In this document: one piece after another, positions 1 to 64,000 of the stretch | Layout of the letters: every line of letters starts with the position of its first letter | Position numbering within the stretch: the first letter of the stretch is position 1 | Assembly (NCBI GenBank): GCA_965279035.1 | Contig: OZ257142.1 | Coordinates: 1,664,001 to 1,728,000, forward strand | Origin: Bacteroidia bacterium | GTDB lineage: Bacteria; Bacteroidota; Bacteroidia; M30B66 | Direction of reading: 5' to 3' | DNA length: 64,000 nt | Program-made: the position numbers and the translations under genes | The notes under the pieces: model-generated | Database searches by the model: none | What the model was told of the DNA's origin: nothing | What the model saw: the letters and a program-made list of their open reading frames with translations, nothing else

Positions 1-221
1 ATCCCGAATTGAATTTAACATTCATTCCAAATAGTTTTCAAAATCCCAATCTCTTACATCTCATTCTTTATGAATTGAATTTCCCCAACTCCTAAATCTA
101 GGCTGTTTGATATTCATTCTCTCAGAATACAAATACATTCTTACATACGTTAGATATAACGTATTCGGTCGTTTGCTAACTGCTTTCTTCATTCACCTTT
201 GGATCAGCTAAATGCAAACAA

Positions 222-731
222 ATGACAAAACTCCTACTTTCTCTCACTGTATTTCTACCACTAGTCGGCTTTTCTCAATCCATAGAACGAAGCGTAATTG
301 CTGCTTCTGGATCTGTGATTTCGGAGAATACTTCGGGCATTTCTTTCAGTCAAACAATCGGCGAGCCTGTCGTATTAACGCAGCAAGTTCCTTCGGTGAT
401 TTTCACTCAAGGCTTTCAACAACCCGATGCCGATATGATAACGTCGGTTATATCACCATCAACAGGTCAATTCGAAACGGCTGTTTGGCCAAATCCATTC
501 GAAGACCAATTGGCTCTTTCCATCAAAAGCTCACGAAATGCCAATCTGAACGTGTCGTTTTGTGATTTAGCCGGAAGGAAAATTAGCGCTGATCAACTCA
601 TTCAAGTTTCATCCACTTCTTCTACGTGGAATATTGCTGTAGAAAATCTGGCTGCAGGTATTTACCTCATCCAAATCCGGAACACTCAAGGCGAATTAAT
701 CGCTACTCACCGGGTAAGTAAATCTCATTAA
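222..731 (+). CDS. Small T9SS type A sorting-domain protein (putative anchor/adaptor)
   Basis: Signal peptide; short domain SVIAASG...SQTIGEP...FTQGFQQP; CTD motifs VWPNP, DLAGRKI, LAAGIYLIQI. Confidence 0.85.
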   Translation: MTKLLLSLTVFLPLVGFSQSIERSVIAASGSVISENTSGISFSQTIGEPVVLTQQVPSVIFTQGFQQPDADMITSVISPSTGQFETAVWPNPFEDQLALSIKSSRNANLNVSFCDLAGRKISADQLIQVSSTSSTWNIAVENLAAGIYLIQIRNTQGELIATHRVSKSH

Positions 732-758
732 TCTTTTCTAAACCAACCCTAAAAGAAG

Positions 759-3700
759 ATGAAAAAATTCTCCTTTAACGCATTTGTATTTGGCATGCTC
801 ATGTTTGCCGCATCTGCAAACAAAGCCATCGCACAAGATGTTCCGCGTGGTATAAACTATCAAGCAGTTGCTCGTAATGCATCTGGACAATTGCTCAGCA
901 ATCAAAATTTGAGCGTTCGAATTTCTCTTTTGAGTCCCAATGCTTCTAATCCTTTAGTTTATCAGGAAATTCAAGCGAATGTTCAAACCAATCAATTTGG
1001 ATTGTTTAATCTAGTAATCGGGCATGGTGCTCAATCTGGTGGAGACGCAGAAAACTTTGCTGCAGTTGATTGGTCTTTACCCGATATGATGATTAAAATC
1101 GAAGCTGATCTCGGCTCTGGTTATGTGGATATGGGAACAAGCGCTCTTTGGTCTGTACCATACGCTTTGTATTCGGCCAATGGAACTCCTGGTCCCCAAG
1201 GTGAACAAGGGATTCAAGGTGAACAAGGTACTCCTGGTACTGATGGAGCAACCGGTCCGCAAGGTCCTCAAGGTCCAATCGGTTTAACAGGTCCACAAGG
1301 TCCCGCTGGCGCTGATGGAGCTACCGGTCCGCAAGGTCCTCAAGGAATTGCTGGTGCCGATGGCGCTCAAGGTCCTATCGGTTTAACTGGTCCACAAGGT
1401 GAACAAGGTCCCGCTGGCGCTGATGGATTAACTGGTCCGCAAGGTCCTCAAGGAATTGCAGGTGCTGATGGTGCTCAAGGTCCAATCGGATTAACTGGTC
1501 CACAAGGTCTTCAAGGTCCCGCTGGCGCTTATGGAGCAACCGGTCCGCAAGGTCCTCAAGGAATTGCAGGTGCTGATGGTGCTCAAGGTCCAATTGGTTT
1601 AACAGGTCCACAAGGAGATCAAGGTCCTGCTGGTCTCGCTGGCGCTGATGGAGCAACTGGTCCGCAAGGTCCTCAAGGAATTGCTGGTGTCGATGGTGCT
1701 CAAGGCCCAATCGGTTTAACTGGTCCTCAAGGGGAACAAGGTCCTGCTGGCTCTGACGGTGCTACTGGTCCGCAAGGTCCTCAAGGAATTGCTGGTGCAG
1801 ATGGTGCTCAAGGTCTAATCGGTTTAACTGGTCCACAAGGTGAAGTTGGTCCGCAAGGACCTGCTGGCGCTGATGGTGCAACTGGACCTCAAGGACCTCA
1901 AGGAATCCAAGGTATTCAAGGATTAACTGGTGCAACAGGTTTAACTGGTCATGCTGGTGCCGATGGTGCTACTGGTCCTCAAGGACCTCAGGGAATTGCA
2001 GGTCCACAGGGTGACGTTGGTCCTCAAGGTGAAGTTGGCCCACAAGGTCCACAAGGTATTTCGGGTGGTTTAGCATGGACAAGCGATCGTCCATATGTAG
2101 CTGGTGAAGTAGTCGTTTACCAAGGCGAAACGTATATCTGTCAATTGAATAATGATGGAGAACCCGGTGGAATTTTTCCTACGAATGAAACTTATTTTGC
2201 ACCGTACTCTCTCGTTGGCCCTCAAGGTCCACAAGGTGAAATGGGTCCACAAGGTCCGACTGGTTCTTCTAGCGCCAATGTGCTTACAGGTGTTGTCGCT
2301 GTTGTGAATGGTGGTACAGGAATGGATCATTTAGGTGAAGCATATCAACAAATCCGCGTGAACAGTACAGGTTCAGAACTAGAATATTTCACACCAACAC
2401 TTACTGGTGTTCAAAGTATCAATGGTTCAACAGAAGGAAATCAAACAATTGTTTCTGGTAATGCCGGAAACGATTTAAATATTAGTACCGATGCAGGTGT
2501 TCATACGATCAATATTCCCGATGCTGGAATTGATAGTCGTGGTTTAATTACAAATGGCTCTCAAACAATTGCTGGAAATAAAACCATCGTCAATCCATTG
2601 CAAATCAATAACAATGTATTCATTGCTACTACCGATGGAAGTCCTGGATACCACTTTGCAACTGATGGTGAGAACTTAGCAATTAGTCATACGGGTGTTA
2701 TGGATAATCAATTATATCTTCAGTCAAACGGAGATGTACAAGTTCGAAATAATCTAGTGGTTTCAGGTGCTGGACAAACAGGTGGCGGAATTATCCTTGC
2801 CGATGATGGAGATATGGTTGACATGAATAACGGTTATGCAACCATGCGATTTTCTGCTGGTGTTCAAGTAACGAATGGAAATCGTAGTGGTGATCCAGTA
2901 ATTACGCTTAGTTCAAACGGGAATGTTTCGGGTAATGCATTCATCAAAACTAATGGTACTGGAAATCAATTCTTAAAAGCTGATGGTAGTGTTGATGCAA
3001 CCGCTTATGCAACTGCTAACGATCTTACAAATCTCGGTTCTAATTTCCTACCATTAAGTGGTGGGACTTTAACCGGTAACTTAACAGGAACCGACGCTTC
3101 CTTAAACGGAATTAGCCTAAGTCGCGTTGGAAATACACCTTTTTTGAATTTCCCAAATGGAACAACTTTGAGTACCGTTGGTGATGAAAATAATAAGGAT
3201 ATCTTATTCCGAAACCTTGGTCAATTGCGCTTCTCCGATGCCAATGAATGGGATTGGAATGCTTGGGCTGGATTAAGTTATAAACGTGCTACCAATCAGG
3301 TTGTTTTTGGATTCCCCGATGGAGTGAATTTATCTGGTAATAATTCAGGAACCATGTTGTTTTCGAATGTTAACGAAGCATACATGGGCAATACAAACAA
3401 TATTGTTCTTCATACGGGAAATGTGCCAAACATGGCATTAACAACGGGAGCTTTAACATCGCCTTCAATTAATTTCTCTCAATCTGGGGCTACACCATTT
3501 ATCAATACAACAAATGGTGTTTCTTTAAGTACTGTGGGTGATCAAACAAACAAAGACTTAATCATCCGAAATCTCGGTCAATTGCGTTTTTCCGATAACA
3601 ACAATTGGGATTGGAATGCTTGGGCTGGTTTAGCTTACAAAAGTGCCAACAATCAAGTGGTTTTAGGATTTCCCGATAATGATAATTTTTCAGGAAATGC

Positions 3701-4781
3701 AACTGGAACCTTATTATTCAGCAATGTAAATGATGTATATGTGAGAAATTCTAACAACGTTGTCCTTCACACAGGCAATATCATGAATCGGAATTTAACA
3801 CTCGGTTCAGTTCTCGAAACAGATTTAACGCTTTCACAAACTGGTGCAACTCCATTTCTAAATCTACCAAGCGAAGTGTCAATGAGTACAACCGATGCTG
3901 GTGATTTAGTTCTCCGTAACCTCGATCAACTCCGCTTCACCGATGCCAACGATTGGGATTATAGCTCTTGGGCAGGATTGTCCTATAAACGAGCTAATAA
4001 TCAAGTTGTTTTAGGTTTTCCTGATGGCAATAATTTCCTAGGCGCTAATTCAGGTACTCTTTTGTTCAGCAACGTGAATGAAGCTTATATGGGAAATACC
4101 AATAATGTAGTTATTCACTCCGGTAATTATCAATCTAAAATCTCCAGTTTATCCAATCTGTCGCTTACACAAACTGGTGCAACACCATTCTTGAGTTTAC
4201 CAAGTGAAGTGTCAATGAGTACAACAGATGCCGGCGACTTAGTATTCCGTAACCTCGATCAACTTCGCTTTACCGATGCCAACGATTGGGATTATAGCTC
4301 TTGGGCAGGATTGGCATACAAACGTGCAACAAACCAAATTGTACTCGGATTCCCCGATGGCAATAACTTCCTTGGAAGCACAACAGGAACACTCTTCTTT
4401 TCGAATGTGAATAACGCCTACATTGGAAATACCAATCAAGAAATAATTCACACCGGAAATTTATCTCAGTTTGCATTACCTAAACCTGCTGATGCTGGAA
4501 CTCAAGGACAAATTCTATCGCTTTCAAACAATGGAACTACTGCTTGGGTAAATACGCGAACTGAAGTAGCCGATGAAGTTCTTGCTGGATCTGGTCAAGT
4601 CGATTTTACTTTATCCCAAGCTCCTTCTTCTGCTAGCAAAGTGAAAATGTATGTCAATGGAATTCGAATTAGCAATGCTGCTTATTCTATTTCTGGAACT
4701 ACTCTTACTTACGATGCTAATAACAACGGAGCTTATGTGTTATCAGCTGGTGATCGTATCCAATTCGATTATTCATATTAA
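759..4781 (+). CDS. Secreted collagen-like / tail-fibre-like repeat protein
   Basis: Signal peptide; PRGINYQAVARN...SVPYALY N-domain; long Gly-X-Y tract; CBM5/12-like WTSDRPY..GEVVVYQGETY; FLPLSGGTLTG; four ~110-120 aa repeats; no T9SS CTD. Confidence 0.85.
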   Translation: MKKFSFNAFVFGMLMFAASANKAIAQDVPRGINYQAVARNASGQLLSNQNLSVRISLLSPNASNPLVYQEIQANVQTNQFGLFNLVIGHGAQSGGDAENFAAVDWSLPDMMIKIEADLGSGYVDMGTSALWSVPYALYSANGTPGPQGEQGIQGEQGTPGTDGATGPQGPQGPIGLTGPQGPAGADGATGPQGPQGIAGADGAQGPIGLTGPQGEQGPAGADGLTGPQGPQGIAGADGAQGPIGLTGPQGLQGPAGAYGATGPQGPQGIAGADGAQGPIGLTGPQGDQGPAGLAGADGATGPQGPQGIAGVDGAQGPIGLTGPQGEQGPAGSDGATGPQGPQGIAGADGAQGLIGLTGPQGEVGPQGPAGADGATGPQGPQGIQGIQGLTGATGLTGHAGADGATGPQGPQGIAGPQGDVGPQGEVGPQGPQGISGGLAWTSDRPYVAGEVVVYQGETYICQLNNDGEPGGIFPTNETYFAPYSLVGPQGPQGEMGPQGPTGSSSANVLTGVVAVVNGGTGMDHLGEAYQQIRVNSTGSELEYFTPTLTGVQSINGSTEGNQTIVSGNAGNDLNISTDAGVHTINIPDAGIDSRGLITNGSQTIAGNKTIVNPLQINNNVFIATTDGSPGYHFATDGENLAISHTGVMDNQLYLQSNGDVQVRNNLVVSGAGQTGGGIILADDGDMVDMNNGYATMRFSAGVQVTNGNRSGDPVITLSSNGNVSGNAFIKTNGTGNQFLKADGSVDATAYATANDLTNLGSNFLPLSGGTLTGNLTGTDASLNGISLSRVGNTPFLNFPNGTTLSTVGDENNKDILFRNLGQLRFSDANEWDWNAWAGLSYKRATNQVVFGFPDGVNLSGNNSGTMLFSNVNEAYMGNTNNIVLHTGNVPNMALTTGALTSPSINFSQSGATPFINTTNGVSLSTVGDQTNKDLIIRNLGQLRFSDNNNWDWNAWAGLAYKSANNQVVLGFPDNDNFSGNATGTLLFSNVNDVYVRNSNNVVLHTGNIMNRNLTLGSVLETDLTLSQTGATPFLNLPSEVSMSTTDAGDLVLRNLDQLRFTDANDWDYSSWAGLSYKRANNQVVLGFPDGNNFLGANSGTLLFSNVNEAYMGNTNNVVIHSGNYQSKISSLSNLSLTQTGATPFLSLPSEVSMSTTDAGDLVFRNLDQLRFTDANDWDYSSWAGLAYKRATNQIVLGFPDGNNFLGSTTGTLFFSNVNNAYIGNTNQEIIHTGNLSQFALPKPADAGTQGQILSLSNNGTTAWVNTRTEVADEVLAGSGQVDFTLSQAPSSASKVKMYVNGIRISNAAYSISGTTLTYDANNNGAYVLSAGDRIQFDYSY
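1182..2063 (+). repeat. Collagen Gly-X-Y coding tandem repeat, ~108-bp period
   Basis: ggtccgcaaggtcctcaagga recurs at 1326, 1434, 1542, 1659 and 1767 (spacings 108, 108, 117, 108). Confidence 0.9.
3130..4461 (+). repeat. Four intragenic repeats (LRFxDxxxWD(W/Y)xxWAGLxYK...HxGN)
   Basis: Equivalent anchor positions at 3221, 3578, 3926 and 4259; copies 3 and 4 nearly identical in DNA. Confidence 0.9.
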
Positions 4782-4799
4782 TTAATTCCTTCGCGAATT

Positions 4800-6302
4800 A
4801 TGAGATATTTCCTTCACCTGTTGATTTGCATCCTGTTTACGCTAGATGCATCAGCGCAAGGAATAAATAAGCACGGACAAATAAATGTTTCGTCCGGAAT
4901 GGTAAATCAATACGGAGCAATTGGACAAAGTGGTTTAACAACTAATGGACGATTATTCACACCTGCTAATAATGGTAATTTAAACGCACTCGATTTCGAT
5001 GGAGGAGCTAATTATGTTGAGGTTCAGCCGGGTGTTTATTTTAACAGCGATTTTACGATCGAATGTTGGGTATATCCCCGCAGTTTTGGTAATTGGTCAC
5101 GTGTTATTGATTTTGGAAATGGAGCAGGAGCCAACAATGTTTTACTCGCTTACACTTGGGGAACAACGGGTAATCCAGCAGTTCACATCGACGGACAACA
5201 ATTCTATGCCGACAATGTGTTAGAGCTCAATACTTGGTCGCATTTGGCTGTTACGTTATCGGGTAATACATGTACTTTTTACATTAATGGAATTCCATCC
5301 GGCAGTAGCAATATGCCAACACCTAGCGATGTAATGCGTAACCAATGTTACATAGGAAAAAGCAACTGGAATGGCGATCCCAATGCGGATGCGCGTTTCG
5401 ATGAACTTCGAATTTTTAATTATGGAAAATCCGAAGCCGAAATTCTTGCAGGAATGCATCTCGAAGCATTTGGAAATGAAGCCGGTTTAGTAGCCTATTA
5501 CAATTTCAATCAAGGAAATGCAAATTCAAATAATGCAGGTATTTCTACGCTGACCGATAATTCTGGAAATGGTCATGCCGGTACTTTAAATGGGTTTGTA
5601 CTCGATGGTAATACCAGTAATTTTGTCCAAGGAGCTCCTTTAGGTGACGGTCTTTCTCCTGAAACGGCTGGTAGTAGCGCATTCTCTATCAAACAGAGTT
5701 TTCCGGCTTCAACGGATGGTTTGTATTGGATTCGAAATTTGAATATCAATGGTGGAACTCCTGTTCAGATTTATGCCGATATGACTACCGACGGTGGCGG
5801 TTGGACCTTAATTACATGTAATGCAGATAACGGTGGTTGGGATTATGCTAATGCAATCGAATTAAATACTGCAACACCAAGTATTAATTCCAATTATTCC
5901 ATCATTACATGGGCCGATTATTTGAAGAAAAGTGCTAGCGGTTTTCAATACATGATTGAATCAAATCAACGCCGTAGTTATGGTGGTATTTGGACTGCAA
6001 ATGGCGCTTATAGCTTTGTCAATAATACCAATTCACAAACCGATGTGACCATAAATACCAAATTCGGTATCGATGGAAGTCTAGGAACTTGGACCTATAG
6101 CGATGGCGGTATTGAGCAGCGAATGCCTTGGTATTCCGACTGTAGCGGCTACATAACAACTAGTTCCGATTGCGGCGGCGGCAGTTGGTGGGGAACATTA
6201 ATTTCAACAGGAGGTTGGAGTCCCGCACCTTGGATTGCCGGTGGCTGTGGCGACGAAGGTTGCATGCCGCATCCTGGTATACTTTGGTATTGGGTACGAT
6301 AA
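4800..6302 (+). CDS. Secreted LamG (concanavalin-like) + fibrinogen-C/intelectin-like protein
   Basis: Signal peptide; FTIECWV, WSHLAVT, FDELRIFN, LVAYYNFN (LamG); YADMTTDGGGWTL (fibrinogen-like); no T9SS CTD. Confidence 0.85.
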   Translation: MRYFLHLLICILFTLDASAQGINKHGQINVSSGMVNQYGAIGQSGLTTNGRLFTPANNGNLNALDFDGGANYVEVQPGVYFNSDFTIECWVYPRSFGNWSRVIDFGNGAGANNVLLAYTWGTTGNPAVHIDGQQFYADNVLELNTWSHLAVTLSGNTCTFYINGIPSGSSNMPTPSDVMRNQCYIGKSNWNGDPNADARFDELRIFNYGKSEAEILAGMHLEAFGNEAGLVAYYNFNQGNANSNNAGISTLTDNSGNGHAGTLNGFVLDGNTSNFVQGAPLGDGLSPETAGSSAFSIKQSFPASTDGLYWIRNLNINGGTPVQIYADMTTDGGGWTLITCNADNGGWDYANAIELNTATPSINSNYSIITWADYLKKSASGFQYMIESNQRRSYGGIWTANGAYSFVNNTNSQTDVTINTKFGIDGSLGTWTYSDGGIEQRMPWYSDCSGYITTSSDCGGGSWWGTLISTGGWSPAPWIAGGCGDEGCMPHPGILWYWVR

Positions 6303-6317
6303 AAAATAAATCATTAT

Positions 6318-6348
6318 AAAAAGGTCAGAATTCGTTCTGGCCTTTTTT
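6318..6348 (+). terminator. Rho-independent terminator
   Basis: aaaaaggtcagaa-ttcg-ttctggcctttttt. Confidence 0.85.
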
Positions 6349-6456
6349 ATTTTCAAAATCTGGATTTATTTTCATTTGGGCGGCGGGCACGCTATCCGCT
6401 TGTAGTCCTTATTGTATGCCTTCGCTAAAGCTTCGGCATACAAAGCGGGCTAACGC

Positions 6457-6739
6457 TTCTATCGTTGCCGCTTAATTTTACCCAATCACATTTAAATAAA
6501 ATCCAGCATCCCCGGATTTCAATCCGGGGTGCGTGCTGCTGTGTTTCCCCTTAACCCCGGATTGAAATCCGGGGCTACCTGTTTTATCGTTGCTGCTAAC
6601 GTATAATTTATATTTCATGGGTTTCATCAATCATCTATTCATCATCCATCAACGCCGGAATTTTTATTCTATCGTTGCCGCTTAATTTTACCCAATCACA
6701 TTTAAATAAAATCCAGCATCCCCGGATTGAAATCCGGGG
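6457..6739. repeat. REP cluster 1: three CCCCGGATT(TC/GA)AATCCGGGG palindromes within a ~73-bp direct duplication
   Basis: Palindromes at 6510-6529, 6555-6574 (GTAG foot on minus strand) and 6720-6739; 6457-6529 is duplicated at 6667-6739. Confidence 0.85.
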
Positions 6740-6845
6740 CAAATACCTAAAAAATAGGTACAAATAAAAGATAGAAAACAAACATCTCTAATATCACCAT
6801 AAGCCGTTTATACGCCTATATTTGAATACAATCTAACCTATCACC

Positions 6846-9050
6846 ATGTTACGTTTAAAACCAATTTATTTTTTCATTCAATTTATTCTACTGATTTTAT
6901 TTTCAATTCCCAGTAATGCTCAAATCAACATCGTTTCCTATGCAGGAAATTCAAGTCGAGAAACATTTTACGATGTTGCCCAATTGAGCGATGGAACATT
7001 TATTATAGGAGGATATTGTGAAAATTTAGATTGGATTTCGGCTTCCGTTCCGCGCACGCAACTGAGCTGGACTGGCTCTATTCCCAATGCTCAAGGAACA
7101 AATCGCTATGGATTCTTAATTCAACTTTCTCCCGATTTCCAAACCATGTTGAATGTTGTGCATTTCCCACAAGGTGCAGTTGAAGACATTCGATTTATCA
7201 AAACCAATGCGCTTCCCTATGCAACAACGGGCGATCTTTATATAAGCTGCAATACGTCCGACAGCGATAATAACAACGGTGGATACATCATTGCTAAACT
7301 CAACAATAATTTCGTCAACGGAATTCCTACTGCATTGAGTTGGATCAATGTTGTTTGGGCGAAATCAGGGCCGAAAGAGTATCATCCTTGGGATGTGACG
7401 AACGATGGAAAGGTGTTTTACATTTCTGGTGAAGCTTATGGTTACGATTGGAGCGCGGTGTATTGTCTCGATCAAACTGGACGTCGAACAGTTGTAAATA
7501 ATTGGCGAACGCATTGGCTCAAAGATGGAACAGAATGGCACGGCTTTCCAGCATCAGCAAACCCAACAGGAGATCTCGATTGGGTTAACTTTAGTGGTAT
7601 AGTTTTGAAAAGTTGGGGCCGTTGCGATTTACGATCGTGGACATTGAACGATTACAACAGCATTTTACCCGATGGAAATGGCGGAACTAAAAAAGGAAAA
7701 TGGCCGGTTGATGTATTGTTTAACGGTCCATGCGATCCTCAAAATCCAAGCACAAATGGACCCGGTTATTCGGGTTATTCGCAAGAATCCTGTTGTCCGG
7801 TTTATGGTGGAAGCAACATTGTAATTGATAAACGGAATAACAATCTGTATATCGGGATGAATATGAAGAGCTATTACAATCCCAGCAACACACCCGATTT
7901 TGAACCAGCTATCATCGCTATGGACAGTGAAGGAACGCTTCGTTGGTGGAGTCGTTTATACCATGAAATAACTCCTGCTGGCGATACGGTTGCTTCCATT
8001 CCGGATCAATATATCGATGCCTTGGCGATTGATTACAATCATAATCAATTAGTAGTAAATGCTCGCACACATGGAAATAACACGGAGAATTTTTGGGAAG
8101 GAAATACACTCGCTGCCAATCCACAAGCTCTTGGTTTTCAAAATCAATTTACCGGAACCTCGGGCAATATTCATGTTTCATGGTTAGGGAAATTGCAACT
8201 CTTAGATGGAACAATTTTACATTCCACCTATGTGGCTGAACTCAGCGATGCAACGGGTTCTCTTGGCACACTACATTCCGATCCAAACTTGGATGGATGG
8301 CCCGATCCCAATACAGGATGGCCTAATGTGAATACAACGCGTTTAGCTAAAAATAATCTCAAAGTAAGTAGCAACGGCGATGTATGTATTTTGGGTCTTG
8401 GTCGAAGAACCATTACAACAGCCAATGCATACCAAAAAATGGTAAAACCTCAGTTTGGTGGACATAGTGCATGGAATAGTTTTGTTCGTGTGTATGATTC
8501 CAATTTAAGTGTCCCAAAATATTCTTCTTTAGTTGTTGGTGTTTGGGATACGGTAAGTCAAGTAGGAGGTAGCAATACCGAAATCTTCGGACTATATAAA
8601 ACAGCAAATGGTATTGTTGCAGTAGGTCGACAAACCGCCGATACGAGTAATGTTGCTCAAGGAAACAATCTTCCAATTTCTCAAGTTCCATCCTGGGGAA
8701 ATACCACAGCACAGGGTGAAAGCGCTATATTGGTTTATTACACTGCAAGTAATTTATACAATCCGAATGATTCAATTCAAGGCGGAATAATTACGAATAT
8801 AGCACCTGCCAAGTCAAACGATATTACACTATTTCCCAATCCAGCAAGCGATCGAGTTTGGTTGAATTTCAAAGGTTCACTTTCAAATCAAAACTGGACA
8901 TATCAATTAATCGATATGAGTGGGCGTTGCATTCAAAAAGGAAATCTACTTGGGAACTACATTCCATTAAATTCAATTAGCAGCGGTATTTATCAGATTC
9001 AATTGAATAATGAAAAATCAACTTATTCTAATAAACTGATCGTATTATAA
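6846..9050 (+). CDS. T9SS type A cargo protein, probable beta-propeller, unknown function
   Basis: Signal peptide; LFPNPASD...DMSGRCI...SSGIYQIQL CTD. Confidence 0.8.
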   Translation: MLRLKPIYFFIQFILLILFSIPSNAQINIVSYAGNSSRETFYDVAQLSDGTFIIGGYCENLDWISASVPRTQLSWTGSIPNAQGTNRYGFLIQLSPDFQTMLNVVHFPQGAVEDIRFIKTNALPYATTGDLYISCNTSDSDNNNGGYIIAKLNNNFVNGIPTALSWINVVWAKSGPKEYHPWDVTNDGKVFYISGEAYGYDWSAVYCLDQTGRRTVVNNWRTHWLKDGTEWHGFPASANPTGDLDWVNFSGIVLKSWGRCDLRSWTLNDYNSILPDGNGGTKKGKWPVDVLFNGPCDPQNPSTNGPGYSGYSQESCCPVYGGSNIVIDKRNNNLYIGMNMKSYYNPSNTPDFEPAIIAMDSEGTLRWWSRLYHEITPAGDTVASIPDQYIDALAIDYNHNQLVVNARTHGNNTENFWEGNTLAANPQALGFQNQFTGTSGNIHVSWLGKLQLLDGTILHSTYVAELSDATGSLGTLHSDPNLDGWPDPNTGWPNVNTTRLAKNNLKVSSNGDVCILGLGRRTITTANAYQKMVKPQFGGHSAWNSFVRVYDSNLSVPKYSSLVVGVWDTVSQVGGSNTEIFGLYKTANGIVAVGRQTADTSNVAQGNNLPISQVPSWGNTTAQGESAILVYYTASNLYNPNDSIQGGIITNIAPAKSNDITLFPNPASDRVWLNFKGSLSNQNWTYQLIDMSGRCIQKGNLLGNYIPLNSISSGIYQIQLNNEKSTYSNKLIVL

Positions 9051-9053
9051 CCC

Positions 9054-9285
9054 GCAGCCTCAGACTACAGTCCGAGGTTACAAATGGTTAACGTATCTGG
9101 CATTTTTGAATTGTACCCTCGGACTTAAGTCCGAGGGTATTTGAGATTGGCAATATGCTAAATTGTTGGTTTAATTAATCTCACATTTGGATTAGTATCC
9201 TAGCTGCCTCAGACTTCGGTCCGAGGGTGAAAATGTTTAACAGATCTGGCTTTTTGAATTGTAGCCTCGGACTTAAGTCCGAGGG
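9054..9285. repeat. REP cluster 2: four GTAG-CCTCGGACTTAAGTCCGAGG-type palindromes in a duplicated doublet
   Basis: Copies at ~9054-9077, 9113-9137, 9203-9227 and 9261-9285; spacer aaatg.ttaac..atctggc.tttttgaattgta also duplicated. Confidence 0.85.
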
Positions 9286-9344
9286 TGCTGATATTAGCGA
9301 TTGGCATTTGTAGTATCGAACTGCGAAGCGGTCGTAATTAAAAA

Positions 9345-9983
9345 CTATTTCCCCTTTATTTTTTTGTAGGTATGCCGAGTGAGCATAATCAATACAGCGC
9401 CCGAAAATGCTAGGAACATATCCTTTTGAGCATCCCAATTATCGCCTTGTGAACCTAAAAAAGCAATGCCTTCTTCTGGATATAAAATATCTGCAACAGC
9501 CCATTCAATTAATTCATACAATGCCGAAAACGACATGGTAATTTCAATTGGTAATACATTACACACCCATCTTGGCCATTTAAACCAATTGCGGAAATAA
9601 TCACGCATCGGATAGGCGAGTAAAAAACCAAAACTAAAATGGACAATTCGATCGTAATGATTGCGCTCCAAATTTAATTGATCTTTTAACCAAAACCCAA
9701 ACGGATTTTCAGCATACGTATAAATGGCACCATACACATGTCCGAGAATGTAGACAAACATGAGCGTGTAGCTTAAATCCGAAAACTTAAACTTTTTATG
9801 TGTTGTAGTGAGTAATATAATAAAACCAGCAGTTAAGGTATTTTCTGTAAACCAGTTTGTTCGGTTAGGAGTAATGATAAACGTGAAAATCCAATAGACA
9901 AAAAAAGCAATAAGATAAAATTGAAGTATTCGGTTTTTATTGAATGGAATTCGTTCTTTACTACTAGCTGTTGTAAATGTCAT
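9345..9983 (-). CDS. DUF2238/YjdF family inner membrane protein
   Basis: RNHYDRIVHFSFG, YELIEW, FLGSQGDNWDAQKDM motifs. Confidence 0.9.
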   Translation of the reverse strand: MTFTTASSKERIPFNKNRILQFYLIAFFVYWIFTFIITPNRTNWFTENTLTAGFIILLTTTHKKFKFSDLSYTLMFVYILGHVYGAIYTYAENPFGFWLKDQLNLERNHYDRIVHFSFGFLLAYPMRDYFRNWFKWPRWVCNVLPIEITMSFSALYELIEWAVADILYPEEGIAFLGSQGDNWDAQKDMFLAFSGAVLIMLTRHTYKKIKGK

Positions 9984-10091
9984 GGTTGGGTTTTTTGGCT
10001 AAATAAAGAAAAATCTAAAACAAACATTTAATTATGTGTGGATTGATTCAAAATACTGTGATAAATTCGCCCTGAATAGATACACAATTCG

Positions 10092-11438
10092 GTGAGAAAA
10101 ATCTTGGTAATTGATGATGAAGAAAAGCTAAGATCCTTGCTTTCGCGGATAATTAACCTCGAAGGTTTTGAAGTAATTCAAGCTGGAGATGTTAAAACAG
10201 CATTTCTTAAATTAGAACAGAACGACATTGATATCGTGCTTTGTGATGTTAAATTACCAGATGGAAATGGTGTTGAGATATCAAAAAAAATAAAGGACAA
10301 CTATCCCTTCATTGAACTTATTTTACTCACAGCTTACGGCAATATTCCTGATGGTGTACAAGCAATAAAAAATGGTGCTTTCGACTACATTACCAAAGGC
10401 GACGATAACAATAAAATAATCCCCTTAATTCATCGAGCGCTCGAAAAAGTTGATTTATCAAAACGGGTAAATCAATTAGAAAAGCAATTAAAAACAAAGC
10501 ATTCGTTTGATGTAATTATTGGAAAATCAAAACTGATTGAAAAAGCAATTGACTTAGCAAAAAAAGTTGCCAATACCGATACAACCGTTTTACTTACAGG
10601 GGAAACTGGAACTGGTAAAGAAGTTTTTGCACAAGCCATTCATCAGGAAAGCAAAAGAAGTAAGCAAAATTTTGTTGCTATAAATTGTTCTGCTTTTAGT
10701 AAAGATTTATTGGAAAGTGAAATGTTTGGTCATAAAGCAGGGGCATTTACTAGTGCTTTGAAAGATCAAAAAGGATTATTTGAAGAAGCCAATCATGGTA
10801 CGCTGTTCTTAGATGAAATTGGTGAAATGGCGCTCGAAATTCAAGCAAAGCTATTGCGTGTTATAGAAACGGGAGAGTTTATTAAAGTGGGTGATAATAA
10901 ACCCACAAAAGTCGATATCCGTTTTATAGCTGCAACCAACCGCGATTTAATCAAAGAAATTGAACAAGGTACTTTCAGGCAAGATTTGTTTTATCGTATC
11001 TCGGTTTTTCAAATTCAATTGCCTGCTTTACGCGATCGTATCATGGACATTGAACCATTAGCCACACATTTTCTATCTATTTATGCATCCAAAACAAATA
11101 AACTAATTAAAAGTATTTCTCCTCTTTTTATTGAAGCACTTAAGCAACATACTTGGAATGGCAATATTCGTGAATTGAAAAATATCATGGAACGAAGTGT
11201 TATTTTGTCAGGGGAATCTGAATTAACAGTCGATACATTACCAATTGAAATTCAATGCCCTCCAGCTCAAATGGAAAAAGGCAAACAATTATCTGCTTTC
11301 GATTTAGCAAGCGCCGAAAAAATTCATATTCAAAAAGTGTTGAATTATACCAATGGCAACAAAACAAAAACAGCCGAATTACTCCATATTGCTTTAACAA
11401 CTTTGTATCGAAAATTAGAAGAATACAAACTGAATTAA
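10092..11438 (+). CDS. Sigma54-dependent response regulator (NtrC family bEBP)
   Basis: Receiver domain; GETGTGKE Walker A; GAFTSA (GAFTGA variant); Fis-type HTH. Confidence 0.95.
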   Translation: MRKILVIDDEEKLRSLLSRIINLEGFEVIQAGDVKTAFLKLEQNDIDIVLCDVKLPDGNGVEISKKIKDNYPFIELILLTAYGNIPDGVQAIKNGAFDYITKGDDNNKIIPLIHRALEKVDLSKRVNQLEKQLKTKHSFDVIIGKSKLIEKAIDLAKKVANTDTTVLLTGETGTGKEVFAQAIHQESKRSKQNFVAINCSAFSKDLLESEMFGHKAGAFTSALKDQKGLFEEANHGTLFLDEIGEMALEIQAKLLRVIETGEFIKVGDNKPTKVDIRFIAATNRDLIKEIEQGTFRQDLFYRISVFQIQLPALRDRIMDIEPLATHFLSIYASKTNKLIKSISPLFIEALKQHTWNGNIRELKNIMERSVILSGESELTVDTLPIEIQCPPAQMEKGKQLSAFDLASAEKIHIQKVLNYTNGNKTKTAELLHIALTTLYRKLEEYKLN

Positions 11439-11440
11439 AA

Positions 11441-11482
11441 CCCTAGCATATTGGTAGGGTAAAGCCTATCAAAACGAAAGGG
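11441..11482. promoter_or_regulatory. Tandem palindromic sites, putative bEBP enhancer (UAS)
   Basis: ccctagc-atatt-ggtaggg (11441-11459) and gcctatc-aaaac-gaaaggg (11464-11482). Confidence 0.55.
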
Positions 11483-11556
11483 TTTGTTTATTCTATTTTA
11501 AATAATAAATTCATAAATATATGATAATCAAAATTCTATATCTATTAATTCGAATT

Positions 11557-11571
11557 TGGATTGCCAATTGA
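11557..11571 (+). promoter_or_regulatory. Putative sigma54 -24/-12 promoter (variant)
   Basis: TGG-N8-TTGA has the spacing of TGGCAC-N5-TTGC; lies ~30 nt before the first ORF of the kdp operon. Confidence 0.45.
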
Positions 11572-11601
11572 AAAGCGCGGCACATTCAAATCTTATTTAA
11601 T

Positions 11602-11880
11602 ATGAAAGCTCATAAGAACATTTACAAACAAGCACAACGATTTGCTGAGATCACGAAACAATTAATCATTTCTGGTCATATTCTAAAAGCCAAACAGAAC
11701 ATCAAAAAGGCGGAAGATATTTTTATGAATGGTTCTTCCGAAATCAGAAATGCGATTTCAAATGTCTATGTATATTCTGTAACGAGTTTTATGGAATTAC
11801 ATCATTGCAACATAAAAGATTTCTTGCCAAGTACTCTGCAAAAGGAATATTACAAGCAAGTGTATTCTTTGGGTGTTTAA
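11602..11880 (+). CDS. Small conserved hypothetical protein heading the kdp operon (DUF7674-like)
   Basis: NAISNVYVYSV...EYYKQV motif; position before kdpF. Confidence 0.75.
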   Translation: MKAHKNIYKQAQRFAEITKQLIISGHILKAKQNIKKAEDIFMNGSSEIRNAISNVYVYSVTSFMELHHCNIKDFLPSTLQKEYYKQVYSLGV

Positions 11881-11951
11881 TTCAAAAAACTGAATTCTAC
11901 AGTACTTTTTATTGCATTTCATTTTTGCAATTCACCTCAAAAAATTACCTC

Positions 11952-12029
11952 ATGCTTACATTGTTTATCATCGTAATTGCTGTTTTTGGCTACATGTGCT
12001 ATGTTTTGCTGAAACCCGAAGAATTCTAG
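11952..12029 (+). CDS. kdpF: K+-transporting ATPase subunit F
   Basis: 25-aa MLTLFIIVIAVFGYMCYVLLKPEEF with Y..Y.LLKPE.F signature. Confidence 0.9.
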   Translation: MLTLFIIVIAVFGYMCYVLLKPEEF

Positions 12030-12143
12030 TGTTCTTTTCAACATACGCTTGATTGCGTGAACTATTTTCCAAGAGAATATAACATTCTATTCAGGTTGAA
12101 TGAATCATGAATGCTCCTATTTTAAATTAAAAACGCTCACCAA

Positions 12144-13847
12144 ATGAATTCGGAAATTATTGGAGTAATCCTTATGTTTTTATTGCTTGTTATATTGGCT
12201 ATTCCATTTGGAAAGTATATCGGCAAAGTGATTAATTATGAACACACATGGCTCGATAAAATCATCAATCCAATTGATCAGCTATTTTTTAAAATTAGTG
12301 GTATAGATGCTACCAAAGAAATGAATTGGAAGCAACATTTGCTTGCCTTGCTCAGTTTGAATTTGGTGTGGTTTATTCTATCCGTGTTCGTTCTGATGAA
12401 TATGAGTTGGCTGCCACTTAATCCAGATGGAAATCCCTCAATGAGTGGCGATTTAGCCTTTAACACCTCCGTTAGTTTTGTTACCAACACAAATCTTCAA
12501 CATTATTCTGGAGAAAATGGAATTTCCTATTTAGGTCAACTCTTCTTAATGCTTTGGCAATTTATAAGCGCTGGAACTGGAATCGCCATATGTGCAGTCG
12601 TTTTCATTGCAATGAAAGAACGGACAACTAAAACATTAGGTAATTTTTATTCACTTTTTATTAGAAGTTGCACGCGCATTTTATTTCCATTAGCTGTTGT
12701 TGTTGCAATCATTTTAGCGTTCAATGGAACTCCCATGACTTTCGAAGGAAAAGATTCGATGGTTTCGTTGCAAGGAGATACCGTTCAAGTAAGTCGTGGA
12801 CCTGTTGCTTCCTTTGTTGCTATCAAACATTTAGGAACAAACGGAGGAGGTTTTTTTGGTGCGAATTCGGCTCATCCTTTCGAAAACCCAAACTATATAA
12901 CCAACATCACCGAAATCATAACTCAAATGCTTATCCCACTCGCTATGGTGTTTGCTTTGGGCTATGTGCTTAAGCGGAAACGGTTTGCCTTTATGGTTTT
13001 TGGTGTTATGACCTTGGGATTTATATTATTAACTGTTCCTACTATTATTTCTGAAATAAATGGGAATCCTGCCATTGAGAATTTAGGAATTGCGCAACAA
13101 AATGGTAATATGGAAGGCAAAGAAATGCGATTCGGCTCTGCAGCCTCTGCTTATTGGAGTATTGCAACTACCGTTATTTCTACCGGAAGCGTCAATAGCA
13201 TGCATGATAGTTATACTCCGCTTGCTGGAATGTACCAACTCATCGCTATGATGGTAAATTGTTTTTACGGAGGTGTTGGTGTAGGATTTTTGAATTTCTA
13301 TATTTTTATCATTCTCGCTGTTTTTATTAGTGGTTTAATGGTTGGTCGAACTCCCGAATTTCTAGGGAAAAAAATCGAAGCCAAAGAGATGAAAATAGCC
13401 ATGATGATTGCTCTTCTACATCCTTTGCTTATCCTTTCTGGAACTGCACTCTCCAGCTTTATTTATGCAAATAATTCTGCAGCATATGCTGGTTGGTTAG
13501 CAAATCCAGGCTATCATGGATTTAGCGAAATGCTCTATGAATTTACATCTTCAAGTGCTAACAATGGTAGTGGTTTCGAAGGACTTGGTGATAATACGGC
13601 ATTTTGGAATATTGCCTGTGGAATAGTAATGTTACTGGCTCGCTTTTTACCAATCATTGGTCCTGTTGCTATTGCTGGGATTTTGGCAAGTAAAAAATAC
13701 ATTCCCGAAAGCAACGGAACGCTCAAAACTGATACATCAACATTTGGATTTATGGTATTTGCTATCATCGCACTTGTTGCAGCATTAGCCTTCTTTCCTG
13801 CGCTAACTCTTGGTCCTATTGCTGAATATTTTAATATGATTAAATAA
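12144..13847 (+). CDS. kdpA: K+-transporting ATPase subunit A
   Basis: [27 protein letters not shown] motifs. Confidence 0.97.
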
Positions 13848-13855
13848 TTAGGAAA

Positions 13856-15892
13856 ATGGCAACAAATCCATCATTATTTCAAAAAGAATTAATGCTTGAA
13901 GCTTTCAAACATTCTTTTCTAAAACTCAATCCAGTATTGATGTTTCGCAATCCAGTGATGTTTACTGTCGAGATTGGAACATTGGTCATGCTTGGTGTTT
14001 GTCTTTGGATTATCTCTGGAGAAAATTCTCAAGGAAGTTTACTTTATAATTGTACAATTTTCTTCGTGTTATTTCTCACCTTATTATTTGCCAATTTTGC
14101 AGAAGCAATAGCCGAAGCACGTGGAAAAGCACAAGCAAATAGTCTACGTAAAACACGGAAAGAAACTCCTGCTAAAAAAGTTTTTCCTTTAGGTGATTTA
14201 ACAACGGATGAAATTCGAATTGTTTCCTCATCCAAACTAGTAAAAGAAGATATTTTCATTTGTGAAGCAGGTGATATCATTCCAACCGATGGTGAAATCA
14301 TTAAGGGATTAGCAACTATCGACGAATCAGCTATAACTGGAGAATCAGCTCCTGTTATTCGTGAAGCTGGTGGTGACAAAAGCTCTGTAACAGGCGGCAC
14401 GAAAGTGCTTAGTGATAAAATTACTGTACGTGTTACTACCGAACCAGGAGAGAGTTTTTTAGATAAAATGATCGCTTTGGTTGAGGGTGCTAGTCGACAA
14501 AAACCCCCCAATGAAATTGCATTAACTATTTTATTGGCAGGATTTACACTGGTTTTTATCATTGTAACTGTTACTCTTAAACCATTTGCTGATTTTGCAA
14601 ATACACCTATCACTATAGCTGCATTTATTTCATTATTTGTTTGCTTAATTCCAACAACGATTGGGGGTTTATTATCTGCCATTGGTATCGCTGGAATGGA
14701 TCGTGCATTACGTGCGAATGTTATAACAAAAAGTGGTAAAGCGGTAGAAACTGCTGGTGACATCGATGTTTTATTATTAGATAAAACAGGGACCATTACC
14801 ATTGGAAATAGAAAAGCAACACATTTTTATCCATCGAACAGTATTGATCCAACCCATTTCACACAATGTGTTGTTTTAAGTTCTATGAGCGATGAAACTC
14901 CCGAAGGAAAATCCATCATTGAATTAGCTGGATTGAACCCTTTGAGTTTTCCTATTCAATCACCTCGATTTATAAAATTCACTGCCGAAACTCGAAGTAG
15001 TGGAATTGATTTCGAAAATACGCGTATCCGAAAAGGAGCAACCGATTCAATCAAATCAATGTGTCAGGAAGCTGGAAATGGCTTTCCTGTCGAGACTGCC
15101 GAACGTGTGAAAATAATTTCTCAAAACGGTGGAACGCCTTTGGTTGTTTCCGAAAATGAACAAGTAATTGGTGTTATTGAGTTGCAAGATATTATTAAGC
15201 CAGGCATTCAAGAACGTTTTGAGCGTCTTCGAAAAATGGGAATTAAAACGGTTATGGTTACTGGAGATAATCCATTAACTGCAAAATTCATTGCAGAAAA
15301 AGCAGGTGTGGACGATTTTATTGCAGAAGCAAAGCCGGAAGATAAAATGAACTACATCAAAAAAGAACAATCCGAAGGACGATTAGTTGCCATGATGGGA
15401 GATGGAACAAACGATGCTCCTGCTTTAGCTCAAGCTGATGTTGGTGTTGCGATGAATAGTGGAACTCAAGCAGCCAAAGAAGCTGGTAATATGGTTGATT
15501 TAGATAATGATCCAACCAAATTAATTGAGATTGTTGAAATTGGTAAACAATTATTAATGACGCGTGGAACATTAACTACTTTCAGTATTGCCAATGATGT
15601 TGCTAAATATTTTGCCATCATTCCTGCATTATTTATTGTCGCAATTCCTGCACTTCAAGGACTCAATATTATGCATTTACACAGTCCTGAAAGTGCCATT
15701 CTTTCAGCTGTTATTTTTAATGCATTGATTATTCCTATCCTTATTCCATTAGCTTTAAAAGGAGTTGCATATAAACCCATTGGGGCAAGTGCTTTACTAC
15801 GAAGAAATCTCTTTATATATGGCTTAGGAGGAGTGTTAATCCCCTTTATTGGAATAAAAGTTATTGATCTACTTGTTTCAGTTTTTATTTAA
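13856..15892 (+). CDS. kdpB: K+-transporting ATPase subunit B
   Basis: [19 protein letters not shown] motifs. Confidence 0.97.
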
Positions 15893-15902
15893 TTTTCTTA
15901 CG

Positions 15903-16478
15903 ATGAAATCAACTTTTTTAATTGCTATAAAATTAACGTTTGTTTGTCTGATTTTCTTTGTTGGATTGTATTCACTGGTTTTATTAGGAATAGCTCAATT
16001 AGCCCCCAATCAAGGCAAAGGAGAAATTCTAATCGATAACGGAAAGACATATTATGCCAATATAGGTCAACTTTTTAATCAAGATAAATACTTCTGTTCA
16101 CGCCCTTCGGCAGTTACATATAATGCAGCAGGTAGTGCTGGAAGTAATAAAGGACCAAGTAACCCGGAATATTTAGCTGAAGTAAAAAGCAGAATTGATA
16201 CATTTCTTGTTCATAATCCTGGAATTAAGATATCCGAAATTCCTTCCGATATTGTTACAGCAAGTGGTAGCGGACTCGATCCCCATATTTCAGTTCAAGC
16301 TGCAAAAATTCAAGTAAAACGGATTGCTATCATTCGGAATTTACGAGAAAATGATGTATATCAACTCATTGATAAAAACATCGAAAAGCCCCTCCTTGGT
16401 TTTCTAGGAACCGAAAAAGTTCATGTACTAAAACTGAATCTTGCCTTGGATCAACTTAACAACATTTCAAAACAATAA
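15903..16478 (+). CDS. kdpC: K+-transporting ATPase subunit C
   Basis: VTASGSGLDPHIS motif; ATG at 15903 preferred. Confidence 0.95.
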   Translation: MKSTFLIAIKLTFVCLIFFVGLYSLVLLGIAQLAPNQGKGEILIDNGKTYYANIGQLFNQDKYFCSRPSAVTYNAAGSAGSNKGPSNPEYLAEVKSRIDTFLVHNPGIKISEIPSDIVTASGSGLDPHISVQAAKIQVKRIAIIRNLRENDVYQLIDKNIEKPLLGFLGTEKVHVLKLNLALDQLNNISKQ

Positions 16479-16496
16479 TTTTCACACTAAAAAACT

Positions 16497-17873
16497 ATGA
16501 AAAATTTTACTCAAATCATTTTCAATACTGCTTTTATTTGTATTGGTCTTGTTAGCTTTAATTCGTTGCAAGCACAGCAAAAGGGTCAACCCTTCGAAGG
16601 CATTGATCAAACTTGGCAAAATGGAAGTGATCGACGAGATTCCTCCGTTTTTAATAAAATGAAATATTTTACTCCAAGTATTTTAATGGATGTGAATTAC
16701 ACCAATTCATTTAATAATCCAAACGATAATACAGTAGTTGGTTCAACTGCACTGGCTAGAAATAATGAGGTGCAATTATCTGCACTGCATTTTGGCGGTG
16801 AAGTAAATTACAATAATGCTCGAGCTAAATTCATGACTCAATTTGGAACACGTTCGATTGTTGTTCCTCGTAACGATATAAGTCCTTACAAAGGGCAATA
16901 TCAACTTGCAAATGTGTATCGCTATTTAGCCGAAGCTAATGCTGGTTATCATTTCAATGTATGGAATGGAATTAATATCGATGCTGGTATGTTTATGTCT
17001 TACATCGGATTAAATTCCTACTATCAACCCGAAAACTGGGAATATCAAGCTTCTTTTACATCTGATAATACTCCTTGGTTTTTTAATGGTCTTCGGATTC
17101 AAATTCATCCAAATAAAAACTGGAAAATTGAACCTTGGATTATCAATGGATGGCAGAGTTATGGTAAATTTAATAAAATGCCTGGTGTTGGAGGTAATAT
17201 CACCTATATGAGCTCCAATAGCAATTTAAAAGCACTCACAAATAACTATTATGGAACCGATGCAGGTGGTTTGCCAGGTCGTAAACGTTTCCATTCCGAC
17301 AACAGTGTTTTATTGCGTTACTTCAATAGACCCGAATCTTCTGGAATTAGTAAAATGGCATTTTCTCTTACTGGTGATTTTGGTTTCGAAAAAGGCGGTG
17401 GAGTTAATGGATTGAAAAACGGTGATTCTTTACAAGGGCCAGCACAGTATTTTGCAAGTGCCATGTTTTATAATCGAATCTGGTTTGCTAAGAATAAATG
17501 TGCATGGACTATTGGTGGTGGTGTGATGACCAATCCAGGTCGTTATCTAGTACTTTATCCAACAGGTCAAGCAAGTCCATTGCCGAATCCTAACAACCCA
17601 ACAACAACAGAAGGGGCTTTTCCATTCAGTGCCAATATAGGAGATCAATTTAAGGGCTGGGATATTTCTACTAATTTTGATTGGATGCCAAATCAAAGTA
17701 TCACATTTCGAATTGAGTTAGTTCATCGTGGATCAAGTGTGCCCTATTTTGCAGGTGCTGGTGGTGTAACATCTCAAACTGGATATACAACCACACCGTT
17801 AGATCCGAATTGGAGACCTGATCTCGTGAAATCCGAAACTCGAATTATTGGAGCTATTTTATTTCGCTTGTAA
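16497..17873 (+). CDS. Outer-membrane beta-barrel porin (BBP2-like), kdp-associated
   Basis: Signal peptide; DAGMFMSYIG, NTPWFFNG, WIINGWQ motifs; beta-strand C-terminus. Confidence 0.8.
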   Translation: MKNFTQIIFNTAFICIGLVSFNSLQAQQKGQPFEGIDQTWQNGSDRRDSSVFNKMKYFTPSILMDVNYTNSFNNPNDNTVVGSTALARNNEVQLSALHFGGEVNYNNARAKFMTQFGTRSIVVPRNDISPYKGQYQLANVYRYLAEANAGYHFNVWNGINIDAGMFMSYIGLNSYYQPENWEYQASFTSDNTPWFFNGLRIQIHPNKNWKIEPWIINGWQSYGKFNKMPGVGGNITYMSSNSNLKALTNNYYGTDAGGLPGRKRFHSDNSVLLRYFNRPESSGISKMAFSLTGDFGFEKGGGVNGLKNGDSLQGPAQYFASAMFYNRIWFAKNKCAWTIGGGVMTNPGRYLVLYPTGQASPLPNPNNPTTTEGAFPFSANIGDQFKGWDISTNFDWMPNQSITFRIELVHRGSSVPYFAGAGGVTSQTGYTTTPLDPNWRPDLVKSETRIIGAILFRL

Positions 17874-17949
17874 TTGGTTTTATTTTTAAATCGCAAATTC
17901 CATTATTCAAGAAGGATGGTGGAATTTGCTTTTAAGATTAGCATGTGCA

Positions 17950-19074
17950 ATGACTGAGAAAGATAAAAATGTTCAACATTTTCTCGATTTAATTAAAAAG
18001 TCGAGAAAAGGAAAATTTAAGATTTATATCGGAATGAGCGCCGGAGTAGGTAAATCGTATCGAATGCTTCAAGAAGCGCATGCATTACTCAAAAGTGGTA
18101 TCGATGTAAAAATAGGATACATTGAAACACATAATCGATTAGAAACACACGAATTGCTGAATGGATTGCCTGTAATTCCTCGTAGGAAATTGTTTTATAA
18201 AGGCAAAGAATTGGAAGAAATGGATGTACAAGCTGTCATCAATCTTCGTCCAGAAGTGGTGATTGTAGATGAATTAGCGCATACCAATATTGAAGGAAGT
18301 AAAAATGAAAAACGCTGTCAAGATGTTCTTGAAATTTTAGATGCTGGTATTAATGTAATTTCTGCAGTTAATATTCAGCACATTGAAAGTTTAAATGAAG
18401 AAATAAAAACCATTACTGGAATCGATGTAAAAGAACGAATTCCGGATAGTGTTTTAGCGCAAGCGGATGAAGTGGTGAATATTGATTTGACTGCCGATGA
18501 ATTGATTGCTCGATTAAAAGAGGGAAAAATCTATCAAGCGGATAAAATTGAAACGGCATTAACTAATTTCTTCAAAAGCGATCATATTTTACAATTACGA
18601 GAACTTGCTTTAAAGGAAGTTGCGTCTCAGGTTGAACGGAAGGTTGAATCGGAAATTACAAAGCCAAATTCGATTAAGCACGAACGTTTTATGGCCTGTA
18701 TAAGTAGTAACGACAAAACGGCAAAAAATGTCATTCGTAAAACTGCTCGATTAGCCAATTACTACCATAGTAAATGGTTTGTATTTTATGTTCAAACTCC
18801 TGATGAAAATCCCAATAAAATTGCCTTAGACAAACAACGTCATTTGATTAATAATTTCAAACTTGCCACTGAATTGGGTGCTGAAATTAAACGGGTTGAA
18901 AATAGAAGCATTGCTAATGCTATCATGGAAATGGCGATTGATCGGAATATAACTACAATTTGTATTGGAAAACCCCACTTGAATCTTTTTAAAATCATCA
19001 GATCGACAGCGATTTTCAATCAACTCTTGAAAAAGTTATCTTCTAATCATATTGATCTTGTAATTCTATCCTAG
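17950..19074 (+). CDS. kdpD: KdpD N-terminal sensor (KdpD + Usp domains) without TM or kinase
   Basis: GMSAGVGKSY, VDELAHTN, NIQHIESLN motifs; C-terminal Usp-like domain. Confidence 0.92.
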   Translation: MTEKDKNVQHFLDLIKKSRKGKFKIYIGMSAGVGKSYRMLQEAHALLKSGIDVKIGYIETHNRLETHELLNGLPVIPRRKLFYKGKELEEMDVQAVINLRPEVVIVDELAHTNIEGSKNEKRCQDVLEILDAGINVISAVNIQHIESLNEEIKTITGIDVKERIPDSVLAQADEVVNIDLTADELIARLKEGKIYQADKIETALTNFFKSDHILQLRELALKEVASQVERKVESEITKPNSIKHERFMACISSNDKTAKNVIRKTARLANYYHSKWFVFYVQTPDENPNKIALDKQRHLINNFKLATELGAEIKRVENRSIANAIMEMAIDRNITTICIGKPHLNLFKIIRSTAIFNQLLKKLSSNHIDLVILS

Positions 19075-20802
19075 ATGAAAATCAAAACCAAATTAACTTT
19101 AGGAGTTGGACTCCTTTTCATATTAATTATTTTATTGAGTATCGTTGCTGCTAAATATATTCATGATTTAAAAGACGATACCGATAATATTTTGGTAGCC
19201 AATTATAGTTCATTGCAGTATTGTAATAGCATGATGAATAACATAGATGATGCTGATTCAATGAATGTATCTGAGTTTGAAAAGAATCTACATAATCAAG
19301 AAAATAACATTTCTGAAATTGGTGAAAAGGAAGCTACCCAAGAATTAAGAACATCATTCAATGAATTTATACAAAACAGAAACGATAAGAGCAAAATAAA
19401 ACATATTCAGAATAATCTATTCAACATTATGGAAATGAATATGCAGGCTATTCAACGTAAAAGTGAAACAGCAAAAGCCACAGCCGATGATGCTGTTTTT
19501 TGGATTGTATTAACCGGAACCATGTGCTTTTTAATCGCCTTTATCTTATTAATTAATCTACCATCTAATATTGCAAATCCTATCAAAGAATTGACCGAAA
19601 GCATTAAGAAAATTGCAAATAGGCAATATAGCGAACGTGTTCATTTTGAAGGGCACAACGAATTTGGTGAATTGGCAACATCTTTCAATGTCATGGCTAA
19701 AAAATTGGAAGAATTCAACAATAGCAATTTGGCAAAGCTGATGATGGAGAAAAAACGCATTGATGCTCTAATCAATAATATGCATGATCCTGTTATTGGT
19801 TTGGATGAGCAGATGAAAGTCATATTTGCAAATCAAGAAGCTATTAAAATTTGTGGTATACAAGAAGATGAATTCATTGGTAAATCCTCTAAGGAACTAG
19901 CATTGAGAAACGATTTAATTCGATCGCTTATTCAAGATTTATCGTATACAGATTCGAAATTGAATCAGAAATCATCACCCATTAAAATATTTGCCGATAA
20001 TAAAGAAGGATATTTTGAAAAAGTCATCCTTCATATTGAAATCACTCCAACCGGAGAACAAGCCAAACAATTGATTGGACATGTTATTATATTAAGAAAC
20101 ATCACGGAATATAAAGAATTGGATTTTGCTAAAACCAATTTTATTGCTACAGTTTCCCATGAATTTAAAACTCCCATTTCATCTATAAAGATGAGTTTGC
20201 AGTTATTGGAAAATGATCAAATTGGAAAATTAAATGAGGAACAAGCAAACTTGCTTAAAAGCATTAAAGAAGATGCTAATCGTTTGTTGAAAATTACGGC
20301 TGAACTTTTAAACATGACGCAAGTGGAGAGTGGAAATATTCAGCTAACTATTCAAACAGCTAATCCATTGGAAATCGTTCAATATGCTTTGAATGCAACT
20401 CAAACTCAAGCAGATCAAAAGCACATTGTATTTAAGATAGATTGTCCCGATAACTCGATTAGAATGCAAGCAGATCCGGAGAAAACTGCCTGGGTTATTA
20501 CCAATTTAATCTCAAATGCCATTCGTTATTCAGCTGATAATTCTACTATTGATATTCAAATTTTGAAAGTTGATTCGAAAATTCAAATAGCTGTTCGTGA
20601 TTTTGGACAAGGTATTTCTGATCAATATAAAGACAAAATATTTGATAGGTATTTTAAAGTACCTGGGACTAAAATGGAAGGAACAGGGCTTGGCTTAGCA
20701 ATCAGTAAAGAATTCATTGAAGCTCAAGAAGGACAAATACATGTAGAAAGTGAAATTGGAATCGGAAGTACTTTTTCTATTTTATTAAATAGCAGTTCGT
20801 AA
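19075..20802 (+). CDS. Membrane sensor histidine kinase (2TM-HAMP-PAS-HisKA-HATPase)
   Basis: SHEFKTP H-box; NLISNAIRY; DFGQG; GTGLGL. Confidence 0.95.
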   Translation: MKIKTKLTLGVGLLFILIILLSIVAAKYIHDLKDDTDNILVANYSSLQYCNSMMNNIDDADSMNVSEFEKNLHNQENNISEIGEKEATQELRTSFNEFIQNRNDKSKIKHIQNNLFNIMEMNMQAIQRKSETAKATADDAVFWIVLTGTMCFLIAFILLINLPSNIANPIKELTESIKKIANRQYSERVHFEGHNEFGELATSFNVMAKKLEEFNNSNLAKLMMEKKRIDALINNMHDPVIGLDEQMKVIFANQEAIKICGIQEDEFIGKSSKELALRNDLIRSLIQDLSYTDSKLNQKSSPIKIFADNKEGYFEKVILHIEITPTGEQAKQLIGHVIILRNITEYKELDFAKTNFIATVSHEFKTPISSIKMSLQLLENDQIGKLNEEQANLLKSIKEDANRLLKITAELLNMTQVESGNIQLTIQTANPLEIVQYALNATQTQADQKHIVFKIDCPDNSIRMQADPEKTAWVITNLISNAIRYSADNSTIDIQILKVDSKIQIAVRDFGQGISDQYKDKIFDRYFKVPGTKMEGTGLGLAISKEFIEAQEGQIHVESEIGIGSTFSILLNSSS

Positions 20803-20916
20803 GTCTAGAATTTTATTTATGATACAGTTTTCAACATATCCATGCTTATCTAATGTTGATTCATAATCATTTTAATTCCATTTTCTTTCTTCTATTTGTT
20901 TCTTCTAACATTGATT

Positions 20917-22041
20917 ATGAAATCAATTTCTACTCATTTAATTTCTTCCATCCTCCTAGTATTTTCATCTTATACAGGCTATTCTCAAGTAGCCAATACG
21001 GGAATGGTTGAGCAAATGGATAGTTCGGAAATTGGAAAAATTGTATTGAGTGGATATGTCGATACGTATTATGGATTTGATTTTAATCAACCTGCTCAAT
21101 CCGATCGACCTTATACTGTTTCATCTCCTCGTCATAATGAAGTCAATATAAACTTGGCGTATTTAGGAGTGAATTATACCAATGAAAAAGTGCGTGGTCG
21201 ATTTATTCCTGGATTTGGGAATTATATGAATTCGAATTATGCCACTGAAATAGGTTCTTTGAAAAACATTGTTGAAGCAAATGCTGGTGTACGACTATCA
21301 AAGAAATATGACATTTGGGTTGATGCAGGTGTAATGGGGTCTCCTTATACAAATGAATCAGCCATTTCGCGCGACCATTTAATGTACACGCGTTCTTTTG
21401 CACCCGAATTTGTCCCTTATTATTTGACTGGTGTTAAATTATCCGGGAAAATATCTTCAAAATTAACAGGCTATCTCTATATTTTAAATGGGTGGCAGCA
21501 CATTACGGATACCAATAATCCACTTTCCATCGGAACACAAATCGAATATCGTCCTACGAGTAAACTGCTCATTAATTGGAATACCTATGTGGGAGATGAA
21601 TATTCTACACAAACTCCCACATTCGGAATACGTTATTTCAGTGATATCTATGCTATCTATAATCCAGATGGGAAGTTCACTTTCACGAGTTGTTTCTATG
21701 CTGGCTATCAACAAATTCGTCAACCGGGTATATCCGATTCTTACGCACAATGGTGGCAAGCCAATTTTATAGCACGTTATTCATTCAATAAAACATCCTC
21801 TCTTTCTGGTAGAATTGAATATTTTGACGATCCTAATAAAGTTCAAATTACTCCTATAACTACTTCTCCTCAATTTAGTACCGCAAGTGCTGGACTTTGT
21901 TACAATTATAAAATCACCAAGAATGCTCTTTTTAGATTGGAATACCGTAATTACTTTTCTGATAAACCGGTTTATGTGAGAGAAAATAGGAGTGTAAATA
22001 ATGATAATTTGATAATAGGAAATTTAACAGTTTGGTTTTAA
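20917..22041 (+). CDS. Second BBP2-like outer-membrane porin
   Basis: SGYVDTYYGFDFN, PYYLTG, NGWQ motifs; terminal Phe. Confidence 0.85.
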   Translation: MKSISTHLISSILLVFSSYTGYSQVANTGMVEQMDSSEIGKIVLSGYVDTYYGFDFNQPAQSDRPYTVSSPRHNEVNINLAYLGVNYTNEKVRGRFIPGFGNYMNSNYATEIGSLKNIVEANAGVRLSKKYDIWVDAGVMGSPYTNESAISRDHLMYTRSFAPEFVPYYLTGVKLSGKISSKLTGYLYILNGWQHITDTNNPLSIGTQIEYRPTSKLLINWNTYVGDEYSTQTPTFGIRYFSDIYAIYNPDGKFTFTSCFYAGYQQIRQPGISDSYAQWWQANFIARYSFNKTSSLSGRIEYFDDPNKVQITPITTSPQFSTASAGLCYNYKITKNALFRLEYRNYFSDKPVYVRENRSVNNDNLIIGNLTVWF

Positions 22042-22104
22042 TATCTGCTTATCATCCTGTTTCGATTTATTAATTATTTTGCGGATAATTTACTTATCTG
22101 CTCT

Positions 22105-22944
22105 ATGTCTAAACATTCCTTGTATCCTTGTCTTTGGTTTAATCAAGAAGCGCAAGAAGCTGCAGCCTTTTACTGTTCTGTGTTTTCAGATTCGAAAATC
22201 ATAGCTCAAAATCCATTGGTTGCCAATTTCGAATTGCATGGAATGAGGTTTATGGCATTGAATGGTGACCCTATGTTTACCATGAATCCTTCAATTTCTG
22301 TTTTTGTGAACTGTCAAAATTCCGACGAAGTTCATCGTTTATGGAATGCATTGATAGAAAACGGAAAGGCCTTAATTTCCATAGGAAACTATCCTTGGAG
22401 TAGTTTATATGGTTGGTTGCAAGATCAATACGGTTTTACTTGGCAGATTTCGCATGTTGCTGATTTACCTGTCGATATTCAATTAACTCCTAGTTTACTA
22501 TTTACTCGTGATGTATTCGGACGGGGAGAAGAAGCTGTTCGATTCTATACCAATCTTTTTCCCGAGTCATCTATAACTCGTTTAGAGCATTATCCTGCTC
22601 AGGATGCAAATTCAGGTAAATTGCTTTATTCCGAATTCTTATTAAATCATTACAAGCTCATTGCCATGGATGGTCCCGGCGATCATGCTTATCGTTTTGA
22701 TGAAGGTATTTCACTCGTTATAACCTGTGAAAATCAGGAGGAAATTGATTACTATTGGAATCATCTAACCGAAGGTGGAGAAGAAAGTAGATGTGGTTGG
22801 TTAAAAGATAAATTTGGAATAAGCTGGCAAGTTGTTCCCGAAATACTCGGAAAACTCATGTCGGATCCAGAACGTTCGCAGCGAGTAATCAATGCATTTA
22901 TGAAAATGCGTAAATTCGATATTCAGGCATTAATCGATGCTTAA
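22105..22944 (+). CDS. VOC family protein (duplicated PhnB/3-demethylubiquinone-9 MT-like domain)
   Basis: PCLWF, GWLQDQYGFTWQ and CGWLKDKFGISWQV repeats. Confidence 0.9.
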   Translation: MSKHSLYPCLWFNQEAQEAAAFYCSVFSDSKIIAQNPLVANFELHGMRFMALNGDPMFTMNPSISVFVNCQNSDEVHRLWNALIENGKALISIGNYPWSSLYGWLQDQYGFTWQISHVADLPVDIQLTPSLLFTRDVFGRGEEAVRFYTNLFPESSITRLEHYPAQDANSGKLLYSEFLLNHYKLIAMDGPGDHAYRFDEGISLVITCENQEEIDYYWNHLTEGGEESRCGWLKDKFGISWQVVPEILGKLMSDPERSQRVINAFMKMRKFDIQALIDA

Positions 22945-23019
22945 TTTTTAAATGTATATTTAACATTCATTCCAATCAAATCGTTTGGAGTATCATTTAT
23001 TTTTCTTTAAACTAATTGA

Positions 23020-23748
23020 ATGCAATTAAGTAATAATAAAATTCTCATTACAGGCGGTGCAACAGGCATTGGGCTCGGGCTTAGCGAACGTTTCCTTGCT
23101 GAGAATAATACAATTATTGTTTGTGGAAGAAGAAAAGACGTATTAGATGATTTAAAGTACAAGCATCCTCAAATCATTACCCGAGTGTGTGATTTAGAAT
23201 TATCGGATGATCGAATTAATTTATATCATTGGATTCAACAAGAGCATGCAGATTTATCAGTATTAATTAATAATGCGGGAATTCAAAACTGGATGAATTT
23301 AGATGATGAGGATTTTGTTTCAAAAGCAAAGCAAGAAATTTCTATCAATATTGAAGCACCTGTTCATTTGTGTAATTTGTTTCAGCAGCTTCCTTCTTTA
23401 AAAACAATCATGAATGTTACTTCTGGACTTGCTTTTATTCCACTTACCAAAGTTCCTGTTTACTCTGCTACTAAAGCCTTTTTTCATTCTTTTACACTTT
23501 CACTTCGTCACCTGCTAAAATCAAAAAATATTGAGGTCATTGAAATAATTCCACCTGCTTTAAATACTGATTTAGGCGGTCATGGTTTGCATACTTTTGC
23601 TCCTCCAGTGGCAGAGTTTATTGATTCAATATTTAAGCAATTAGAAGCCGGGAAAATAGAATTAACTTTTGGCTTTAGTGATATGATGATACAAGCGGAT
23701 GGAAATCAGTTAAAACAAGCTTTTGATCGAATGAATTCTTCAAATTAA
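23020..23748 (+). CDS. SDR oxidoreductase (DltE-like)
   Basis: TGGATGIG, NNAG, YSATK. Confidence 0.9.
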   Translation: MQLSNNKILITGGATGIGLGLSERFLAENNTIIVCGRRKDVLDDLKYKHPQIITRVCDLELSDDRINLYHWIQQEHADLSVLINNAGIQNWMNLDDEDFVSKAKQEISINIEAPVHLCNLFQQLPSLKTIMNVTSGLAFIPLTKVPVYSATKAFFHSFTLSLRHLLKSKNIEVIEIIPPALNTDLGGHGLHTFAPPVAEFIDSIFKQLEAGKIELTFGFSDMMIQADGNQLKQAFDRMNSSN

Positions 23749-23749
23749 A

Positions 23750-24187
23750 ATGTATATGATTTACAGCAAAGATTTACTCATTAAGAAATCACGTAATTTA
23801 CTTTTCTGGTCCTTCTGTGCCTGTATTCCGATTTTATTTTTTTTACAGAAAATGGAAATTGCCGGTGGTGGAGAGAATGAATTGGATATACTCATTTTTC
23901 CAGCGCTCATTTTTATTTTGTGTGGAATGTATGTTTTATATAAACGTAAAATTGATTTTGTAAATAAACAAACGAGTAAGCCAATTTATTTGATCTCCGA
24001 AATAATGATCTCTATCATAACGCTATTAACCGCTTTATCGATAGGGTTTGAACTACTTTTCGTGAAATTTGAATGGAGGATTTTAACATTCGCTTTGATT
24101 TATAGTTTTTTTAGTGCACTCATTTTCTATGCTGATATGAAGGAATTGAAAATGATTGAAAAAAATAAATCAACCCATGTTCATTAA
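23750..24187 (+). CDS. Hypothetical 4-TM membrane protein
   Basis: Hydrophobic segments; starts 1 nt after the SDR stop. Confidence 0.6.
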   Translation: MYMIYSKDLLIKKSRNLLFWSFCACIPILFFLQKMEIAGGGENELDILIFPALIFILCGMYVLYKRKIDFVNKQTSKPIYLISEIMISIITLLTALSIGFELLFVKFEWRILTFALIYSFFSALIFYADMKELKMIEKNKSTHVH

Positions 24188-24204
24188 TCAATTTTATATT
24201 TTAT

Positions 24205-27200
24205 TTATTCCCTTATCCAACGTACTGTTTTTATTGAATTTCCTCCCACCAGTTGAATAAAATACACTCCCGATTTTAACTTTTGTAAGTTGATTTCATG
24301 TTCTCCCAATTGGAGTCTATTTTCCCCGCATATTTGTCCCAATGCATTGAAAATACGTATCGTTTGAATAGAATTGGAAGGCTTAATTTGAACAATTCCT
24401 TCACCCGGATTCGGATAAATTAAAAATGTATCTTCTTGAATATTATTTAAATCAAGTGGACACACTTTCACATCAATGCTATCAAGTGAAATACATCCTT
24501 GAGCATTTGTCACCTGAACACTATACAGACCTTCAGATAGAATTACTCGACTTGAATCACTTGATTCATCTTCCCATAAATAGTGATTGCTTGAATCACC
24601 TGCATTTAATATAAATGGATTAAACGGACAAAGAACTGTATCATTTCCAAGATTTATTATTGGATTTTCACCTAATAAAACATGTACAGAATCTTTCCAA
24701 ACATCACCACAATCACTGATTATTTTAGCCCAATATATTCCTGGTTGAAATATTGTATAAGATTGTTGATTAGTGAAATCTTGCCAAATATGTTCAAGAT
24801 TTGGATGCCCAGTTTCTAACACCAATACAGTTCCTGGACATAAATAGGATGGATCTTGAAATACAAAATAGGGATATTCATTTTTGATTTGAATTTGAAT
24901 CGTATCGCGAGCAATACATCCTGCAGAATTGCTTACAGCTAGAGATATTAATGTTGGGTAACCAATTGTTGAACTACTTAACACCGAACCATTCGACCAA
25001 TTATAACTAATGAAATCGCCCAATGGTGCTTGGATCGTTATATCCGTTCCCATACAGAATGATTGATCCGGACCTAATGAAATACTAAATGCTTGAGTAA
25101 ATCCTGTAACATGTATCGTATCACTTGCAAAACAACCACCAGCACTTGTTGTCTTTACCCAATATATGCCTGGTCCATTTGCATTTTGATAGCTCATGGT
25201 ACTACCATTTTGCCATAAATACGAAGTATAACCCATTCCCGGACTTAAATGAATACTACCTGTCTCACAAATCAAAGTATCATTTCCTAAATCAGGTGTA
25301 TTATTTCCTAATTGTACGAATAAAGTATCATACAGCATTCCTTCGCATCCAGCATCGCGCGAAACTGTTAATATCCCCATTCCAGAAAATTCACCACTTT
25401 GAATGCTAACATGTTCGGCATCTTGAATTTGTACTGTCCCAGCTCCAGAATACGTCCAATTGGTATTGCCGGGATGTCCACATCGAATGGAATACTGTGC
25501 GGAGGAATTTGCACAAATAAATGTTGGGCCTTCAATAGTAGGTGTTAAATCAGCAGCAAAGCTTGAAACAAGATTAGGCAATCCATAATTATTAAAATCA
25601 ATTGCTAAAGCTTTATCTACAAAATGGCAGTCAGTTCCATTGAGATTAGGATATGTGATTTCATCCAAATAATAACTCGCGGATCGAGCACTATATATCT
25701 TTCCATTTTTTGCTAATTGTAATGAACCTAATCCATTTCCATTTGCACTTGAACTCCCAATTAATTGTCGAGATGCCAGAATTTCCTCGGGATTACCAGA
25801 ACTTAGATCTAATTGATAAATTTCGGCTTGATGATAGGAAGGCATTGAATTGCTGATATACAATTTAGACCCATCGGGAGAGAATTCTATACCATAAGGC
25901 ATCGTATAAATATCTGCAGGAATGGTGAGTGCATTACTTACTATTCCTGTTGTATTATCGAAATCAAAAAGCTGTGATTGAGTAGGTGTATCTGATGGAA
26001 AATGAATATTTAATGCAAGTTTATCACCCTGTGGAGATATTTTCATGCAACCTAAGGATGCCATGCCACCATCATTTATAGCTCCATGAGTAATTCCTGC
26101 ATGTGAAATTACTGGCGTTGAATCTATTCCTGAATCTGTAATTAAATAAGCATAAAATTCATCCGTTCCATATGCATGTGAGACATGCCAAATATCATGT
26201 CCATTACAATGTTTTACTGCCGATTGTTTTTCGCATGTAGGTGTATATAAATTCACATTTTTATCAACAACTACGCCTTGTCCACTATTCACCGTTACAT
26301 CAACAGAAGTATAAGAAAGTCCTCCTCCAGTTGGAACCAATTGTCCTCCAAAATGATCTGTTGTAAATACGTAATAAATTGAATTGTAAGAAGGATTAGG
26401 AATAATAAGAGCCGATTGTGTAGAAGAACTTCCTCCTAACAATCCCATACCATTTCCAACCAATTGACCTTGGCCATTATTTACTTGAGTTCCATCCGTA
26501 ATAAGTAATAAATTCCCATTTAAATCGCAAATGCTTGATACACCTTCGTTAGGAAATAAATACTGACTTGCATATAAATTAGTAATTACTGGATTTGCAC
26601 CAAAAAAACTTAATTCTGTACCACTTCCAAACCACCATCTTAACGATTCTCCACTATTACATGAGCCAACAGGCACATAAATATAGTTTGATGTATCAGC
26701 GCAGATCCCATTAGAAGCGATTAATTGTACTTGATATTCTCCAGCACTAGGAAAATAATAATCGAGTGTATTTCCACCTCCAATATAATTATCATTGACA
26801 TACCAAGACGCACTTACTTGATATAAGTCTGCATTAAAATGAACAGGTTCTCCTGGTTGTGGACTAGCGGGACTATATGTTGGTTGAATTGGAATGAGTC
26901 CACATATCACGTGAAAATTTGTTTCTTGTTGACTATAACAATTTAAATCTGAATTATATATTCGAAATAAAACTTGATAATAGCCTACAGCATTTGTTTG
27001 AAATGTAAATAGGCTGTCTGTACCCTGAACTTGACCATTGACAAGCCATTCGAAATGATGAGGGACTGTTGCTTGACTATATCCTTCAAGTAAAATAGAT
27101 GAATTTACATAAAGTGTGTAAGGGGGATTATAATTGGGCACATTCGTTCCAGAGGCATAAACACCACACGAATTTTCGCAACCTGTTGATTCGTTTAAAC

Positions 27201-28194
27201 TTTCTCTCGGATCATCCAACATGGCATTCATTCTGTCGGATTGACCTTGTGTAAATAAATGCTGACAAAGCTGGTAACCATAATCCATGTAATTCACAAA
27301 TAAATCAGGTTGCTCTCCTTGTCCACCAAGTGATATAGCGCGAAATGGATTTTGTAGCGAGGCATCATCACTATCGGTATGACACGTATTAGCTGATAAT
27401 GAGCAAGCAACTGGATCAGATGAATTATCTGGTGGAGTATCGCACACATGATCACCATCGAGCGCACAATTGTTATTTATGCAACCTTCGTTAAATGTGT
27501 GATATAGACCAAGATAATGTCCCGCCTCATGAATATGTACCTTGGAATTATCCACACTGCTACCAAAAAAACTCGCTTCATTTACAATTCCGTCAATTGA
27601 ATTTCCATGATTATTAGGAAAAGTTGCATATCCAGCAATACCATTTCCCATGGATGTTGAAGTTATTTCATTTACTAACCAAATGTTTAAGTAGCGCGTT
27701 GGGTCCCATTGGATAATACTTTTAAGTGACTCATCTTGAGAATCTACATTCATGTTAGTTAGCTCCGAAACATGCCGTGTAATGCCTGTTGTAGGCAATC
27801 CAGTTTCATCTTGTTGAGCCAAACAAAACTGGATATGCGTATTCACTCCATTGGTTTGACTATATGCACCAGAATTTGAAAATGCTTGATTTAAATGTGC
27901 AATACCTTGTATTACTTGAGCATCTGAAATATTTTCTACTCCATTTTGATGAATAATGTGAATGACAATGGGAATAGTTCGATCTACTTCACGTTGACTT
28001 GCATTAACTTGACGTGTTGCTTGATAAATATGCAGGTTGATTGCCTTCTCCATTCCTGCTTTTTCGGGATGAAGCAATCGTGTTTTTTCAAGTAAAAAGT
28101 CACTTGCACATGATTGAGACGTCTGAGCAACAAGACATTGGTTAATAAAAATAGCAATGAAAAATAGGAGTGATCGAACGGTAGAATTGATCAT
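24205..28194 (-). CDS. M43 (pappalysin/ulilysin-like) zinc metalloprotease with PKD, propeller and Ig-like repeats and a T9SS CTD
   Basis: HEAGHYLGLYH, NYMDY Met-turn, LGNDT Ig repeats, IYPNP CTD. Confidence 0.92.
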   Translation of the reverse strand: MINSTVRSLLFFIAIFINQCLVAQTSQSCASDFLLEKTRLLHPEKAGMEKAINLHIYQATRQVNASQREVDRTIPIVIHIIHQNGVENISDAQVIQGIAHLNQAFSNSGAYSQTNGVNTHIQFCLAQQDETGLPTTGITRHVSELTNMNVDSQDESLKSIIQWDPTRYLNIWLVNEITSTSMGNGIAGYATFPNNHGNSIDGIVNEASFFGSSVDNSKVHIHEAGHYLGLYHTFNEGCINNNCALDGDHVCDTPPDNSSDPVACSLSANTCHTDSDDASLQNPFRAISLGGQGEQPDLFVNYMDYGYQLCQHLFTQGQSDRMNAMLDDPRESLNESTGCENSCGVYASGTNVPNYNPPYTLYVNSSILLEGYSQATVPHHFEWLVNGQVQGTDSLFTFQTNAVGYYQVLFRIYNSDLNCYSQQETNFHVICGLIPIQPTYSPASPQPGEPVHFNADLYQVSASWYVNDNYIGGGNTLDYYFPSAGEYQVQLIASNGICADTSNYIYVPVGSCNSGESLRWWFGSGTELSFFGANPVITNLYASQYLFPNEGVSSICDLNGNLLLITDGTQVNNGQGQLVGNGMGLLGGSSSTQSALIIPNPSYNSIYYVFTTDHFGGQLVPTGGGLSYTSVDVTVNSGQGVVVDKNVNLYTPTCEKQSAVKHCNGHDIWHVSHAYGTDEFYAYLITDSGIDSTPVISHAGITHGAINDGGMASLGCMKISPQGDKLALNIHFPSDTPTQSQLFDFDNTTGIVSNALTIPADIYTMPYGIEFSPDGSKLYISNSMPSYHQAEIYQLDLSSGNPEEILASRQLIGSSSANGNGLGSLQLAKNGKIYSARSASYYLDEITYPNLNGTDCHFVDKALAIDFNNYGLPNLVSSFAADLTPTIEGPTFICANSSAQYSIRCGHPGNTNWTYSGAGTVQIQDAEHVSIQSGEFSGMGILTVSRDAGCEGMLYDTLFVQLGNNTPDLGNDTLICETGSIHLSPGMGYTSYLWQNGSTMSYQNANGPGIYWVKTTSAGGCFASDTIHVTGFTQAFSISLGPDQSFCMGTDITIQAPLGDFISYNWSNGSVLSSSTIGYPTLISLAVSNSAGCIARDTIQIQIKNEYPYFVFQDPSYLCPGTVLVLETGHPNLEHIWQDFTNQQSYTIFQPGIYWAKIISDCGDVWKDSVHVLLGENPIINLGNDTVLCPFNPFILNAGDSSNHYLWEDESSDSSRVILSEGLYSVQVTNAQGCISLDSIDVKVCPLDLNNIQEDTFLIYPNPGEGIVQIKPSNSIQTIRIFNALGQICGENRLQLGEHEINLQKLKSGVYFIQLVGGNSIKTVRWIRE

Positions 28195-28494
28195 GTCTCG
28201 GGATTGGATTTCTAAAGATAAATTTTATTTAGATGATACCCGTTGTGCTGTTAAAAATTAGAATTATTCTTCAACACTATTTATCGCTTACCCCAATAAT
28301 CAATACTTATGTAATGCCTTTAGATTAAATTATTTAAATTAAAAATAGGTTTAGAAACGGATCAGTGTGGAGGCTATGTCTGGGCGGCGAGGGTGTGTTT
28401 CGACATAGATGAGAAAAAAGCTTATCCGAGCAAAATGGTCGAAAAAAGGCCTTGAGCGTATTCAGCATCGTCCAGACTTGACCTTATTTGCATG

Positions 28495-28517
28495 CACGCT
28501 GAGCTTGTCGAAGCGTG
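28495..28517. repeat. Single REP-like palindrome CACGCT-GAGCTTGTCGA-AGCGTG
   Basis: 6-bp arms around a CTTCGACAAGCTCAG-type core. Confidence 0.55.
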
Positions 28518-28873
28518 TGTCAAGACAAGAAAGTAATACGTCGTAGACAAACATGAATGATATTTGACAAGAAGCATTAACAGTCTTATTTCATTGATTG
28601 ATATAAAAAAAATAAATTGATAATTCAACCGCACAACGGGTTTAGATGATTTCTGATCAAAATGAAAAATTGATACTATTCGTTTATTCTTAAGAATTGT
28701 GAAATATCTGAAAATACATCTCAGTCATAGGATGAATTAGAAGAGTTTGTTTAACCAATTCTTCAAAATTGTATGTGAGCATTATGTAATTTATTTTGAT
28801 TAAATGATAAGAATATTTACTCATTTGATATGAACTTTGCGGAATCATTCCTTACTAAATAATTGACTATATA

Positions 28874-29386
28874 ATGCGGTATTTCATTTTGGTATTTATA
28901 TCTTTTTTTTCGTCGATACACGCTCAACCATTACAAACAGTGAAGCAAGTTGATTTAGAACGCTATGCTGGAAAATGGTATGAAATAGCATCTTATCCTC
29001 ATTCATTTCAACGTGGTTGTCATTGTACTACAGCCGAATATACATTTACTGGGAAGCGTTATTTATCTGTTGTGAATACTTGTAGAAGGGATAGTTCAAC
29101 TGGGAAAATATCGACTATTAAAGGACGAATATTTGTGAAGAAAAATTCCGGAAACGCAAAATTACGCGTTCGTTTTTTTTGGCCCTTTTGTGCAAAATAT
29201 TGGATTATTGAATTAGCTTCAGATTATAGTTATGCTGTGGTTGGACACCCGAATCGAAAATCACTGTGGATATTATCACGGAAACCTCAAATGGATGAGA
29301 AAGTGTATAAAACCATTGTTGCTGGCTTAAAAGACAAAGGCTATGATTACGGTGGATTGGTTGTTACTCAACAAGATTGCAAATAG
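28874..29386 (+). CDS. blc: Bacterial lipocalin (Blc-like)
   Basis: RYAGKWYEIA, FFWPF, LWILSR motifs. Confidence 0.9.
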   Translation: MRYFILVFISFFSSIHAQPLQTVKQVDLERYAGKWYEIASYPHSFQRGCHCTTAEYTFTGKRYLSVVNTCRRDSSTGKISTIKGRIFVKKNSGNAKLRVRFFWPFCAKYWIIELASDYSYAVVGHPNRKSLWILSRKPQMDEKVYKTIVAGLKDKGYDYGGLVVTQQDCK

Positions 29387-29417
29387 TAATTCAAATCAAA
29401 TAATATAAAAATACAGC

Positions 29418-29888
29418 ATGAAAACGGATCTTGGAATTTCACCTAAAAAATTAAAGAAAAGTATTGATCATTTAAGCATCATATTGGCTGATGAAACATT
29501 ACTATATATGAAAACTCGGAAGTTTCATTGGAATGTTTCTGGTGAGAGCTTTATGGAATTGCATCATTTATTTCAAGATCAATATTCCGAATTAGAATCA
29601 GTTATTGATTCTGTTGCTGAACGAATTGGAAAACTAGGTGGGAAAACAATAGGCACCATGAAAGAATTTCTTGATAAAGCAACATTAGAAGAATCACCAG
29701 ATATCTATCCCGATCAAAAGGAAATGCTAACTGAATTATTGAACGACCATGAAAAAATGGTTCGTCACATTCGCAAAGATATTGAAGGTAATGAGGAACT
29801 TTCGGATGCTGGAACGGTTGATTATTTAACAGGTTTGATGGAACAACACGAAACAACAGCATGGATTTTAAGAAGGTACTTAAATTAA
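29418..29888 (+). CDS. dps: DNA starvation/stationary phase protection protein
   Basis: FHWNVSG..F..LH, DSVAERI ferroxidase motifs. Confidence 0.95.
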   Translation: MKTDLGISPKKLKKSIDHLSIILADETLLYMKTRKFHWNVSGESFMELHHLFQDQYSELESVIDSVAERIGKLGGKTIGTMKEFLDKATLEESPDIYPDQKEMLTELLNDHEKMVRHIRKDIEGNEELSDAGTVDYLTGLMEQHETTAWILRRYLN

Positions 29889-29967
29889 TTTTTAATTCAT
29901 TCTGCATTTAATTCAATTCATGATTTTGATCAGGAATTGAATTATTTTTTTAATATAAGTTTACTAA

Positions 29968-30726
29968 ATGAAAAAGCTACAAAATAAAACTGCTATCATT
30001 ACCGGTGCTGCATCGGGAATGGGAAGAGCAACAGCAATCTTGTTTGCAAAAGAAGGTGCACATGTGATTGTAAGCGACATTCATTTGTCTGATATTGAAC
30101 TTGTTTTAACTGAGATTCGTAAATTTGGTGGAGTTGCGTTTGGATTCGTTTGCGATGTATCACATGAAGAAGAAGTTAAACACCTTATTAAGTTTACAAT
30201 TGGTCATTTTAAAACCATCGATATCCTAATTAATAATGCAGGAATAATGGACGATTTTATGCCAATAGATCAAGTTAGTAATGAACTATGGACGAAAGTA
30301 TTGAATGTGAATTTAAATGGTCCATTTTTTACCTGTCGTGAAGTAATTCCCATCATGTTAAATCAAGGTACTGGATCAATCGTGAACATTTCATCAATTG
30401 GTGGATTAAATGGTGCACGTGCTGGAGCTGCATATACTGCATCAAAACATGCATTAATTGGTTTAACTAAAAATGTAGGGTTTATGTATGCAAGCAAAGG
30501 CATTCGTTGCAATGCTATTGCACCAGGTGGTGTAAATACAAACATTGGAAAGGATATGAATCCAAATCCATTCGGTTATGAGCGTTGTACTTCAGGTGCA
30601 GCAAACATGACTCGTATGGGAGAAGCCGATGAAATTGCACAAACAGCTTTGTTTTTAGCTAGCAATGATTCGAGTTTTATTAATGGAGCAGTTGTCACTG
30701 CTGATGGTGGTTGGACTGCGTATTAA
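29968..30726 (+). CDS. SDR oxidoreductase (FabG/glucose-1-DH-like)
   Basis: TGAASGMG, NNAG, YTASK. Confidence 0.92.
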   Translation: MKKLQNKTAIITGAASGMGRATAILFAKEGAHVIVSDIHLSDIELVLTEIRKFGGVAFGFVCDVSHEEEVKHLIKFTIGHFKTIDILINNAGIMDDFMPIDQVSNELWTKVLNVNLNGPFFTCREVIPIMLNQGTGSIVNISSIGGLNGARAGAAYTASKHALIGLTKNVGFMYASKGIRCNAIAPGGVNTNIGKDMNPNPFGYERCTSGAANMTRMGEADEIAQTALFLASNDSSFINGAVVTADGGWTAY

Positions 30727-30751
30727 GTTATTCTTGAATTAAGAATTCCTA

Positions 30752-31432
30752 TTACATTTTTAGTATTCTCCCGTCTTCCATCTCAATAATGCGATTTGTA
30801 CGTTTCGCAAATTCAATGTCATGCGTTACAATTAATAATGTTTGATGAAATTTATCAGCTAATTCTTTAAAAATATCAAATACAATCTCACTATTCTTTT
30901 TATCTAAATTTCCAGTAGGTTCATCTCCAATGATGAGTATTGGATCATTGATTAATGCTCGTGCTATTGCTACACGTTGCTTTTGCCCACCCGATAACAT
31001 ATTCGGACTTTTCTTTGCTTCAGATTCTATTCCTAATATTTTCAATTTTTCGAATGCACGTTCTTCCACTTCTTTTTCTGAATATTTCTCTAGTTTCAAA
31101 CCAGGTAACATCACGTTTCTTAAAACGGAAAATTCATTGAGTAAATAGTGAAACTGAAATACAAATCCTATTTTTTCATTTCTAACTTTTGCTAACTCAA
31201 TTTCCTTTTTCCCATTCATACTGATTCCTTCAATTTTAATTTCACCTTCGTATTCCGTATCCATGGTGGATAAAATATACAATAGTGTAGATTTACCACA
31301 TCCTGATTTTCCTGTTATCGATACAAATTCACCTTTGTTTATGGAGAAATTAATATCCTTCAATATATCAACTGTAATTGGGTCATGAAACTGTTTTGAA
31401 ACATGAATGGCTTCGAGTATTTTATTCTCCAT
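30752..31432 (-). CDS. ABC transporter ATP-binding protein (LolD/MacB-type)
   Basis: GKSGCGKS, LSGGQ, DEPTGNLD. Confidence 0.95.
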   Translation of the reverse strand: MENKILEAIHVSKQFHDPITVDILKDINFSINKGEFVSITGKSGCGKSTLLYILSTMDTEYEGEIKIEGISMNGKKEIELAKVRNEKIGFVFQFHYLLNEFSVLRNVMLPGLKLEKYSEKEVEERAFEKLKILGIESEAKKSPNMLSGGQKQRVAIARALINDPILIIGDEPTGNLDKKNSEIVFDIFKELADKFHQTLLIVTHDIEFAKRTNRIIEMEDGRILKM

Positions 31433-31433
31433 T

Positions 31434-32690
31434 TTATTTACCTCTAATAATAATGACTGGGTCAATTTTACTCGCTTTTCTTGCTGGGAAATAACCTGCG
31501 AAGTAGGTAGTAATTAAGGAAAAGACACCACCAATAAAATAAAATTGTGGATTATAATTAATGGGGTAAGTCGTTACTTTAGGAAGAGCACTGGTATTAA
31601 AAGGAATTTGATCGATTAATGCCGACATTCCTAAGCCAAACAATAATCCAATCGATCCACCTACAATTCCAATACTTAAAGCAATTCCAACAAAAATTCT
31701 TTTTACATCAATACCCGAAAATCCGGCAGCTTTTAAAATAGCGATGGAATCCATTTTTTCATAAATCATCATGTTTAAAATGTTATAAATCCCAAAACCA
31801 GCTACAATTAATAAGGTAATTCCAACGGCATATGAAATAATAGTTCTTACCGAGCTACCTGTTTCAAATTGTGCATTGGCCGAATTAATATCAATTGCAT
31901 TCACATCATAAATCAATTGGAATTCTTTAGCTAATGCAGGTGCCAATTTGATGTCCTTTAATTTTACTTGAATATCCGTAATATAACTTGCTGGTTTTCC
32001 TAATATAGTTTGTGTGGTTGTAATGGAAGCATAACTCTGTACCTTGTCTATATCCTGCAGTCCCGATTGATACATTCCAACAACTTTCAATTGAACTCGT
32101 TCTCCTGTTGAAGTAATGACTTGAATAATATCTCCCATGTTTGCCATTAATTTATCCGCAACACCTTTCCCTAAAATGATGCTATTGGGTATGTTTTTTA
32201 AATTAATGGCTTTGCCTTCAACTACATATTCTTCAAAATCGAATAAACGACTTTCAGCTTCTACATCAATCCCATTTATTATCCCCGTTAAATCGCTCGA
32301 TCCAATAGTATAGAAAACTTGAGCGGTTATTTTTGGGGCAATTCCTAGAACACGTTGATCTTTATTTAAGGACTGAATAATTGCTCCATTATTATATATG
32401 GAAATTCGTTCACTTTTGGGTTTAATCGATCGAATTAAATGATAACTGTTTTTGTATTTTGAAAGTGCTATTGGTTGAATTTTACTAGCTTCCACTTCAT
32501 TATATAATCTCACATGGGCTGTTCTATTCAACATCAAGCCGTCTAAAAGGTCATTTAAACCAGTCATGAATCCTAACAATCCAATAAACATCATGATACT
32601 AAATGTAACACCTGCTGCTGCTATCAATGTTTGCTTCCATCGAGCCATTAAAAGCGCAAAAGAGATGCTTACAATTAATTTCGCATTCAT
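31434..32690 (-). CDS. ABC transporter permease (FtsX/MacB/LolE-type)
   Basis: TM1, periplasmic domain, 3 TM; PARKASKIDP. Confidence 0.92.
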   Translation of the reverse strand: MNAKLIVSISFALLMARWKQTLIAAAGVTFSIMMFIGLLGFMTGLNDLLDGLMLNRTAHVRLYNEVEASKIQPIALSKYKNSYHLIRSIKPKSERISIYNNGAIIQSLNKDQRVLGIAPKITAQVFYTIGSSDLTGIINGIDVEAESRLFDFEEYVVEGKAINLKNIPNSIILGKGVADKLMANMGDIIQVITSTGERVQLKVVGMYQSGLQDIDKVQSYASITTTQTILGKPASYITDIQVKLKDIKLAPALAKEFQLIYDVNAIDINSANAQFETGSSVRTIISYAVGITLLIVAGFGIYNILNMMIYEKMDSIAILKAAGFSGIDVKRIFVGIALSIGIVGGSIGLLFGLGMSALIDQIPFNTSALPKVTTYPINYNPQFYFIGGVFSLITTYFAGYFPARKASKIDPVIIIRGK

Positions 32691-33766
32691 TTTCCTGGAT
32701 TTATTAGTTCATCCTTTTCATTAATTCCAGAAAGGACTTCTATTTTTTGATAATCTCTTAAACCAGTTTTAATTCTTACTGTATCTCCAGAACTTTTAAT
32801 AACCAAAGAATCATTGAGCACATATTTTCTTGGAATGAGTAAAACACTTTTCTTTGTTTGTAAAATGATATTCGCTTCCAATGTTACGTTTGGATAGAGT
32901 AATTGTGGTTGTTTAACGAATTCTGCTTCCACTAAAAATGTTTTACTTTGTTCATTCATAATAGGATTTATTTTGCTCACTTTTGCTTCAAAAACTTGTC
33001 CCTTATAGCTTTCTAAAGTAACCATCACTGTTTGACCTTTTCTGATTTGCAGAATATCATATTCATCTACCTGCATTTCCAAAATAAAATCTTTTGCATC
33101 GCCTACAACAGCTATGAGCGTTTGTAGATTTACTAAATCTCCTTTTGATTTATTTATAGAGTAAACTAAACCATCGATTTCACTTCGAATCTTAAAATCA
33201 TTTTCTAATTGATTTGTGATTTGTAAATTCTTTTTCGATTGAGCTGAATTAAATGCTAATTGCCTTTTTAAATCAGTGTAATTAATTAGTGCTGATAAAT
33301 ATGCACTCTTTGAATTCTGGTAATTTAATTCAGTGTTTTCTAAATCTACTTTACTCCCAATTTGTTTTTTCCACAAGTTTGATTGTCGAACAAATTGAAG
33401 TGAATCGTTTTGCATTTTTAATTGGCTTACCTCAATTTGAGATTTTGCTTCTCTGAGTTTTCCTTGATTAGCATTGAGATCAGATAAGCCTGCAGCCAAT
33501 TGTGCATTTTCTTTATTGATGCGTTGAACTGTATTACTTATTGACAGAAGCACATCTCCCTTATGGATTGTATCACCTTCGGATACATATATAGTGTCGA
33601 TGATTCCATTCACTGTTGAATAAACCTCATATTGATTCTTACTTTTAATTATCCCTGAAGCATATACCGATTCAGTTATGGATTCAATACTGGGTTTTAT
33701 TTTTTCAGTTTTATCCTTGCAAGAATTTAGTAGAAATACAAAAAGGATAAGGTGTAAAAATCTCAT
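32687..33766 (-). CDS. Efflux periplasmic adaptor (MacA/HlyD family) lipoprotein
   Basis: Lipobox LNSC; biotinyl-lipoyl halves; coiled coil. Confidence 0.9.
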   Translation of the reverse strand: MRFLHLILFVFLLNSCKDKTEKIKPSIESITESVYASGIIKSKNQYEVYSTVNGIIDTIYVSEGDTIHKGDVLLSISNTVQRINKENAQLAAGLSDLNANQGKLREAKSQIEVSQLKMQNDSLQFVRQSNLWKKQIGSKVDLENTELNYQNSKSAYLSALINYTDLKRQLAFNSAQSKKNLQITNQLENDFKIRSEIDGLVYSINKSKGDLVNLQTLIAVVGDAKDFILEMQVDEYDILQIRKGQTVMVTLESYKGQVFEAKVSKINPIMNEQSKTFLVEAEFVKQPQLLYPNVTLEANIILQTKKSVLLIPRKYVLNDSLVIKSSGDTVRIKTGLRDYQKIEVLSGINEKDELINPGK

Positions 33767-34142
33767 TGTTCAATTCAAATTATTTTTTGAAAACTAGGAA
33801 TCTCTTGTGATGAAATTGTTACAACATTCTATAGAATCTTTGTTAAAATCCCTGAATGCAATTTTTTTATATCATCACAAATGAATTAGTTAAAATTACA
33901 TACTTCCATTTTTATAAACGCTGATAGATATCATGTTTCACGTACTATTTTAATACCTCAAAATCATTATTATACCAATTAATTCGTTGTATATGTTTGA
34001 TTTAATTTCTATGTTTTAAGAAATTTCAGATTAAATTATATCTGTGATTTATGTAAGTTAATTGGGGCTATATGTAACTTCAAAATCAGGTATTTGCTGA
34101 TGTTTGTACTCTCATTTATTCTTAACCAAATAACCCACGATT

Positions 34143-34367
34143 ATGGATGCAGTTAAAAATCACAGCCCAGAGAATTTTAAAATTTCTGGTGATTGGAGTG
34201 TTCAATCCAAACATCTAAAAGAAAAATTCTCAACATTAACAGATGCGGATCTGAAATTCGAAACTGGTAAAGAAAACGAGCTGCTCACTCGTATCGAAAC
34301 CAAATTGAATAAGAAACGCGATGAGGTAATCAATATTATTAAAAAAGGATTGTCTGATAAAGTATAA
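34143..34367 (+). CDS. CsbD-like general stress protein
   Basis: GDW..LKEKFSTLTDADL..GKENELL.RI. Confidence 0.85.
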   Translation: MDAVKNHSPENFKISGDWSVQSKHLKEKFSTLTDADLKFETGKENELLTRIETKLNKKRDEVINIIKKGLSDKV

Positions 34368-34394
34368 TTTCCCCTGATTTTACTTATCGACTTT

Positions 34395-34429
34395 AAAAGG
34401 TCTGGCCTCAAGAACCAGTCCTTTTTTTT
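34395..34429 (+). terminator. Rho-independent terminator
   Basis: aaaaggtctgg...ccagtccttttttt. Confidence 0.7.
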
Positions 34430-34528
34430 GTTTTTACACTCTGTGAATTGTATAAGTTTTAGTAACGATCATATAATACTTTAAATAGAAAGTCAAGTCA
34501 ATTTTGTACTTCAATTAAACATAACACT

Positions 34529-34717
34529 ATGTCAACTACAAAAACGCTTTTTGGAAATTGGAATCAAACCAAAGGAAAAATAAAACAGCAATATGCTATA
34601 CTAACTGATGATGATTTATTATTAGTTGAAGGGAAAGAAGATGAATTGGTGGGTCGACTTCAAGTAAAATTGTCAAAAACAAAAGAAGAAATTCACCGAT
34701 TTATTGCAAGTCTTTAA
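34529..34717 (+). CDS. CsbD family protein
   Basis: GNWNQTKGKIKQQY..LTDDDL..EGKEDELVGRLQ. Confidence 0.9.
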   Translation: MSTTKTLFGNWNQTKGKIKQQYAILTDDDLLLVEGKEDELVGRLQVKLSKTKEEIHRFIASL

Positions 34718-34741
34718 TTCACCATTTAATAAATAATACAC

Positions 34742-35182
34742 ATGAAAAAATCAGTATTACTCGTTTCGCTTTGCCTTGTTCTATCAGGTAGTTTAATTAC
34801 TTCATGCAGTACAAATGCATCAAAAGTTGAAGACGCAAAAAAAGAAGTTGAAAAAGAAAATGAAGATGTAGTTAAAGCTAATGAAAATCTTCGTTTAGAA
34901 ATTGAAAACTATCGGAAAGAATCTGTTGCTAAAATTGATGAAAATGATATAACAATATCACGTGCAAAAGCAAAAGCTGAAACCGAAAAAGCCAATGTAA
35001 AAGCTGATCTTCAGAAAAAAGTTGCTGAATTGGAAAAGAAAAATGCTGATATGCGAACTAAATTAGATACGTATAAATCAGATAAAAAGGAAGATTGGGA
35101 TAGTTTTAAAACTGAATTTAATCACGATATGGATGATTTGGGAAAATCACTTCGTGAATTTGGTCAAAACAATGTCAAATAA
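34742..35182 (+). CDS. Coiled-coil lipoprotein
   Basis: Lipobox ITSC; charged heptads; W..FK.EF.HDM. Confidence 0.8.
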   Translation: MKKSVLLVSLCLVLSGSLITSCSTNASKVEDAKKEVEKENEDVVKANENLRLEIENYRKESVAKIDENDITISRAKAKAETEKANVKADLQKKVAELEKKNADMRTKLDTYKSDKKEDWDSFKTEFNHDMDDLGKSLREFGQNNVK

Positions 35183-35208
35183 TTTCAATCAATTTTCAAT
35201 TGTTAATC

Positions 35209-35841
35209 ATGAAAAATCTATTTATTGGATTCTTGGTCCTATATTCAGCATCTCTTTTGTCACAAACAGATCTTATTGACTTTCGGGAACGTTTAAATTT
35301 CGGATTGAAAATAGGTGGAAATTATTCAAATGTTTTTGATTCTAAGGGTGAAGAATTTCATGCAAATCCAAAGTTGGGTTTTGCTGGAGGAGCTTTTCTA
35401 GCAATTCCTATTGGAAGATATTTAGGAATACAACCTGAAATTTTGATTTCACAAAAAGGATTTCAAGGAACAGGAAAATTATTAGGTAGTCTTTATGATT
35501 TTAATCGAACTACTACGTATGTTGATGTTCCTTTATATTTTGCTTTTAAACCATTTTCCTTTTTAAGTATAATGGCTGGTCCTCAATACAGCTACCTTAC
35601 TAAGCAAAAAGATGTTTTTCGAGTTGGTAATTCTACGGTTGAACAACAGCAGGAATTTACCAATGTTAATTTACGTAAAAACATGTTGGGATTTCTTATT
35701 GGAGCTGATTTGAATATTCAACATTTTGTATTTAGTTTCCGATTGGGTGCAGATACACAAACAAACTATGGGAATGGAACGAGCTCCTCTCCACGATACA
35801 AAAACATTTGGTATCAAGGAACACTAGGATATCGATTCTAA
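35209..35841 (+). CDS. Outer-membrane beta-barrel (PorT/OMP_b-brl_2 family)
   Basis: GLKIGGNYS, IQPE..SQKG, YVDVP, terminal GYRF. Confidence 0.88.
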   Translation: MKNLFIGFLVLYSASLLSQTDLIDFRERLNFGLKIGGNYSNVFDSKGEEFHANPKLGFAGGAFLAIPIGRYLGIQPEILISQKGFQGTGKLLGSLYDFNRTTTYVDVPLYFAFKPFSFLSIMAGPQYSYLTKQKDVFRVGNSTVEQQQEFTNVNLRKNMLGFLIGADLNIQHFVFSFRLGADTQTNYGNGTSSSPRYKNIWYQGTLGYRF

Positions 35842-35882
35842 TTTGATTTCTACATTTTAAATGTCATTTAATTCAAATTAAA

Positions 35883-36449
35883 ATGAGAATTGTCTGTTTA
35901 TTTATTTGTATTTTCTTAATGATTTCTCCTTCAAAAGAAAGTCAATTAAAAGCCGACAATTACGGGAATACACTCAATGCAGGATTGGGAATTGGTTATT
36001 ATGGTTACATTGGTCATTCAATTCCTGTCCTTCATTTGAATTATGAATTTAATGCGGCAAAGAATTTCACTTTAGCTCCATTTATTTCTTTTTTCGCGTA
36101 TTCGAATTACAATTTCTGGGGTGTAATCAATAATCCCAAAAAGAATTATTATTATCATCAAACAGTTGTTCCAATTGGAATAAAAGGCAGCTATTATTTT
36201 GATCAACTTTTAAATGCTTCCAGTAATTGGGATTTTTATATGGCAGGTTCTGTTGGTTTTGCCTTCCGATCTACCGTTTGGAATTCAAATTATCAAGGTA
36301 ATCGAACACTTTCTAATGGAAATAGTGGATTATTCTTGAGTATTCATTTTGGAACAGAATATCATTTGAATGAGCGTTTAGGTATTTTCCTTGATTTATC
36401 AACGGGAATCTCTACCGCAGGAATTTCTATTCACCCTAAAAACAATTAA
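35883..36449 (+). CDS. Small outer-membrane beta-barrel protein
   Basis: Signal peptide; alternating aromatic beta-strands. Confidence 0.7.
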   Translation: MRIVCLFICIFLMISPSKESQLKADNYGNTLNAGLGIGYYGYIGHSIPVLHLNYEFNAAKNFTLAPFISFFAYSNYNFWGVINNPKKNYYYHQTVVPIGIKGSYYFDQLLNASSNWDFYMAGSVGFAFRSTVWNSNYQGNRTLSNGNSGLFLSIHFGTEYHLNERLGIFLDLSTGISTAGISIHPKNN

Positions 36450-36451
36450 TC

Positions 36452-36610
36452 ATGGGAAATATTTTGTACGCAGTTGCTGTTATTCTTGTTATTTTATGGG
36501 CTATTGGCTTTTTAGGTTATCATACCGGAGGAATTATTCATGTATTGCTTGTAATAGCAATTATAGCCGTTATTTTGAGAGTTATTCAAGGAAGAAAACC
36601 TATATCGTAA
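36452..36610 (+). CDS. lmo0937 family (DUF5670) small membrane protein, absent from the ORF track
   Basis: Translated by eye: MGNILYAVAVILVILWAIGFLGYHTGGIIHVLLVIAIIAVILRVIQGRKPIS (52 aa). Confidence 0.9.
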   Translation: MGNILYAVAVILVILWAIGFLGYHTGGIIHVLLVIAIIAVILRVIQGRKPIS

Positions 36611-36702
36611 ATTCAGAAATTTATATTTAGTGGTTTAGAATTATTTTCTGATTATTTAATTTCCGGAATTTCCCTAACCGATTTTCCGGAATTTTTATTT
36701 TA

Positions 36703-37365
36703 TTAATCTCTCCAGAGAAAAGGAAATAATAAGCGAGCTAATACAACCACGATAATATTGATCGCTATCAAAGCAATGATATACGGTTGTTGAACCGAAT
36801 GAGCCAATCCGTCTGCTGCATTTTTCGAAAATCGAATTAATACAATCAACATCGGAATAATTAAAGGGAAACTCAAAATAGCCATTAAAGTTCCACTATT
36901 ACTTGCTTTTGCTGCGATGGCTGCAACCAAAGTTAAAACTGAAGAAAATCCAGTTGCACCTAATATTAACCCAATTAAAAAAAAAGGTTTATCTTGAACT
37001 AAATCGCCTATTAACAAACTGTATATTAAATAGCCAGCTAAGGAAATAACCAACATTAATCCAGCATTGTAAATAATTTTTGCAAGAATTATTGCAGGTG
37101 CTCCAGCTAAAGTGTAATAATATAATAGTCGACCACGGCTTTCAGATGAAAAACTTTTTGATGTTGCATTTACTGCTGCAAATAGAAGAATTATCCAAAA
37201 CAACGCATTCCACGTTGGAACATCTACTACCGTTTTAAATGAAAGATAACATACGTAAATCGTTGAAATCACATAAAGCAATAAACCATTAATTGCATAT
37301 TTCTGCTTCCATTCCATGCGTATTTCACGCAGCAATAATTGCTTTATTTCTGTTACTGTATTCAT
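36703..37365 (-). CDS. ccmB: Heme exporter permease CcmB-like
   Basis: 6-TM; LMAILSFPLIIP; ends FLWRD. Confidence 0.85.
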   Translation of the reverse strand: MNTVTEIKQLLLREIRMEWKQKYAINGLLLYVISTIYVCYLSFKTVVDVPTWNALFWIILLFAAVNATSKSFSSESRGRLLYYYTLAGAPAIILAKIIYNAGLMLVISLAGYLIYSLLIGDLVQDKPFFLIGLILGATGFSSVLTLVAAIAAKASNSGTLMAILSFPLIIPMLIVLIRFSKNAADGLAHSVQQPYIIALIAINIIVVVLARLLFPFLWRD

Positions 37366-37366
37366 C

Positions 37367-38767
37367 TCAAAGTTCAATAGTTTCACCTTTTTCGGGAATG
37401 AATACTCGTTTAAATCCAGCTTCTTCCAACTTTAATTTATACGCTTGTTGTGTTGGGTATTCTCCATGTACGACAAATACTTTTTTCACTTTATCGGCAC
37501 GTTGACAACTTAATACATGAAGCATCTCTTTATAATCACCATGTGCACTAAATGATCCCATCACTTGGACATCTGCATGAACTTGATGCATTTCTCCAAA
37601 GATTCGTACTTCTTGATCACCTCGAGCTAAACGCGCTCCTAAGGATTGCTCCTCGCAATGACCAACAATTAAAATAGTATTATCCGGATTACTCACATTG
37701 TTTGCAATATGATGCTTAATGCGACCAGCTTCCGCCATTCCTGAAGCAGAAATAATAATACAGGGCTCATGCAAACTATTCAATTTTTTACTTTGTTCCG
37801 CTTCTCGAACATAAGTTAGTTTATTAAATCCAAAAGGATCCGGATCGGTGCGCATGTATTCAATCACCGATGCATTAAAACATTCAGGATGGTTTCGAAT
37901 GATTTCAGTTGCATTGGTCGAAAGTGGACTATCTACAAATACTTTAATATGTGGCAATCGTCCATCGTGTTCTAATTTATCGAGTGCATACACGATCTCC
38001 TGTGTACGGCCAACACTAAATGCTGGAATAATCAATTTCCCTTTTTTAGTGATACACGTGTTTGTGACAATGCCGAGTAATTCTTCTAAAGTTTGATCGT
38101 CTTCGGCATGCAAACGATCTCCATACGTTGATTCTGCAATCAGGTAATCGCATTGTGGGAAGGATTGTGGTGAACGGATTATCTTGGGATTTAAACGTCC
38201 TAAATCGCCTGTAAATGCAATTTTATGCCAGTAATGATCTTCGAATACTTGAATGTTCACTACCGAAGAACCCAAAATATGTCCTGCATCTGTGAAGCGT
38301 AATTTGAGTTCAGCATCAATCTCAAATTCTGTATCATACTCAACTTCTACAAATTGCTTGAGACAATATTTAGCTTCTTCAACAGTATATAAAGGTTTAT
38401 ATGGTTCCTTTCCTTGTGCAATACGACGTTTGTTGGCATAACGCACATCGCTCTCTTGGATATGTGCCGAATCTTCCAACATGATTGTACATAAATCTTT
38501 AGTAGCTGAAGTACAATAAATCGGGCCCTTAAATCCTTCTTTTACCAAACGTGGAATTAATCCCGAGTGATCGATATGGGCATGTGATAAAATGAGGTAA
38601 TTAATAGTAGCTGGATCAAAACCAAAACTTCGATTCCATTCTTCACTGTCTTGCCCATGTCCTTGAAATAAACCGCAATCAAGTAGGACTTTCTTTCCTT
38701 TTCCAAAACTCAAAACATGCTTGCTTCCTGTTACTGTGCGGGCTGCGCCGTAGAATGTTATATTCAT
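37367..38767 (-). CDS. MBL-fold beta-CASP metallo-hydrolase (RNA-processing type)
   Basis: SHAHIDHSG, AGHILGS, ESTYG, FSAHGD, VHGE. Confidence 0.93.
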   Translation of the reverse strand: MNITFYGAARTVTGSKHVLSFGKGKKVLLDCGLFQGHGQDSEEWNRSFGFDPATINYLILSHAHIDHSGLIPRLVKEGFKGPIYCTSATKDLCTIMLEDSAHIQESDVRYANKRRIAQGKEPYKPLYTVEEAKYCLKQFVEVEYDTEFEIDAELKLRFTDAGHILGSSVVNIQVFEDHYWHKIAFTGDLGRLNPKIIRSPQSFPQCDYLIAESTYGDRLHAEDDQTLEELLGIVTNTCITKKGKLIIPAFSVGRTQEIVYALDKLEHDGRLPHIKVFVDSPLSTNATEIIRNHPECFNASVIEYMRTDPDPFGFNKLTYVREAEQSKKLNSLHEPCIIISASGMAEAGRIKHHIANNVSNPDNTILIVGHCEEQSLGARLARGDQEVRIFGEMHQVHADVQVMGSFSAHGDYKEMLHVLSCQRADKVKKVFVVHGEYPTQQAYKLKLEEAGFKRVFIPEKGETIEL

Positions 38768-38839
38768 GGTTCAAACGTACAAAAAAGGAAGTTCTTCTAC
38801 TCGTTTGAAATCGTTTACTTTGCAGTCCTATTTTCCATT

Positions 38840-39550
38840 ATGAAACTCGACATTCTCGCATTTGGCGCTCATCCGGATGATATTGAAATTAGTGCTGGAG
38901 GAATGATTATTTCGGAAGCGAGGCAAGGTAAAAAAGTTGGTCTCGTTGATCTTACACGTGGCGAAATGGGAACTCGAGGCACTCCTCAAATTCGCGATGA
39001 AGAAGCACGTGTTGCAGCTCAAATAATGGGTGTCGTATTGCGTGAAAACTTAATGTTAGCCGACGGACTTTTTGAAATCAATCAGGAGAATACCTTCAAA
39101 GTGATTGATGTCATTCGGCGTTATCAACCCGATATTGTAATTACCAATGCGCCACACGATCGTCATCCTGATCATGGACGAGCTGCTCAATTGGTTTCGG
39201 AAGCCTGTTTTTTAGCTGGTTTATTTAAAATGCAAAAGGAAGGAATTGAATCTCAAGCTTGGCGACCACGAGCTGTGTATCAATACATTCAATTTTTACA
39301 TCACACACCTGATTTTATTTACGATATATCGGATGTTTTAGAAGAGAAAATAGCATGTATTAAAGCACATAAATCGCAGTTTTGGAATCCTGAATCCGAT
39401 GAGCCGGAAACCTTAATTGCTTCGGAACATTTCTTTCATAATTTAAGCTCCAGAGCTTCGGAATATGGGATTCAATCGGGATTTAAATATGGTGAGCCAT
39501 TCTTAACGGTTCGATTCCCAGGAGTGAAAAGCTTGGATGTTCTGTATTGA
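38840..39550 (+). CDS. bshB1: Bacillithiol biosynthesis deacetylase (PIG-L family)
   Basis: AHPDD, DLTRGEMGTRG, DRHPDH, AHKSQF. Confidence 0.9.
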   Translation: MKLDILAFGAHPDDIEISAGGMIISEARQGKKVGLVDLTRGEMGTRGTPQIRDEEARVAAQIMGVVLRENLMLADGLFEINQENTFKVIDVIRRYQPDIVITNAPHDRHPDHGRAAQLVSEACFLAGLFKMQKEGIESQAWRPRAVYQYIQFLHHTPDFIYDISDVLEEKIACIKAHKSQFWNPESDEPETLIASEHFFHNLSSRASEYGIQSGFKYGEPFLTVRFPGVKSLDVLY

Positions 39551-39596
39551 GATTAATTTTTTTGTCTTAAGGATAGGCTCAGCTCCTATTAAAATT

Positions 39597-39632
39597 AAAA
39601 AGCCGGACTGAAAGAATCAGCCCGGCTTTTTT
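39597..39632. terminator. Bidirectional terminator between convergent genes
   Basis: aaaaagccgg...ccggcttttt. Confidence 0.85.
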
Positions 39633-39649
39633 ACAATGATGCGTTTAGA

Positions 39650-41647
39650 TTAGTGTTTCACAATCATTTTTACGCTGCTGCTTTTTGAACCGGCAGTTAC
39701 GTTTACTAAATAAATTCCTGCTGGCAATTGATTAGTAGCAAGACTGATGCTGTGTTGACCAGCTGCAGCTTTTTGACTGCTCATGTTCAACACACGTTGA
39801 CCAAGCATATTCACTACATTGATTGTAACAGTTTCGTTGTTAATCAAGTCGAATTTCAATTGTGCAGTTTCATCCGAAGGATTCGGCATTAAAGCCAAAC
39901 CTTGGATTTCGCTTTTTACATCTTTAGTGCTTACAATATCGAAATCTTTTGTAACAGCCATGTAAATGATGTCGTTCGGAATATCGAAAGGGTGAAGCGC
40001 TGCATTGTCGATAGTAACAGCTGAACCAGGAGTATAATCGCGCTGATAAACAATGTGTAGGTTGTTGTCAACTTTACGAGCAATAGAAGCATATTGATAT
40101 TCTGCTAATTGATCAAAACCAGCAAGGTCATCACCAACGATGTCTTTGGGATCAGACCAAGTTGTACCACCATCGGTTGATTTTTGTAAGTAAATGTGTT
40201 TGAAAGAAGGACCAGTTCCTAAATAATAGTAATCAGGACCTTCGATGTATGCAGCATACGAAAGATACAATGTTCCATCTGCATCAATTCCTGCACTTGG
40301 GAAACTTGCCATTCCAGCACCATAAGGAACTGTCGTCGTATTATTGAAATAAAGTGAAATATCAATCAAGCTATCCCCATTGGTATCAGTAGAACCACCA
40401 ATCATTTGAGGAAGAGAATCTATAGCAAAATCTTCATTCCAATACATGATTCCATTTGCACCTGGATAGTAATTCACTTTGGCATCATTTGCAACATCGT
40501 TCGACATATAGCCAAATCCATAATACACATGAACTTTATCGTTATTGTCGATCACAATAGCAAATGAACCATCGCTCGTTTCAATACGTTCTAAATCATA
40601 AACATTATTCGCAGTATCAACTAGAAATGAATCCACAGCACCATCACCATTGAAATCGGTTAAGGTTGAATCATCCCATGGTTCATATGGAAAAGGAAGT
40701 ACTGTACGACTAGTCCAAGTTTCTCCATTATCAATAGATTTCCACATTTGAACGCGTGATGTTAAGTCTCCAGCTACAATAGCTACAGTACTACCTTTCA
40801 CATCCATGGCATATGAATCTCCACCAAAACTTCCAAAAATGGTAGAATCTACACCTGGTAAACGAACCATTAATTGATCGAAAGTAGCACCACCATCGGT
40901 TGAACGATTATACAACATACATCCATTAATACCGTGGTAAGGAGTTCCTGTAAATGTTCCACCTGTTGGCTCAGTAACACCAATTACATGGACAGTTTTT
41001 CCATCAGGACCGCCAGTACGCATACGTGGCCAAATTAAAGGCATGCTTGTTTCAGCGTTACTTATCCAGCTTTCGCTTGTAAGACTCACATTACGTGATA
41101 CCTGTAAAGCATTTGGTGAACCAGCTGCAGCAAGTGCTTGGTGCGATACAATGATGTCGCCAACACCTGTAACACGTGCTAATGAACCAAATCCGCAACG
41201 AACAGGCTCAACAGATGTAATATTCCCAGCATCATTATATGCAGGAAGTTTTGTCCAAGCAGAACCATCAAAATGGTGATAAGCCATTCCACGATCTGTC
41301 CAAGAGGTTGTTTGATTACTGAACGTCCAAATGGCCGATAAGGTACCATCACCATAATTTTCAATCCGGTAATTGATTGAATTATTGGTTTGTAGATCGT
41401 AAAGTGTTTGTCCAATACGTACTTCTGGTCCGAACGAACGCAGGGTACTGTTTGAAACTGTTGGATTTACCGTTTGTGCTGGAAAACTTGGTAATTCAGA
41501 TGTACGCAAATGATTGTGAATGGGGCGTGACAACTTAACGTTTTTAACTGCAGAACTTGGATGTCCAAAATGTCTGTTCTGTGCGAAAGAACCCGTTGAA
41601 GCCAAGATAGCAGCAGCTGATAATAGTGCGTATACAGTGTGTTTCAT
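39650..41647 (-). CDS. T9SS cargo protein with BNR/Asp-box repeats
   Basis: STDGGATF, SIDNGETW, STDGGTTW; DxNGD loops; LMPNP...NMLGQ...PAGIY CTD. Confidence 0.85.
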   Translation of the reverse strand: MKHTVYALLSAAAILASTGSFAQNRHFGHPSSAVKNVKLSRPIHNHLRTSELPSFPAQTVNPTVSNSTLRSFGPEVRIGQTLYDLQTNNSINYRIENYGDGTLSAIWTFSNQTTSWTDRGMAYHHFDGSAWTKLPAYNDAGNITSVEPVRCGFGSLARVTGVGDIIVSHQALAAAGSPNALQVSRNVSLTSESWISNAETSMPLIWPRMRTGGPDGKTVHVIGVTEPTGGTFTGTPYHGINGCMLYNRSTDGGATFDQLMVRLPGVDSTIFGSFGGDSYAMDVKGSTVAIVAGDLTSRVQMWKSIDNGETWTSRTVLPFPYEPWDDSTLTDFNGDGAVDSFLVDTANNVYDLERIETSDGSFAIVIDNNDKVHVYYGFGYMSNDVANDAKVNYYPGANGIMYWNEDFAIDSLPQMIGGSTDTNGDSLIDISLYFNNTTTVPYGAGMASFPSAGIDADGTLYLSYAAYIEGPDYYYLGTGPSFKHIYLQKSTDGGTTWSDPKDIVGDDLAGFDQLAEYQYASIARKVDNNLHIVYQRDYTPGSAVTIDNAALHPFDIPNDIIYMAVTKDFDIVSTKDVKSEIQGLALMPNPSDETAQLKFDLINNETVTINVVNMLGQRVLNMSSQKAAAGQHSISLATNQLPAGIYLVNVTAGSKSSSVKMIVKH

Positions 41648-41744
41648 GTGTGATGTTTGTGTTAAAAAATCCTCAGAACGCAAATCTAACGAATTATCAA
41701 TTCGTTAAGCAATAGTTTCCTTAACATGTTAGGAATTACATTGT

Positions 41745-43721
41745 TTATTCTTCTTTTATTTTCCCGAGCATTTGCATCCATACAGCAAAGCTGATAAATT
41801 TAAAAATACGCCCAGTATCGGCTTCTCCAGTTGGATTGAACAGATTACTATAAGCTGAATGGATCTTTTTTACATTCAGAAATGGGGCGAGAACCTCGTT
41901 AAATTGTTCGCGAAAATGAGGGGCAATCCTACGAATCCATTCATTGTTTGGTGTAGTATACCCTTGTTTATCTACCCTGTTTTGAATCGAAATTGGAATG
42001 ACAGCCGACGAGGAATCGCGTAAAAGTGCTTTTAATCGTGCCCCATGCATTTTATAAACTGCCGGAACAGAAAACAAATATTCAATTAAGGGAATATCAT
42101 CGGCAAATGGCGTTCTTGATTCTACTCCATGCCACATTGCACATCGATCTTCACATTTCAAATAGCCTTTGAGTGACGTGTTTTGCATTTCATGGGCTAA
42201 TCGACTATTGAGATCTTTTGTATTCCTGTTTTTTTGAAGATCAAATCGACTTATTTCCTGATTGAAAAAAGAATCATTTAGATACTGATTTTCAGAAAAC
42301 CAATTTTTATAGAATGAACTTCCAAGTGTAGATGGGATTTGAAAAACATAGTCATAGCGTGCTTGTTGATGAAAATGAAAACGTAGATTTTTCTTCAATC
42401 CTTCGCCCTGCTTCATTTCACGAATCATCGCATTCATTGGTAATCCTTTCCAATAAAACGAACGATGTGGTTCATATCCTCCGAAAATCTCATCTCCACC
42501 CTGTCCATCCAAAACCACTTTAATTCCACTCTCCTTTACGCTTTGCATCACCTTGAATTGCGCATACGTGCTGGTCGACCAAATTGGAATATCCTGACAT
42601 TTACTCAAGGTTTCCAATTCACTTATAAGCATTTCGGGTTGGGGCGAAACCTCATGATGGATGGCATGTGTACTTTGAGCCATAATCTTAGCCCAATGGC
42701 TTTCGTCAACTTTCGATTCTGGAAAAATGGCTGTATACACATGAAGTGGCAAGTCATTTCCCAAATGCTTTCGCATCCATCCTACAATAGCTGAAGAATC
42801 AAGTCCTCCGCTTAAACACGAACCAACAGGAACATCGGCACGAAGTCGCAAACGGATGGCATCACTCAGTAAATCTTGAATTCGACTTACATGTAGATCA
42901 TGTGTTGATTTCTCCCAAACAGCTTTTTCATGATTTACTGGAAGATGATACCAGGCTTTCGTTTTTACATGTTTATTTTGAAGAGAATAATTGAGAGAAT
43001 GTCCGGCAGGTAGTTCAATAATTTCATCGAAAAATCCCTGTGGATGATATTCTATTTGGCTGAAAACAAAATAATCGAAAACCGCATCTGGATTCACTTT
43101 AACTGGCATCCAAGGCAAACACAAGAGGGCCTTTTGTTCCGATGCAAAAGCAAATTTTCCTACAAACGTTGAATAGTAAAATGGCTTCACTCCAAATCGA
43201 TCACGCGAAGCGAAAAGCTGTTGACGTTGTGTATCATAAATACAAAAGGCCCACATCCCATTGAAGCGTTGTAGACATTCTTCACCCCAATGAAGATAAG
43301 CTTGTAGGATGACTTCGGTATCGCTTTGAGTGATGAAAACGATTCCTTGATTTTGAAGTTGTTCCCGAATTTCGATGTAGTTATATAGCTCTCCGTTATA
43401 TGTTATCCAATAACGCAAATCGGCACTGCACATGGGTTGATGTCCGGTTGCCGCTAGATCAATGATGGAAAGACGACGATGAGCAAAACCACCAACAACA
43501 TTTTCAGGAAGATGATTTTCACGATTGGATGGACTCCAAGGCAAGGATTGTCCAATGCAATTCTCTGTTGTTTGGCTGGACGCAATCGGAACAGCAATAT
43601 TTTGCGAGAAATACACAAAGCCTTCCCCATCGGGACCGCGATGCGCAATTTTCCGACTCATCTTTATCAGATCATCAGGAGAAATTCCTTGAGGTGAAAA
43701 TATTCCTGCAATTCCGCACAT
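41745..43721 (-). CDS. asnB: Asparagine synthase-like glutamine amidotransferase, probably glycan amidating
   Basis: MCGIAG, HRGPD, LSGGLDSS, GQGGDE. Confidence 0.93.
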   Translation of the reverse strand: MCGIAGIFSPQGISPDDLIKMSRKIAHRGPDGEGFVYFSQNIAVPIASSQTTENCIGQSLPWSPSNRENHLPENVVGGFAHRRLSIIDLAATGHQPMCSADLRYWITYNGELYNYIEIREQLQNQGIVFITQSDTEVILQAYLHWGEECLQRFNGMWAFCIYDTQRQQLFASRDRFGVKPFYYSTFVGKFAFASEQKALLCLPWMPVKVNPDAVFDYFVFSQIEYHPQGFFDEIIELPAGHSLNYSLQNKHVKTKAWYHLPVNHEKAVWEKSTHDLHVSRIQDLLSDAIRLRLRADVPVGSCLSGGLDSSAIVGWMRKHLGNDLPLHVYTAIFPESKVDESHWAKIMAQSTHAIHHEVSPQPEMLISELETLSKCQDIPIWSTSTYAQFKVMQSVKESGIKVVLDGQGGDEIFGGYEPHRSFYWKGLPMNAMIREMKQGEGLKKNLRFHFHQQARYDYVFQIPSTLGSSFYKNWFSENQYLNDSFFNQEISRFDLQKNRNTKDLNSRLAHEMQNTSLKGYLKCEDRCAMWHGVESRTPFADDIPLIEYLFSVPAVYKMHGARLKALLRDSSSAVIPISIQNRVDKQGYTTPNNEWIRRIAPHFREQFNEVLAPFLNVKKIHSAYSNLFNPTGEADTGRIFKFISFAVWMQMLGKIKEE

Positions 43722-44536
43722 TAGGAGTTGATTCGCTCAAGGGTGATTCGAAAATTGGATGTTGGTTTTCGAGGATAATGACGAATACCGCTTTTTATTT
43801 CAAAAGGAAGATAGGTAGCGCACAACGTATTGGAAATGGCAAAAAGATCTTTCCTTTTTTCTTTAGGACAACCTTCGAGTATTGCATGCGCCACATTCCA
43901 ACGGATGTTTTCAGGTGAATTTCCGTAATCATGCCAAACGATTATTCCACCAGGACGAATGAGCTGAAACGCTGTTTGGGTGTCTTTTACAACACTATCG
44001 TAGTGATGATCACCATCTACAAAAACCAAATCCATTTTACCTCGATACGATGTGAAATCAAATTCACGTGAATCGCCATGAAGATGAGTAATGTTGGGAT
44101 GAAGTTTCGAATAATGACCGTGCAGTTGAATGTAATCTTCGGCCCATCCGCGTATGCGCATTTGTTCTGTACTCAAATTCAGAGTAAAGCAATTTTTCAC
44201 CAAGGGCGCTACATTGCTCACACTTTCGCCTCGCCATGTTCCAATTTCGAAATAGGATTCAGCCTTGATTTTCTTTGCTAAAATGCGAAGTAAAGCCAAA
44301 TCGGTAGGAAGCGAACCACCATCTAAAAAAGCAAAAGGTTGAATTTCTTCTTTCTCTTCCGACCAAAGCTGAAAAAAATCGATTTCTTTCAAACCATCTT
44401 TTAAACCCAAAACCGACTTGACTTCCTTTTCGTGAAGATCTTCTTCGTCGAGCAAATGATTGATTAAAGCCGGGTTTTTCAGAAGAAGAAAAAGTCCTCG
44501 CGAGAATTTTGAAAGTTTACGGGGTATTGATGCCAT
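43721..44536 (-). CDS. Class I SAM-dependent methyltransferase (Methyltransf_24-like)
   Basis: FEIGTWRGES, FVDGDH, PGGIIVWHDY. Confidence 0.88.
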   Translation of the reverse strand: MASIPRKLSKFSRGLFLLLKNPALINHLLDEEDLHEKEVKSVLGLKDGLKEIDFFQLWSEEKEEIQPFAFLDGGSLPTDLALLRILAKKIKAESYFEIGTWRGESVSNVAPLVKNCFTLNLSTEQMRIRGWAEDYIQLHGHYSKLHPNITHLHGDSREFDFTSYRGKMDLVFVDGDHHYDSVVKDTQTAFQLIRPGGIIVWHDYGNSPENIRWNVAHAILEGCPKEKRKDLFAISNTLCATYLPFEIKSGIRHYPRKPTSNFRITLERINS

Positions 44537-44539
44537 GTT

Positions 44540-45799
44540 TCAGCGGACTTTGCTGCGAAGCTTTTGAAGTAGCAAGCCAAAGTCGGAAAATTTTGGCCAG
44601 AGCTCGTTCAATGCAACGCCGCTGTCGGATTTAAAGAGCCAAATAACGGAAAAAAATGTCGCCATATTCGAAAAGGTGGTGACCAAAGCCGCTTGATGTT
44701 CGTTGATATTTTGGTCTTGCAAAAAACGTATGCATAGAAATCCTATTAGCGTAACCGACAATCCTGTAGCAATAGCGTAATTGTTTTTCTTGAATTGTCC
44801 AGTGCCCGAAAAGTAATGTCCCAAGATTAAATAACCGCTAATAAATACAACCCCGGGCATGAGATAATAGAGGTTTTCCTTCACAGGAAGAAAAGCATCT
44901 CCGAACAGCATCCCGAAAAAAGAAGCGGGCAAAATGCAAATGAAAATTCCTGCAGCAGTTGTTACTAAAATACTTGCTCGAAACAAGGGAACGGTGAGTT
45001 CGATGGCTTTGGCTTTATCATTCGAATTAGCAATAGTTCCATATTGGATTGTTGCAATTGATGTAGCTAACATCCACATGGCTTCGGCAAGAGAAACTGC
45101 ATTGGAGTAAATTCCTAAAGCAAAGGCAGGTAAAAGAAAATAGGCAATGCGTTGATTGCTAAATTGCAGCATGTGTCCAAACTGGTTAGCAGAAGAGAAT
45201 TTCAGTAATGCTTTCAAGCTTTTCTTGAACGATACATGTTCTCCCACTTTAGGCAAACGTAAAAGCAGTATTAAGGAAATGATCCATGCAGGCAGCCATC
45301 CCGAATAGAGCGCATACATATAATGTATCGGTTTTGGATTCCACCAGATATAAGCAGCAAGTGTACTCACCGTAAGGATTGCAGTGAAAAAATTGAGCAT
45401 ATTAACCAACTTAAATTGCTCACGCCCATTAAGTAAGTGAAGCTGTTGGTTCATACTGGCATTTAGAAATGAAAGTCCTGCAATGTGCCAACCATAAAAT
45501 TCAAAAAGATCGGGACGAATCCACCAAACAACAACTGGTGCTAGAAGGCTCCATGCTGCAGTCCAAATCCAAGAGGGGAGAAGGAGATTGTGCAATCGGT
45601 AACGTGGAGAAAGATATACCATGGCAGCGCCGCCCATAAAATCGCAAATGAGTTGCACGCTTGTTACGATAACTAAAATTAAAGTGGCAATCCCTTTTCC
45701 TTCAGGTCCGAGTTTTCGGGAGAGTAATATGATTGTACCGAAGTTGACAACCGCTGTAGCAAGTCGGCTCACAAAGGTGAACAACATCAGTCGTAACAT
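44540..45799 (-). CDS. Wzx/MOP-family polysaccharide flippase
   Basis: ~12 TM; SRKLGPEGKG; GIYSNA. Confidence 0.85.
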   Translation of the reverse strand: MLRLMLFTFVSRLATAVVNFGTIILLSRKLGPEGKGIATLILVIVTSVQLICDFMGGAAMVYLSPRYRLHNLLLPSWIWTAAWSLLAPVVVWWIRPDLFEFYGWHIAGLSFLNASMNQQLHLLNGREQFKLVNMLNFFTAILTVSTLAAYIWWNPKPIHYMYALYSGWLPAWIISLILLLRLPKVGEHVSFKKSLKALLKFSSANQFGHMLQFSNQRIAYFLLPAFALGIYSNAVSLAEAMWMLATSIATIQYGTIANSNDKAKAIELTVPLFRASILVTTAAGIFICILPASFFGMLFGDAFLPVKENLYYLMPGVVFISGYLILGHYFSGTGQFKKNNYAIATGLSVTLIGFLCIRFLQDQNINEHQAALVTTFSNMATFFSVIWLFKSDSGVALNELWPKFSDFGLLLQKLRSKVR

Positions 45800-46983
45800 C
45801 AGGCAAGATTCTTTCGGTAAATTTCGTCTAATTTTTTAGAAATGGCTTCCGGGCTAAACTTAGATACCGCATAAAGATGAAGCGATGAAGAATCAAAGCT
45901 TCGTGCTCTACCGTAAAAATCGAGCAAGGCTTTTTTCAAACCGTTCTCTTCTTTTGGATTGAAAAGAATTCCTCGGGTTTCATCAATGATTTCAGGAATT
46001 CCACCTATTACAGGTGCAATTACAGGTATTCCACTTGACAATGCTTCAAGCATCACTACCGGTTGGTTTTCGTAGCGACTGTTTAGAATGAGTGCATCCG
46101 ATTTTTGAATTTCGGCGAGTAGCTCTTCTCCTTGAAGTTTTCCTTTGAATTCAACACCACGAAAGGTTAAGCCGAGTTCGTTTGATAGTCGTTTGATTGC
46201 CGATTCATCATTTCCTCCACCAACAATTACCAATTCGTAATTCGGTGCTTCTCTCAGAATTGATTGAAAAACACGAAGGATCCCACTTACATTTTTTTGA
46301 GCATCGTCGAGAGAAGAAATATGAATGAGGCGAATTTTTTCTGATCGCGATTCTCCTGGGACAAAAAATGCAGTATCAACCACATTCGGAACAACAGTGT
46401 ATTTTCCTTTTAAGCCTTTTGCTTCCATTGCTTTTTGAAGCTGTTCGCTAACAGGAGCAACAAAAGCAGCTCGACGAATCGTTTTCCTCGTTACACGTTT
46501 TAAAAGCGATCCAGTATAACGACCGTCTTCGGGTTGATAGCCGGTCCAATGTTCGGTAACACCAAAGGGGATTTTTAATTTTTTGCTGAAAAGTCGGGCA
46601 ATTTTACCCAATGGCCAAGGCACGTTGAGGTGAATGATATCGGGTTTGCCGTTCCATTCGATCACTTTTTCTAAACCGAAAAGATAGTGTTTACGAATCT
46701 GTTTCCAGTTTTTCCAACGTCGTATGAAGTTGTTTCCACCTTCGGCACGACCATACGAAACGATGAATTCGTGCAGGTTGCCTTCAACCTTTTTGTCGAA
46801 GCGAAATTCCCCTTCTTTCAAATCAGAATCGGCGATAGCATGAAGTACTGTGACTTTATTTTTGAGTGCCACAGCTTGAGCATGCCTATGAATAAAAATT
46901 CCTAGGGTTGTTTCTTTCCTGTTGGGATACCAAGAAGCAAGAAAAAGTACATGTATGGGAGTTTCTCCGTTCAAAGCACACAA
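45799..46983 (-). CDS. GT4 glycosyltransferase
   Basis: SWYP, TEHWTGY, ENQPVVMLEALSSGIPVI; TTG start uncertain. Confidence 0.9.
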   Translation of the reverse strand: MCALNGETPIHVLFLASWYPNRKETTLGIFIHRHAQAVALKNKVTVLHAIADSDLKEGEFRFDKKVEGNLHEFIVSYGRAEGGNNFIRRWKNWKQIRKHYLFGLEKVIEWNGKPDIIHLNVPWPLGKIARLFSKKLKIPFGVTEHWTGYQPEDGRYTGSLLKRVTRKTIRRAAFVAPVSEQLQKAMEAKGLKGKYTVVPNVVDTAFFVPGESRSEKIRLIHISSLDDAQKNVSGILRVFQSILREAPNYELVIVGGGNDESAIKRLSNELGLTFRGVEFKGKLQGEELLAEIQKSDALILNSRYENQPVVMLEALSSGIPVIAPVIGGIPEIIDETRGILFNPKEENGLKKALLDFYGRARSFDSSSLHLYAVSKFSPEAISKKLDEIYRKNLA

Positions 46984-46997
46984 ATTCGTCGCTCAAA

Positions 46998-49130
46998 TTA
47001 CGAATTATTCAACCGGCGATACTGAAGTAAGATTGAATTACCAATTACGACCACATCCGAAAAAGCCATCGAAAATGCGGCAATCATTGGTTGAAGGAAT
47101 CCTGCAGCAGCGACCGGGATCGCGATAGTATTGTAGAAAAATGCCCAAAAGAGATTTTGGTGTATCGTACGCAAGGTGGTTCTACTAAGTTTCACTGCTT
47201 GAGGAAGTCCTTCAAGAGATTGTTTTTGAAGTAAAACAACATGTGCCGAATTCAAAGCTACTTTGCTGGCTTCGCCAAATGAAATACCGACGCTTGCTAA
47301 GTTCAATGCAGGAGCATCATTAATTCCATCGCCTAACATGGCAGCCGCTTCCTTGCTATTGATATTGGCAATTATAGTTAATTTATTTTCGGGTGATTGT
47401 TCGCTATACACTTCTGTAATGCCAAGTAATTCGGCGACTTGCTTGCATTTTCGATCCGAATCACCACTGAGCATAACAGGTTTAATTCCCATGCTTTTTA
47501 AGGAATCGATCGCTTCTTTTGCCCCCGTTTTTAATTCATCCACCAAGCGAATGGCTGCGATACATTGTCCATTTTCGAGCAAGAAAAGATCGTATTGATT
47601 TGCCAATTCTTTATCCTGTATGAGTCTTTTCGAACCCAATTCTATTTTGCTCCCATTTTTAGCTAGTGCTCGAATACCAAGTCCTTTGGTTTCTTCCACT
47701 TGTGTAATGGTAATTTTGGGAGAAGCAATCAGATTTTTAACAAGCGATTTGGAGATCGGATGCGATGAATTTTCAGCCATCGAACGAACGATGGATTTTA
47801 CATATGATTCGTCGGAATGTAGAAATACATCAATGGCTTCAATAGTAAAATCACCAGTCGTTAAAGTGCCCGTTTTATCGAACACCATTACCTTGATTTT
47901 TGCGAGGTTTTCGATAGCAGCTCCATTCAAAAAGAGTATTCCCATCTTAGCTGCTCGACCAATTCCTGCCATCACAGCCGTTGGCGTTGCAAGTCCCATA
48001 GCACATGGACAAGAAATAACCAATACAGCAATGGCTCTAAGTAAACTTTCGCGCATGGTATTTTCAAGAGCTACGAAAGAAACCAGCCAAGTAATGAGTG
48101 CAATGGCAATCACAATGGGTACAAACACGGCACTCACTTGATCACCTAAACGTTGAACGGGTGGTTTGCTTGTTTGAGCTTTTTTCACCATTTCGACAAT
48201 TCCGGCTAGCACACTTTCCTTACCGGTTTTTACTGCCCGCATTCTGAAGATACCTTTTTCGTTGATGGTTCCACCGGTTACTTCATCACCAACAATTTTT
48301 TCAACGGGCATACTTTCGCCGGTTATCAAACCTTCATTTACGAATCCATTCCCTTCAACTAAAACACCATCAGCCGGAATTCGATCTCCATAATTTACGA
48401 GTAATAAATCACCGGGTACGATGAGTCGAGCAGGGATTTCTTCTATGTGCGTATGATGATCATGATCGCTTATACGTCGTGCTGTTTCTGGTTGTAAGGC
48501 AGCTAATTCCTTCAGTGCATTTCCGGTTTGCTTAACCGAACGTTGCTCTATCACATTACCTAATAACACCAAAGTGATAATACTTGCAGCCGTTTCGAAG
48601 AACAAATAGTCGCTCGGATTGGATAATCCAGCACCAAAAATACTTCCCCAAATACTATAGATAAATGCGGATGTGGAACCAATGGTAATCAACACATCCA
48701 TATTAGGAATGCCCGTTTTAAGTGAGTTCCAGGCACTTTTTCCAAAATAGCTCCAGCCAATCAACATCACGGGGAGACATAAACCCAGTTGCACGTATGG
48801 CATATGTAGAATATGCCAAGAAAACAGCATATGAGCCAGCAGGGGCAAGGTAAATATGGCTGAAATTATGAGCCGCTTCTCGGTAGAATTTAAACCGGTA
48901 GGAGGAGGTGTTTCGGGCTCAATGATATGATATCCTAGACTTTCAATGTCTTTTTTTACTGCATTGATTTCGTATTGATCAAGCTGAGTGAAACTTACTT
49001 CACCTATCGCAAAACTTACTTCTGCGTCTTTTAATCCTTTGTTTCTTAATAGATTCTGAATTCCCTGAGCGCAGTTGGCGCATGTCATTCCTTCAACTTG
49101 GAGTGTACGATGTGCGCCTTTGCTTTCCAT
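46998..49130 (-). CDS. copA: Cu+-type P1B ATPase
   Basis: GMTCANC HMA, CPC, DKTGT, YN and MAFS motifs. Confidence 0.9.
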   Translation of the reverse strand: MESKGAHRTLQVEGMTCANCAQGIQNLLRNKGLKDAEVSFAIGEVSFTQLDQYEINAVKKDIESLGYHIIEPETPPPTGLNSTEKRLIISAIFTLPLLAHMLFSWHILHMPYVQLGLCLPVMLIGWSYFGKSAWNSLKTGIPNMDVLITIGSTSAFIYSIWGSIFGAGLSNPSDYLFFETAASIITLVLLGNVIEQRSVKQTGNALKELAALQPETARRISDHDHHTHIEEIPARLIVPGDLLLVNYGDRIPADGVLVEGNGFVNEGLITGESMPVEKIVGDEVTGGTINEKGIFRMRAVKTGKESVLAGIVEMVKKAQTSKPPVQRLGDQVSAVFVPIVIAIALITWLVSFVALENTMRESLLRAIAVLVISCPCAMGLATPTAVMAGIGRAAKMGILFLNGAAIENLAKIKVMVFDKTGTLTTGDFTIEAIDVFLHSDESYVKSIVRSMAENSSHPISKSLVKNLIASPKITITQVEETKGLGIRALAKNGSKIELGSKRLIQDKELANQYDLFLLENGQCIAAIRLVDELKTGAKEAIDSLKSMGIKPVMLSGDSDRKCKQVAELLGITEVYSEQSPENKLTIIANINSKEAAAMLGDGINDAPALNLASVGISFGEASKVALNSAHVVLLQKQSLEGLPQAVKLSRTTLRTIHQNLFWAFFYNTIAIPVAAAGFLQPMIAAFSMAFSDVVVIGNSILLQYRRLNNS

Positions 49131-49131
49131 T

Positions 49132-50442
49132 TCAGTCGAGTGTTAAGGATTCCCTATCAATGACCTCTAATTTAACAGATTCTACGCTATGTTTGAAGCG
49201 TTTTAATATGGTGATTTGATATCCTCCAAACTGTTTCTTTTCATTCACCGCCGGAATTCCATCAAACAATTTATTCACTAAACCAGATACCGTTTCATAG
49301 TCAGGGCCTTCTTCCAAAGCAATGGGAAGTAAATCATTTACATCGCTTATAGATGAAGTAGCATTCACTATATATTCTGTTTCGCTCTTCTTTTCAACTG
49401 CTGGTTTTTCCTCGTCATATTCATCCTGAATTTCACCAACCAGCTCTTCTATAATATCCTCCATTGTTACGATTCCCTCAGTTCCTCCAAATTCATTTGT
49501 CACAATAGCCATTTGAATATGCTGACGTTGAAGTTCGCGTAAAAGATCATTTACAAATTTACCTAGTGGAACATAAAACGCAGGACGCAGCAAGGTGTTC
49601 AAATCAATAGGCTTTTTGAGTCGAATATGCCGGATAAGGTCTTTCGAATGGATGATTCCAATGATATTATCGATTGAATCTTTGTAAACAGGCATTCTCG
49701 AATAACCTTCTTCTACTACTTTATCGATGATCATTTCCACATCATCATCAATATCGATAGCGACCACACGCGTTCGAGGAACATAAATCTGTTTCACCAT
49801 GCGATCGTCGAACTCAAAAACGTTTTGAATCAGTTCGTGTTCCGATTGCTTGATAGCTCCACCTTCTTCACTTTCGGTGAGTATCATTCGAAGTTCTTCT
49901 TCTGTGTGGATATCGGTATGATCTCCAGATGAAAGTCCGAACATACGTAATGTTAAATGTGACATTCCGTTTAAAGCCCAGATGAATGGTCGAAATACGA
50001 TGTAAAAAATTCGCATTGGCAATGCCACAAACAGCGTTGCTTGCATCGGATTTCGTATGGCAGCAGTTTTAGGAACTTGTTCGCCTAATACAATATGTAA
50101 TACAGTAATGAGAGTGAAAGCTATAGGAATGGCAATCGAGTGGGCAGTAATTGAATCCGGTATGTACCCTATTTTTCCAAAAATAGCTAAGACTAAATTT
50201 GCAACTACGCGTTCACCAATCCACCCCAATCCAAGACTAGCGAGCGTAATTCCCAACTGAGAAGCACTCAAATAGGCATCAAGGTTTGAAACAATGTGCT
50301 TAGCAAATTTGGCGAAACTATTTCCGGAGGCAACTTTAATATCAATTTGTGATTGACGCACTTTAACAATAGCGAACTCAGCTCCTACAAAGAAACCATT
50401 GAGCACAACCAATAAAAGCGTCACAAGTAGATCAGCAATCAT
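49132..50442 (-). CDS. Hemolysin/CNNM-CBS-CorC family Mg2+/Co2+ transporter
   Basis: NGFFVGAEFA, QLGIT, GEQVPK, YSRMPV, EDIIEELVGEIQDE. Confidence 0.93.
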   Translation of the reverse strand: MIADLLVTLLLVVLNGFFVGAEFAIVKVRQSQIDIKVASGNSFAKFAKHIVSNLDAYLSASQLGITLASLGLGWIGERVVANLVLAIFGKIGYIPDSITAHSIAIPIAFTLITVLHIVLGEQVPKTAAIRNPMQATLFVALPMRIFYIVFRPFIWALNGMSHLTLRMFGLSSGDHTDIHTEEELRMILTESEEGGAIKQSEHELIQNVFEFDDRMVKQIYVPRTRVVAIDIDDDVEMIIDKVVEEGYSRMPVYKDSIDNIIGIIHSKDLIRHIRLKKPIDLNTLLRPAFYVPLGKFVNDLLRELQRQHIQMAIVTNEFGGTEGIVTMEDIIEELVGEIQDEYDEEKPAVEKKSETEYIVNATSSISDVNDLLPIALEEGPDYETVSGLVNKLFDGIPAVNEKKQFGGYQITILKRFKHSVESVKLEVIDRESLTLD

Positions 50443-50584
50443 AGGTCAAATTGGAATGGAAACGCGAAATAGAATTCAGCAAAAAATCCTGATAAGAGGA
50501 TGAAATAGACAATGAAATGCTTGTCTGTGAGCGGATTTGTTCAGATAAACCGCACAATCGGCTTTTAGGGGGAGGTTGGTCCAA
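50432..50584 (-). CDS. Putative 50-aa leader peptide MDQPPPKSRL... (uORF)
   Basis: TTG start after an A-rich stretch just downstream of the -7 element; out of frame with the CorC gene and overlapping its first 11 nt. Confidence 0.4.
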   Translation of the reverse strand: MDQPPPKSRLCGLSEQIRSQTSISLSISSSYQDFLLNSISRFHSNLTYDC

Positions 50585-50602
50585 CGTTTTTTCTTAATGG
50601 TG

Positions 50603-50610
50603 CAAAGGTA
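50603..50610 (-). promoter_or_regulatory. Bacteroidota -7 promoter element TAccTTTG
   Basis: Exact TAnnTTTG on the minus strand. Confidence 0.7.
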
Positions 50611-50686
50611 TAAAAATAGGCTTCTGAGCAACAGTTGATTGAATAGATGTCTCAAAATGCACACTCAAAATAATTTTTTCAAGCAC

Positions 50687-50716
50687 TTTGATGGATGCAT
50701 TCGTTTGCTATATTTG
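50687..50716 (+). promoter_or_regulatory. -33/-7 promoter of tRNA-His
   Basis: TTTG (50687) and TAtaTTTG (50709). Confidence 0.75.
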
Positions 50717-50728
50717 CGCCCTTGTAAT

Positions 50729-50806
50729 GGTGGTCATAGCTCAGTTGGTTAGAGCGCTAGTTTGTGGCACTAGAGGTCGGGGGTTCGAGACCCCTTGATC
50801 ACCCCA
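50729..50806 (+). tRNA. tRNA-His(GTG)
   Basis: G-1; GTGGTCA/TGATCAC acceptor stem; anticodon loop TTGTGGC; GTTCGA; encoded CCA. Confidence 0.97.
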
Positions 50807-50831
50807 AAACCCCGCTTGTCGGGGTTTTTTT
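50807..50831 (+). terminator. Terminator after tRNA-His
   Basis: aaaaccccg-cttgt-cggggttttttt. Confidence 0.85.
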
Positions 50832-50837
50832 ATTTTA

Positions 50838-51593
50838 TTAATTCAATACATAATCGCCCTTGCTTCCTTTTTTCCAAGTTCCGGGTTGTTTATATTTTTC
50901 AAAATACAAGTAAATTTCTTGCAGATTTTTCCAGAAAGAGCCCCATTTCTTCGCTTCCGGAAATTTCGCCTCCCATTTTTCTGTGCTTTTTTCCAACCTG
51001 AAAGGGAAAATGTGTACTGGAATAATTGTTTGTCCAGCATTCTTGGCTAAAACAGCTAACATATATACTTCCTCAATGAAAGGATCTGTTAGTGGCATAC
51101 AGCCTATGGTTACGCATTTCCCATGAATGAAAATATCTCCACCGGGATTTTGTGAGCCACTTCGTTTTAAATCAACGGCATTGGGATAGGAAATTCCTAA
51201 GGATAAATGATAGCTCGAGGATGGATTAAAGCGATCGATCGTATAAACTCCTTCGGGAACCTGTCCATCTCCTTGAACGAGCTTAGGACCACTATTTCCT
51301 GAACTAGCACAGATATCGTACGTTTTTAATAAATGATAGGAAGTTTGATTCTTATTTTTTGCCCAGACTTCTAATATGCCTTCGGATTTAAATGCACGAA
51401 TGAAAATATGTACTTGATTTTTATCGATTTCTTCCTTTTTCAAAATGGCCAAAATCGATTTTTCGGAATTTTTCCATGCAGTTTTTACTCGAGGAAACTT
51501 TAATTGAGCTGTTAAAAAGCTGGAATTTTGAGATTGAATTGTTCCCGATAGAAACAGTAAAATGAAAGGTAACAGCTTATTAATTTTATGCAT
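50838..51593 (-). CDS. L,D-transpeptidase family (YkuD; YafK/DpaA-like)
   Basis: GPK..QGDGQVPEG.Y, SYPN, GGDIFIHGKCVTIGC. Confidence 0.9.
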   Translation of the reverse strand: MHKINKLLPFILLFLSGTIQSQNSSFLTAQLKFPRVKTAWKNSEKSILAILKKEEIDKNQVHIFIRAFKSEGILEVWAKNKNQTSYHLLKTYDICASSGNSGPKLVQGDGQVPEGVYTIDRFNPSSSYHLSLGISYPNAVDLKRSGSQNPGGDIFIHGKCVTIGCMPLTDPFIEEVYMLAVLAKNAGQTIIPVHIFPFRLEKSTEKWEAKFPEAKKWGSFWKNLQEIYLYFEKYKQPGTWKKGSKGDYVLN

Positions 51594-51671
51594 TTCGTAG
51601 TGATGAATTCCACAAATCAACGGAATAATTCATTGTAAAGTATTGATTCTAATGCCTTGATGAAAATAAAA

Positions 51672-51697
51672 AAACCCCACCGGTTGAGGTGAGGTTT
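51672..51697 (-). terminator. Terminator after tRNA-Phe
   Basis: Minus strand aaacctcacc...ggtgggg followed by a T-run. Confidence 0.75.
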
Positions 51698-51699
51698 GC

Positions 51700-51775
51700 T
51701 GGTGGTGCCTCCAGGGATCGAACCAGGGACACATGGATTTTCAGTCCATTGCTCTACCATCTGAGCTAAGGCACC
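51700..51775 (-). tRNA. tRNA-Phe(GAA)
   Basis: GGTGCCT...CTGAAAA anticodon loop...GTTCGAT...AGGCACC-A-CCA; 76 nt. Confidence 0.97.
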
Positions 51776-51802
51776 GAGCCATTTTTGCTTGTTGAGCGGG
51801 TG

Positions 51803-51874
51803 CAAAAATAGTTTTTTTACTTAGCCACCAAAAAATTTTTTTCCGTTTGAGACGTTTTTCTAATTCTATCTTTG
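51803..51874. promoter_or_regulatory. Divergent -7 promoters for tRNA-Phe and the coaX operon
   Basis: TAttTTTG on minus (51803-51810); TAtcTTTG on plus (51867-51874). Confidence 0.7.
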
Positions 51875-51892
51875 CCCCAGAAAAAAAATTGT

Positions 51893-52630
51893 ATGGTTCA
51901 TCTTGTACTTGATATTGGAAATACGGCATTAAAAGCTGCTTGTTTTCAAGGTCGTACACTTTTAAAGGCTAGTCGCACCAATTGGACATCTTCCGAAGAG
52001 GTGGAGGAATCTTTATTGCGCATGTTGGCTTTAAATCCTTCCAAGGTGCTTCTAAGCTCTGTTGCTGGGAAAAAGAAAGAAGTGGATGCCTTCTTAAAAC
52101 GTGCAGAATTGGATTATGCATATTTCCTACCTGAAACACCTGTCCCTATTCAAAATAAATACGAAACTCCCGAAACCTTGGGGAGAGATCGTTTAGCCAA
52201 TGCTGTTGCGGCGGCTACCCTTTTTCCTAAAACGCCTGTTGTGATCATTGATGCTGGAACATGTATCAAATTCGACTTCATCACCCGAAATGGCGAATAC
52301 TTCGGTGGTTCTATTTCTCCAGGAATTGATATGCGATTTAGAGCCTTGCATGAATTTACTGCACGTTTGCCCTTACTTTCGCGCACCGAAATGGTGTATT
52401 TGATCGGAAAAAACACCACTGAATCGATTCATTCGGGCGTTATCAATGGTGCTCTAGCTGAAATAAAAGGAATTCTTGAACAATATCAAATGACACATAA
52501 AGACCTTCAAGTAATTATTACTGGAGGAGATTATACTTTACTCGAACGAAATTTGAAAACCAGTATTCACGCTGAACCCTGGCTCACTCTTAAAGGACTC
52601 AATGAAATTATTCTCCATCAGGCACATTAA
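51893..52630 (+). CDS. coaX: Type III pantothenate kinase
   Basis: DIGNT, LGRDR, DAGTC, GGSISPG, TGGD. Confidence 0.95.
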   Translation: MVHLVLDIGNTALKAACFQGRTLLKASRTNWTSSEEVEESLLRMLALNPSKVLLSSVAGKKKEVDAFLKRAELDYAYFLPETPVPIQNKYETPETLGRDRLANAVAAATLFPKTPVVIIDAGTCIKFDFITRNGEYFGGSISPGIDMRFRALHEFTARLPLLSRTEMVYLIGKNTTESIHSGVINGALAEIKGILEQYQMTHKDLQVIITGGDYTLLERNLKTSIHAEPWLTLKGLNEIILHQAH

Positions 52631-54014
52631 TTTTTCCATTCTTCTTGTGTGCTTCCTGGCTCCAGTAGCCCTTTTGAAAAGTCAAACGCTTAGTCAATCA
52701 CCATACGGTCGCTTTGGCTTAGGAGATAATCTAGGAAGTTCTTCTGCTTTTATTCAAGGTTTAGGCGGCGTTACACAAGCATTAGCCGATTCTAATTCAC
52801 TCAATCTTTCTCAACCTGCAGCTTTGGCAGCTCTCGAAGGTGGTGTAACTGTTCTTGAATTTGGAATCTCCGGCCTTACTACAAAATACACCGGTTTACA
52901 GGATACCAAAATGGGTAGAACGGCTGGTTTCGGGTATTTCGGATTGGCTTTTCCAATCAAGAAAAATAAATGGAATGTTTCATTGGGATTAACTCCTCTG
53001 ACTAATGCTGGCTATACCTTGCGTGATAGCATTACAGATGTAGAAGCTGGAAATGTGAAATTAAGCTATTTGGGAAATGGTGGATTTTCGGCCTTTTCCC
53101 TTGGGAATGGATTTCACTTGGGGAAGAATTGGAATTTAGGTTTTCAGGTTCGTTATTTATTTGGACGAACAGACTATAGCTCCAAAGTAATTTTTGAAGG
53201 AGATACCATCGTGCAACGAAATTCTTTGATAACCAATTCGAACCGATTGAATGATGTGGATTTGGTTTTTGGTGCACAATATCAAATACGATTTCGGAAA
53301 CCCAAAGTACGCACTGTCATACAAGCCGATACAAACACCGCTGATAAACATATCGTAAAGCATAAACAGCGAACCGATTCATTACACATCATTATCGGTG
53401 GAACATTTCGCCCAATGACGTTTATTAACGGCTCAACCACTTATTTGGCGCAAAGTTTTTTTGGTGCTGCACCTGGAACGTCCTTTACCGACACCGTTTT
53501 ATTTCGAAACCAAGTTAAAGGAACTGTAACTATGCCCATGCAGTTCGGCGGTGGTATATCTTTTAAAAATAGTAGCAATAAATGGTTAGTCAGTACCGAA
53601 TACACCTATACCGATTGGAATGGCTTTAAATTATTCGATCGAGTTGATTCGGTGCGTTCTTCTTATAAGGTAGGCTTGGGAATTCAAATCAATCCAGTTC
53701 CAGCGGTTCGAAACAATGGAGGGAAAGTGGCTTACTGGAAAAAAGTTCGATACCGTGCCGGTGCTTATTATTCAGATGGTTATTTGAAAATCAATGGAAA
53801 AGCCGTTCCTGAATATGGTTTAAGTCTTGGGTTTGGATTACCTGTTGTTTTACGTACTTACAATACTCGAACAGCTACCAGCATTCTCAATTTTGCCATT
53901 ACTGCCGGACAGCGCGGTATAACTGGAACGAATTCACTCAACGAACGCTTTATTCGTGGTACAGTTTCATTTTCTCTGAACGATCGTTGGTTCAGGAAAT
54001 TTCAATATGACTAA
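52602..54014 (+). CDS. Outer-membrane beta-barrel (FadL/PorV-like) of the coaX-lptC operon
   Basis: SPYGRFGLG N-terminus; DRWF.K..YD C-terminus. Confidence 0.8.
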   Translation: MKLFSIRHINFSILLVCFLAPVALLKSQTLSQSPYGRFGLGDNLGSSSAFIQGLGGVTQALADSNSLNLSQPAALAALEGGVTVLEFGISGLTTKYTGLQDTKMGRTAGFGYFGLAFPIKKNKWNVSLGLTPLTNAGYTLRDSITDVEAGNVKLSYLGNGGFSAFSLGNGFHLGKNWNLGFQVRYLFGRTDYSSKVIFEGDTIVQRNSLITNSNRLNDVDLVFGAQYQIRFRKPKVRTVIQADTNTADKHIVKHKQRTDSLHIIIGGTFRPMTFINGSTTYLAQSFFGAAPGTSFTDTVLFRNQVKGTVTMPMQFGGGISFKNSSNKWLVSTEYTYTDWNGFKLFDRVDSVRSSYKVGLGIQINPVPAVRNNGGKVAYWKKVRYRAGAYYSDGYLKINGKAVPEYGLSLGFGLPVVLRTYNTRTATSILNFAITAGQRGITGTNSLNERFIRGTVSFSLNDRWFRKFQYD

Positions 54015-54546
54015 GCTTTTCATACTTGTTTCGGGGTTTTTTCTCACTGTACTCTATTCATGTGGTAACGACTTGAATGAAGTGAAGCAATTTGGGAATG
54101 AAGTAAAAGTTCCTGTTTCCTCCACTCGGAATGTGGAAATGCTTTATTCGGATTCGGCACGATTACGGGCTAAAATCAATGCTCCTCTGCGAGAAACATA
54201 TATGGGGAATGATGGATACATTGAATTTCCTAAAGGAGTAAAAATTGAGTTTTACGATTTGAAATCGGTGTTGGAATCGAAGATGAAAGCCAATTATGCC
54301 ATCAGTTATACCAAAGATGAGCGGATGGAGGCAAAAAATAATGTGGTAATAGAAAGCGTAAATGGTGATAAGTTAGAAACCGAACATTTGATTTGGGACC
54401 AACGTGAGGATCGTATTTTCTCCAATGTTTTTACACGTATCACTTCGCCCGAAAGGGTAATTTATGGTGATGGCTTTGAGTCGAATCAAGATTTTTCAAA
54501 ATACCGAATCCTGAAAGTAAAAGGAATCATCAACCTAAAAGAATAA
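54007..54546 (+). CDS. lptC: LPS export protein LptC
   Basis: YSDSA, EFPKG, LETEHLIWD, GDGFESNQDF. Confidence 0.88.
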   Translation: MTKLFILVSGFFLTVLYSCGNDLNEVKQFGNEVKVPVSSTRNVEMLYSDSARLRAKINAPLRETYMGNDGYIEFPKGVKIEFYDLKSVLESKMKANYAISYTKDERMEAKNNVVIESVNGDKLETEHLIWDQREDRIFSNVFTRITSPERVIYGDGFESNQDFSKYRILKVKGIINLKE

Positions 54547-54564
54547 ACACACATTTAATAAAAT

Positions 54565-54804
54565 ATGAATCAATCACGCATCTTTAAAATAATGGAAATC
54601 ATCTGGCTAAGCATTGCTATTATGGCCAGTTTATCTAGTGCTTGGTTAATAAGCAAGGGTAATTTCGATTCAGCTCGTTTTCCACTATTTACAGCGTTTT
54701 GTGCTGCTGTTTTATTTGGATTAAGACGATATCAACGCAAACGAATCGAAAAAGTGGAAGCCTTTCAATCTGAAAATCAGGAACCAAAAGAAAAATCAAA
54801 CTAA
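54565..54804 (+). CDS. Small 2-TM hypothetical protein
   Basis: Two hydrophobic segments and a basic tail. Confidence 0.65.
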   Translation: MNQSRIFKIMEIIWLSIAIMASLSSAWLISKGNFDSARFPLFTAFCAAVLFGLRRYQRKRIEKVEAFQSENQEPKEKSN

Positions 54805-54896
54805 GCATTTCAATACAAAATCAACCTTATTTAGGTTTTTTTTGATTTAGTCGTATATTCGCAGCCCTAAAAAAACCAAAGTTTTAGCTTCCACAA

Positions 54897-57026
54897 ATGG
54901 CAGTTCTTGAACGCATCCGCTCCAAAGCCGGCACAATCGTAGTCGTTGTTATCGGTCTAGCTCTTTTCTCTTTTGTAATGCAGGATTTGTTTTCCTCCGG
55001 GAATTCAATTTTTAAAGGTCGTGATACCGAAATCGGTGAAATCAACGGTCATTCTGTTCCAGGAGAAGAATTCCAACGTCGCCTTACCAATGCCGAAGAA
55101 ATTGTAAAACGCAACCAAGGCGTTAGCGGCATCGACGATAATACTCGTCAGCAATTGGTAAATCAAATCTGGAATGAATATCTCGATGAATATCTTTTCA
55201 ACGAGCAAATGGAAGAAGCAGGAGTTGCTGTTTCGGACGATGAACTTTTTGACATGGTTCAAGGAGAAAACATCAACCCACAAGTTTCACAAATTCCATT
55301 GTTTCAAGATAGTATCACGAAGCAATTCGATCGGAATAAAGTATTGAAGTTTTTGAAAACTCAATTGAGCGAAGAAAACGATCCGGATGGAAAGTACCGC
55401 GAATCTTGGGCTGAATTTGAGAAATCACTTGCTAAACAACGTCTCAAAACGAAGTACAATACGTTGATTCGTAAAGCGGTGTATGTTACATCTGCTCAAG
55501 CTAAACACGATTTCGCTAATAAAAACACGACTGCTTTAGTACGTATTATTTCAAAACGTTTCGACACCGTAGCTGATTCAACCATTACGGTAACGGATGA
55601 AGAAATGAAAAAATACTATGATGAGCATAGTTTTGAGTTTGAACAAAAGGACGAAACTCGCAAATTAGAGTATGTTGTTTTTCAGGTAAACCCAACTGCC
55701 GAAGACCGCGCTGAACTTTTCAAATCGATGGAAGAGTTGAAAGCTGGTTTCCAATCTAGCACTGATGATACTGCATTTGTGAATGCTAATTCTACTCAAG
55801 GTTATCGTGTAGAAAGCGTAAAACGTGGAAAAGTAGGACCACAAATCGATTCTGCTATTTTTAGTGGAACTCCAGGTTCTGTATTTGGACCATTTACTGA
55901 AAATACCGAATTGAAATTGGTGAAATTGAAAGGTTTCAAAGCAGCATCCGATTCCGTTAAAGCTCGTCACATCTTAATTTCTACACAAGGTGGTATGACG
56001 CCAGCAGCAGCTATTGCACGTGCTGATTCATTGAAAGCTGCAATCAAAGCTGGTTCTGATTTCGATGCTTTGGCTAAACGTTTCTCCGAAGATCCAGGTT
56101 CTAAAGAAAAAGGTGGCGACTTAGGTTGGTTTACCGAAGGAATGATGGTTCCTGAATTTAATAATGCTTGCTTCAATGGCAATGTGGGTGATTATGTTAC
56201 AGTAACCACTCAATATGGTGCACACTTAATTAACATCACCGATAAAACACGTCCAAGCAACAAAGCGGAAGTGGTTTATTTGAGTAAGAAAATTGAACCG
56301 AGTACACGAACTGTTGATGAATTCTATGCGAAAGCCAACGATTTTGCAGTTACTGCGCAAGATTATGATGCATTCAAAAAAGAAGCTGATACAAAGGGAA
56401 TGTTCATCGTTTCTTATGATCGTTTACTTCCAAATGATCGTCAGGTTAACGACTTGACCAATTCACGCGAAATGGTTCAATGGGCATACAATCCTGAACG
56501 TGAGTTGAAAGATGTTTCTAAGGTATTTGATATTGAAGGGAAATACGTTGTTGCTGCTTTAACAGGAATCAAAGACAAAGGCATTCCAACCTTTGATCAA
56601 TTGAAAGAGAGCATCAAGCCAATGGCAATTCGTGAGAAAAAAGGTGAGAATTTCTCGAAAGACTTCAACGCTGCAATGACAGGAGTAACAGACATTGATC
56701 AATTGAGTGCCAAAATGAAACTCAATGCTGATTCGGCTGGAGCTATTACCTTCTCTTCCTATTCAGTTCCGAATTATGGTTACGAACCGAAAGTAATTGG
56801 ACGTTCATTTTCAACGCCTGTAAATAAATTAAGCAAACCTATCATTGGTAATACAGGTGTTTATGTGATTGTAGTAAAATCAGTTACTCCAGGAGTTCTT
56901 CCTACAGACTTGAAAGACACTAAATCGCAAGTATTACAATCCATTGTTGGTCGTGTTGATAATGGAGTGAATACAGCATTAATGAAAAAAGGAAACGTAG
57001 AAGACAAACGTTACCGTTTCTTCTAA
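54897..57026 (+). CDS. ppiD: PpiD/SurA-N parvulin-type peptidyl-prolyl isomerase
   Basis: MAVLERIR N-anchor; ARHILIS; SEDPGS..GGDLGWF. Confidence 0.9.
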   Translation: MAVLERIRSKAGTIVVVVIGLALFSFVMQDLFSSGNSIFKGRDTEIGEINGHSVPGEEFQRRLTNAEEIVKRNQGVSGIDDNTRQQLVNQIWNEYLDEYLFNEQMEEAGVAVSDDELFDMVQGENINPQVSQIPLFQDSITKQFDRNKVLKFLKTQLSEENDPDGKYRESWAEFEKSLAKQRLKTKYNTLIRKAVYVTSAQAKHDFANKNTTALVRIISKRFDTVADSTITVTDEEMKKYYDEHSFEFEQKDETRKLEYVVFQVNPTAEDRAELFKSMEELKAGFQSSTDDTAFVNANSTQGYRVESVKRGKVGPQIDSAIFSGTPGSVFGPFTENTELKLVKLKGFKAASDSVKARHILISTQGGMTPAAAIARADSLKAAIKAGSDFDALAKRFSEDPGSKEKGGDLGWFTEGMMVPEFNNACFNGNVGDYVTVTTQYGAHLINITDKTRPSNKAEVVYLSKKIEPSTRTVDEFYAKANDFAVTAQDYDAFKKEADTKGMFIVSYDRLLPNDRQVNDLTNSREMVQWAYNPERELKDVSKVFDIEGKYVVAALTGIKDKGIPTFDQLKESIKPMAIREKKGENFSKDFNAAMTGVTDIDQLSAKMKLNADSAGAITFSSYSVPNYGYEPKVIGRSFSTPVNKLSKPIIGNTGVYVIVVKSVTPGVLPTDLKDTKSQVLQSIVGRVDNGVNTALMKKGNVEDKRYRFF

Positions 57027-57044
57027 GCTATTTTTTAAAATATT

Positions 57045-57082
57045 AAAACGCGTTCTTCTTTTTGGAGAGCGCGTTTTTTTTT
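57045..57082 (+). terminator. Rho-independent terminator
   Basis: aaaacgcgttct...agagcgcgtttttttt. Confidence 0.85.
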
Positions 57083-57214
57083 GAATATATTTTCCTTGAG
57101 ATAGTATCAATTGGCATTTATTTTCAAAAAGCTACTTCATCCATTCATCATGGTAAATAGTTTTAGACAATTCAATTGTAAATTGAATTGTAGTAATACC
57201 AATTGAAATGATCA

Positions 57215-57460
57215 TCACTTACTAATCAGTACCAAACCGATTTTAACCATTTTCCCGACGTCGGCAAAATGGTCTGCAATGAAACTACCTGAATTCTCAC
57301 ATGATTTTTTTGCTTTCTCTATTACATTGAGAAAATTGTCCCATATTGAATATCCTAGAATTTCTTGTAATTCCCTTCCACTCCAACATTCGAGATTTCT
57401 GAAAATATAACAAGCTTGTTCAAATTTTTCAAATAGTTCAATAATTTGTTCTTGTTTCAT
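57215..57460 (-). pseudogene. dinD: Truncated DinD (Bro-N-like) fragment
   Basis: ECWSGRELQ.LGY..W.NF..VI.KA..C.SG...DHFADVGKMV matches the DinD N-terminus but stops at 81 aa. Confidence 0.75.
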
Positions 57461-57658
57461 AAATAATTATTTAATTAATAATGAATTATACCAACTTAAT
57501 TACTCAATATTACGAAGATTATTAAATGATTTATTCAAATAAAATGTCAGTATATCGATAATATGTAAAACATAGATTCAATTGTTCCGAATTGAAATAA
57601 TTCAAAGAGTAGTAATATTAATTCCAAGTTTAACTCTTCAATCAACCACTTAATCCAA

Positions 57659-58651
57659 TCAATTCAATGAAACCCGAATGAGACTTTTTCCATGACCAGC
57701 AATAAGCAAAGTGGTTTCGTCAATTGGGAGTGCCTCGTAAAATGCGGAGGAGTTTTGTGCTTGAATGATTTGCTGTGGAGCAGAACCATCGAGGGCGTAT
57801 AATATTCCCTGTTGGGTGAATCCGTAAATGCTGCCATTCATTTTTACCAAGTTGCAGATTATTCCTGCCTTCTCAATAATTTGATGACTTTGAGGATTGT
57901 TTTCAAATCCCCAAATACCACTTCGGTGATAGCGAATGGAGCGACAACCACTGTATGCCAATTGTCCATCGATAATTCGCAAAGCATGCACTAAGCCATC
58001 GATTTTACGCCCTTTAGTAAAGGCATTCGATGTTTCATTTGTATGATGATAAATGGTGGTGCTTTTTCCATTGAAAACGGCTGCAGCAAATCCCGATTCG
58101 CCTTCTTGCGAAAGTGCCCACACAAACTTGCGTGTGTTTTTCCAGAGCACTTGAGGTTGTTGACTTAAGGAAGTATCAATCTTGGCGATAAAGCCATTGG
58201 GAATCCGTTTTTTCCCTCGGCCAATGCCGCTACTTCCTCCACATACAATGAGATTGCCTTTGTTATCGTATGAAAGATCATAAAAACACCGATGTCGAAA
58301 AGCAGGAAACTCGGTTCTTGAACAAGTGGATGTTTTCAGATTGTACTTGTAGATGGTTCCATGATCGGCAGAGATATAGACAAAATCACCCAATCGTAAA
58401 AACTTGAGAATGTTGGAGCCATTGTTTGGGATGGCGATATTACTGAGTTTTCCATCTGCCCCAATGCGTTTCATCACGCCATATTCACCACCAATCCAAA
58501 TATCATTCGCCGAAACTTGGTAGATATCGTAATAACTACTATCGGTTTCGCTGCCGGTGTAAATTTCTTCAACCCGCTGTGCACGCGCATCTGTAGCTGA
58601 AATGCTCAGCAGCAGAAACAAATTAAGCAATGTTCGGTTCAAGAAATTCAC
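57659..58651 (-). CDS. Secreted hypothetical beta-propeller protein
   Basis: Signal peptide; blade-like motifs IWIGGEYG, YISADHGTIY, LIAGHG. Confidence 0.7.
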   Translation of the reverse strand: MNFLNRTLLNLFLLLSISATDARAQRVEEIYTGSETDSSYYDIYQVSANDIWIGGEYGVMKRIGADGKLSNIAIPNNGSNILKFLRLGDFVYISADHGTIYKYNLKTSTCSRTEFPAFRHRCFYDLSYDNKGNLIVCGGSSGIGRGKKRIPNGFIAKIDTSLSQQPQVLWKNTRKFVWALSQEGESGFAAAVFNGKSTTIYHHTNETSNAFTKGRKIDGLVHALRIIDGQLAYSGCRSIRYHRSGIWGFENNPQSHQIIEKAGIICNLVKMNGSIYGFTQQGILYALDGSAPQQIIQAQNSSAFYEALPIDETTLLIAGHGKSLIRVSLN

Positions 58652-58701
58652 GGGGCGTAAAACTAATCATTTCGCGTTAAGCTTTGACCTATACCGATAG
58701 C

Positions 58702-60117
58702 TTACCAAAAGGTTTTAATTTCTTTGATATATTGTTCGTATTGAACTAAAGATTCGACCATCAAAGCCGTCGTATAAACATCCGATTTCCAATACAAAGT
58801 GTTGCGAATAACTGTTCCGCCAGAAAAGAAAACTCCACCATCCCAACAGGTTTCTTCATCCATATAGGAAGCTTTGCTCAACAAATACCGAAGTGCTTTA
58901 TCTACCTGCAATTGCGTTCCTATCACATAGGGATTTCCCAAACGTAGCAAGGAATTGAGCGCATAGGCTGTCGATTGAACTTTGTCTTTGTGATTCACTA
59001 TGCGGCGGGAATGAAAAGATCCATCGGCATGTTGACTACTCAACAAATGTTTCTTCAAACGTTCTGCACTTGGATCAAGTTCACGAATTCCTTTCGACCA
59101 CGCTTTTAAGGTGGCATAATGTAGATGATAACGATTGGGGTAATAAATACCTGCTCGACTCCAATCGTGACGTTTCACTTTTCGTTCAATAAACTTTGAG
59201 GCATCTTTGATTCCAGCTGCTTTGAATTCACCATTTTCGGCTAAAGCTGTCAACACATTGGCATTCAACACCGCATCTACATCGTTGGCTCCGTATGGGA
59301 TATAGGGTTTAAATGCATAGGGATACAACGTGCTCATAGGCGTGAGGAAAATCGCGTTGTTGAGCAATAAACGGGGAATATTCCATGATGGAAAAGGTTC
59401 TTCCAAGGCACGCCAGGTAAGGAATGCACCGCTTTCTCGTTTGTCGAAATGAATGATATTGTAATAATGTTGCGAAGCTCTGCCCGAATCGCGCCAAGCA
59501 CCTAAAATAGGGGAGAGCTTCAAATTGAATTGTGACTTTATTCCCTGATGTTGTTGAACTCTATTGAATAAAATCAAAGCGGTATACCCTTGAGATGTAT
59601 CGTCATTGTCGTTCACCACATTGGCTGCACGTTTTATATACGGAATGTTTAATGGATACTGAATGGGTCGATGAACTAATCCTGTTTTTCGGTTAGGATG
59701 AAACAGCGATAAACGTCCTTTGGGTGGAAGTAAAGGCCAGAAATTAAAGCCATGATCCGAATAAAAGGAACTCATGCGCACAATGGCTTTTTCGAGCATC
59801 GGAGGAATTTCACTTAAACTGGGATCGATTAAGTATGCCGAAGCCAATGAATTATGGATAGATGCCGTAGAAAAGCAATTGGAATCGTACGAGTCGGCTT
59901 GCTTACCTAGCAAAACGAAGGTCGAACGCATTGTCATAATGGAAGGCCACTCACCTTCGTATTGAAATTCCGGAATGCTTTGCTTGATTTGTTGTTCGGA
60001 GATGTATTTTAATGCTCCTTTCAATGCTCTTTGAATACTATCATGTTCAATGGGTTGTGCAATCAATCCGACAGGAAACAACACGAAATAGATAATGCCA
60101 AAGCGGAAAAACATCAA
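58702..60117 (-). CDS. Prenyltransferase/class II terpene cyclase-like alpha/alpha barrel with signal peptide
   Basis: DNDDTS, NDVDAVLNANVL, SQHADGSF (QW-like), STAYALNSL. Confidence 0.6.
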   Translation of the reverse strand: MMFFRFGIIYFVLFPVGLIAQPIEHDSIQRALKGALKYISEQQIKQSIPEFQYEGEWPSIMTMRSTFVLLGKQADSYDSNCFSTASIHNSLASAYLIDPSLSEIPPMLEKAIVRMSSFYSDHGFNFWPLLPPKGRLSLFHPNRKTGLVHRPIQYPLNIPYIKRAANVVNDNDDTSQGYTALILFNRVQQHQGIKSQFNLKLSPILGAWRDSGRASQHYYNIIHFDKRESGAFLTWRALEEPFPSWNIPRLLLNNAIFLTPMSTLYPYAFKPYIPYGANDVDAVLNANVLTALAENGEFKAAGIKDASKFIERKVKRHDWSRAGIYYPNRYHLHYATLKAWSKGIRELDPSAERLKKHLLSSQHADGSFHSRRIVNHKDKVQSTAYALNSLLRLGNPYVIGTQLQVDKALRYLLSKASYMDEETCWDGGVFFSGGTVIRNTLYWKSDVYTTALMVESLVQYEQYIKEIKTFW

Positions 60118-60154
60118 TCAAAGATAGGTATTGTAAATGCCTTCGGCTGAAAAA

Positions 60155-61423
60155 TTACCGTAGAATTTCAAAGCGATAGGCATCCAAACGAACAAAGATG
60201 AACGTTAAAACGGTAAAGGACCATAGTGAAGATCCTCCGTAACTAAAGAATGGCAAGGGAATACCAACAACGGGCGCCAATCCGATGGTCATTCCGATAT
60301 TAATAGCTAGGTGAATGAAGATGATACTCGCCAAGCCATATCCATAAATACGGGAAAATGTACTACGCTGTCGTTCGGCTAGATAGATGAGCCGCAGGAG
60401 TAAAACGATAAACAAACCGAGAACGAGTAAACTTCCTGCAAATCCCCATTCTTCGCCAACGGTACAAAAGATAAAGTCGGTACTTTGTTCAGGAACGTAA
60501 TTGTATTTGGTTTGCGTTCCATTCAAATAACCTTTCCCAATGATTCCGCCCGAACCAATGGCAATCATCGATTGATTTACATTGTAACCTGCACCTTTAG
60601 GATCGACTTCTTTCCCAAGTAATACATTGATCCGTTTCTTTTGGTGAGGCTCGAGGATATTGGTAAATGTATAATCGACCGAGTGCACAAAGGCCATCGC
60701 AGCAACTAACAAACCTACTCCGATAAGTAAATTCCGAATTCGAAAACGAATAAAAAAGAACGAACCTGCAGTAATAACGGCAAGAATCGTTAAGAGAATC
60801 CATTCGTCCATGAGCAATGCAGCGATAAACAAAATGACCATCGCCACACCCATAACCAAGATATTTCCGCTTAGTCCTTCGCGATAAAGCACAAGAATAA
60901 ATGAACCATACACGAGTGCTGATCCGGTTTCGTTTTGAGCAATAATGATCAATGCCGGAACAGCAAAGATGGCAGCCGATATGAGTTTCGTGCTGAGTTC
61001 TTCGAACTTGATATTGATATTACTTAGGTATTTTGCAAGCGCTAAATTGGTTGCAAACTTGGCAAATTCGGCTGGTTGAATTCGAAAGGAACCTAGTTCA
61101 ATCCAGGATTTAGAACCTTTCACTTCCTTCCCCGCAAAGATAACGGCGATGAGTAGTAAGACAAATGATCCATATAAAACCCATGCAAACTTGGGGAAGA
61201 ATTCACCATCAATTACCAAAATAACAAAGGCGATAAAGAGTGAACTCAAAATCCAAATGAGCTGCATTCCATAGCTTTGCGAAGTATCGAAAATGCTTTT
61301 GTACTCTTCGTTGTAAACGGCAGCGTAAATATTAAACCAGCCCATCACCACGAGTATCAGGTACAGCGAAACCAACATCCAATCGATGTTTTGCAAAACG
61401 GCGTCTTTGTTCCTGTTAGCCAT
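60155..61423 (-). CDS. rodA: Rod shape-determining protein RodA
   Basis: QPAEFAK, AIGSGG, PEQSTDFIF, SYGGSS. Confidence 0.96.
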   Translation of the reverse strand: MANRNKDAVLQNIDWMLVSLYLILVVMGWFNIYAAVYNEEYKSIFDTSQSYGMQLIWILSSLFIAFVILVIDGEFFPKFAWVLYGSFVLLLIAVIFAGKEVKGSKSWIELGSFRIQPAEFAKFATNLALAKYLSNINIKFEELSTKLISAAIFAVPALIIIAQNETGSALVYGSFILVLYREGLSGNILVMGVAMVILFIAALLMDEWILLTILAVITAGSFFFIRFRIRNLLIGVGLLVAAMAFVHSVDYTFTNILEPHQKKRINVLLGKEVDPKGAGYNVNQSMIAIGSGGIIGKGYLNGTQTKYNYVPEQSTDFIFCTVGEEWGFAGSLLVLGLFIVLLLRLIYLAERQRSTFSRIYGYGLASIIFIHLAINIGMTIGLAPVVGIPLPFFSYGGSSLWSFTVLTFIFVRLDAYRFEILR

Positions 61424-61425
61424 GA

Positions 61426-63258
61426 TTATTTTTTAGAAATCCAGTCTTCTTTTCGGGGAAGTAGATTGGCGTCGGTAATTCTCTTTTCCATTTCTGGGCG
61501 CTTAATTTCTCTACGAAAATATTTCTCCAGCATTAAACTCGCAATAGGAGCCGCCCACGCTGCACCAAAACCGGCATTTTCCACATAAACCGCAATGGCA
61601 ATTTTGGGATTGTCCATAGGAGCAAAGCAAATAAAAATGGAGTGGTCTTTTCCGTGTGGATTTTGAGCCGTCCCAGTTTTACCACAGATTGTAAGTGAAT
61701 CCAATTGAGCAATTCGTCCTGTACCATTTAGAATTACGTTTCGCATTCCAGCTACTACCGGATCAAAATATTGGCGCTCAACAGTAGTATAGCGACGACG
61801 TTTATACAATGTATCGATTTCACCACCTTCAACTTTTTTAATCACATGCGGTGTGTAAAACCAACCACGATTGGCTATGGTAGCGCAGTAATTCGCCATT
61901 TGCAAAGGAGTAACGCCCATTTCACCTTGACCAATAGCCAAAGAAATTACAGTGATTGCATTCCATCTTCCCGCTCCATGGTATTTATCGTAATACTTAA
62001 CGGTAGGAACATTTCCTTTCGATTCTTGTGGTAAATCAACAGGTAATTTCTGTCCGATTCCAAAACTTAACACATGGTTGCGCCAAACAGTGAAGCCTAA
62101 TTGAGTTTTAGGATATTTCTGAAGGATGTTTTTGAACGTATTGCAATAATAGGAATTGCAGGAAGTTGTGATTGAAAAAAGTAAGTTCACTGGTGATGCA
62201 TGCGGGTGACAACCAACCGTTAATCCGCCGAAATGAAATCCTCTACTACAACTAAATAAAGTTGTTCCATTGATTACGCCTTCTTGTTGACCGATTAATG
62301 CATTTACCAATTTGAAGGTCGAGCCGGGTGGATATTTCGCCATGGTTGCGCGGTTGTACAAAGGCTTGAGCGTATCGACCAGCATTTTTCGGTAATTCTT
62401 GCTTTTGACACGACCTACCAACAAATTCGGATCATAAGTAGGACTCGAAAGCATCGCCAATATTTCTCCCGAACCGGGTTCAATTGCGACGATTGCACCA
62501 ACCTTATTCATCATAAGTTTTTCTCCGTATTGCTGCAATTCGGCATCAATGGATGATGTTAAACTTCTTCCTAAAACGGAAGCAGTATCGTATTTTCCTT
62601 CTTCAAAACTTCCTTTCTCCCGGTTGTAAACATCCACCATCACAATCTTCACCCCGCGTTGTCCACGTAAGGGAATCTCGTAGCTTTTCTCAATACCACT
62701 TAATCCCATGTTATCTCCTTGACGATAATACGGATTGTCCTTGATGAGTTTTTCGTCTACTTCGCCCACATAACCTAAGGCATGAGCAGCAATGCGCATT
62801 GGATATTTACGAAGTGTTCGGGCTTGAACGAAGAATCCAGGGAATTTATACAGTTGCTCTTGCAGCGTGGCGTATGTTTCGAGCGATAATTCACTTTCGA
62901 AAATCTCTGGACGAAACGAGCTGAATTTCTTCCCTTTTAATTCGATGAGTTTTTTGGTGAATTCTTCTTTGGTAATATCAAGCAGCTTGCATAAATCTAA
63001 TGTATCAATGGTTTTTACCCGTTTGGGGATAACCATTAAATCGTAAGCTGCTTCGTTGTAAACTAGAATTTTTCCATTTCGATCGTAGATAACTCCACGT
63101 TCGGGGTATTCAATTTTATGACGCAAGGCATTGTCGTTCGCTGCCAATTTATAGCGATCGTCCACTACTTGAATATAAAACAAGCGGATTAAGAAAATCG
63201 CCACCAACGTAATGAAGATGGCGCTGATAACGTATTTGCGATCAGAGAACAGATTCAT
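61426..63258 (-). CDS. mrdA: Penicillin-binding protein 2
   Basis: GSTFK (SxxK), SCN, KTG. Confidence 0.96.
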   Translation of the reverse strand: MNLFSDRKYVISAIFITLVAIFLIRLFYIQVVDDRYKLAANDNALRHKIEYPERGVIYDRNGKILVYNEAAYDLMVIPKRVKTIDTLDLCKLLDITKEEFTKKLIELKGKKFSSFRPEIFESELSLETYATLQEQLYKFPGFFVQARTLRKYPMRIAAHALGYVGEVDEKLIKDNPYYRQGDNMGLSGIEKSYEIPLRGQRGVKIVMVDVYNREKGSFEEGKYDTASVLGRSLTSSIDAELQQYGEKLMMNKVGAIVAIEPGSGEILAMLSSPTYDPNLLVGRVKSKNYRKMLVDTLKPLYNRATMAKYPPGSTFKLVNALIGQQEGVINGTTLFSCSRGFHFGGLTVGCHPHASPVNLLFSITTSCNSYYCNTFKNILQKYPKTQLGFTVWRNHVLSFGIGQKLPVDLPQESKGNVPTVKYYDKYHGAGRWNAITVISLAIGQGEMGVTPLQMANYCATIANRGWFYTPHVIKKVEGGEIDTLYKRRRYTTVERQYFDPVVAGMRNVILNGTGRIAQLDSLTICGKTGTAQNPHGKDHSIFICFAPMDNPKIAIAVYVENAGFGAAWAAPIASLMLEKYFRREIKRPEMEKRITDANLLPRKEDWISKK

Positions 63259-63788
63259 TTGGCAACTACCCGATTACGCTGAGTGAGAAACTGACTAAGA
63301 ACCGCAAGGAGGAGTGTGCTTATACTGCACGTGATAACACGCAGCAAGAGTTGAAAGAAATTGAGGAATGTAAACGATTCCACTAGGAACAATACAAAGT
63401 GATGAGCAAAAATCATCACTGAAGCATAAATGAGAAAAGTGCTGGTTCCCATTCCGGCAATGTTGAGTTTCAAGGTTGTTTCATAGCCTTCGCGCGGTGC
63501 GATGATATTTAAAAATCCAGGACGAAGGAAGCCTAGAACAAGGCAAGCCGATGCATGCATTCCAGCGGTTCCACTAAAAATATCAATGGTAAATCCGGTA
63601 AGGAAACAAAGAAATAAAAGGAGGATTTTGTTGATGTTGATTGGAAGCATCAATAAAAACAGAACATATAGATAGGGATTAACAAAACCATTCAATACAC
63701 CACTTATTTCGATTTGATTCAATACAAGAACCTGCACGAAAACAAGAAGAATAAAGCGAATAATTTGTACGATAATATCTCCGATCAT
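63255..63788 (-). CDS. mreD: Rod shape-determining protein MreD
   Basis: TM protein; DIFSGTAGMHASA; position upstream of mrdA. Confidence 0.9.
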   Translation of the reverse strand: MIGDIIVQIIRFILLVFVQVLVLNQIEISGVLNGFVNPYLYVLFLLMLPININKILLLFLCFLTGFTIDIFSGTAGMHASACLVLGFLRPGFLNIIAPREGYETTLKLNIAGMGTSTFLIYASVMIFAHHFVLFLVESFTFLNFFQLLLRVITCSISTLLLAVLSQFLTQRNRVVAK

Positions 63789-64000
63789 CGTGTTTCTAAT
63801 GTTTTAGCTTCCAATGTATCCAATTCCATTTTCATCAGATTGCGCACCACATAAACGTACGATAACTTCTGAAAATCGGTCGATAAACGAATTCGGATAT
63901 CCTTAAAACTCACTCCCGATTTTCCAATTTCTGAAACGATTCCAACGAGAACGTTTTGAGGATAAATTTTAGAATATGAGCTGGTCACAATCGTATCGCC
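63785..64000 (-). CDS. mreC: MreC C-terminal part, truncated by the window edge
   Basis: VTSSYS.IYP....VG, STDFQKLSYVYVV; overlaps mreD. Confidence 0.88.
   Translation of the reverse strand, partial: GDTIVTSSYSKIYPQNVLVGIVSEIGKSGVSFKDIRIRLSTDFQKLSYVYVVRNLMKMELDTLEAKTLETR

Follow-up and report, generated by a model that had tools for sequence, protein, structure and literature searches.

How could a collagen-stalked fibre reach the cell surface and stay there when the only T9SS signal in its operon lies in the small protein encoded ahead of it? The question is raised by three genes at positions 222..6348 of the window, the 64,000-nucleotide stretch of a Bacteroidia genome analysed here. The preliminary description read them as anchor, fibre and tip of one appendage, and our analysis partly supports that interpretation. 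That ORF1, ORF2 and ORF3 are parts of a single surface fibre, with ORF1 as export and anchor partner and ORF3 as tip, is a proposal to which we give about an even chance. The features are as follows.

222..731, + strand: ORF1, 169 aa; signal peptide, A-module, short linker and T9SS type A CTD (ORF call, Pfam/NCBIfam, alignments A2 and A4)
276..431, + strand: A-module (ORF1 aa 19-70), ending in a nearly invariant T-Q-G-F-Q-Q-P (alignment A4, 41 sequences)
483..698, + strand: T9SS type A C-terminal sorting domain, CTD (ORF1 aa 88-159; PF18962, TIGR04183)
759..4781, + strand: ORF2, 1340 aa; MAT-like collagen-stalked fibre without a CTD
834..1178, + strand: conserved beta-sandwich N-domain of the fibre (ORF2 aa 26-140), a homologue of the MAT N-domain of Bdellovibrio (NF053851, AF2)
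1182..2072, + strand: collagen G-X-Y run (ORF2 aa 142-438, 99 triplets; regex on the translation, Pfam Collagen)
2073..2147, + strand: short motif with a weak CBM_5_12 match, placed after the collagen and before the stalk (ORF2 aa 439-463)
3117..4508, + strand: four stalk repeats of ~111-119 aa (from ORF2 aa ~787, 906, 1025 and 1136)
4563..4778, + strand: ORF2 C-terminal beta-sandwich of ~72 aa with a phage tailspike/tail-fibre docking-type fold (AF2, BFVD, PDB)
4800..6302, + strand: ORF3, 500 aa; secreted lectin-like protein without a CTD
4857..4979, + strand: N-terminal segment that holds three N-x-x-G units (ORF3 aa 20-60); candidate docking peptide
4998..5444, + strand: Laminin_G_3/concanavalin-like lectin domain (ORF3 aa 67-215; PF13385)
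5646..6299, + strand: fibrinogen-like region (ORF3 aa 283-500) with a GGGWT motif domain at aa 293-338 (NF040941)
6318..6347, + strand: terminator-like hairpin (13-bp stem) followed by a T run, 16 nt past the ORF3 stop

The ORF calls place the three genes in the same direction with gaps of 27 nt (732-758) and 18 nt (4782-4799), and coordinates and hairpin agree with the earlier claim of three co-oriented genes closed by one terminator. The hairpin is the sole + strand site of such strength in positions 1-7000, where the seven terminator-like sites found in total do not exceed the number in shuffled sequences (6.1 +/- 2.4). Judged by sequence alone, ORF1, ORF2 and ORF3 each start with a putative Sec signal peptide, a hydrophobic N-terminus ending in ...SQ, ...AQ and ...AQ respectively, as had been described.

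Apart from its signal peptide, ORF1 consists of little more than the A-module of about 50 aa, a short linker and the CTD, close to the domain of about 60 aa plus CTD first reported. The CTD scores 47.4 bits against Por_Secre_tail PF18962 (cutoff 27) and 34.7 bits against TIGR04183 (cutoff 23), and no CTD match was found in ORF2 or ORF3 at E <= 0.1 in Pfam or NCBIfam, which upholds the claim that the 169-aa protein alone carries one. The A-module matched no Pfam or NCBIfam family. A profile search with it retrieved 8050 cluster representatives at E <= 1e-3; the best 150 of these have a median length of 165.5 aa, and a local HMM detects a CTD in 112 of the 125 that are at least 150 aa long. ORF1 represents a large unnamed family composed of signal peptide, A-module and CTD. 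A local A-module HMM located 40 A-module ORFs, which are spread over 38 of 78 fibre loci and always share the strand of the fibre; 27 of them are directly upstream of it (median gap 12 nt). A CTD is present in 38 of the 40 (35 type A, 3 type B), and the other two are cut by locus ends.

All four parts that had been described in ORF2, namely head motif, collagen stalk, repeats and compact C-terminal domain, were located. The N-terminal head contains the NYQAVARN ... SVPYALY motif, and the N-domain matches NF053851 at E 1.4e-9 to 6.7e-12, with scores of 38-45 bits that lie under the curated cutoff of 60 and cover only positions 7-86 of the 162 in a model built on Bdellovibrio. The same profile is matched by all 28 Bacteroidota relatives (best E 2.2e-13). 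The AF2 model of the N-domain has a mean pLDDT of 86, and that of aa 1-150 shows a helix at aa 3-23. The G-X-Y run is uninterrupted (Pfam Collagen E 2.6e-46) and its DNA is a tandem repeat of period 108 (TRF rows 1295-1906). The CBM_5_12-like motif matches PF02839 with E 0.0017 and 18.8 bits, under the cutoff of 26.2, and three aligned units of the four stalk repeats share 57-80% identity.

The fibre N-domain is common to 152 proteins with varied C-terminal parts (collagen, Peptidase_S74, C1q, YadA head, BclA_C and others), and no CTD family appears in the 120 of them that were listed. At least 614 N-domain copies were confirmed by tblastn in species-representative genomes, and no CTD was found at E <= 1e-4 in 76 complete fibre C-termini. 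By homology, ORF2 belongs to the Bacteroidota branch of the MAT ("mosaic adhesive trimer") fibres first described in Bdellovibrio. The MAT proteins of Bdellovibrio bacteriovorus are surface-exposed and are presented by Caulton et al. 2024 (PMC10769870) as a signal peptide, a conserved beta-rich N-domain of ~130 aa, a trimeric stalk and swappable tips including S74. ORF2 has the same order of parts and a homologous N-domain, but its stalk is collagen, unlike that of the Bdellovibrio MATs. The tip of Bd0726 resembles the CBA120 TSP4 XD1 domain (Table S1 of PMC10769870), and the same CBA120 TSP4 entries of the PDB top the search for the ORF2 C-domain. The earlier statement that no characterised system is like this one holds only in part: five MAT proteins of the 'FCB group' are already in Supplementary Table S3 of PMC10769870, and it is for the A-module/CTD partner that no published description was found in the literature searched. 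PMC10769870 names no MAT partner and does not say which surface element the N-domain binds; 'secretion' does not occur in the main text, nor 'T9SS' in the text-form supplements.

To relate the A-module to the fibre, we examined 301 evenly drawn Bacteroidota genomes, counting a divergent form of the module as A'. A was detected in 31 genomes, A' in 29 and the fibre N-domain in 75; module and fibre occur together in 58, the module only in 1, the fibre only in 17 and neither in 225. The fibre is therefore present in 58/59 genomes with A or A', and A in 1/226 fibre-negative genomes (Fisher odds ratio 768, p 2e-45, uncorrected for phylogeny). The genes are also neighbours, as 44 of 51 A matches have a fibre N-domain no more than 6 kb away on their own strand and contig and all 29 A' matches lie directly upstream of one, so that 73/80 module matches stand beside a same-strand fibre gene. 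In five whole genomes, 12 of the 15 A matches were within 2.5 kb of a fibre match. The predicted pairing of ORF1-type genes with the fibre N-domain was thus borne out, and it extends across orders of Bacteroidota, three cluster layouts and both CTD types. Conversely, neither A nor A' was detected in 17/75 fibre-positive genomes or within about 8 kb in 40/78 fibre loci (3 of these 40 not assessable upstream), and the five whole genomes hold 15 A matches against 42 fibre entries. These numbers indicate that a partner in cis is not universal and that one partner would need to serve several fibres. In a mirror-tree comparison, A-module and fibre N-domain distances correlate with r 0.66; the internal control, the CTD of the A-module proteins against the fibre N-domain, gave a higher value (r 0.82), and with a partial r(A,F|CTD) of 0.33 this test gave no signal of co-evolution specific to the A-module.

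Some of the clusters contain T9SS genes. Where a gene separates A from the fibre, the four examples tested all proved to be PorV paralogs (E 1e-43 to 1e-49), a local HMM identified six PorV-paralog cassettes in five loci, and a PorP/SprF gene comes next after each of the three type B A-proteins. In Porphyromonas gingivalis and Flavobacterium johnsoniae, PorV shuttles type A cargo, and dedicated PorP/SprF carriers serve type B cargo. ORF1 likewise has a standard type A CTD, and related clusters have PorV paralogs or PorP/SprF. Known T9SS cargo, however, joins passenger and CTD on one chain, whereas ORF1 is nearly passenger-free and the fibre and lectin lack a CTD.

The AF2 model of the ORF2 C-domain has pLDDT 91-95 in blocks spanning model residues 41-110. 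It retrieved 45 BFVD matches at E <= 1e-3, and phage tailspike and tail-fibre proteins are among its matches, one annotated as 'tail fiber adaptor' and another as a 'TSP1/Gp66 N-terminal domain' protein; the best PDB matches were to the N-terminal region of CBA120 TSP4, with all PDB matches above E 1e-3. The domain matched no sequence family, and it is kept at 43-95% identity in 17 other loci. In ORF3, the two lectin-like folds seen earlier were recovered as Laminin_G_3 (PF13385, 98.5 bits, E 5.4e-28) and a fibrinogen-like region (GGGWT_bact NF040941, 60.1 bits, cutoff 30; Pfam Fibrinogen_C, 19.6 bits, under the cutoff of 22). The fibrinogen-like region is the part common to longer downstream proteins in other loci. 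The N-x-x-G segment is conserved among ORF3-type homologues, with a similar motif in the L166 and L167 proteins, and might speculatively serve as a docking peptide; an N-terminal motif common to all downstream proteins was not found. None of 13 downstream lectin-type proteins scanned has a CTD.

The proposed linkage of ORF3 to the fibre C-domain held in one direction. In 19 of 25 assessable ORF3-like loci, an ORF ending no more than 400 nt upstream has a C-terminus matching the ORF2 C-domain, and the other six genes lack one. In the reverse test, none of three fibres picked by an ORF2-type C-domain was followed by an ORF3-like gene; their neighbours encode Ig-like proteins, a beta-helix protein and a 189-aa product with no family assignment. 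Since both pairings stand up in co-occurrence and synteny, the anchor and tip gene pairings are real, conserved linkages, of which the tip pairing is the looser.

Phages build branched receptor-binding complexes, as with the TSP1-4 hub of CBA120 and the N-terminal anchor of T7 gp17, and in the T4 type a gp37 fibre is paired with gp38, a separate protein. ORF2 resembles these in that a trimeric fibre bears a small beta-sandwich whose fold class is the same, and the binding protein is encoded directly downstream; the phage docking domain, in contrast, sits at the N-terminus, where it attaches the fibre to the virion or another spike, while that of ORF2 is C-terminal and presumably distal. ORF3 gave no match to a PHROG tail-fibre adhesin or assembly family. 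Scl1/Scl2 of Streptococcus and Lcl of Legionella are surface adhesins that, like ORF2, have a collagen triple helix as their stalk, but the likeness is limited to the collagen repeats (182, 164 and 125 against equivalog cutoffs of 500, 325 and 400), and ORF2 has neither an LPXTG anchor nor the Lcl C-terminal domain. Hitchhiker export is described for Tat co-translocation of signal-less subunits and for peroxisomal import (PMC9251779). The ORF1 proposal would resemble it in that one subunit's signal would carry a folded signal-less partner; no report of hitchhiker export by T9SS was found in the literature searched.

Under the anchor-fibre-tip reading, the trimeric ORF2 fibre would pass the inner membrane by Sec, and ORF1 would be its dedicated partner, the A-module binding the fibre N-domain in the periplasm. 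The ORF1 CTD would then carry the complex piggy-back through the T9SS translocon, after which the A-module would keep the fibre base at the outer membrane. We infer that anchoring could involve CTD cleavage and lipopolysaccharide attachment, as in Porphyromonas type A cargo, or, in clusters that encode one, a carrier of the PorV or PorP type. ORF3 would ride the phage-type docking C-domain as a binding tip that can be exchanged. Secretion tag and sugar-binding tip would thus sit on separate partners, and the wide recurrence of this layout points to an undescribed mode of fibre mounting.

The co-occurrence and adjacency data would fit equally well if T9SS exported ORF1 alone as a surface dock; fibre and ORF3 would pass the outer membrane independently of T9SS, as the Bdellovibrio fibres must, and the fibre would attach to the A-module from outside by its N-domain. 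Bdellovibrio is not known to have a T9SS, and its MAT fibres are surface-exposed, so that the N-domain is not inherently T9SS-dependent; the many fibre genes without a cis partner are also easier to explain if one dock serves several fibres. The authors of PMC10769870 expect the N-domain to be bound to a surface element. We nevertheless consider this unlikely, because the PorV paralogs and PorP/SprF genes tie the whole cluster, beyond ORF1, to T9SS. Moreover, no other route by which a folded collagen trimer could cross the outer membrane is known in Bacteroidota. Quite unlikely in our view is that the proteins merely share a regulon or mobile cassette, ORF1 being a small T9SS-displayed peptide and ORF3 a free lectin. 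The mirror-tree control and the heterogeneous products downstream of ORF2-type fibres agree with it, but it leaves ORF2 and ORF3 without an export route and does not explain why a module of ~50 aa with no other domain tracks one N-domain.

Phage tail-fibre assembly proteins are usually encoded just downstream of fibre genes, and the position of ORF3 and its linkage to one C-domain follow this layout. That ORF3 and its counterparts serve to assemble the fibre C-terminus and are not a permanent tip is still very improbable, given the lectin-type domains of ORF3, counterparts of up to 1182 aa that contain several LamG and Ig domains, and the negative PHROG assembly scan. A prophage or tailocin remnant, with the proteins as virion parts, could be suspected from the many PHROG tail-fibre matches of ORF2 and the phage-type fold of its C-domain. 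We regard it as extremely improbable: the best PHROG stretches listed all fall in a span, roughly aa 119-512, that is in essence the collagen run; all three proteins have putative signal peptides; the locus adjoins housekeeping genes of the chromosome and further T9SS cargo, and a scan of 40 ORFs in the window turned up no phage genes; and the fibre family occurs in many copies per genome beside T9SS genes.

The same gene triple is present in a close relative, locus L083, where two stalk repeats are missing and identity climbs along the operon, from 58% in the A-module and 72% in the fibre N-domain to 94-98% in the fibre C-terminus and 97% in ORF3.

ORF calling confirmed the preliminary description of three ORFs on the + strand, with intergenic gaps of 27 nt (ORF1/ORF2) and 18 nt (ORF2/ORF3) and a closing hairpin, at the positions listed here.

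Features of the operon
222-731, + strand: ORF1, 169 aa, A-module followed by a T9SS C-terminal sorting domain (CTD)
759-4781, + strand: ORF2, 1340 aa, collagen-stalked fibre
4800-6302, + strand: ORF3, 500 aa, LamG/fibrinogen-like protein
6318-6347: hairpin of 13 bp with a T run, downstream of ORF3

The claim that ORF1 alone among the three carries a CTD was also borne out. The ORF1 CTD (aa 88-159) matched PF18962 (Por_Secre_tail) with 47.4 bits (cutoff 27) and TIGR04183 with 34.7 bits (cutoff 23), and is a T9SS type A CTD by these curated cutoffs; ORF2 and ORF3 showed no match to PF18962, PF13585 or TIGR04183 at E <= 0.1. As judged by sequence inspection, the N-terminus of ORF1, a putative Sec signal peptide, is hydrophobic, ends in ...GFSQ and is conserved in family alignment A2.

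ORF2 is composed of an N-terminal head, a collagen run, a weak CBM5/12-like motif, four repeats of ~115 aa and a C-terminal ~72-aa beta-sandwich (the C-domain). The collagen run (aa 142-438) consists of 99 uninterrupted G-X-Y triplets, which from established collagen chemistry imply a triple helix. The Bdellovibrio model NF053851 (Bdello_MAT_N) matched aa 22-101 of the whole ORF2 (E 1.4e-9, 38 bits), and a search restricted to aa 1-150 gave E 6.7e-12 and 45.5 bits, both scores lying below the 60-bit cutoff of the model and covering only its profile positions 7-86 of 162. The same model matched all 28 aligned Bacteroidota N-domains (best E 2.2e-13). Judged by these profile matches, the fibre N-domain (ORF2 aa 26-140) is homologous to that of the mosaic adhesive trimer (MAT) fibres of Bdellovibrio bacteriovorus, though below the curated membership threshold. 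In MAT fibres this beta-rich domain of ~130 aa comes immediately behind the signal peptide and leads into a long homotrimeric stalk. A search with the fibre N-domain retrieved 152 proteins with varied downstream parts (collagen, Peptidase_S74, C1q, YadA head, BclA_C, Fib_succ and others), and the C-termini of the relatives were Peptidase_S74, C1q, Lcl_C, YadA_head, ALK_LTK_GRD or nothing recognisable. On domain composition, the family has the MAT feature of swappable tips on a constant N-domain, with ORF2 as a putative non-S74 member. In species-representative genomes the N-domain was confirmed at 614 places at least, often several per genome.

The AF2 model of the fibre N-domain is a beta-sandwich (mean pLDDT 86), for which Foldseek found nothing in the PDB at E <= 1e-3. 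The best VIA-align score, Z 6.8, lies in a range common for the tool, and the T9SS CTD-like sandwiches of PorU (6za2_B, Z 6.0) and of the mirolase CTD (Z 5.4) were tied with many FnIII/Ig folds and are uninformative. A model with no specific PDB relative agrees with the MAT paper (PMC10769870), in which 21 mosaic adhesive trimer fibres of the same architecture as ORF2 are described from Bdellovibrio and whose Supplementary Table S3 already contains five 'FCB group' MAT proteins. Because the architecture is shared and FCB members are already tabulated, the fibre as such is not a novel kind. Identity with the Scl/Lcl collagen-like adhesins was rejected, the matches being below cutoff and confined to collagen (NF046116, 182 bits against a cutoff of 500; NF038329, 164 against 325; NF038330, 125 against 400). 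The CBM_5_12-like sequence between the collagen run and the stalk (2073-2147, ORF2 aa 439-463; E 0.0017, below cutoff) is a short hairpin motif, kept in the close relative P0002.

ORF calling in 78 fibre loci revealed in many of them a gene of ~165 aa and of the ORF1 build directly 5' of the fibre, encoding a signal peptide that ends in Q, the A-module of ~50 aa, a short linker and a CTD. The A-module closes with a nearly invariant T-Q-G-F-Q-Q-P motif and matched no Pfam or NCBIfam family. An A-module HMM built without the CTD and run on the ORFs of the 78 loci detected 40 ORFs in 38 loci, all 40 on the strand of the fibre. In the first layout (n=27) the A-module gene lies directly 5' of the fibre with gaps of 0-104 nt (median 12), in some loci with a second fibre gene in tandem; in the two others it lies two genes 5' of the fibre or directly 3' of it. 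The CTD is type A in 35 of the 40 ORFs and type B (CHU_C), with a SprB repeat, in three; the remaining two have lost their ends at locus borders.

The A-module profile, run against 1.84 billion cluster representatives, gave 8050 matches at E <= 1e-3, of which 2095 reached E <= 1e-10. The best 150 representatives have a median length of 165.5 aa, with the module usually at ~aa 17-70; a local HMM detected a CTD in 112 of the 125 among them that are at least 150 aa long, and in none of the 150 was the module fused to a fibre N-domain. A word-index search with ORF1 had returned just three relatives, an underestimate given the large family seen in the later profile search, and the ESM Atlas returned only unnamed Bacteroidota clusters for the A-module (0.83-0.85). 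The partner family, defined by A-module plus CTD, is new.

Some members depart from the usual build. Among P0125, P0127, P0190, L010:9336-16406 and G004:C2:36147-36302, the A-module is found as two tandem copies in proteins of 221-917 aa and at the N-terminus of a very large Polaribacter adhesin, a 2717-aa open frame with LamG, SUEL lectin, HYR and Ig-like domains whose gene lies directly 3' of a fibre gene. The ORF 5' of the fibre at L016:7484-7987 has a normal CTD end and an N-terminal part with no A-module match, which may reflect a frameshift or a MAG assembly error. In one complete genome (G001:C1:1721261-1722215, - strand), adjoining A-module and fibre N-domain matches each contain an in-frame TAG and may be a decaying copy of the pair.

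The preliminary description had expected ORF1-type partners and fibres to occur together and side by side, and this expectation held in whole genomes. In five of them, 12 of 15 A matches lay within 2.5 kb of a fibre N-domain match on the same strand. Among 301 evenly drawn Bacteroidota genomes, the A-module was found in 31, the fibre N-domain in 75 and both in 30, and 44 of 51 A matches were within 6 kb of a fibre match on the same contig and strand (28 upstream, 16 downstream). Each of four 'fibre-only' genomes that we inspected had, directly 5' of an S74 fibre, a small gene that is divergent but built alike (A'). A profile of A' gave 29 matches, in 29 genomes of the 301; each of these genomes is fibre-positive, and each match lies directly 5' of a fibre. 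Taken together, 58 of the 59 genomes with A or A' have the fibre N-domain (Fisher odds ratio 768, p 2e-45, a value that ignores phylogeny and so overstates independence).

Co-occurrence of A or A' with the fibre N-domain in 301 Bacteroidota genomes
A or A' present: fibre N-domain present in 58, absent in 1
A or A' absent: fibre N-domain present in 17, absent in 225

The fibres at these loci have no sorting signal of their own. At E <= 1e-4 no CTD was found in 76 complete fibre C-termini (one further C-terminus was too short for the scan), and none of the 120 listed homologues of the fibre N-domain matched a CTD family. The A-module + CTD family is thus tightly coupled in genomes to CTD-less fibres.

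Several clusters also contain parts of the secretion machinery. PorV is the CTD-binding shuttle of the T9SS, and PorP/SprF proteins are carriers of type B cargo. In the Chitinophaga/Pedobacter-type layout, the A-module gene and the fibre are separated by two genes, the first of which encoded a PorV paralog in all four cases tested (E 1e-43 to 1e-49); by local HMM there are six such cassettes in five loci (L017, L034, L038, L065 with two, and L078). A PorP/SprF gene lies 3' of all three type B A-proteins. The gene between PorV paralog and fibre encodes a proline-rich secreted protein of 114-146 aa that belongs to no family and is a conserved extra component. At one locus (L165; G152:C14:46000-56500) a small OMP beta-barrel of 207 aa is encoded between an A-module CTD protein of 176 aa and a 550-aa fibre with an ORF2-type C-domain, which is followed by a beta-helix/Ig protein of 1045 aa with no CTD.

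We tentatively propose, as a reading that we hold to be possible but somewhat short of probable, that the T9SS exports and mounts pre-assembled, CTD-less trimeric fibres with clip-on lectin tips by hitch-hiking, and that the A-module is the 'surface element' of MAT fibres. The A-module, ~50 aa in size, would bind the conserved MAT-type N-domain of the fibre and so give it a CTD in trans, which would take the assembled fibre through the T9SS. The A-module would then act as the outer-membrane tether of the fibre, with ORF3 docking on the ORF2 C-domain as the binding tip. A T9SS signal must be C-terminal. Many members of the fibre family fold from a C-terminal S74 chaperone, the self-cleaving of which is established. 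The split design would suit S74 fibres: cleavage of the S74 chaperone, which was shown for Bd3182 (PMC10769870), would also remove any CTD placed at the C-terminus of the fibre chain.

The main rival is that ORF1 serves only as a surface dock, the fibre having a different way out of the periplasm. It owes this rank to contact and export being steps that we infer, and to three further points. A mirror-tree (Mantel) test on 28 pairs gave r 0.66 for the A-module against the fibre N-domain and r 0.82 for the CTD, used as control, against the same domain, so that the control tracks the fibre N-domain better and no A-module-specific signal is seen. Not every fibre has a partner nearby: in about half of the 78 fibre loci none was found within 8 kb, and neither A nor A' was found in 17 of the 75 fibre-positive genomes. 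Homologous fibres are also displayed by Bdellovibrio, which is not known to have a T9SS. Complex prediction with alignments, at 1:1, for ORF2 aa 26-146 and ORF1 aa 19-86 (ipSAE 0.01 and 0.02) is uninformative on binding in either direction.

What defines T9SS cargo is a CTD that is part of the exported chain. If the hitch-hiking reading holds, a widespread class of large surface fibres that have no CTD, and are each accompanied by a tiny CTD-bearing protein, would extend this system by in-trans targeting. Within the literature covered, to which few subscription papers belong, we found no account of a CTD-bearing partner for MAT-type fibres, nor of in-trans T9SS targeting. The scale is considerable, with the fibre N-domain in 75 of 301 Bacteroidota genomes, more than 600 copies in species representatives and ~8000 representatives of the partner module. 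The A-module is also a testable candidate for the surface partner of the conserved N-domain, which the account of MAT fibres in PMC10769870 leaves open. Separate proteins for anchor, stalk and tip point to a modular adhesin toolkit shared by environmental and host-associated Bacteroidota; through their ligand specificity, the tips (C1q-like, lectin, S74 and others) could influence how cells attach, prey on other cells or recognise them in a phage-like manner.

At the opposite end of the fibre, ORF3 contains a Laminin_G_3 domain (PF13385, aa 67-215, 98.5 bits, cutoff 27.6) and a fibrinogen-like domain of the YCDxxxxGGGW type (GGGWT_bact, NF040941, aa 293-338, 60.1 bits, cutoff 30), with 19.6 bits against Pfam Fibrinogen_C, under its cutoff of 22. 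ORF3 relatives are numerous in metagenomes. We collected 30 loci, some of them near-duplicates, with a fibrinogen-like relative of at least 45% identity, and 25 could be assessed upstream; in 19 of these an ORF ending within 400 nt upstream had a C-terminus 52-94% identical to the final ~75-100 aa of ORF2, and in six no ORF2-type C-domain was found upstream. The stalks before the C-domain vary by locus, and the downstream proteins (468-1182 aa) are built of LamG, Ig and fibrinogen-like parts, with no CTD in the 13 lectin-type proteins scanned. These data establish a second coupling, of a phage-type C-terminal domain with CTD-less lectin genes. The preliminary description had made ORF3 an exchangeable lectin tip docked on the fibre C-terminus, and the pairing stood when read from ORF3-like genes and was weaker in reverse: the C-domain occurred in three of the 301 genomes, each time at a fibre end, and the genes 3' of these three fibres (encoding a beta-helix protein, two Ig-like proteins and a 189-aa protein of no family) were neither ORF3-like nor CTD-bearing. 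Such neighbours are consistent with exchangeable partners and are not proof of docking.

The AF2 fold of the C-domain has pLDDT > 90 over the last ~70 residues and resembles phage proteins. In BFVD it matched 45 phage proteins at E <= 1e-3, several of them over 68-78 columns at an rmsd of 1.8-2.3 and a TMq of about 0.5-0.6, including Klebsiella phage K64-1 depolymerases, a 'TSP1/Gp66 N-terminal domain' tailspike and a 'tail fiber adaptor protein'. The best PDB matches, none of them at E <= 1e-3, were to the N-terminal region of CBA120 tailspike 4 (E 1.2e-3, 7rfo_C, to 2.3e-3; rmsd 1.5 over 70 columns with 7rfv); next came chains from phage tail, neck and portal complexes, including a podovirus nozzle-and-fibre complex. 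In phages this docking-type tailspike fold mediates spike-to-hub and spike-to-spike docking. The tip of Bd0726 was likened to the XD1 domain of CBA120 TSP4 in Table S1 of PMC10769870, and thus shares this resemblance with the ORF2 C-domain. By sequence, the last 100 aa of ORF2 matched no Pfam family, and so no phage anchor-domain family such as PF03906 (Phage_T7_tail); PDB sequences gave one chance-level match (E 1.1) to the C-terminus, and the Atlas one lead, a cluster with PF03906 in 13% of its members (score 0.89). A PHROG scan of ORF3 returned eight families (baseplate wedge, virion structural or unknown), six on the LamG region, one on the fibrinogen-like region (aa 289-355) and one reaching aa 256. 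No family among the eight has a fibre adhesin or assembly annotation, and homology of ORF3 to phage proteins of the gp38/Tfa type was not found.

After its signal peptide, ORF3 has a segment of ~40 aa (4857-4979, aa 20-60) with three spaced N-x-x-G units (e.g. L-N-K-x-G-Q), common to its full-length homologues (L085-L100). A similar start is found in the 189-aa protein 3' of another ORF2-type fibre (L166:1734-2303), and a 732-aa Ig-like protein (L167:3191-5389) ends in a similar motif. Set against a fibre end with three-fold symmetry, three such repeats would make a candidate docking device, the pattern having been recognised by eye.

The locus of a close relative (L083, 2186-7455, compared with 222-6302 of the window) has kept the same gene triple. 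Identity rises along the operon, from 58% in the A-module, 84% in the CTD of the same protein and 72% in the fibre N-domain to 94-98% at the fibre C-terminus and 97% in ORF3. Two of the four ~115-aa stalk repeats are missing in L083, a difference in stalk length of about 270 aa. On this single comparison, anchor and tip ends seem to evolve as separate modules.

The surroundings of the operon are ordinary chromosome, with kdp genes, PBP2/RodA and other T9SS cargo; no phage genes were found among the window neighbours scanned, and a prophage reading of the locus was dropped on this genomic context. Beyond ORF1, the window encodes three CTD proteins, which lend indirect support to a T9SS in this genome. 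The nearest (6846-9050, + strand) is encoded just 3' of the operon, beyond the terminator-like hairpin and about 540 nt; in its 734 aa a type A CTD is the only recognisable domain. The others are type A cargo encoded on the - strand, a 1328-aa M43 peptidase with PKD domains (24205-28194) and a 676-aa protein with the CTD as its sole recognised domain (39650-41683). The region 12144-22041 (+ strand) contains a kdpABC operon and, 3' of it, genes for two OmpL-like porins; between the porin genes, a KdpD sensor domain and a histidine kinase are encoded by separate adjoining ORFs.
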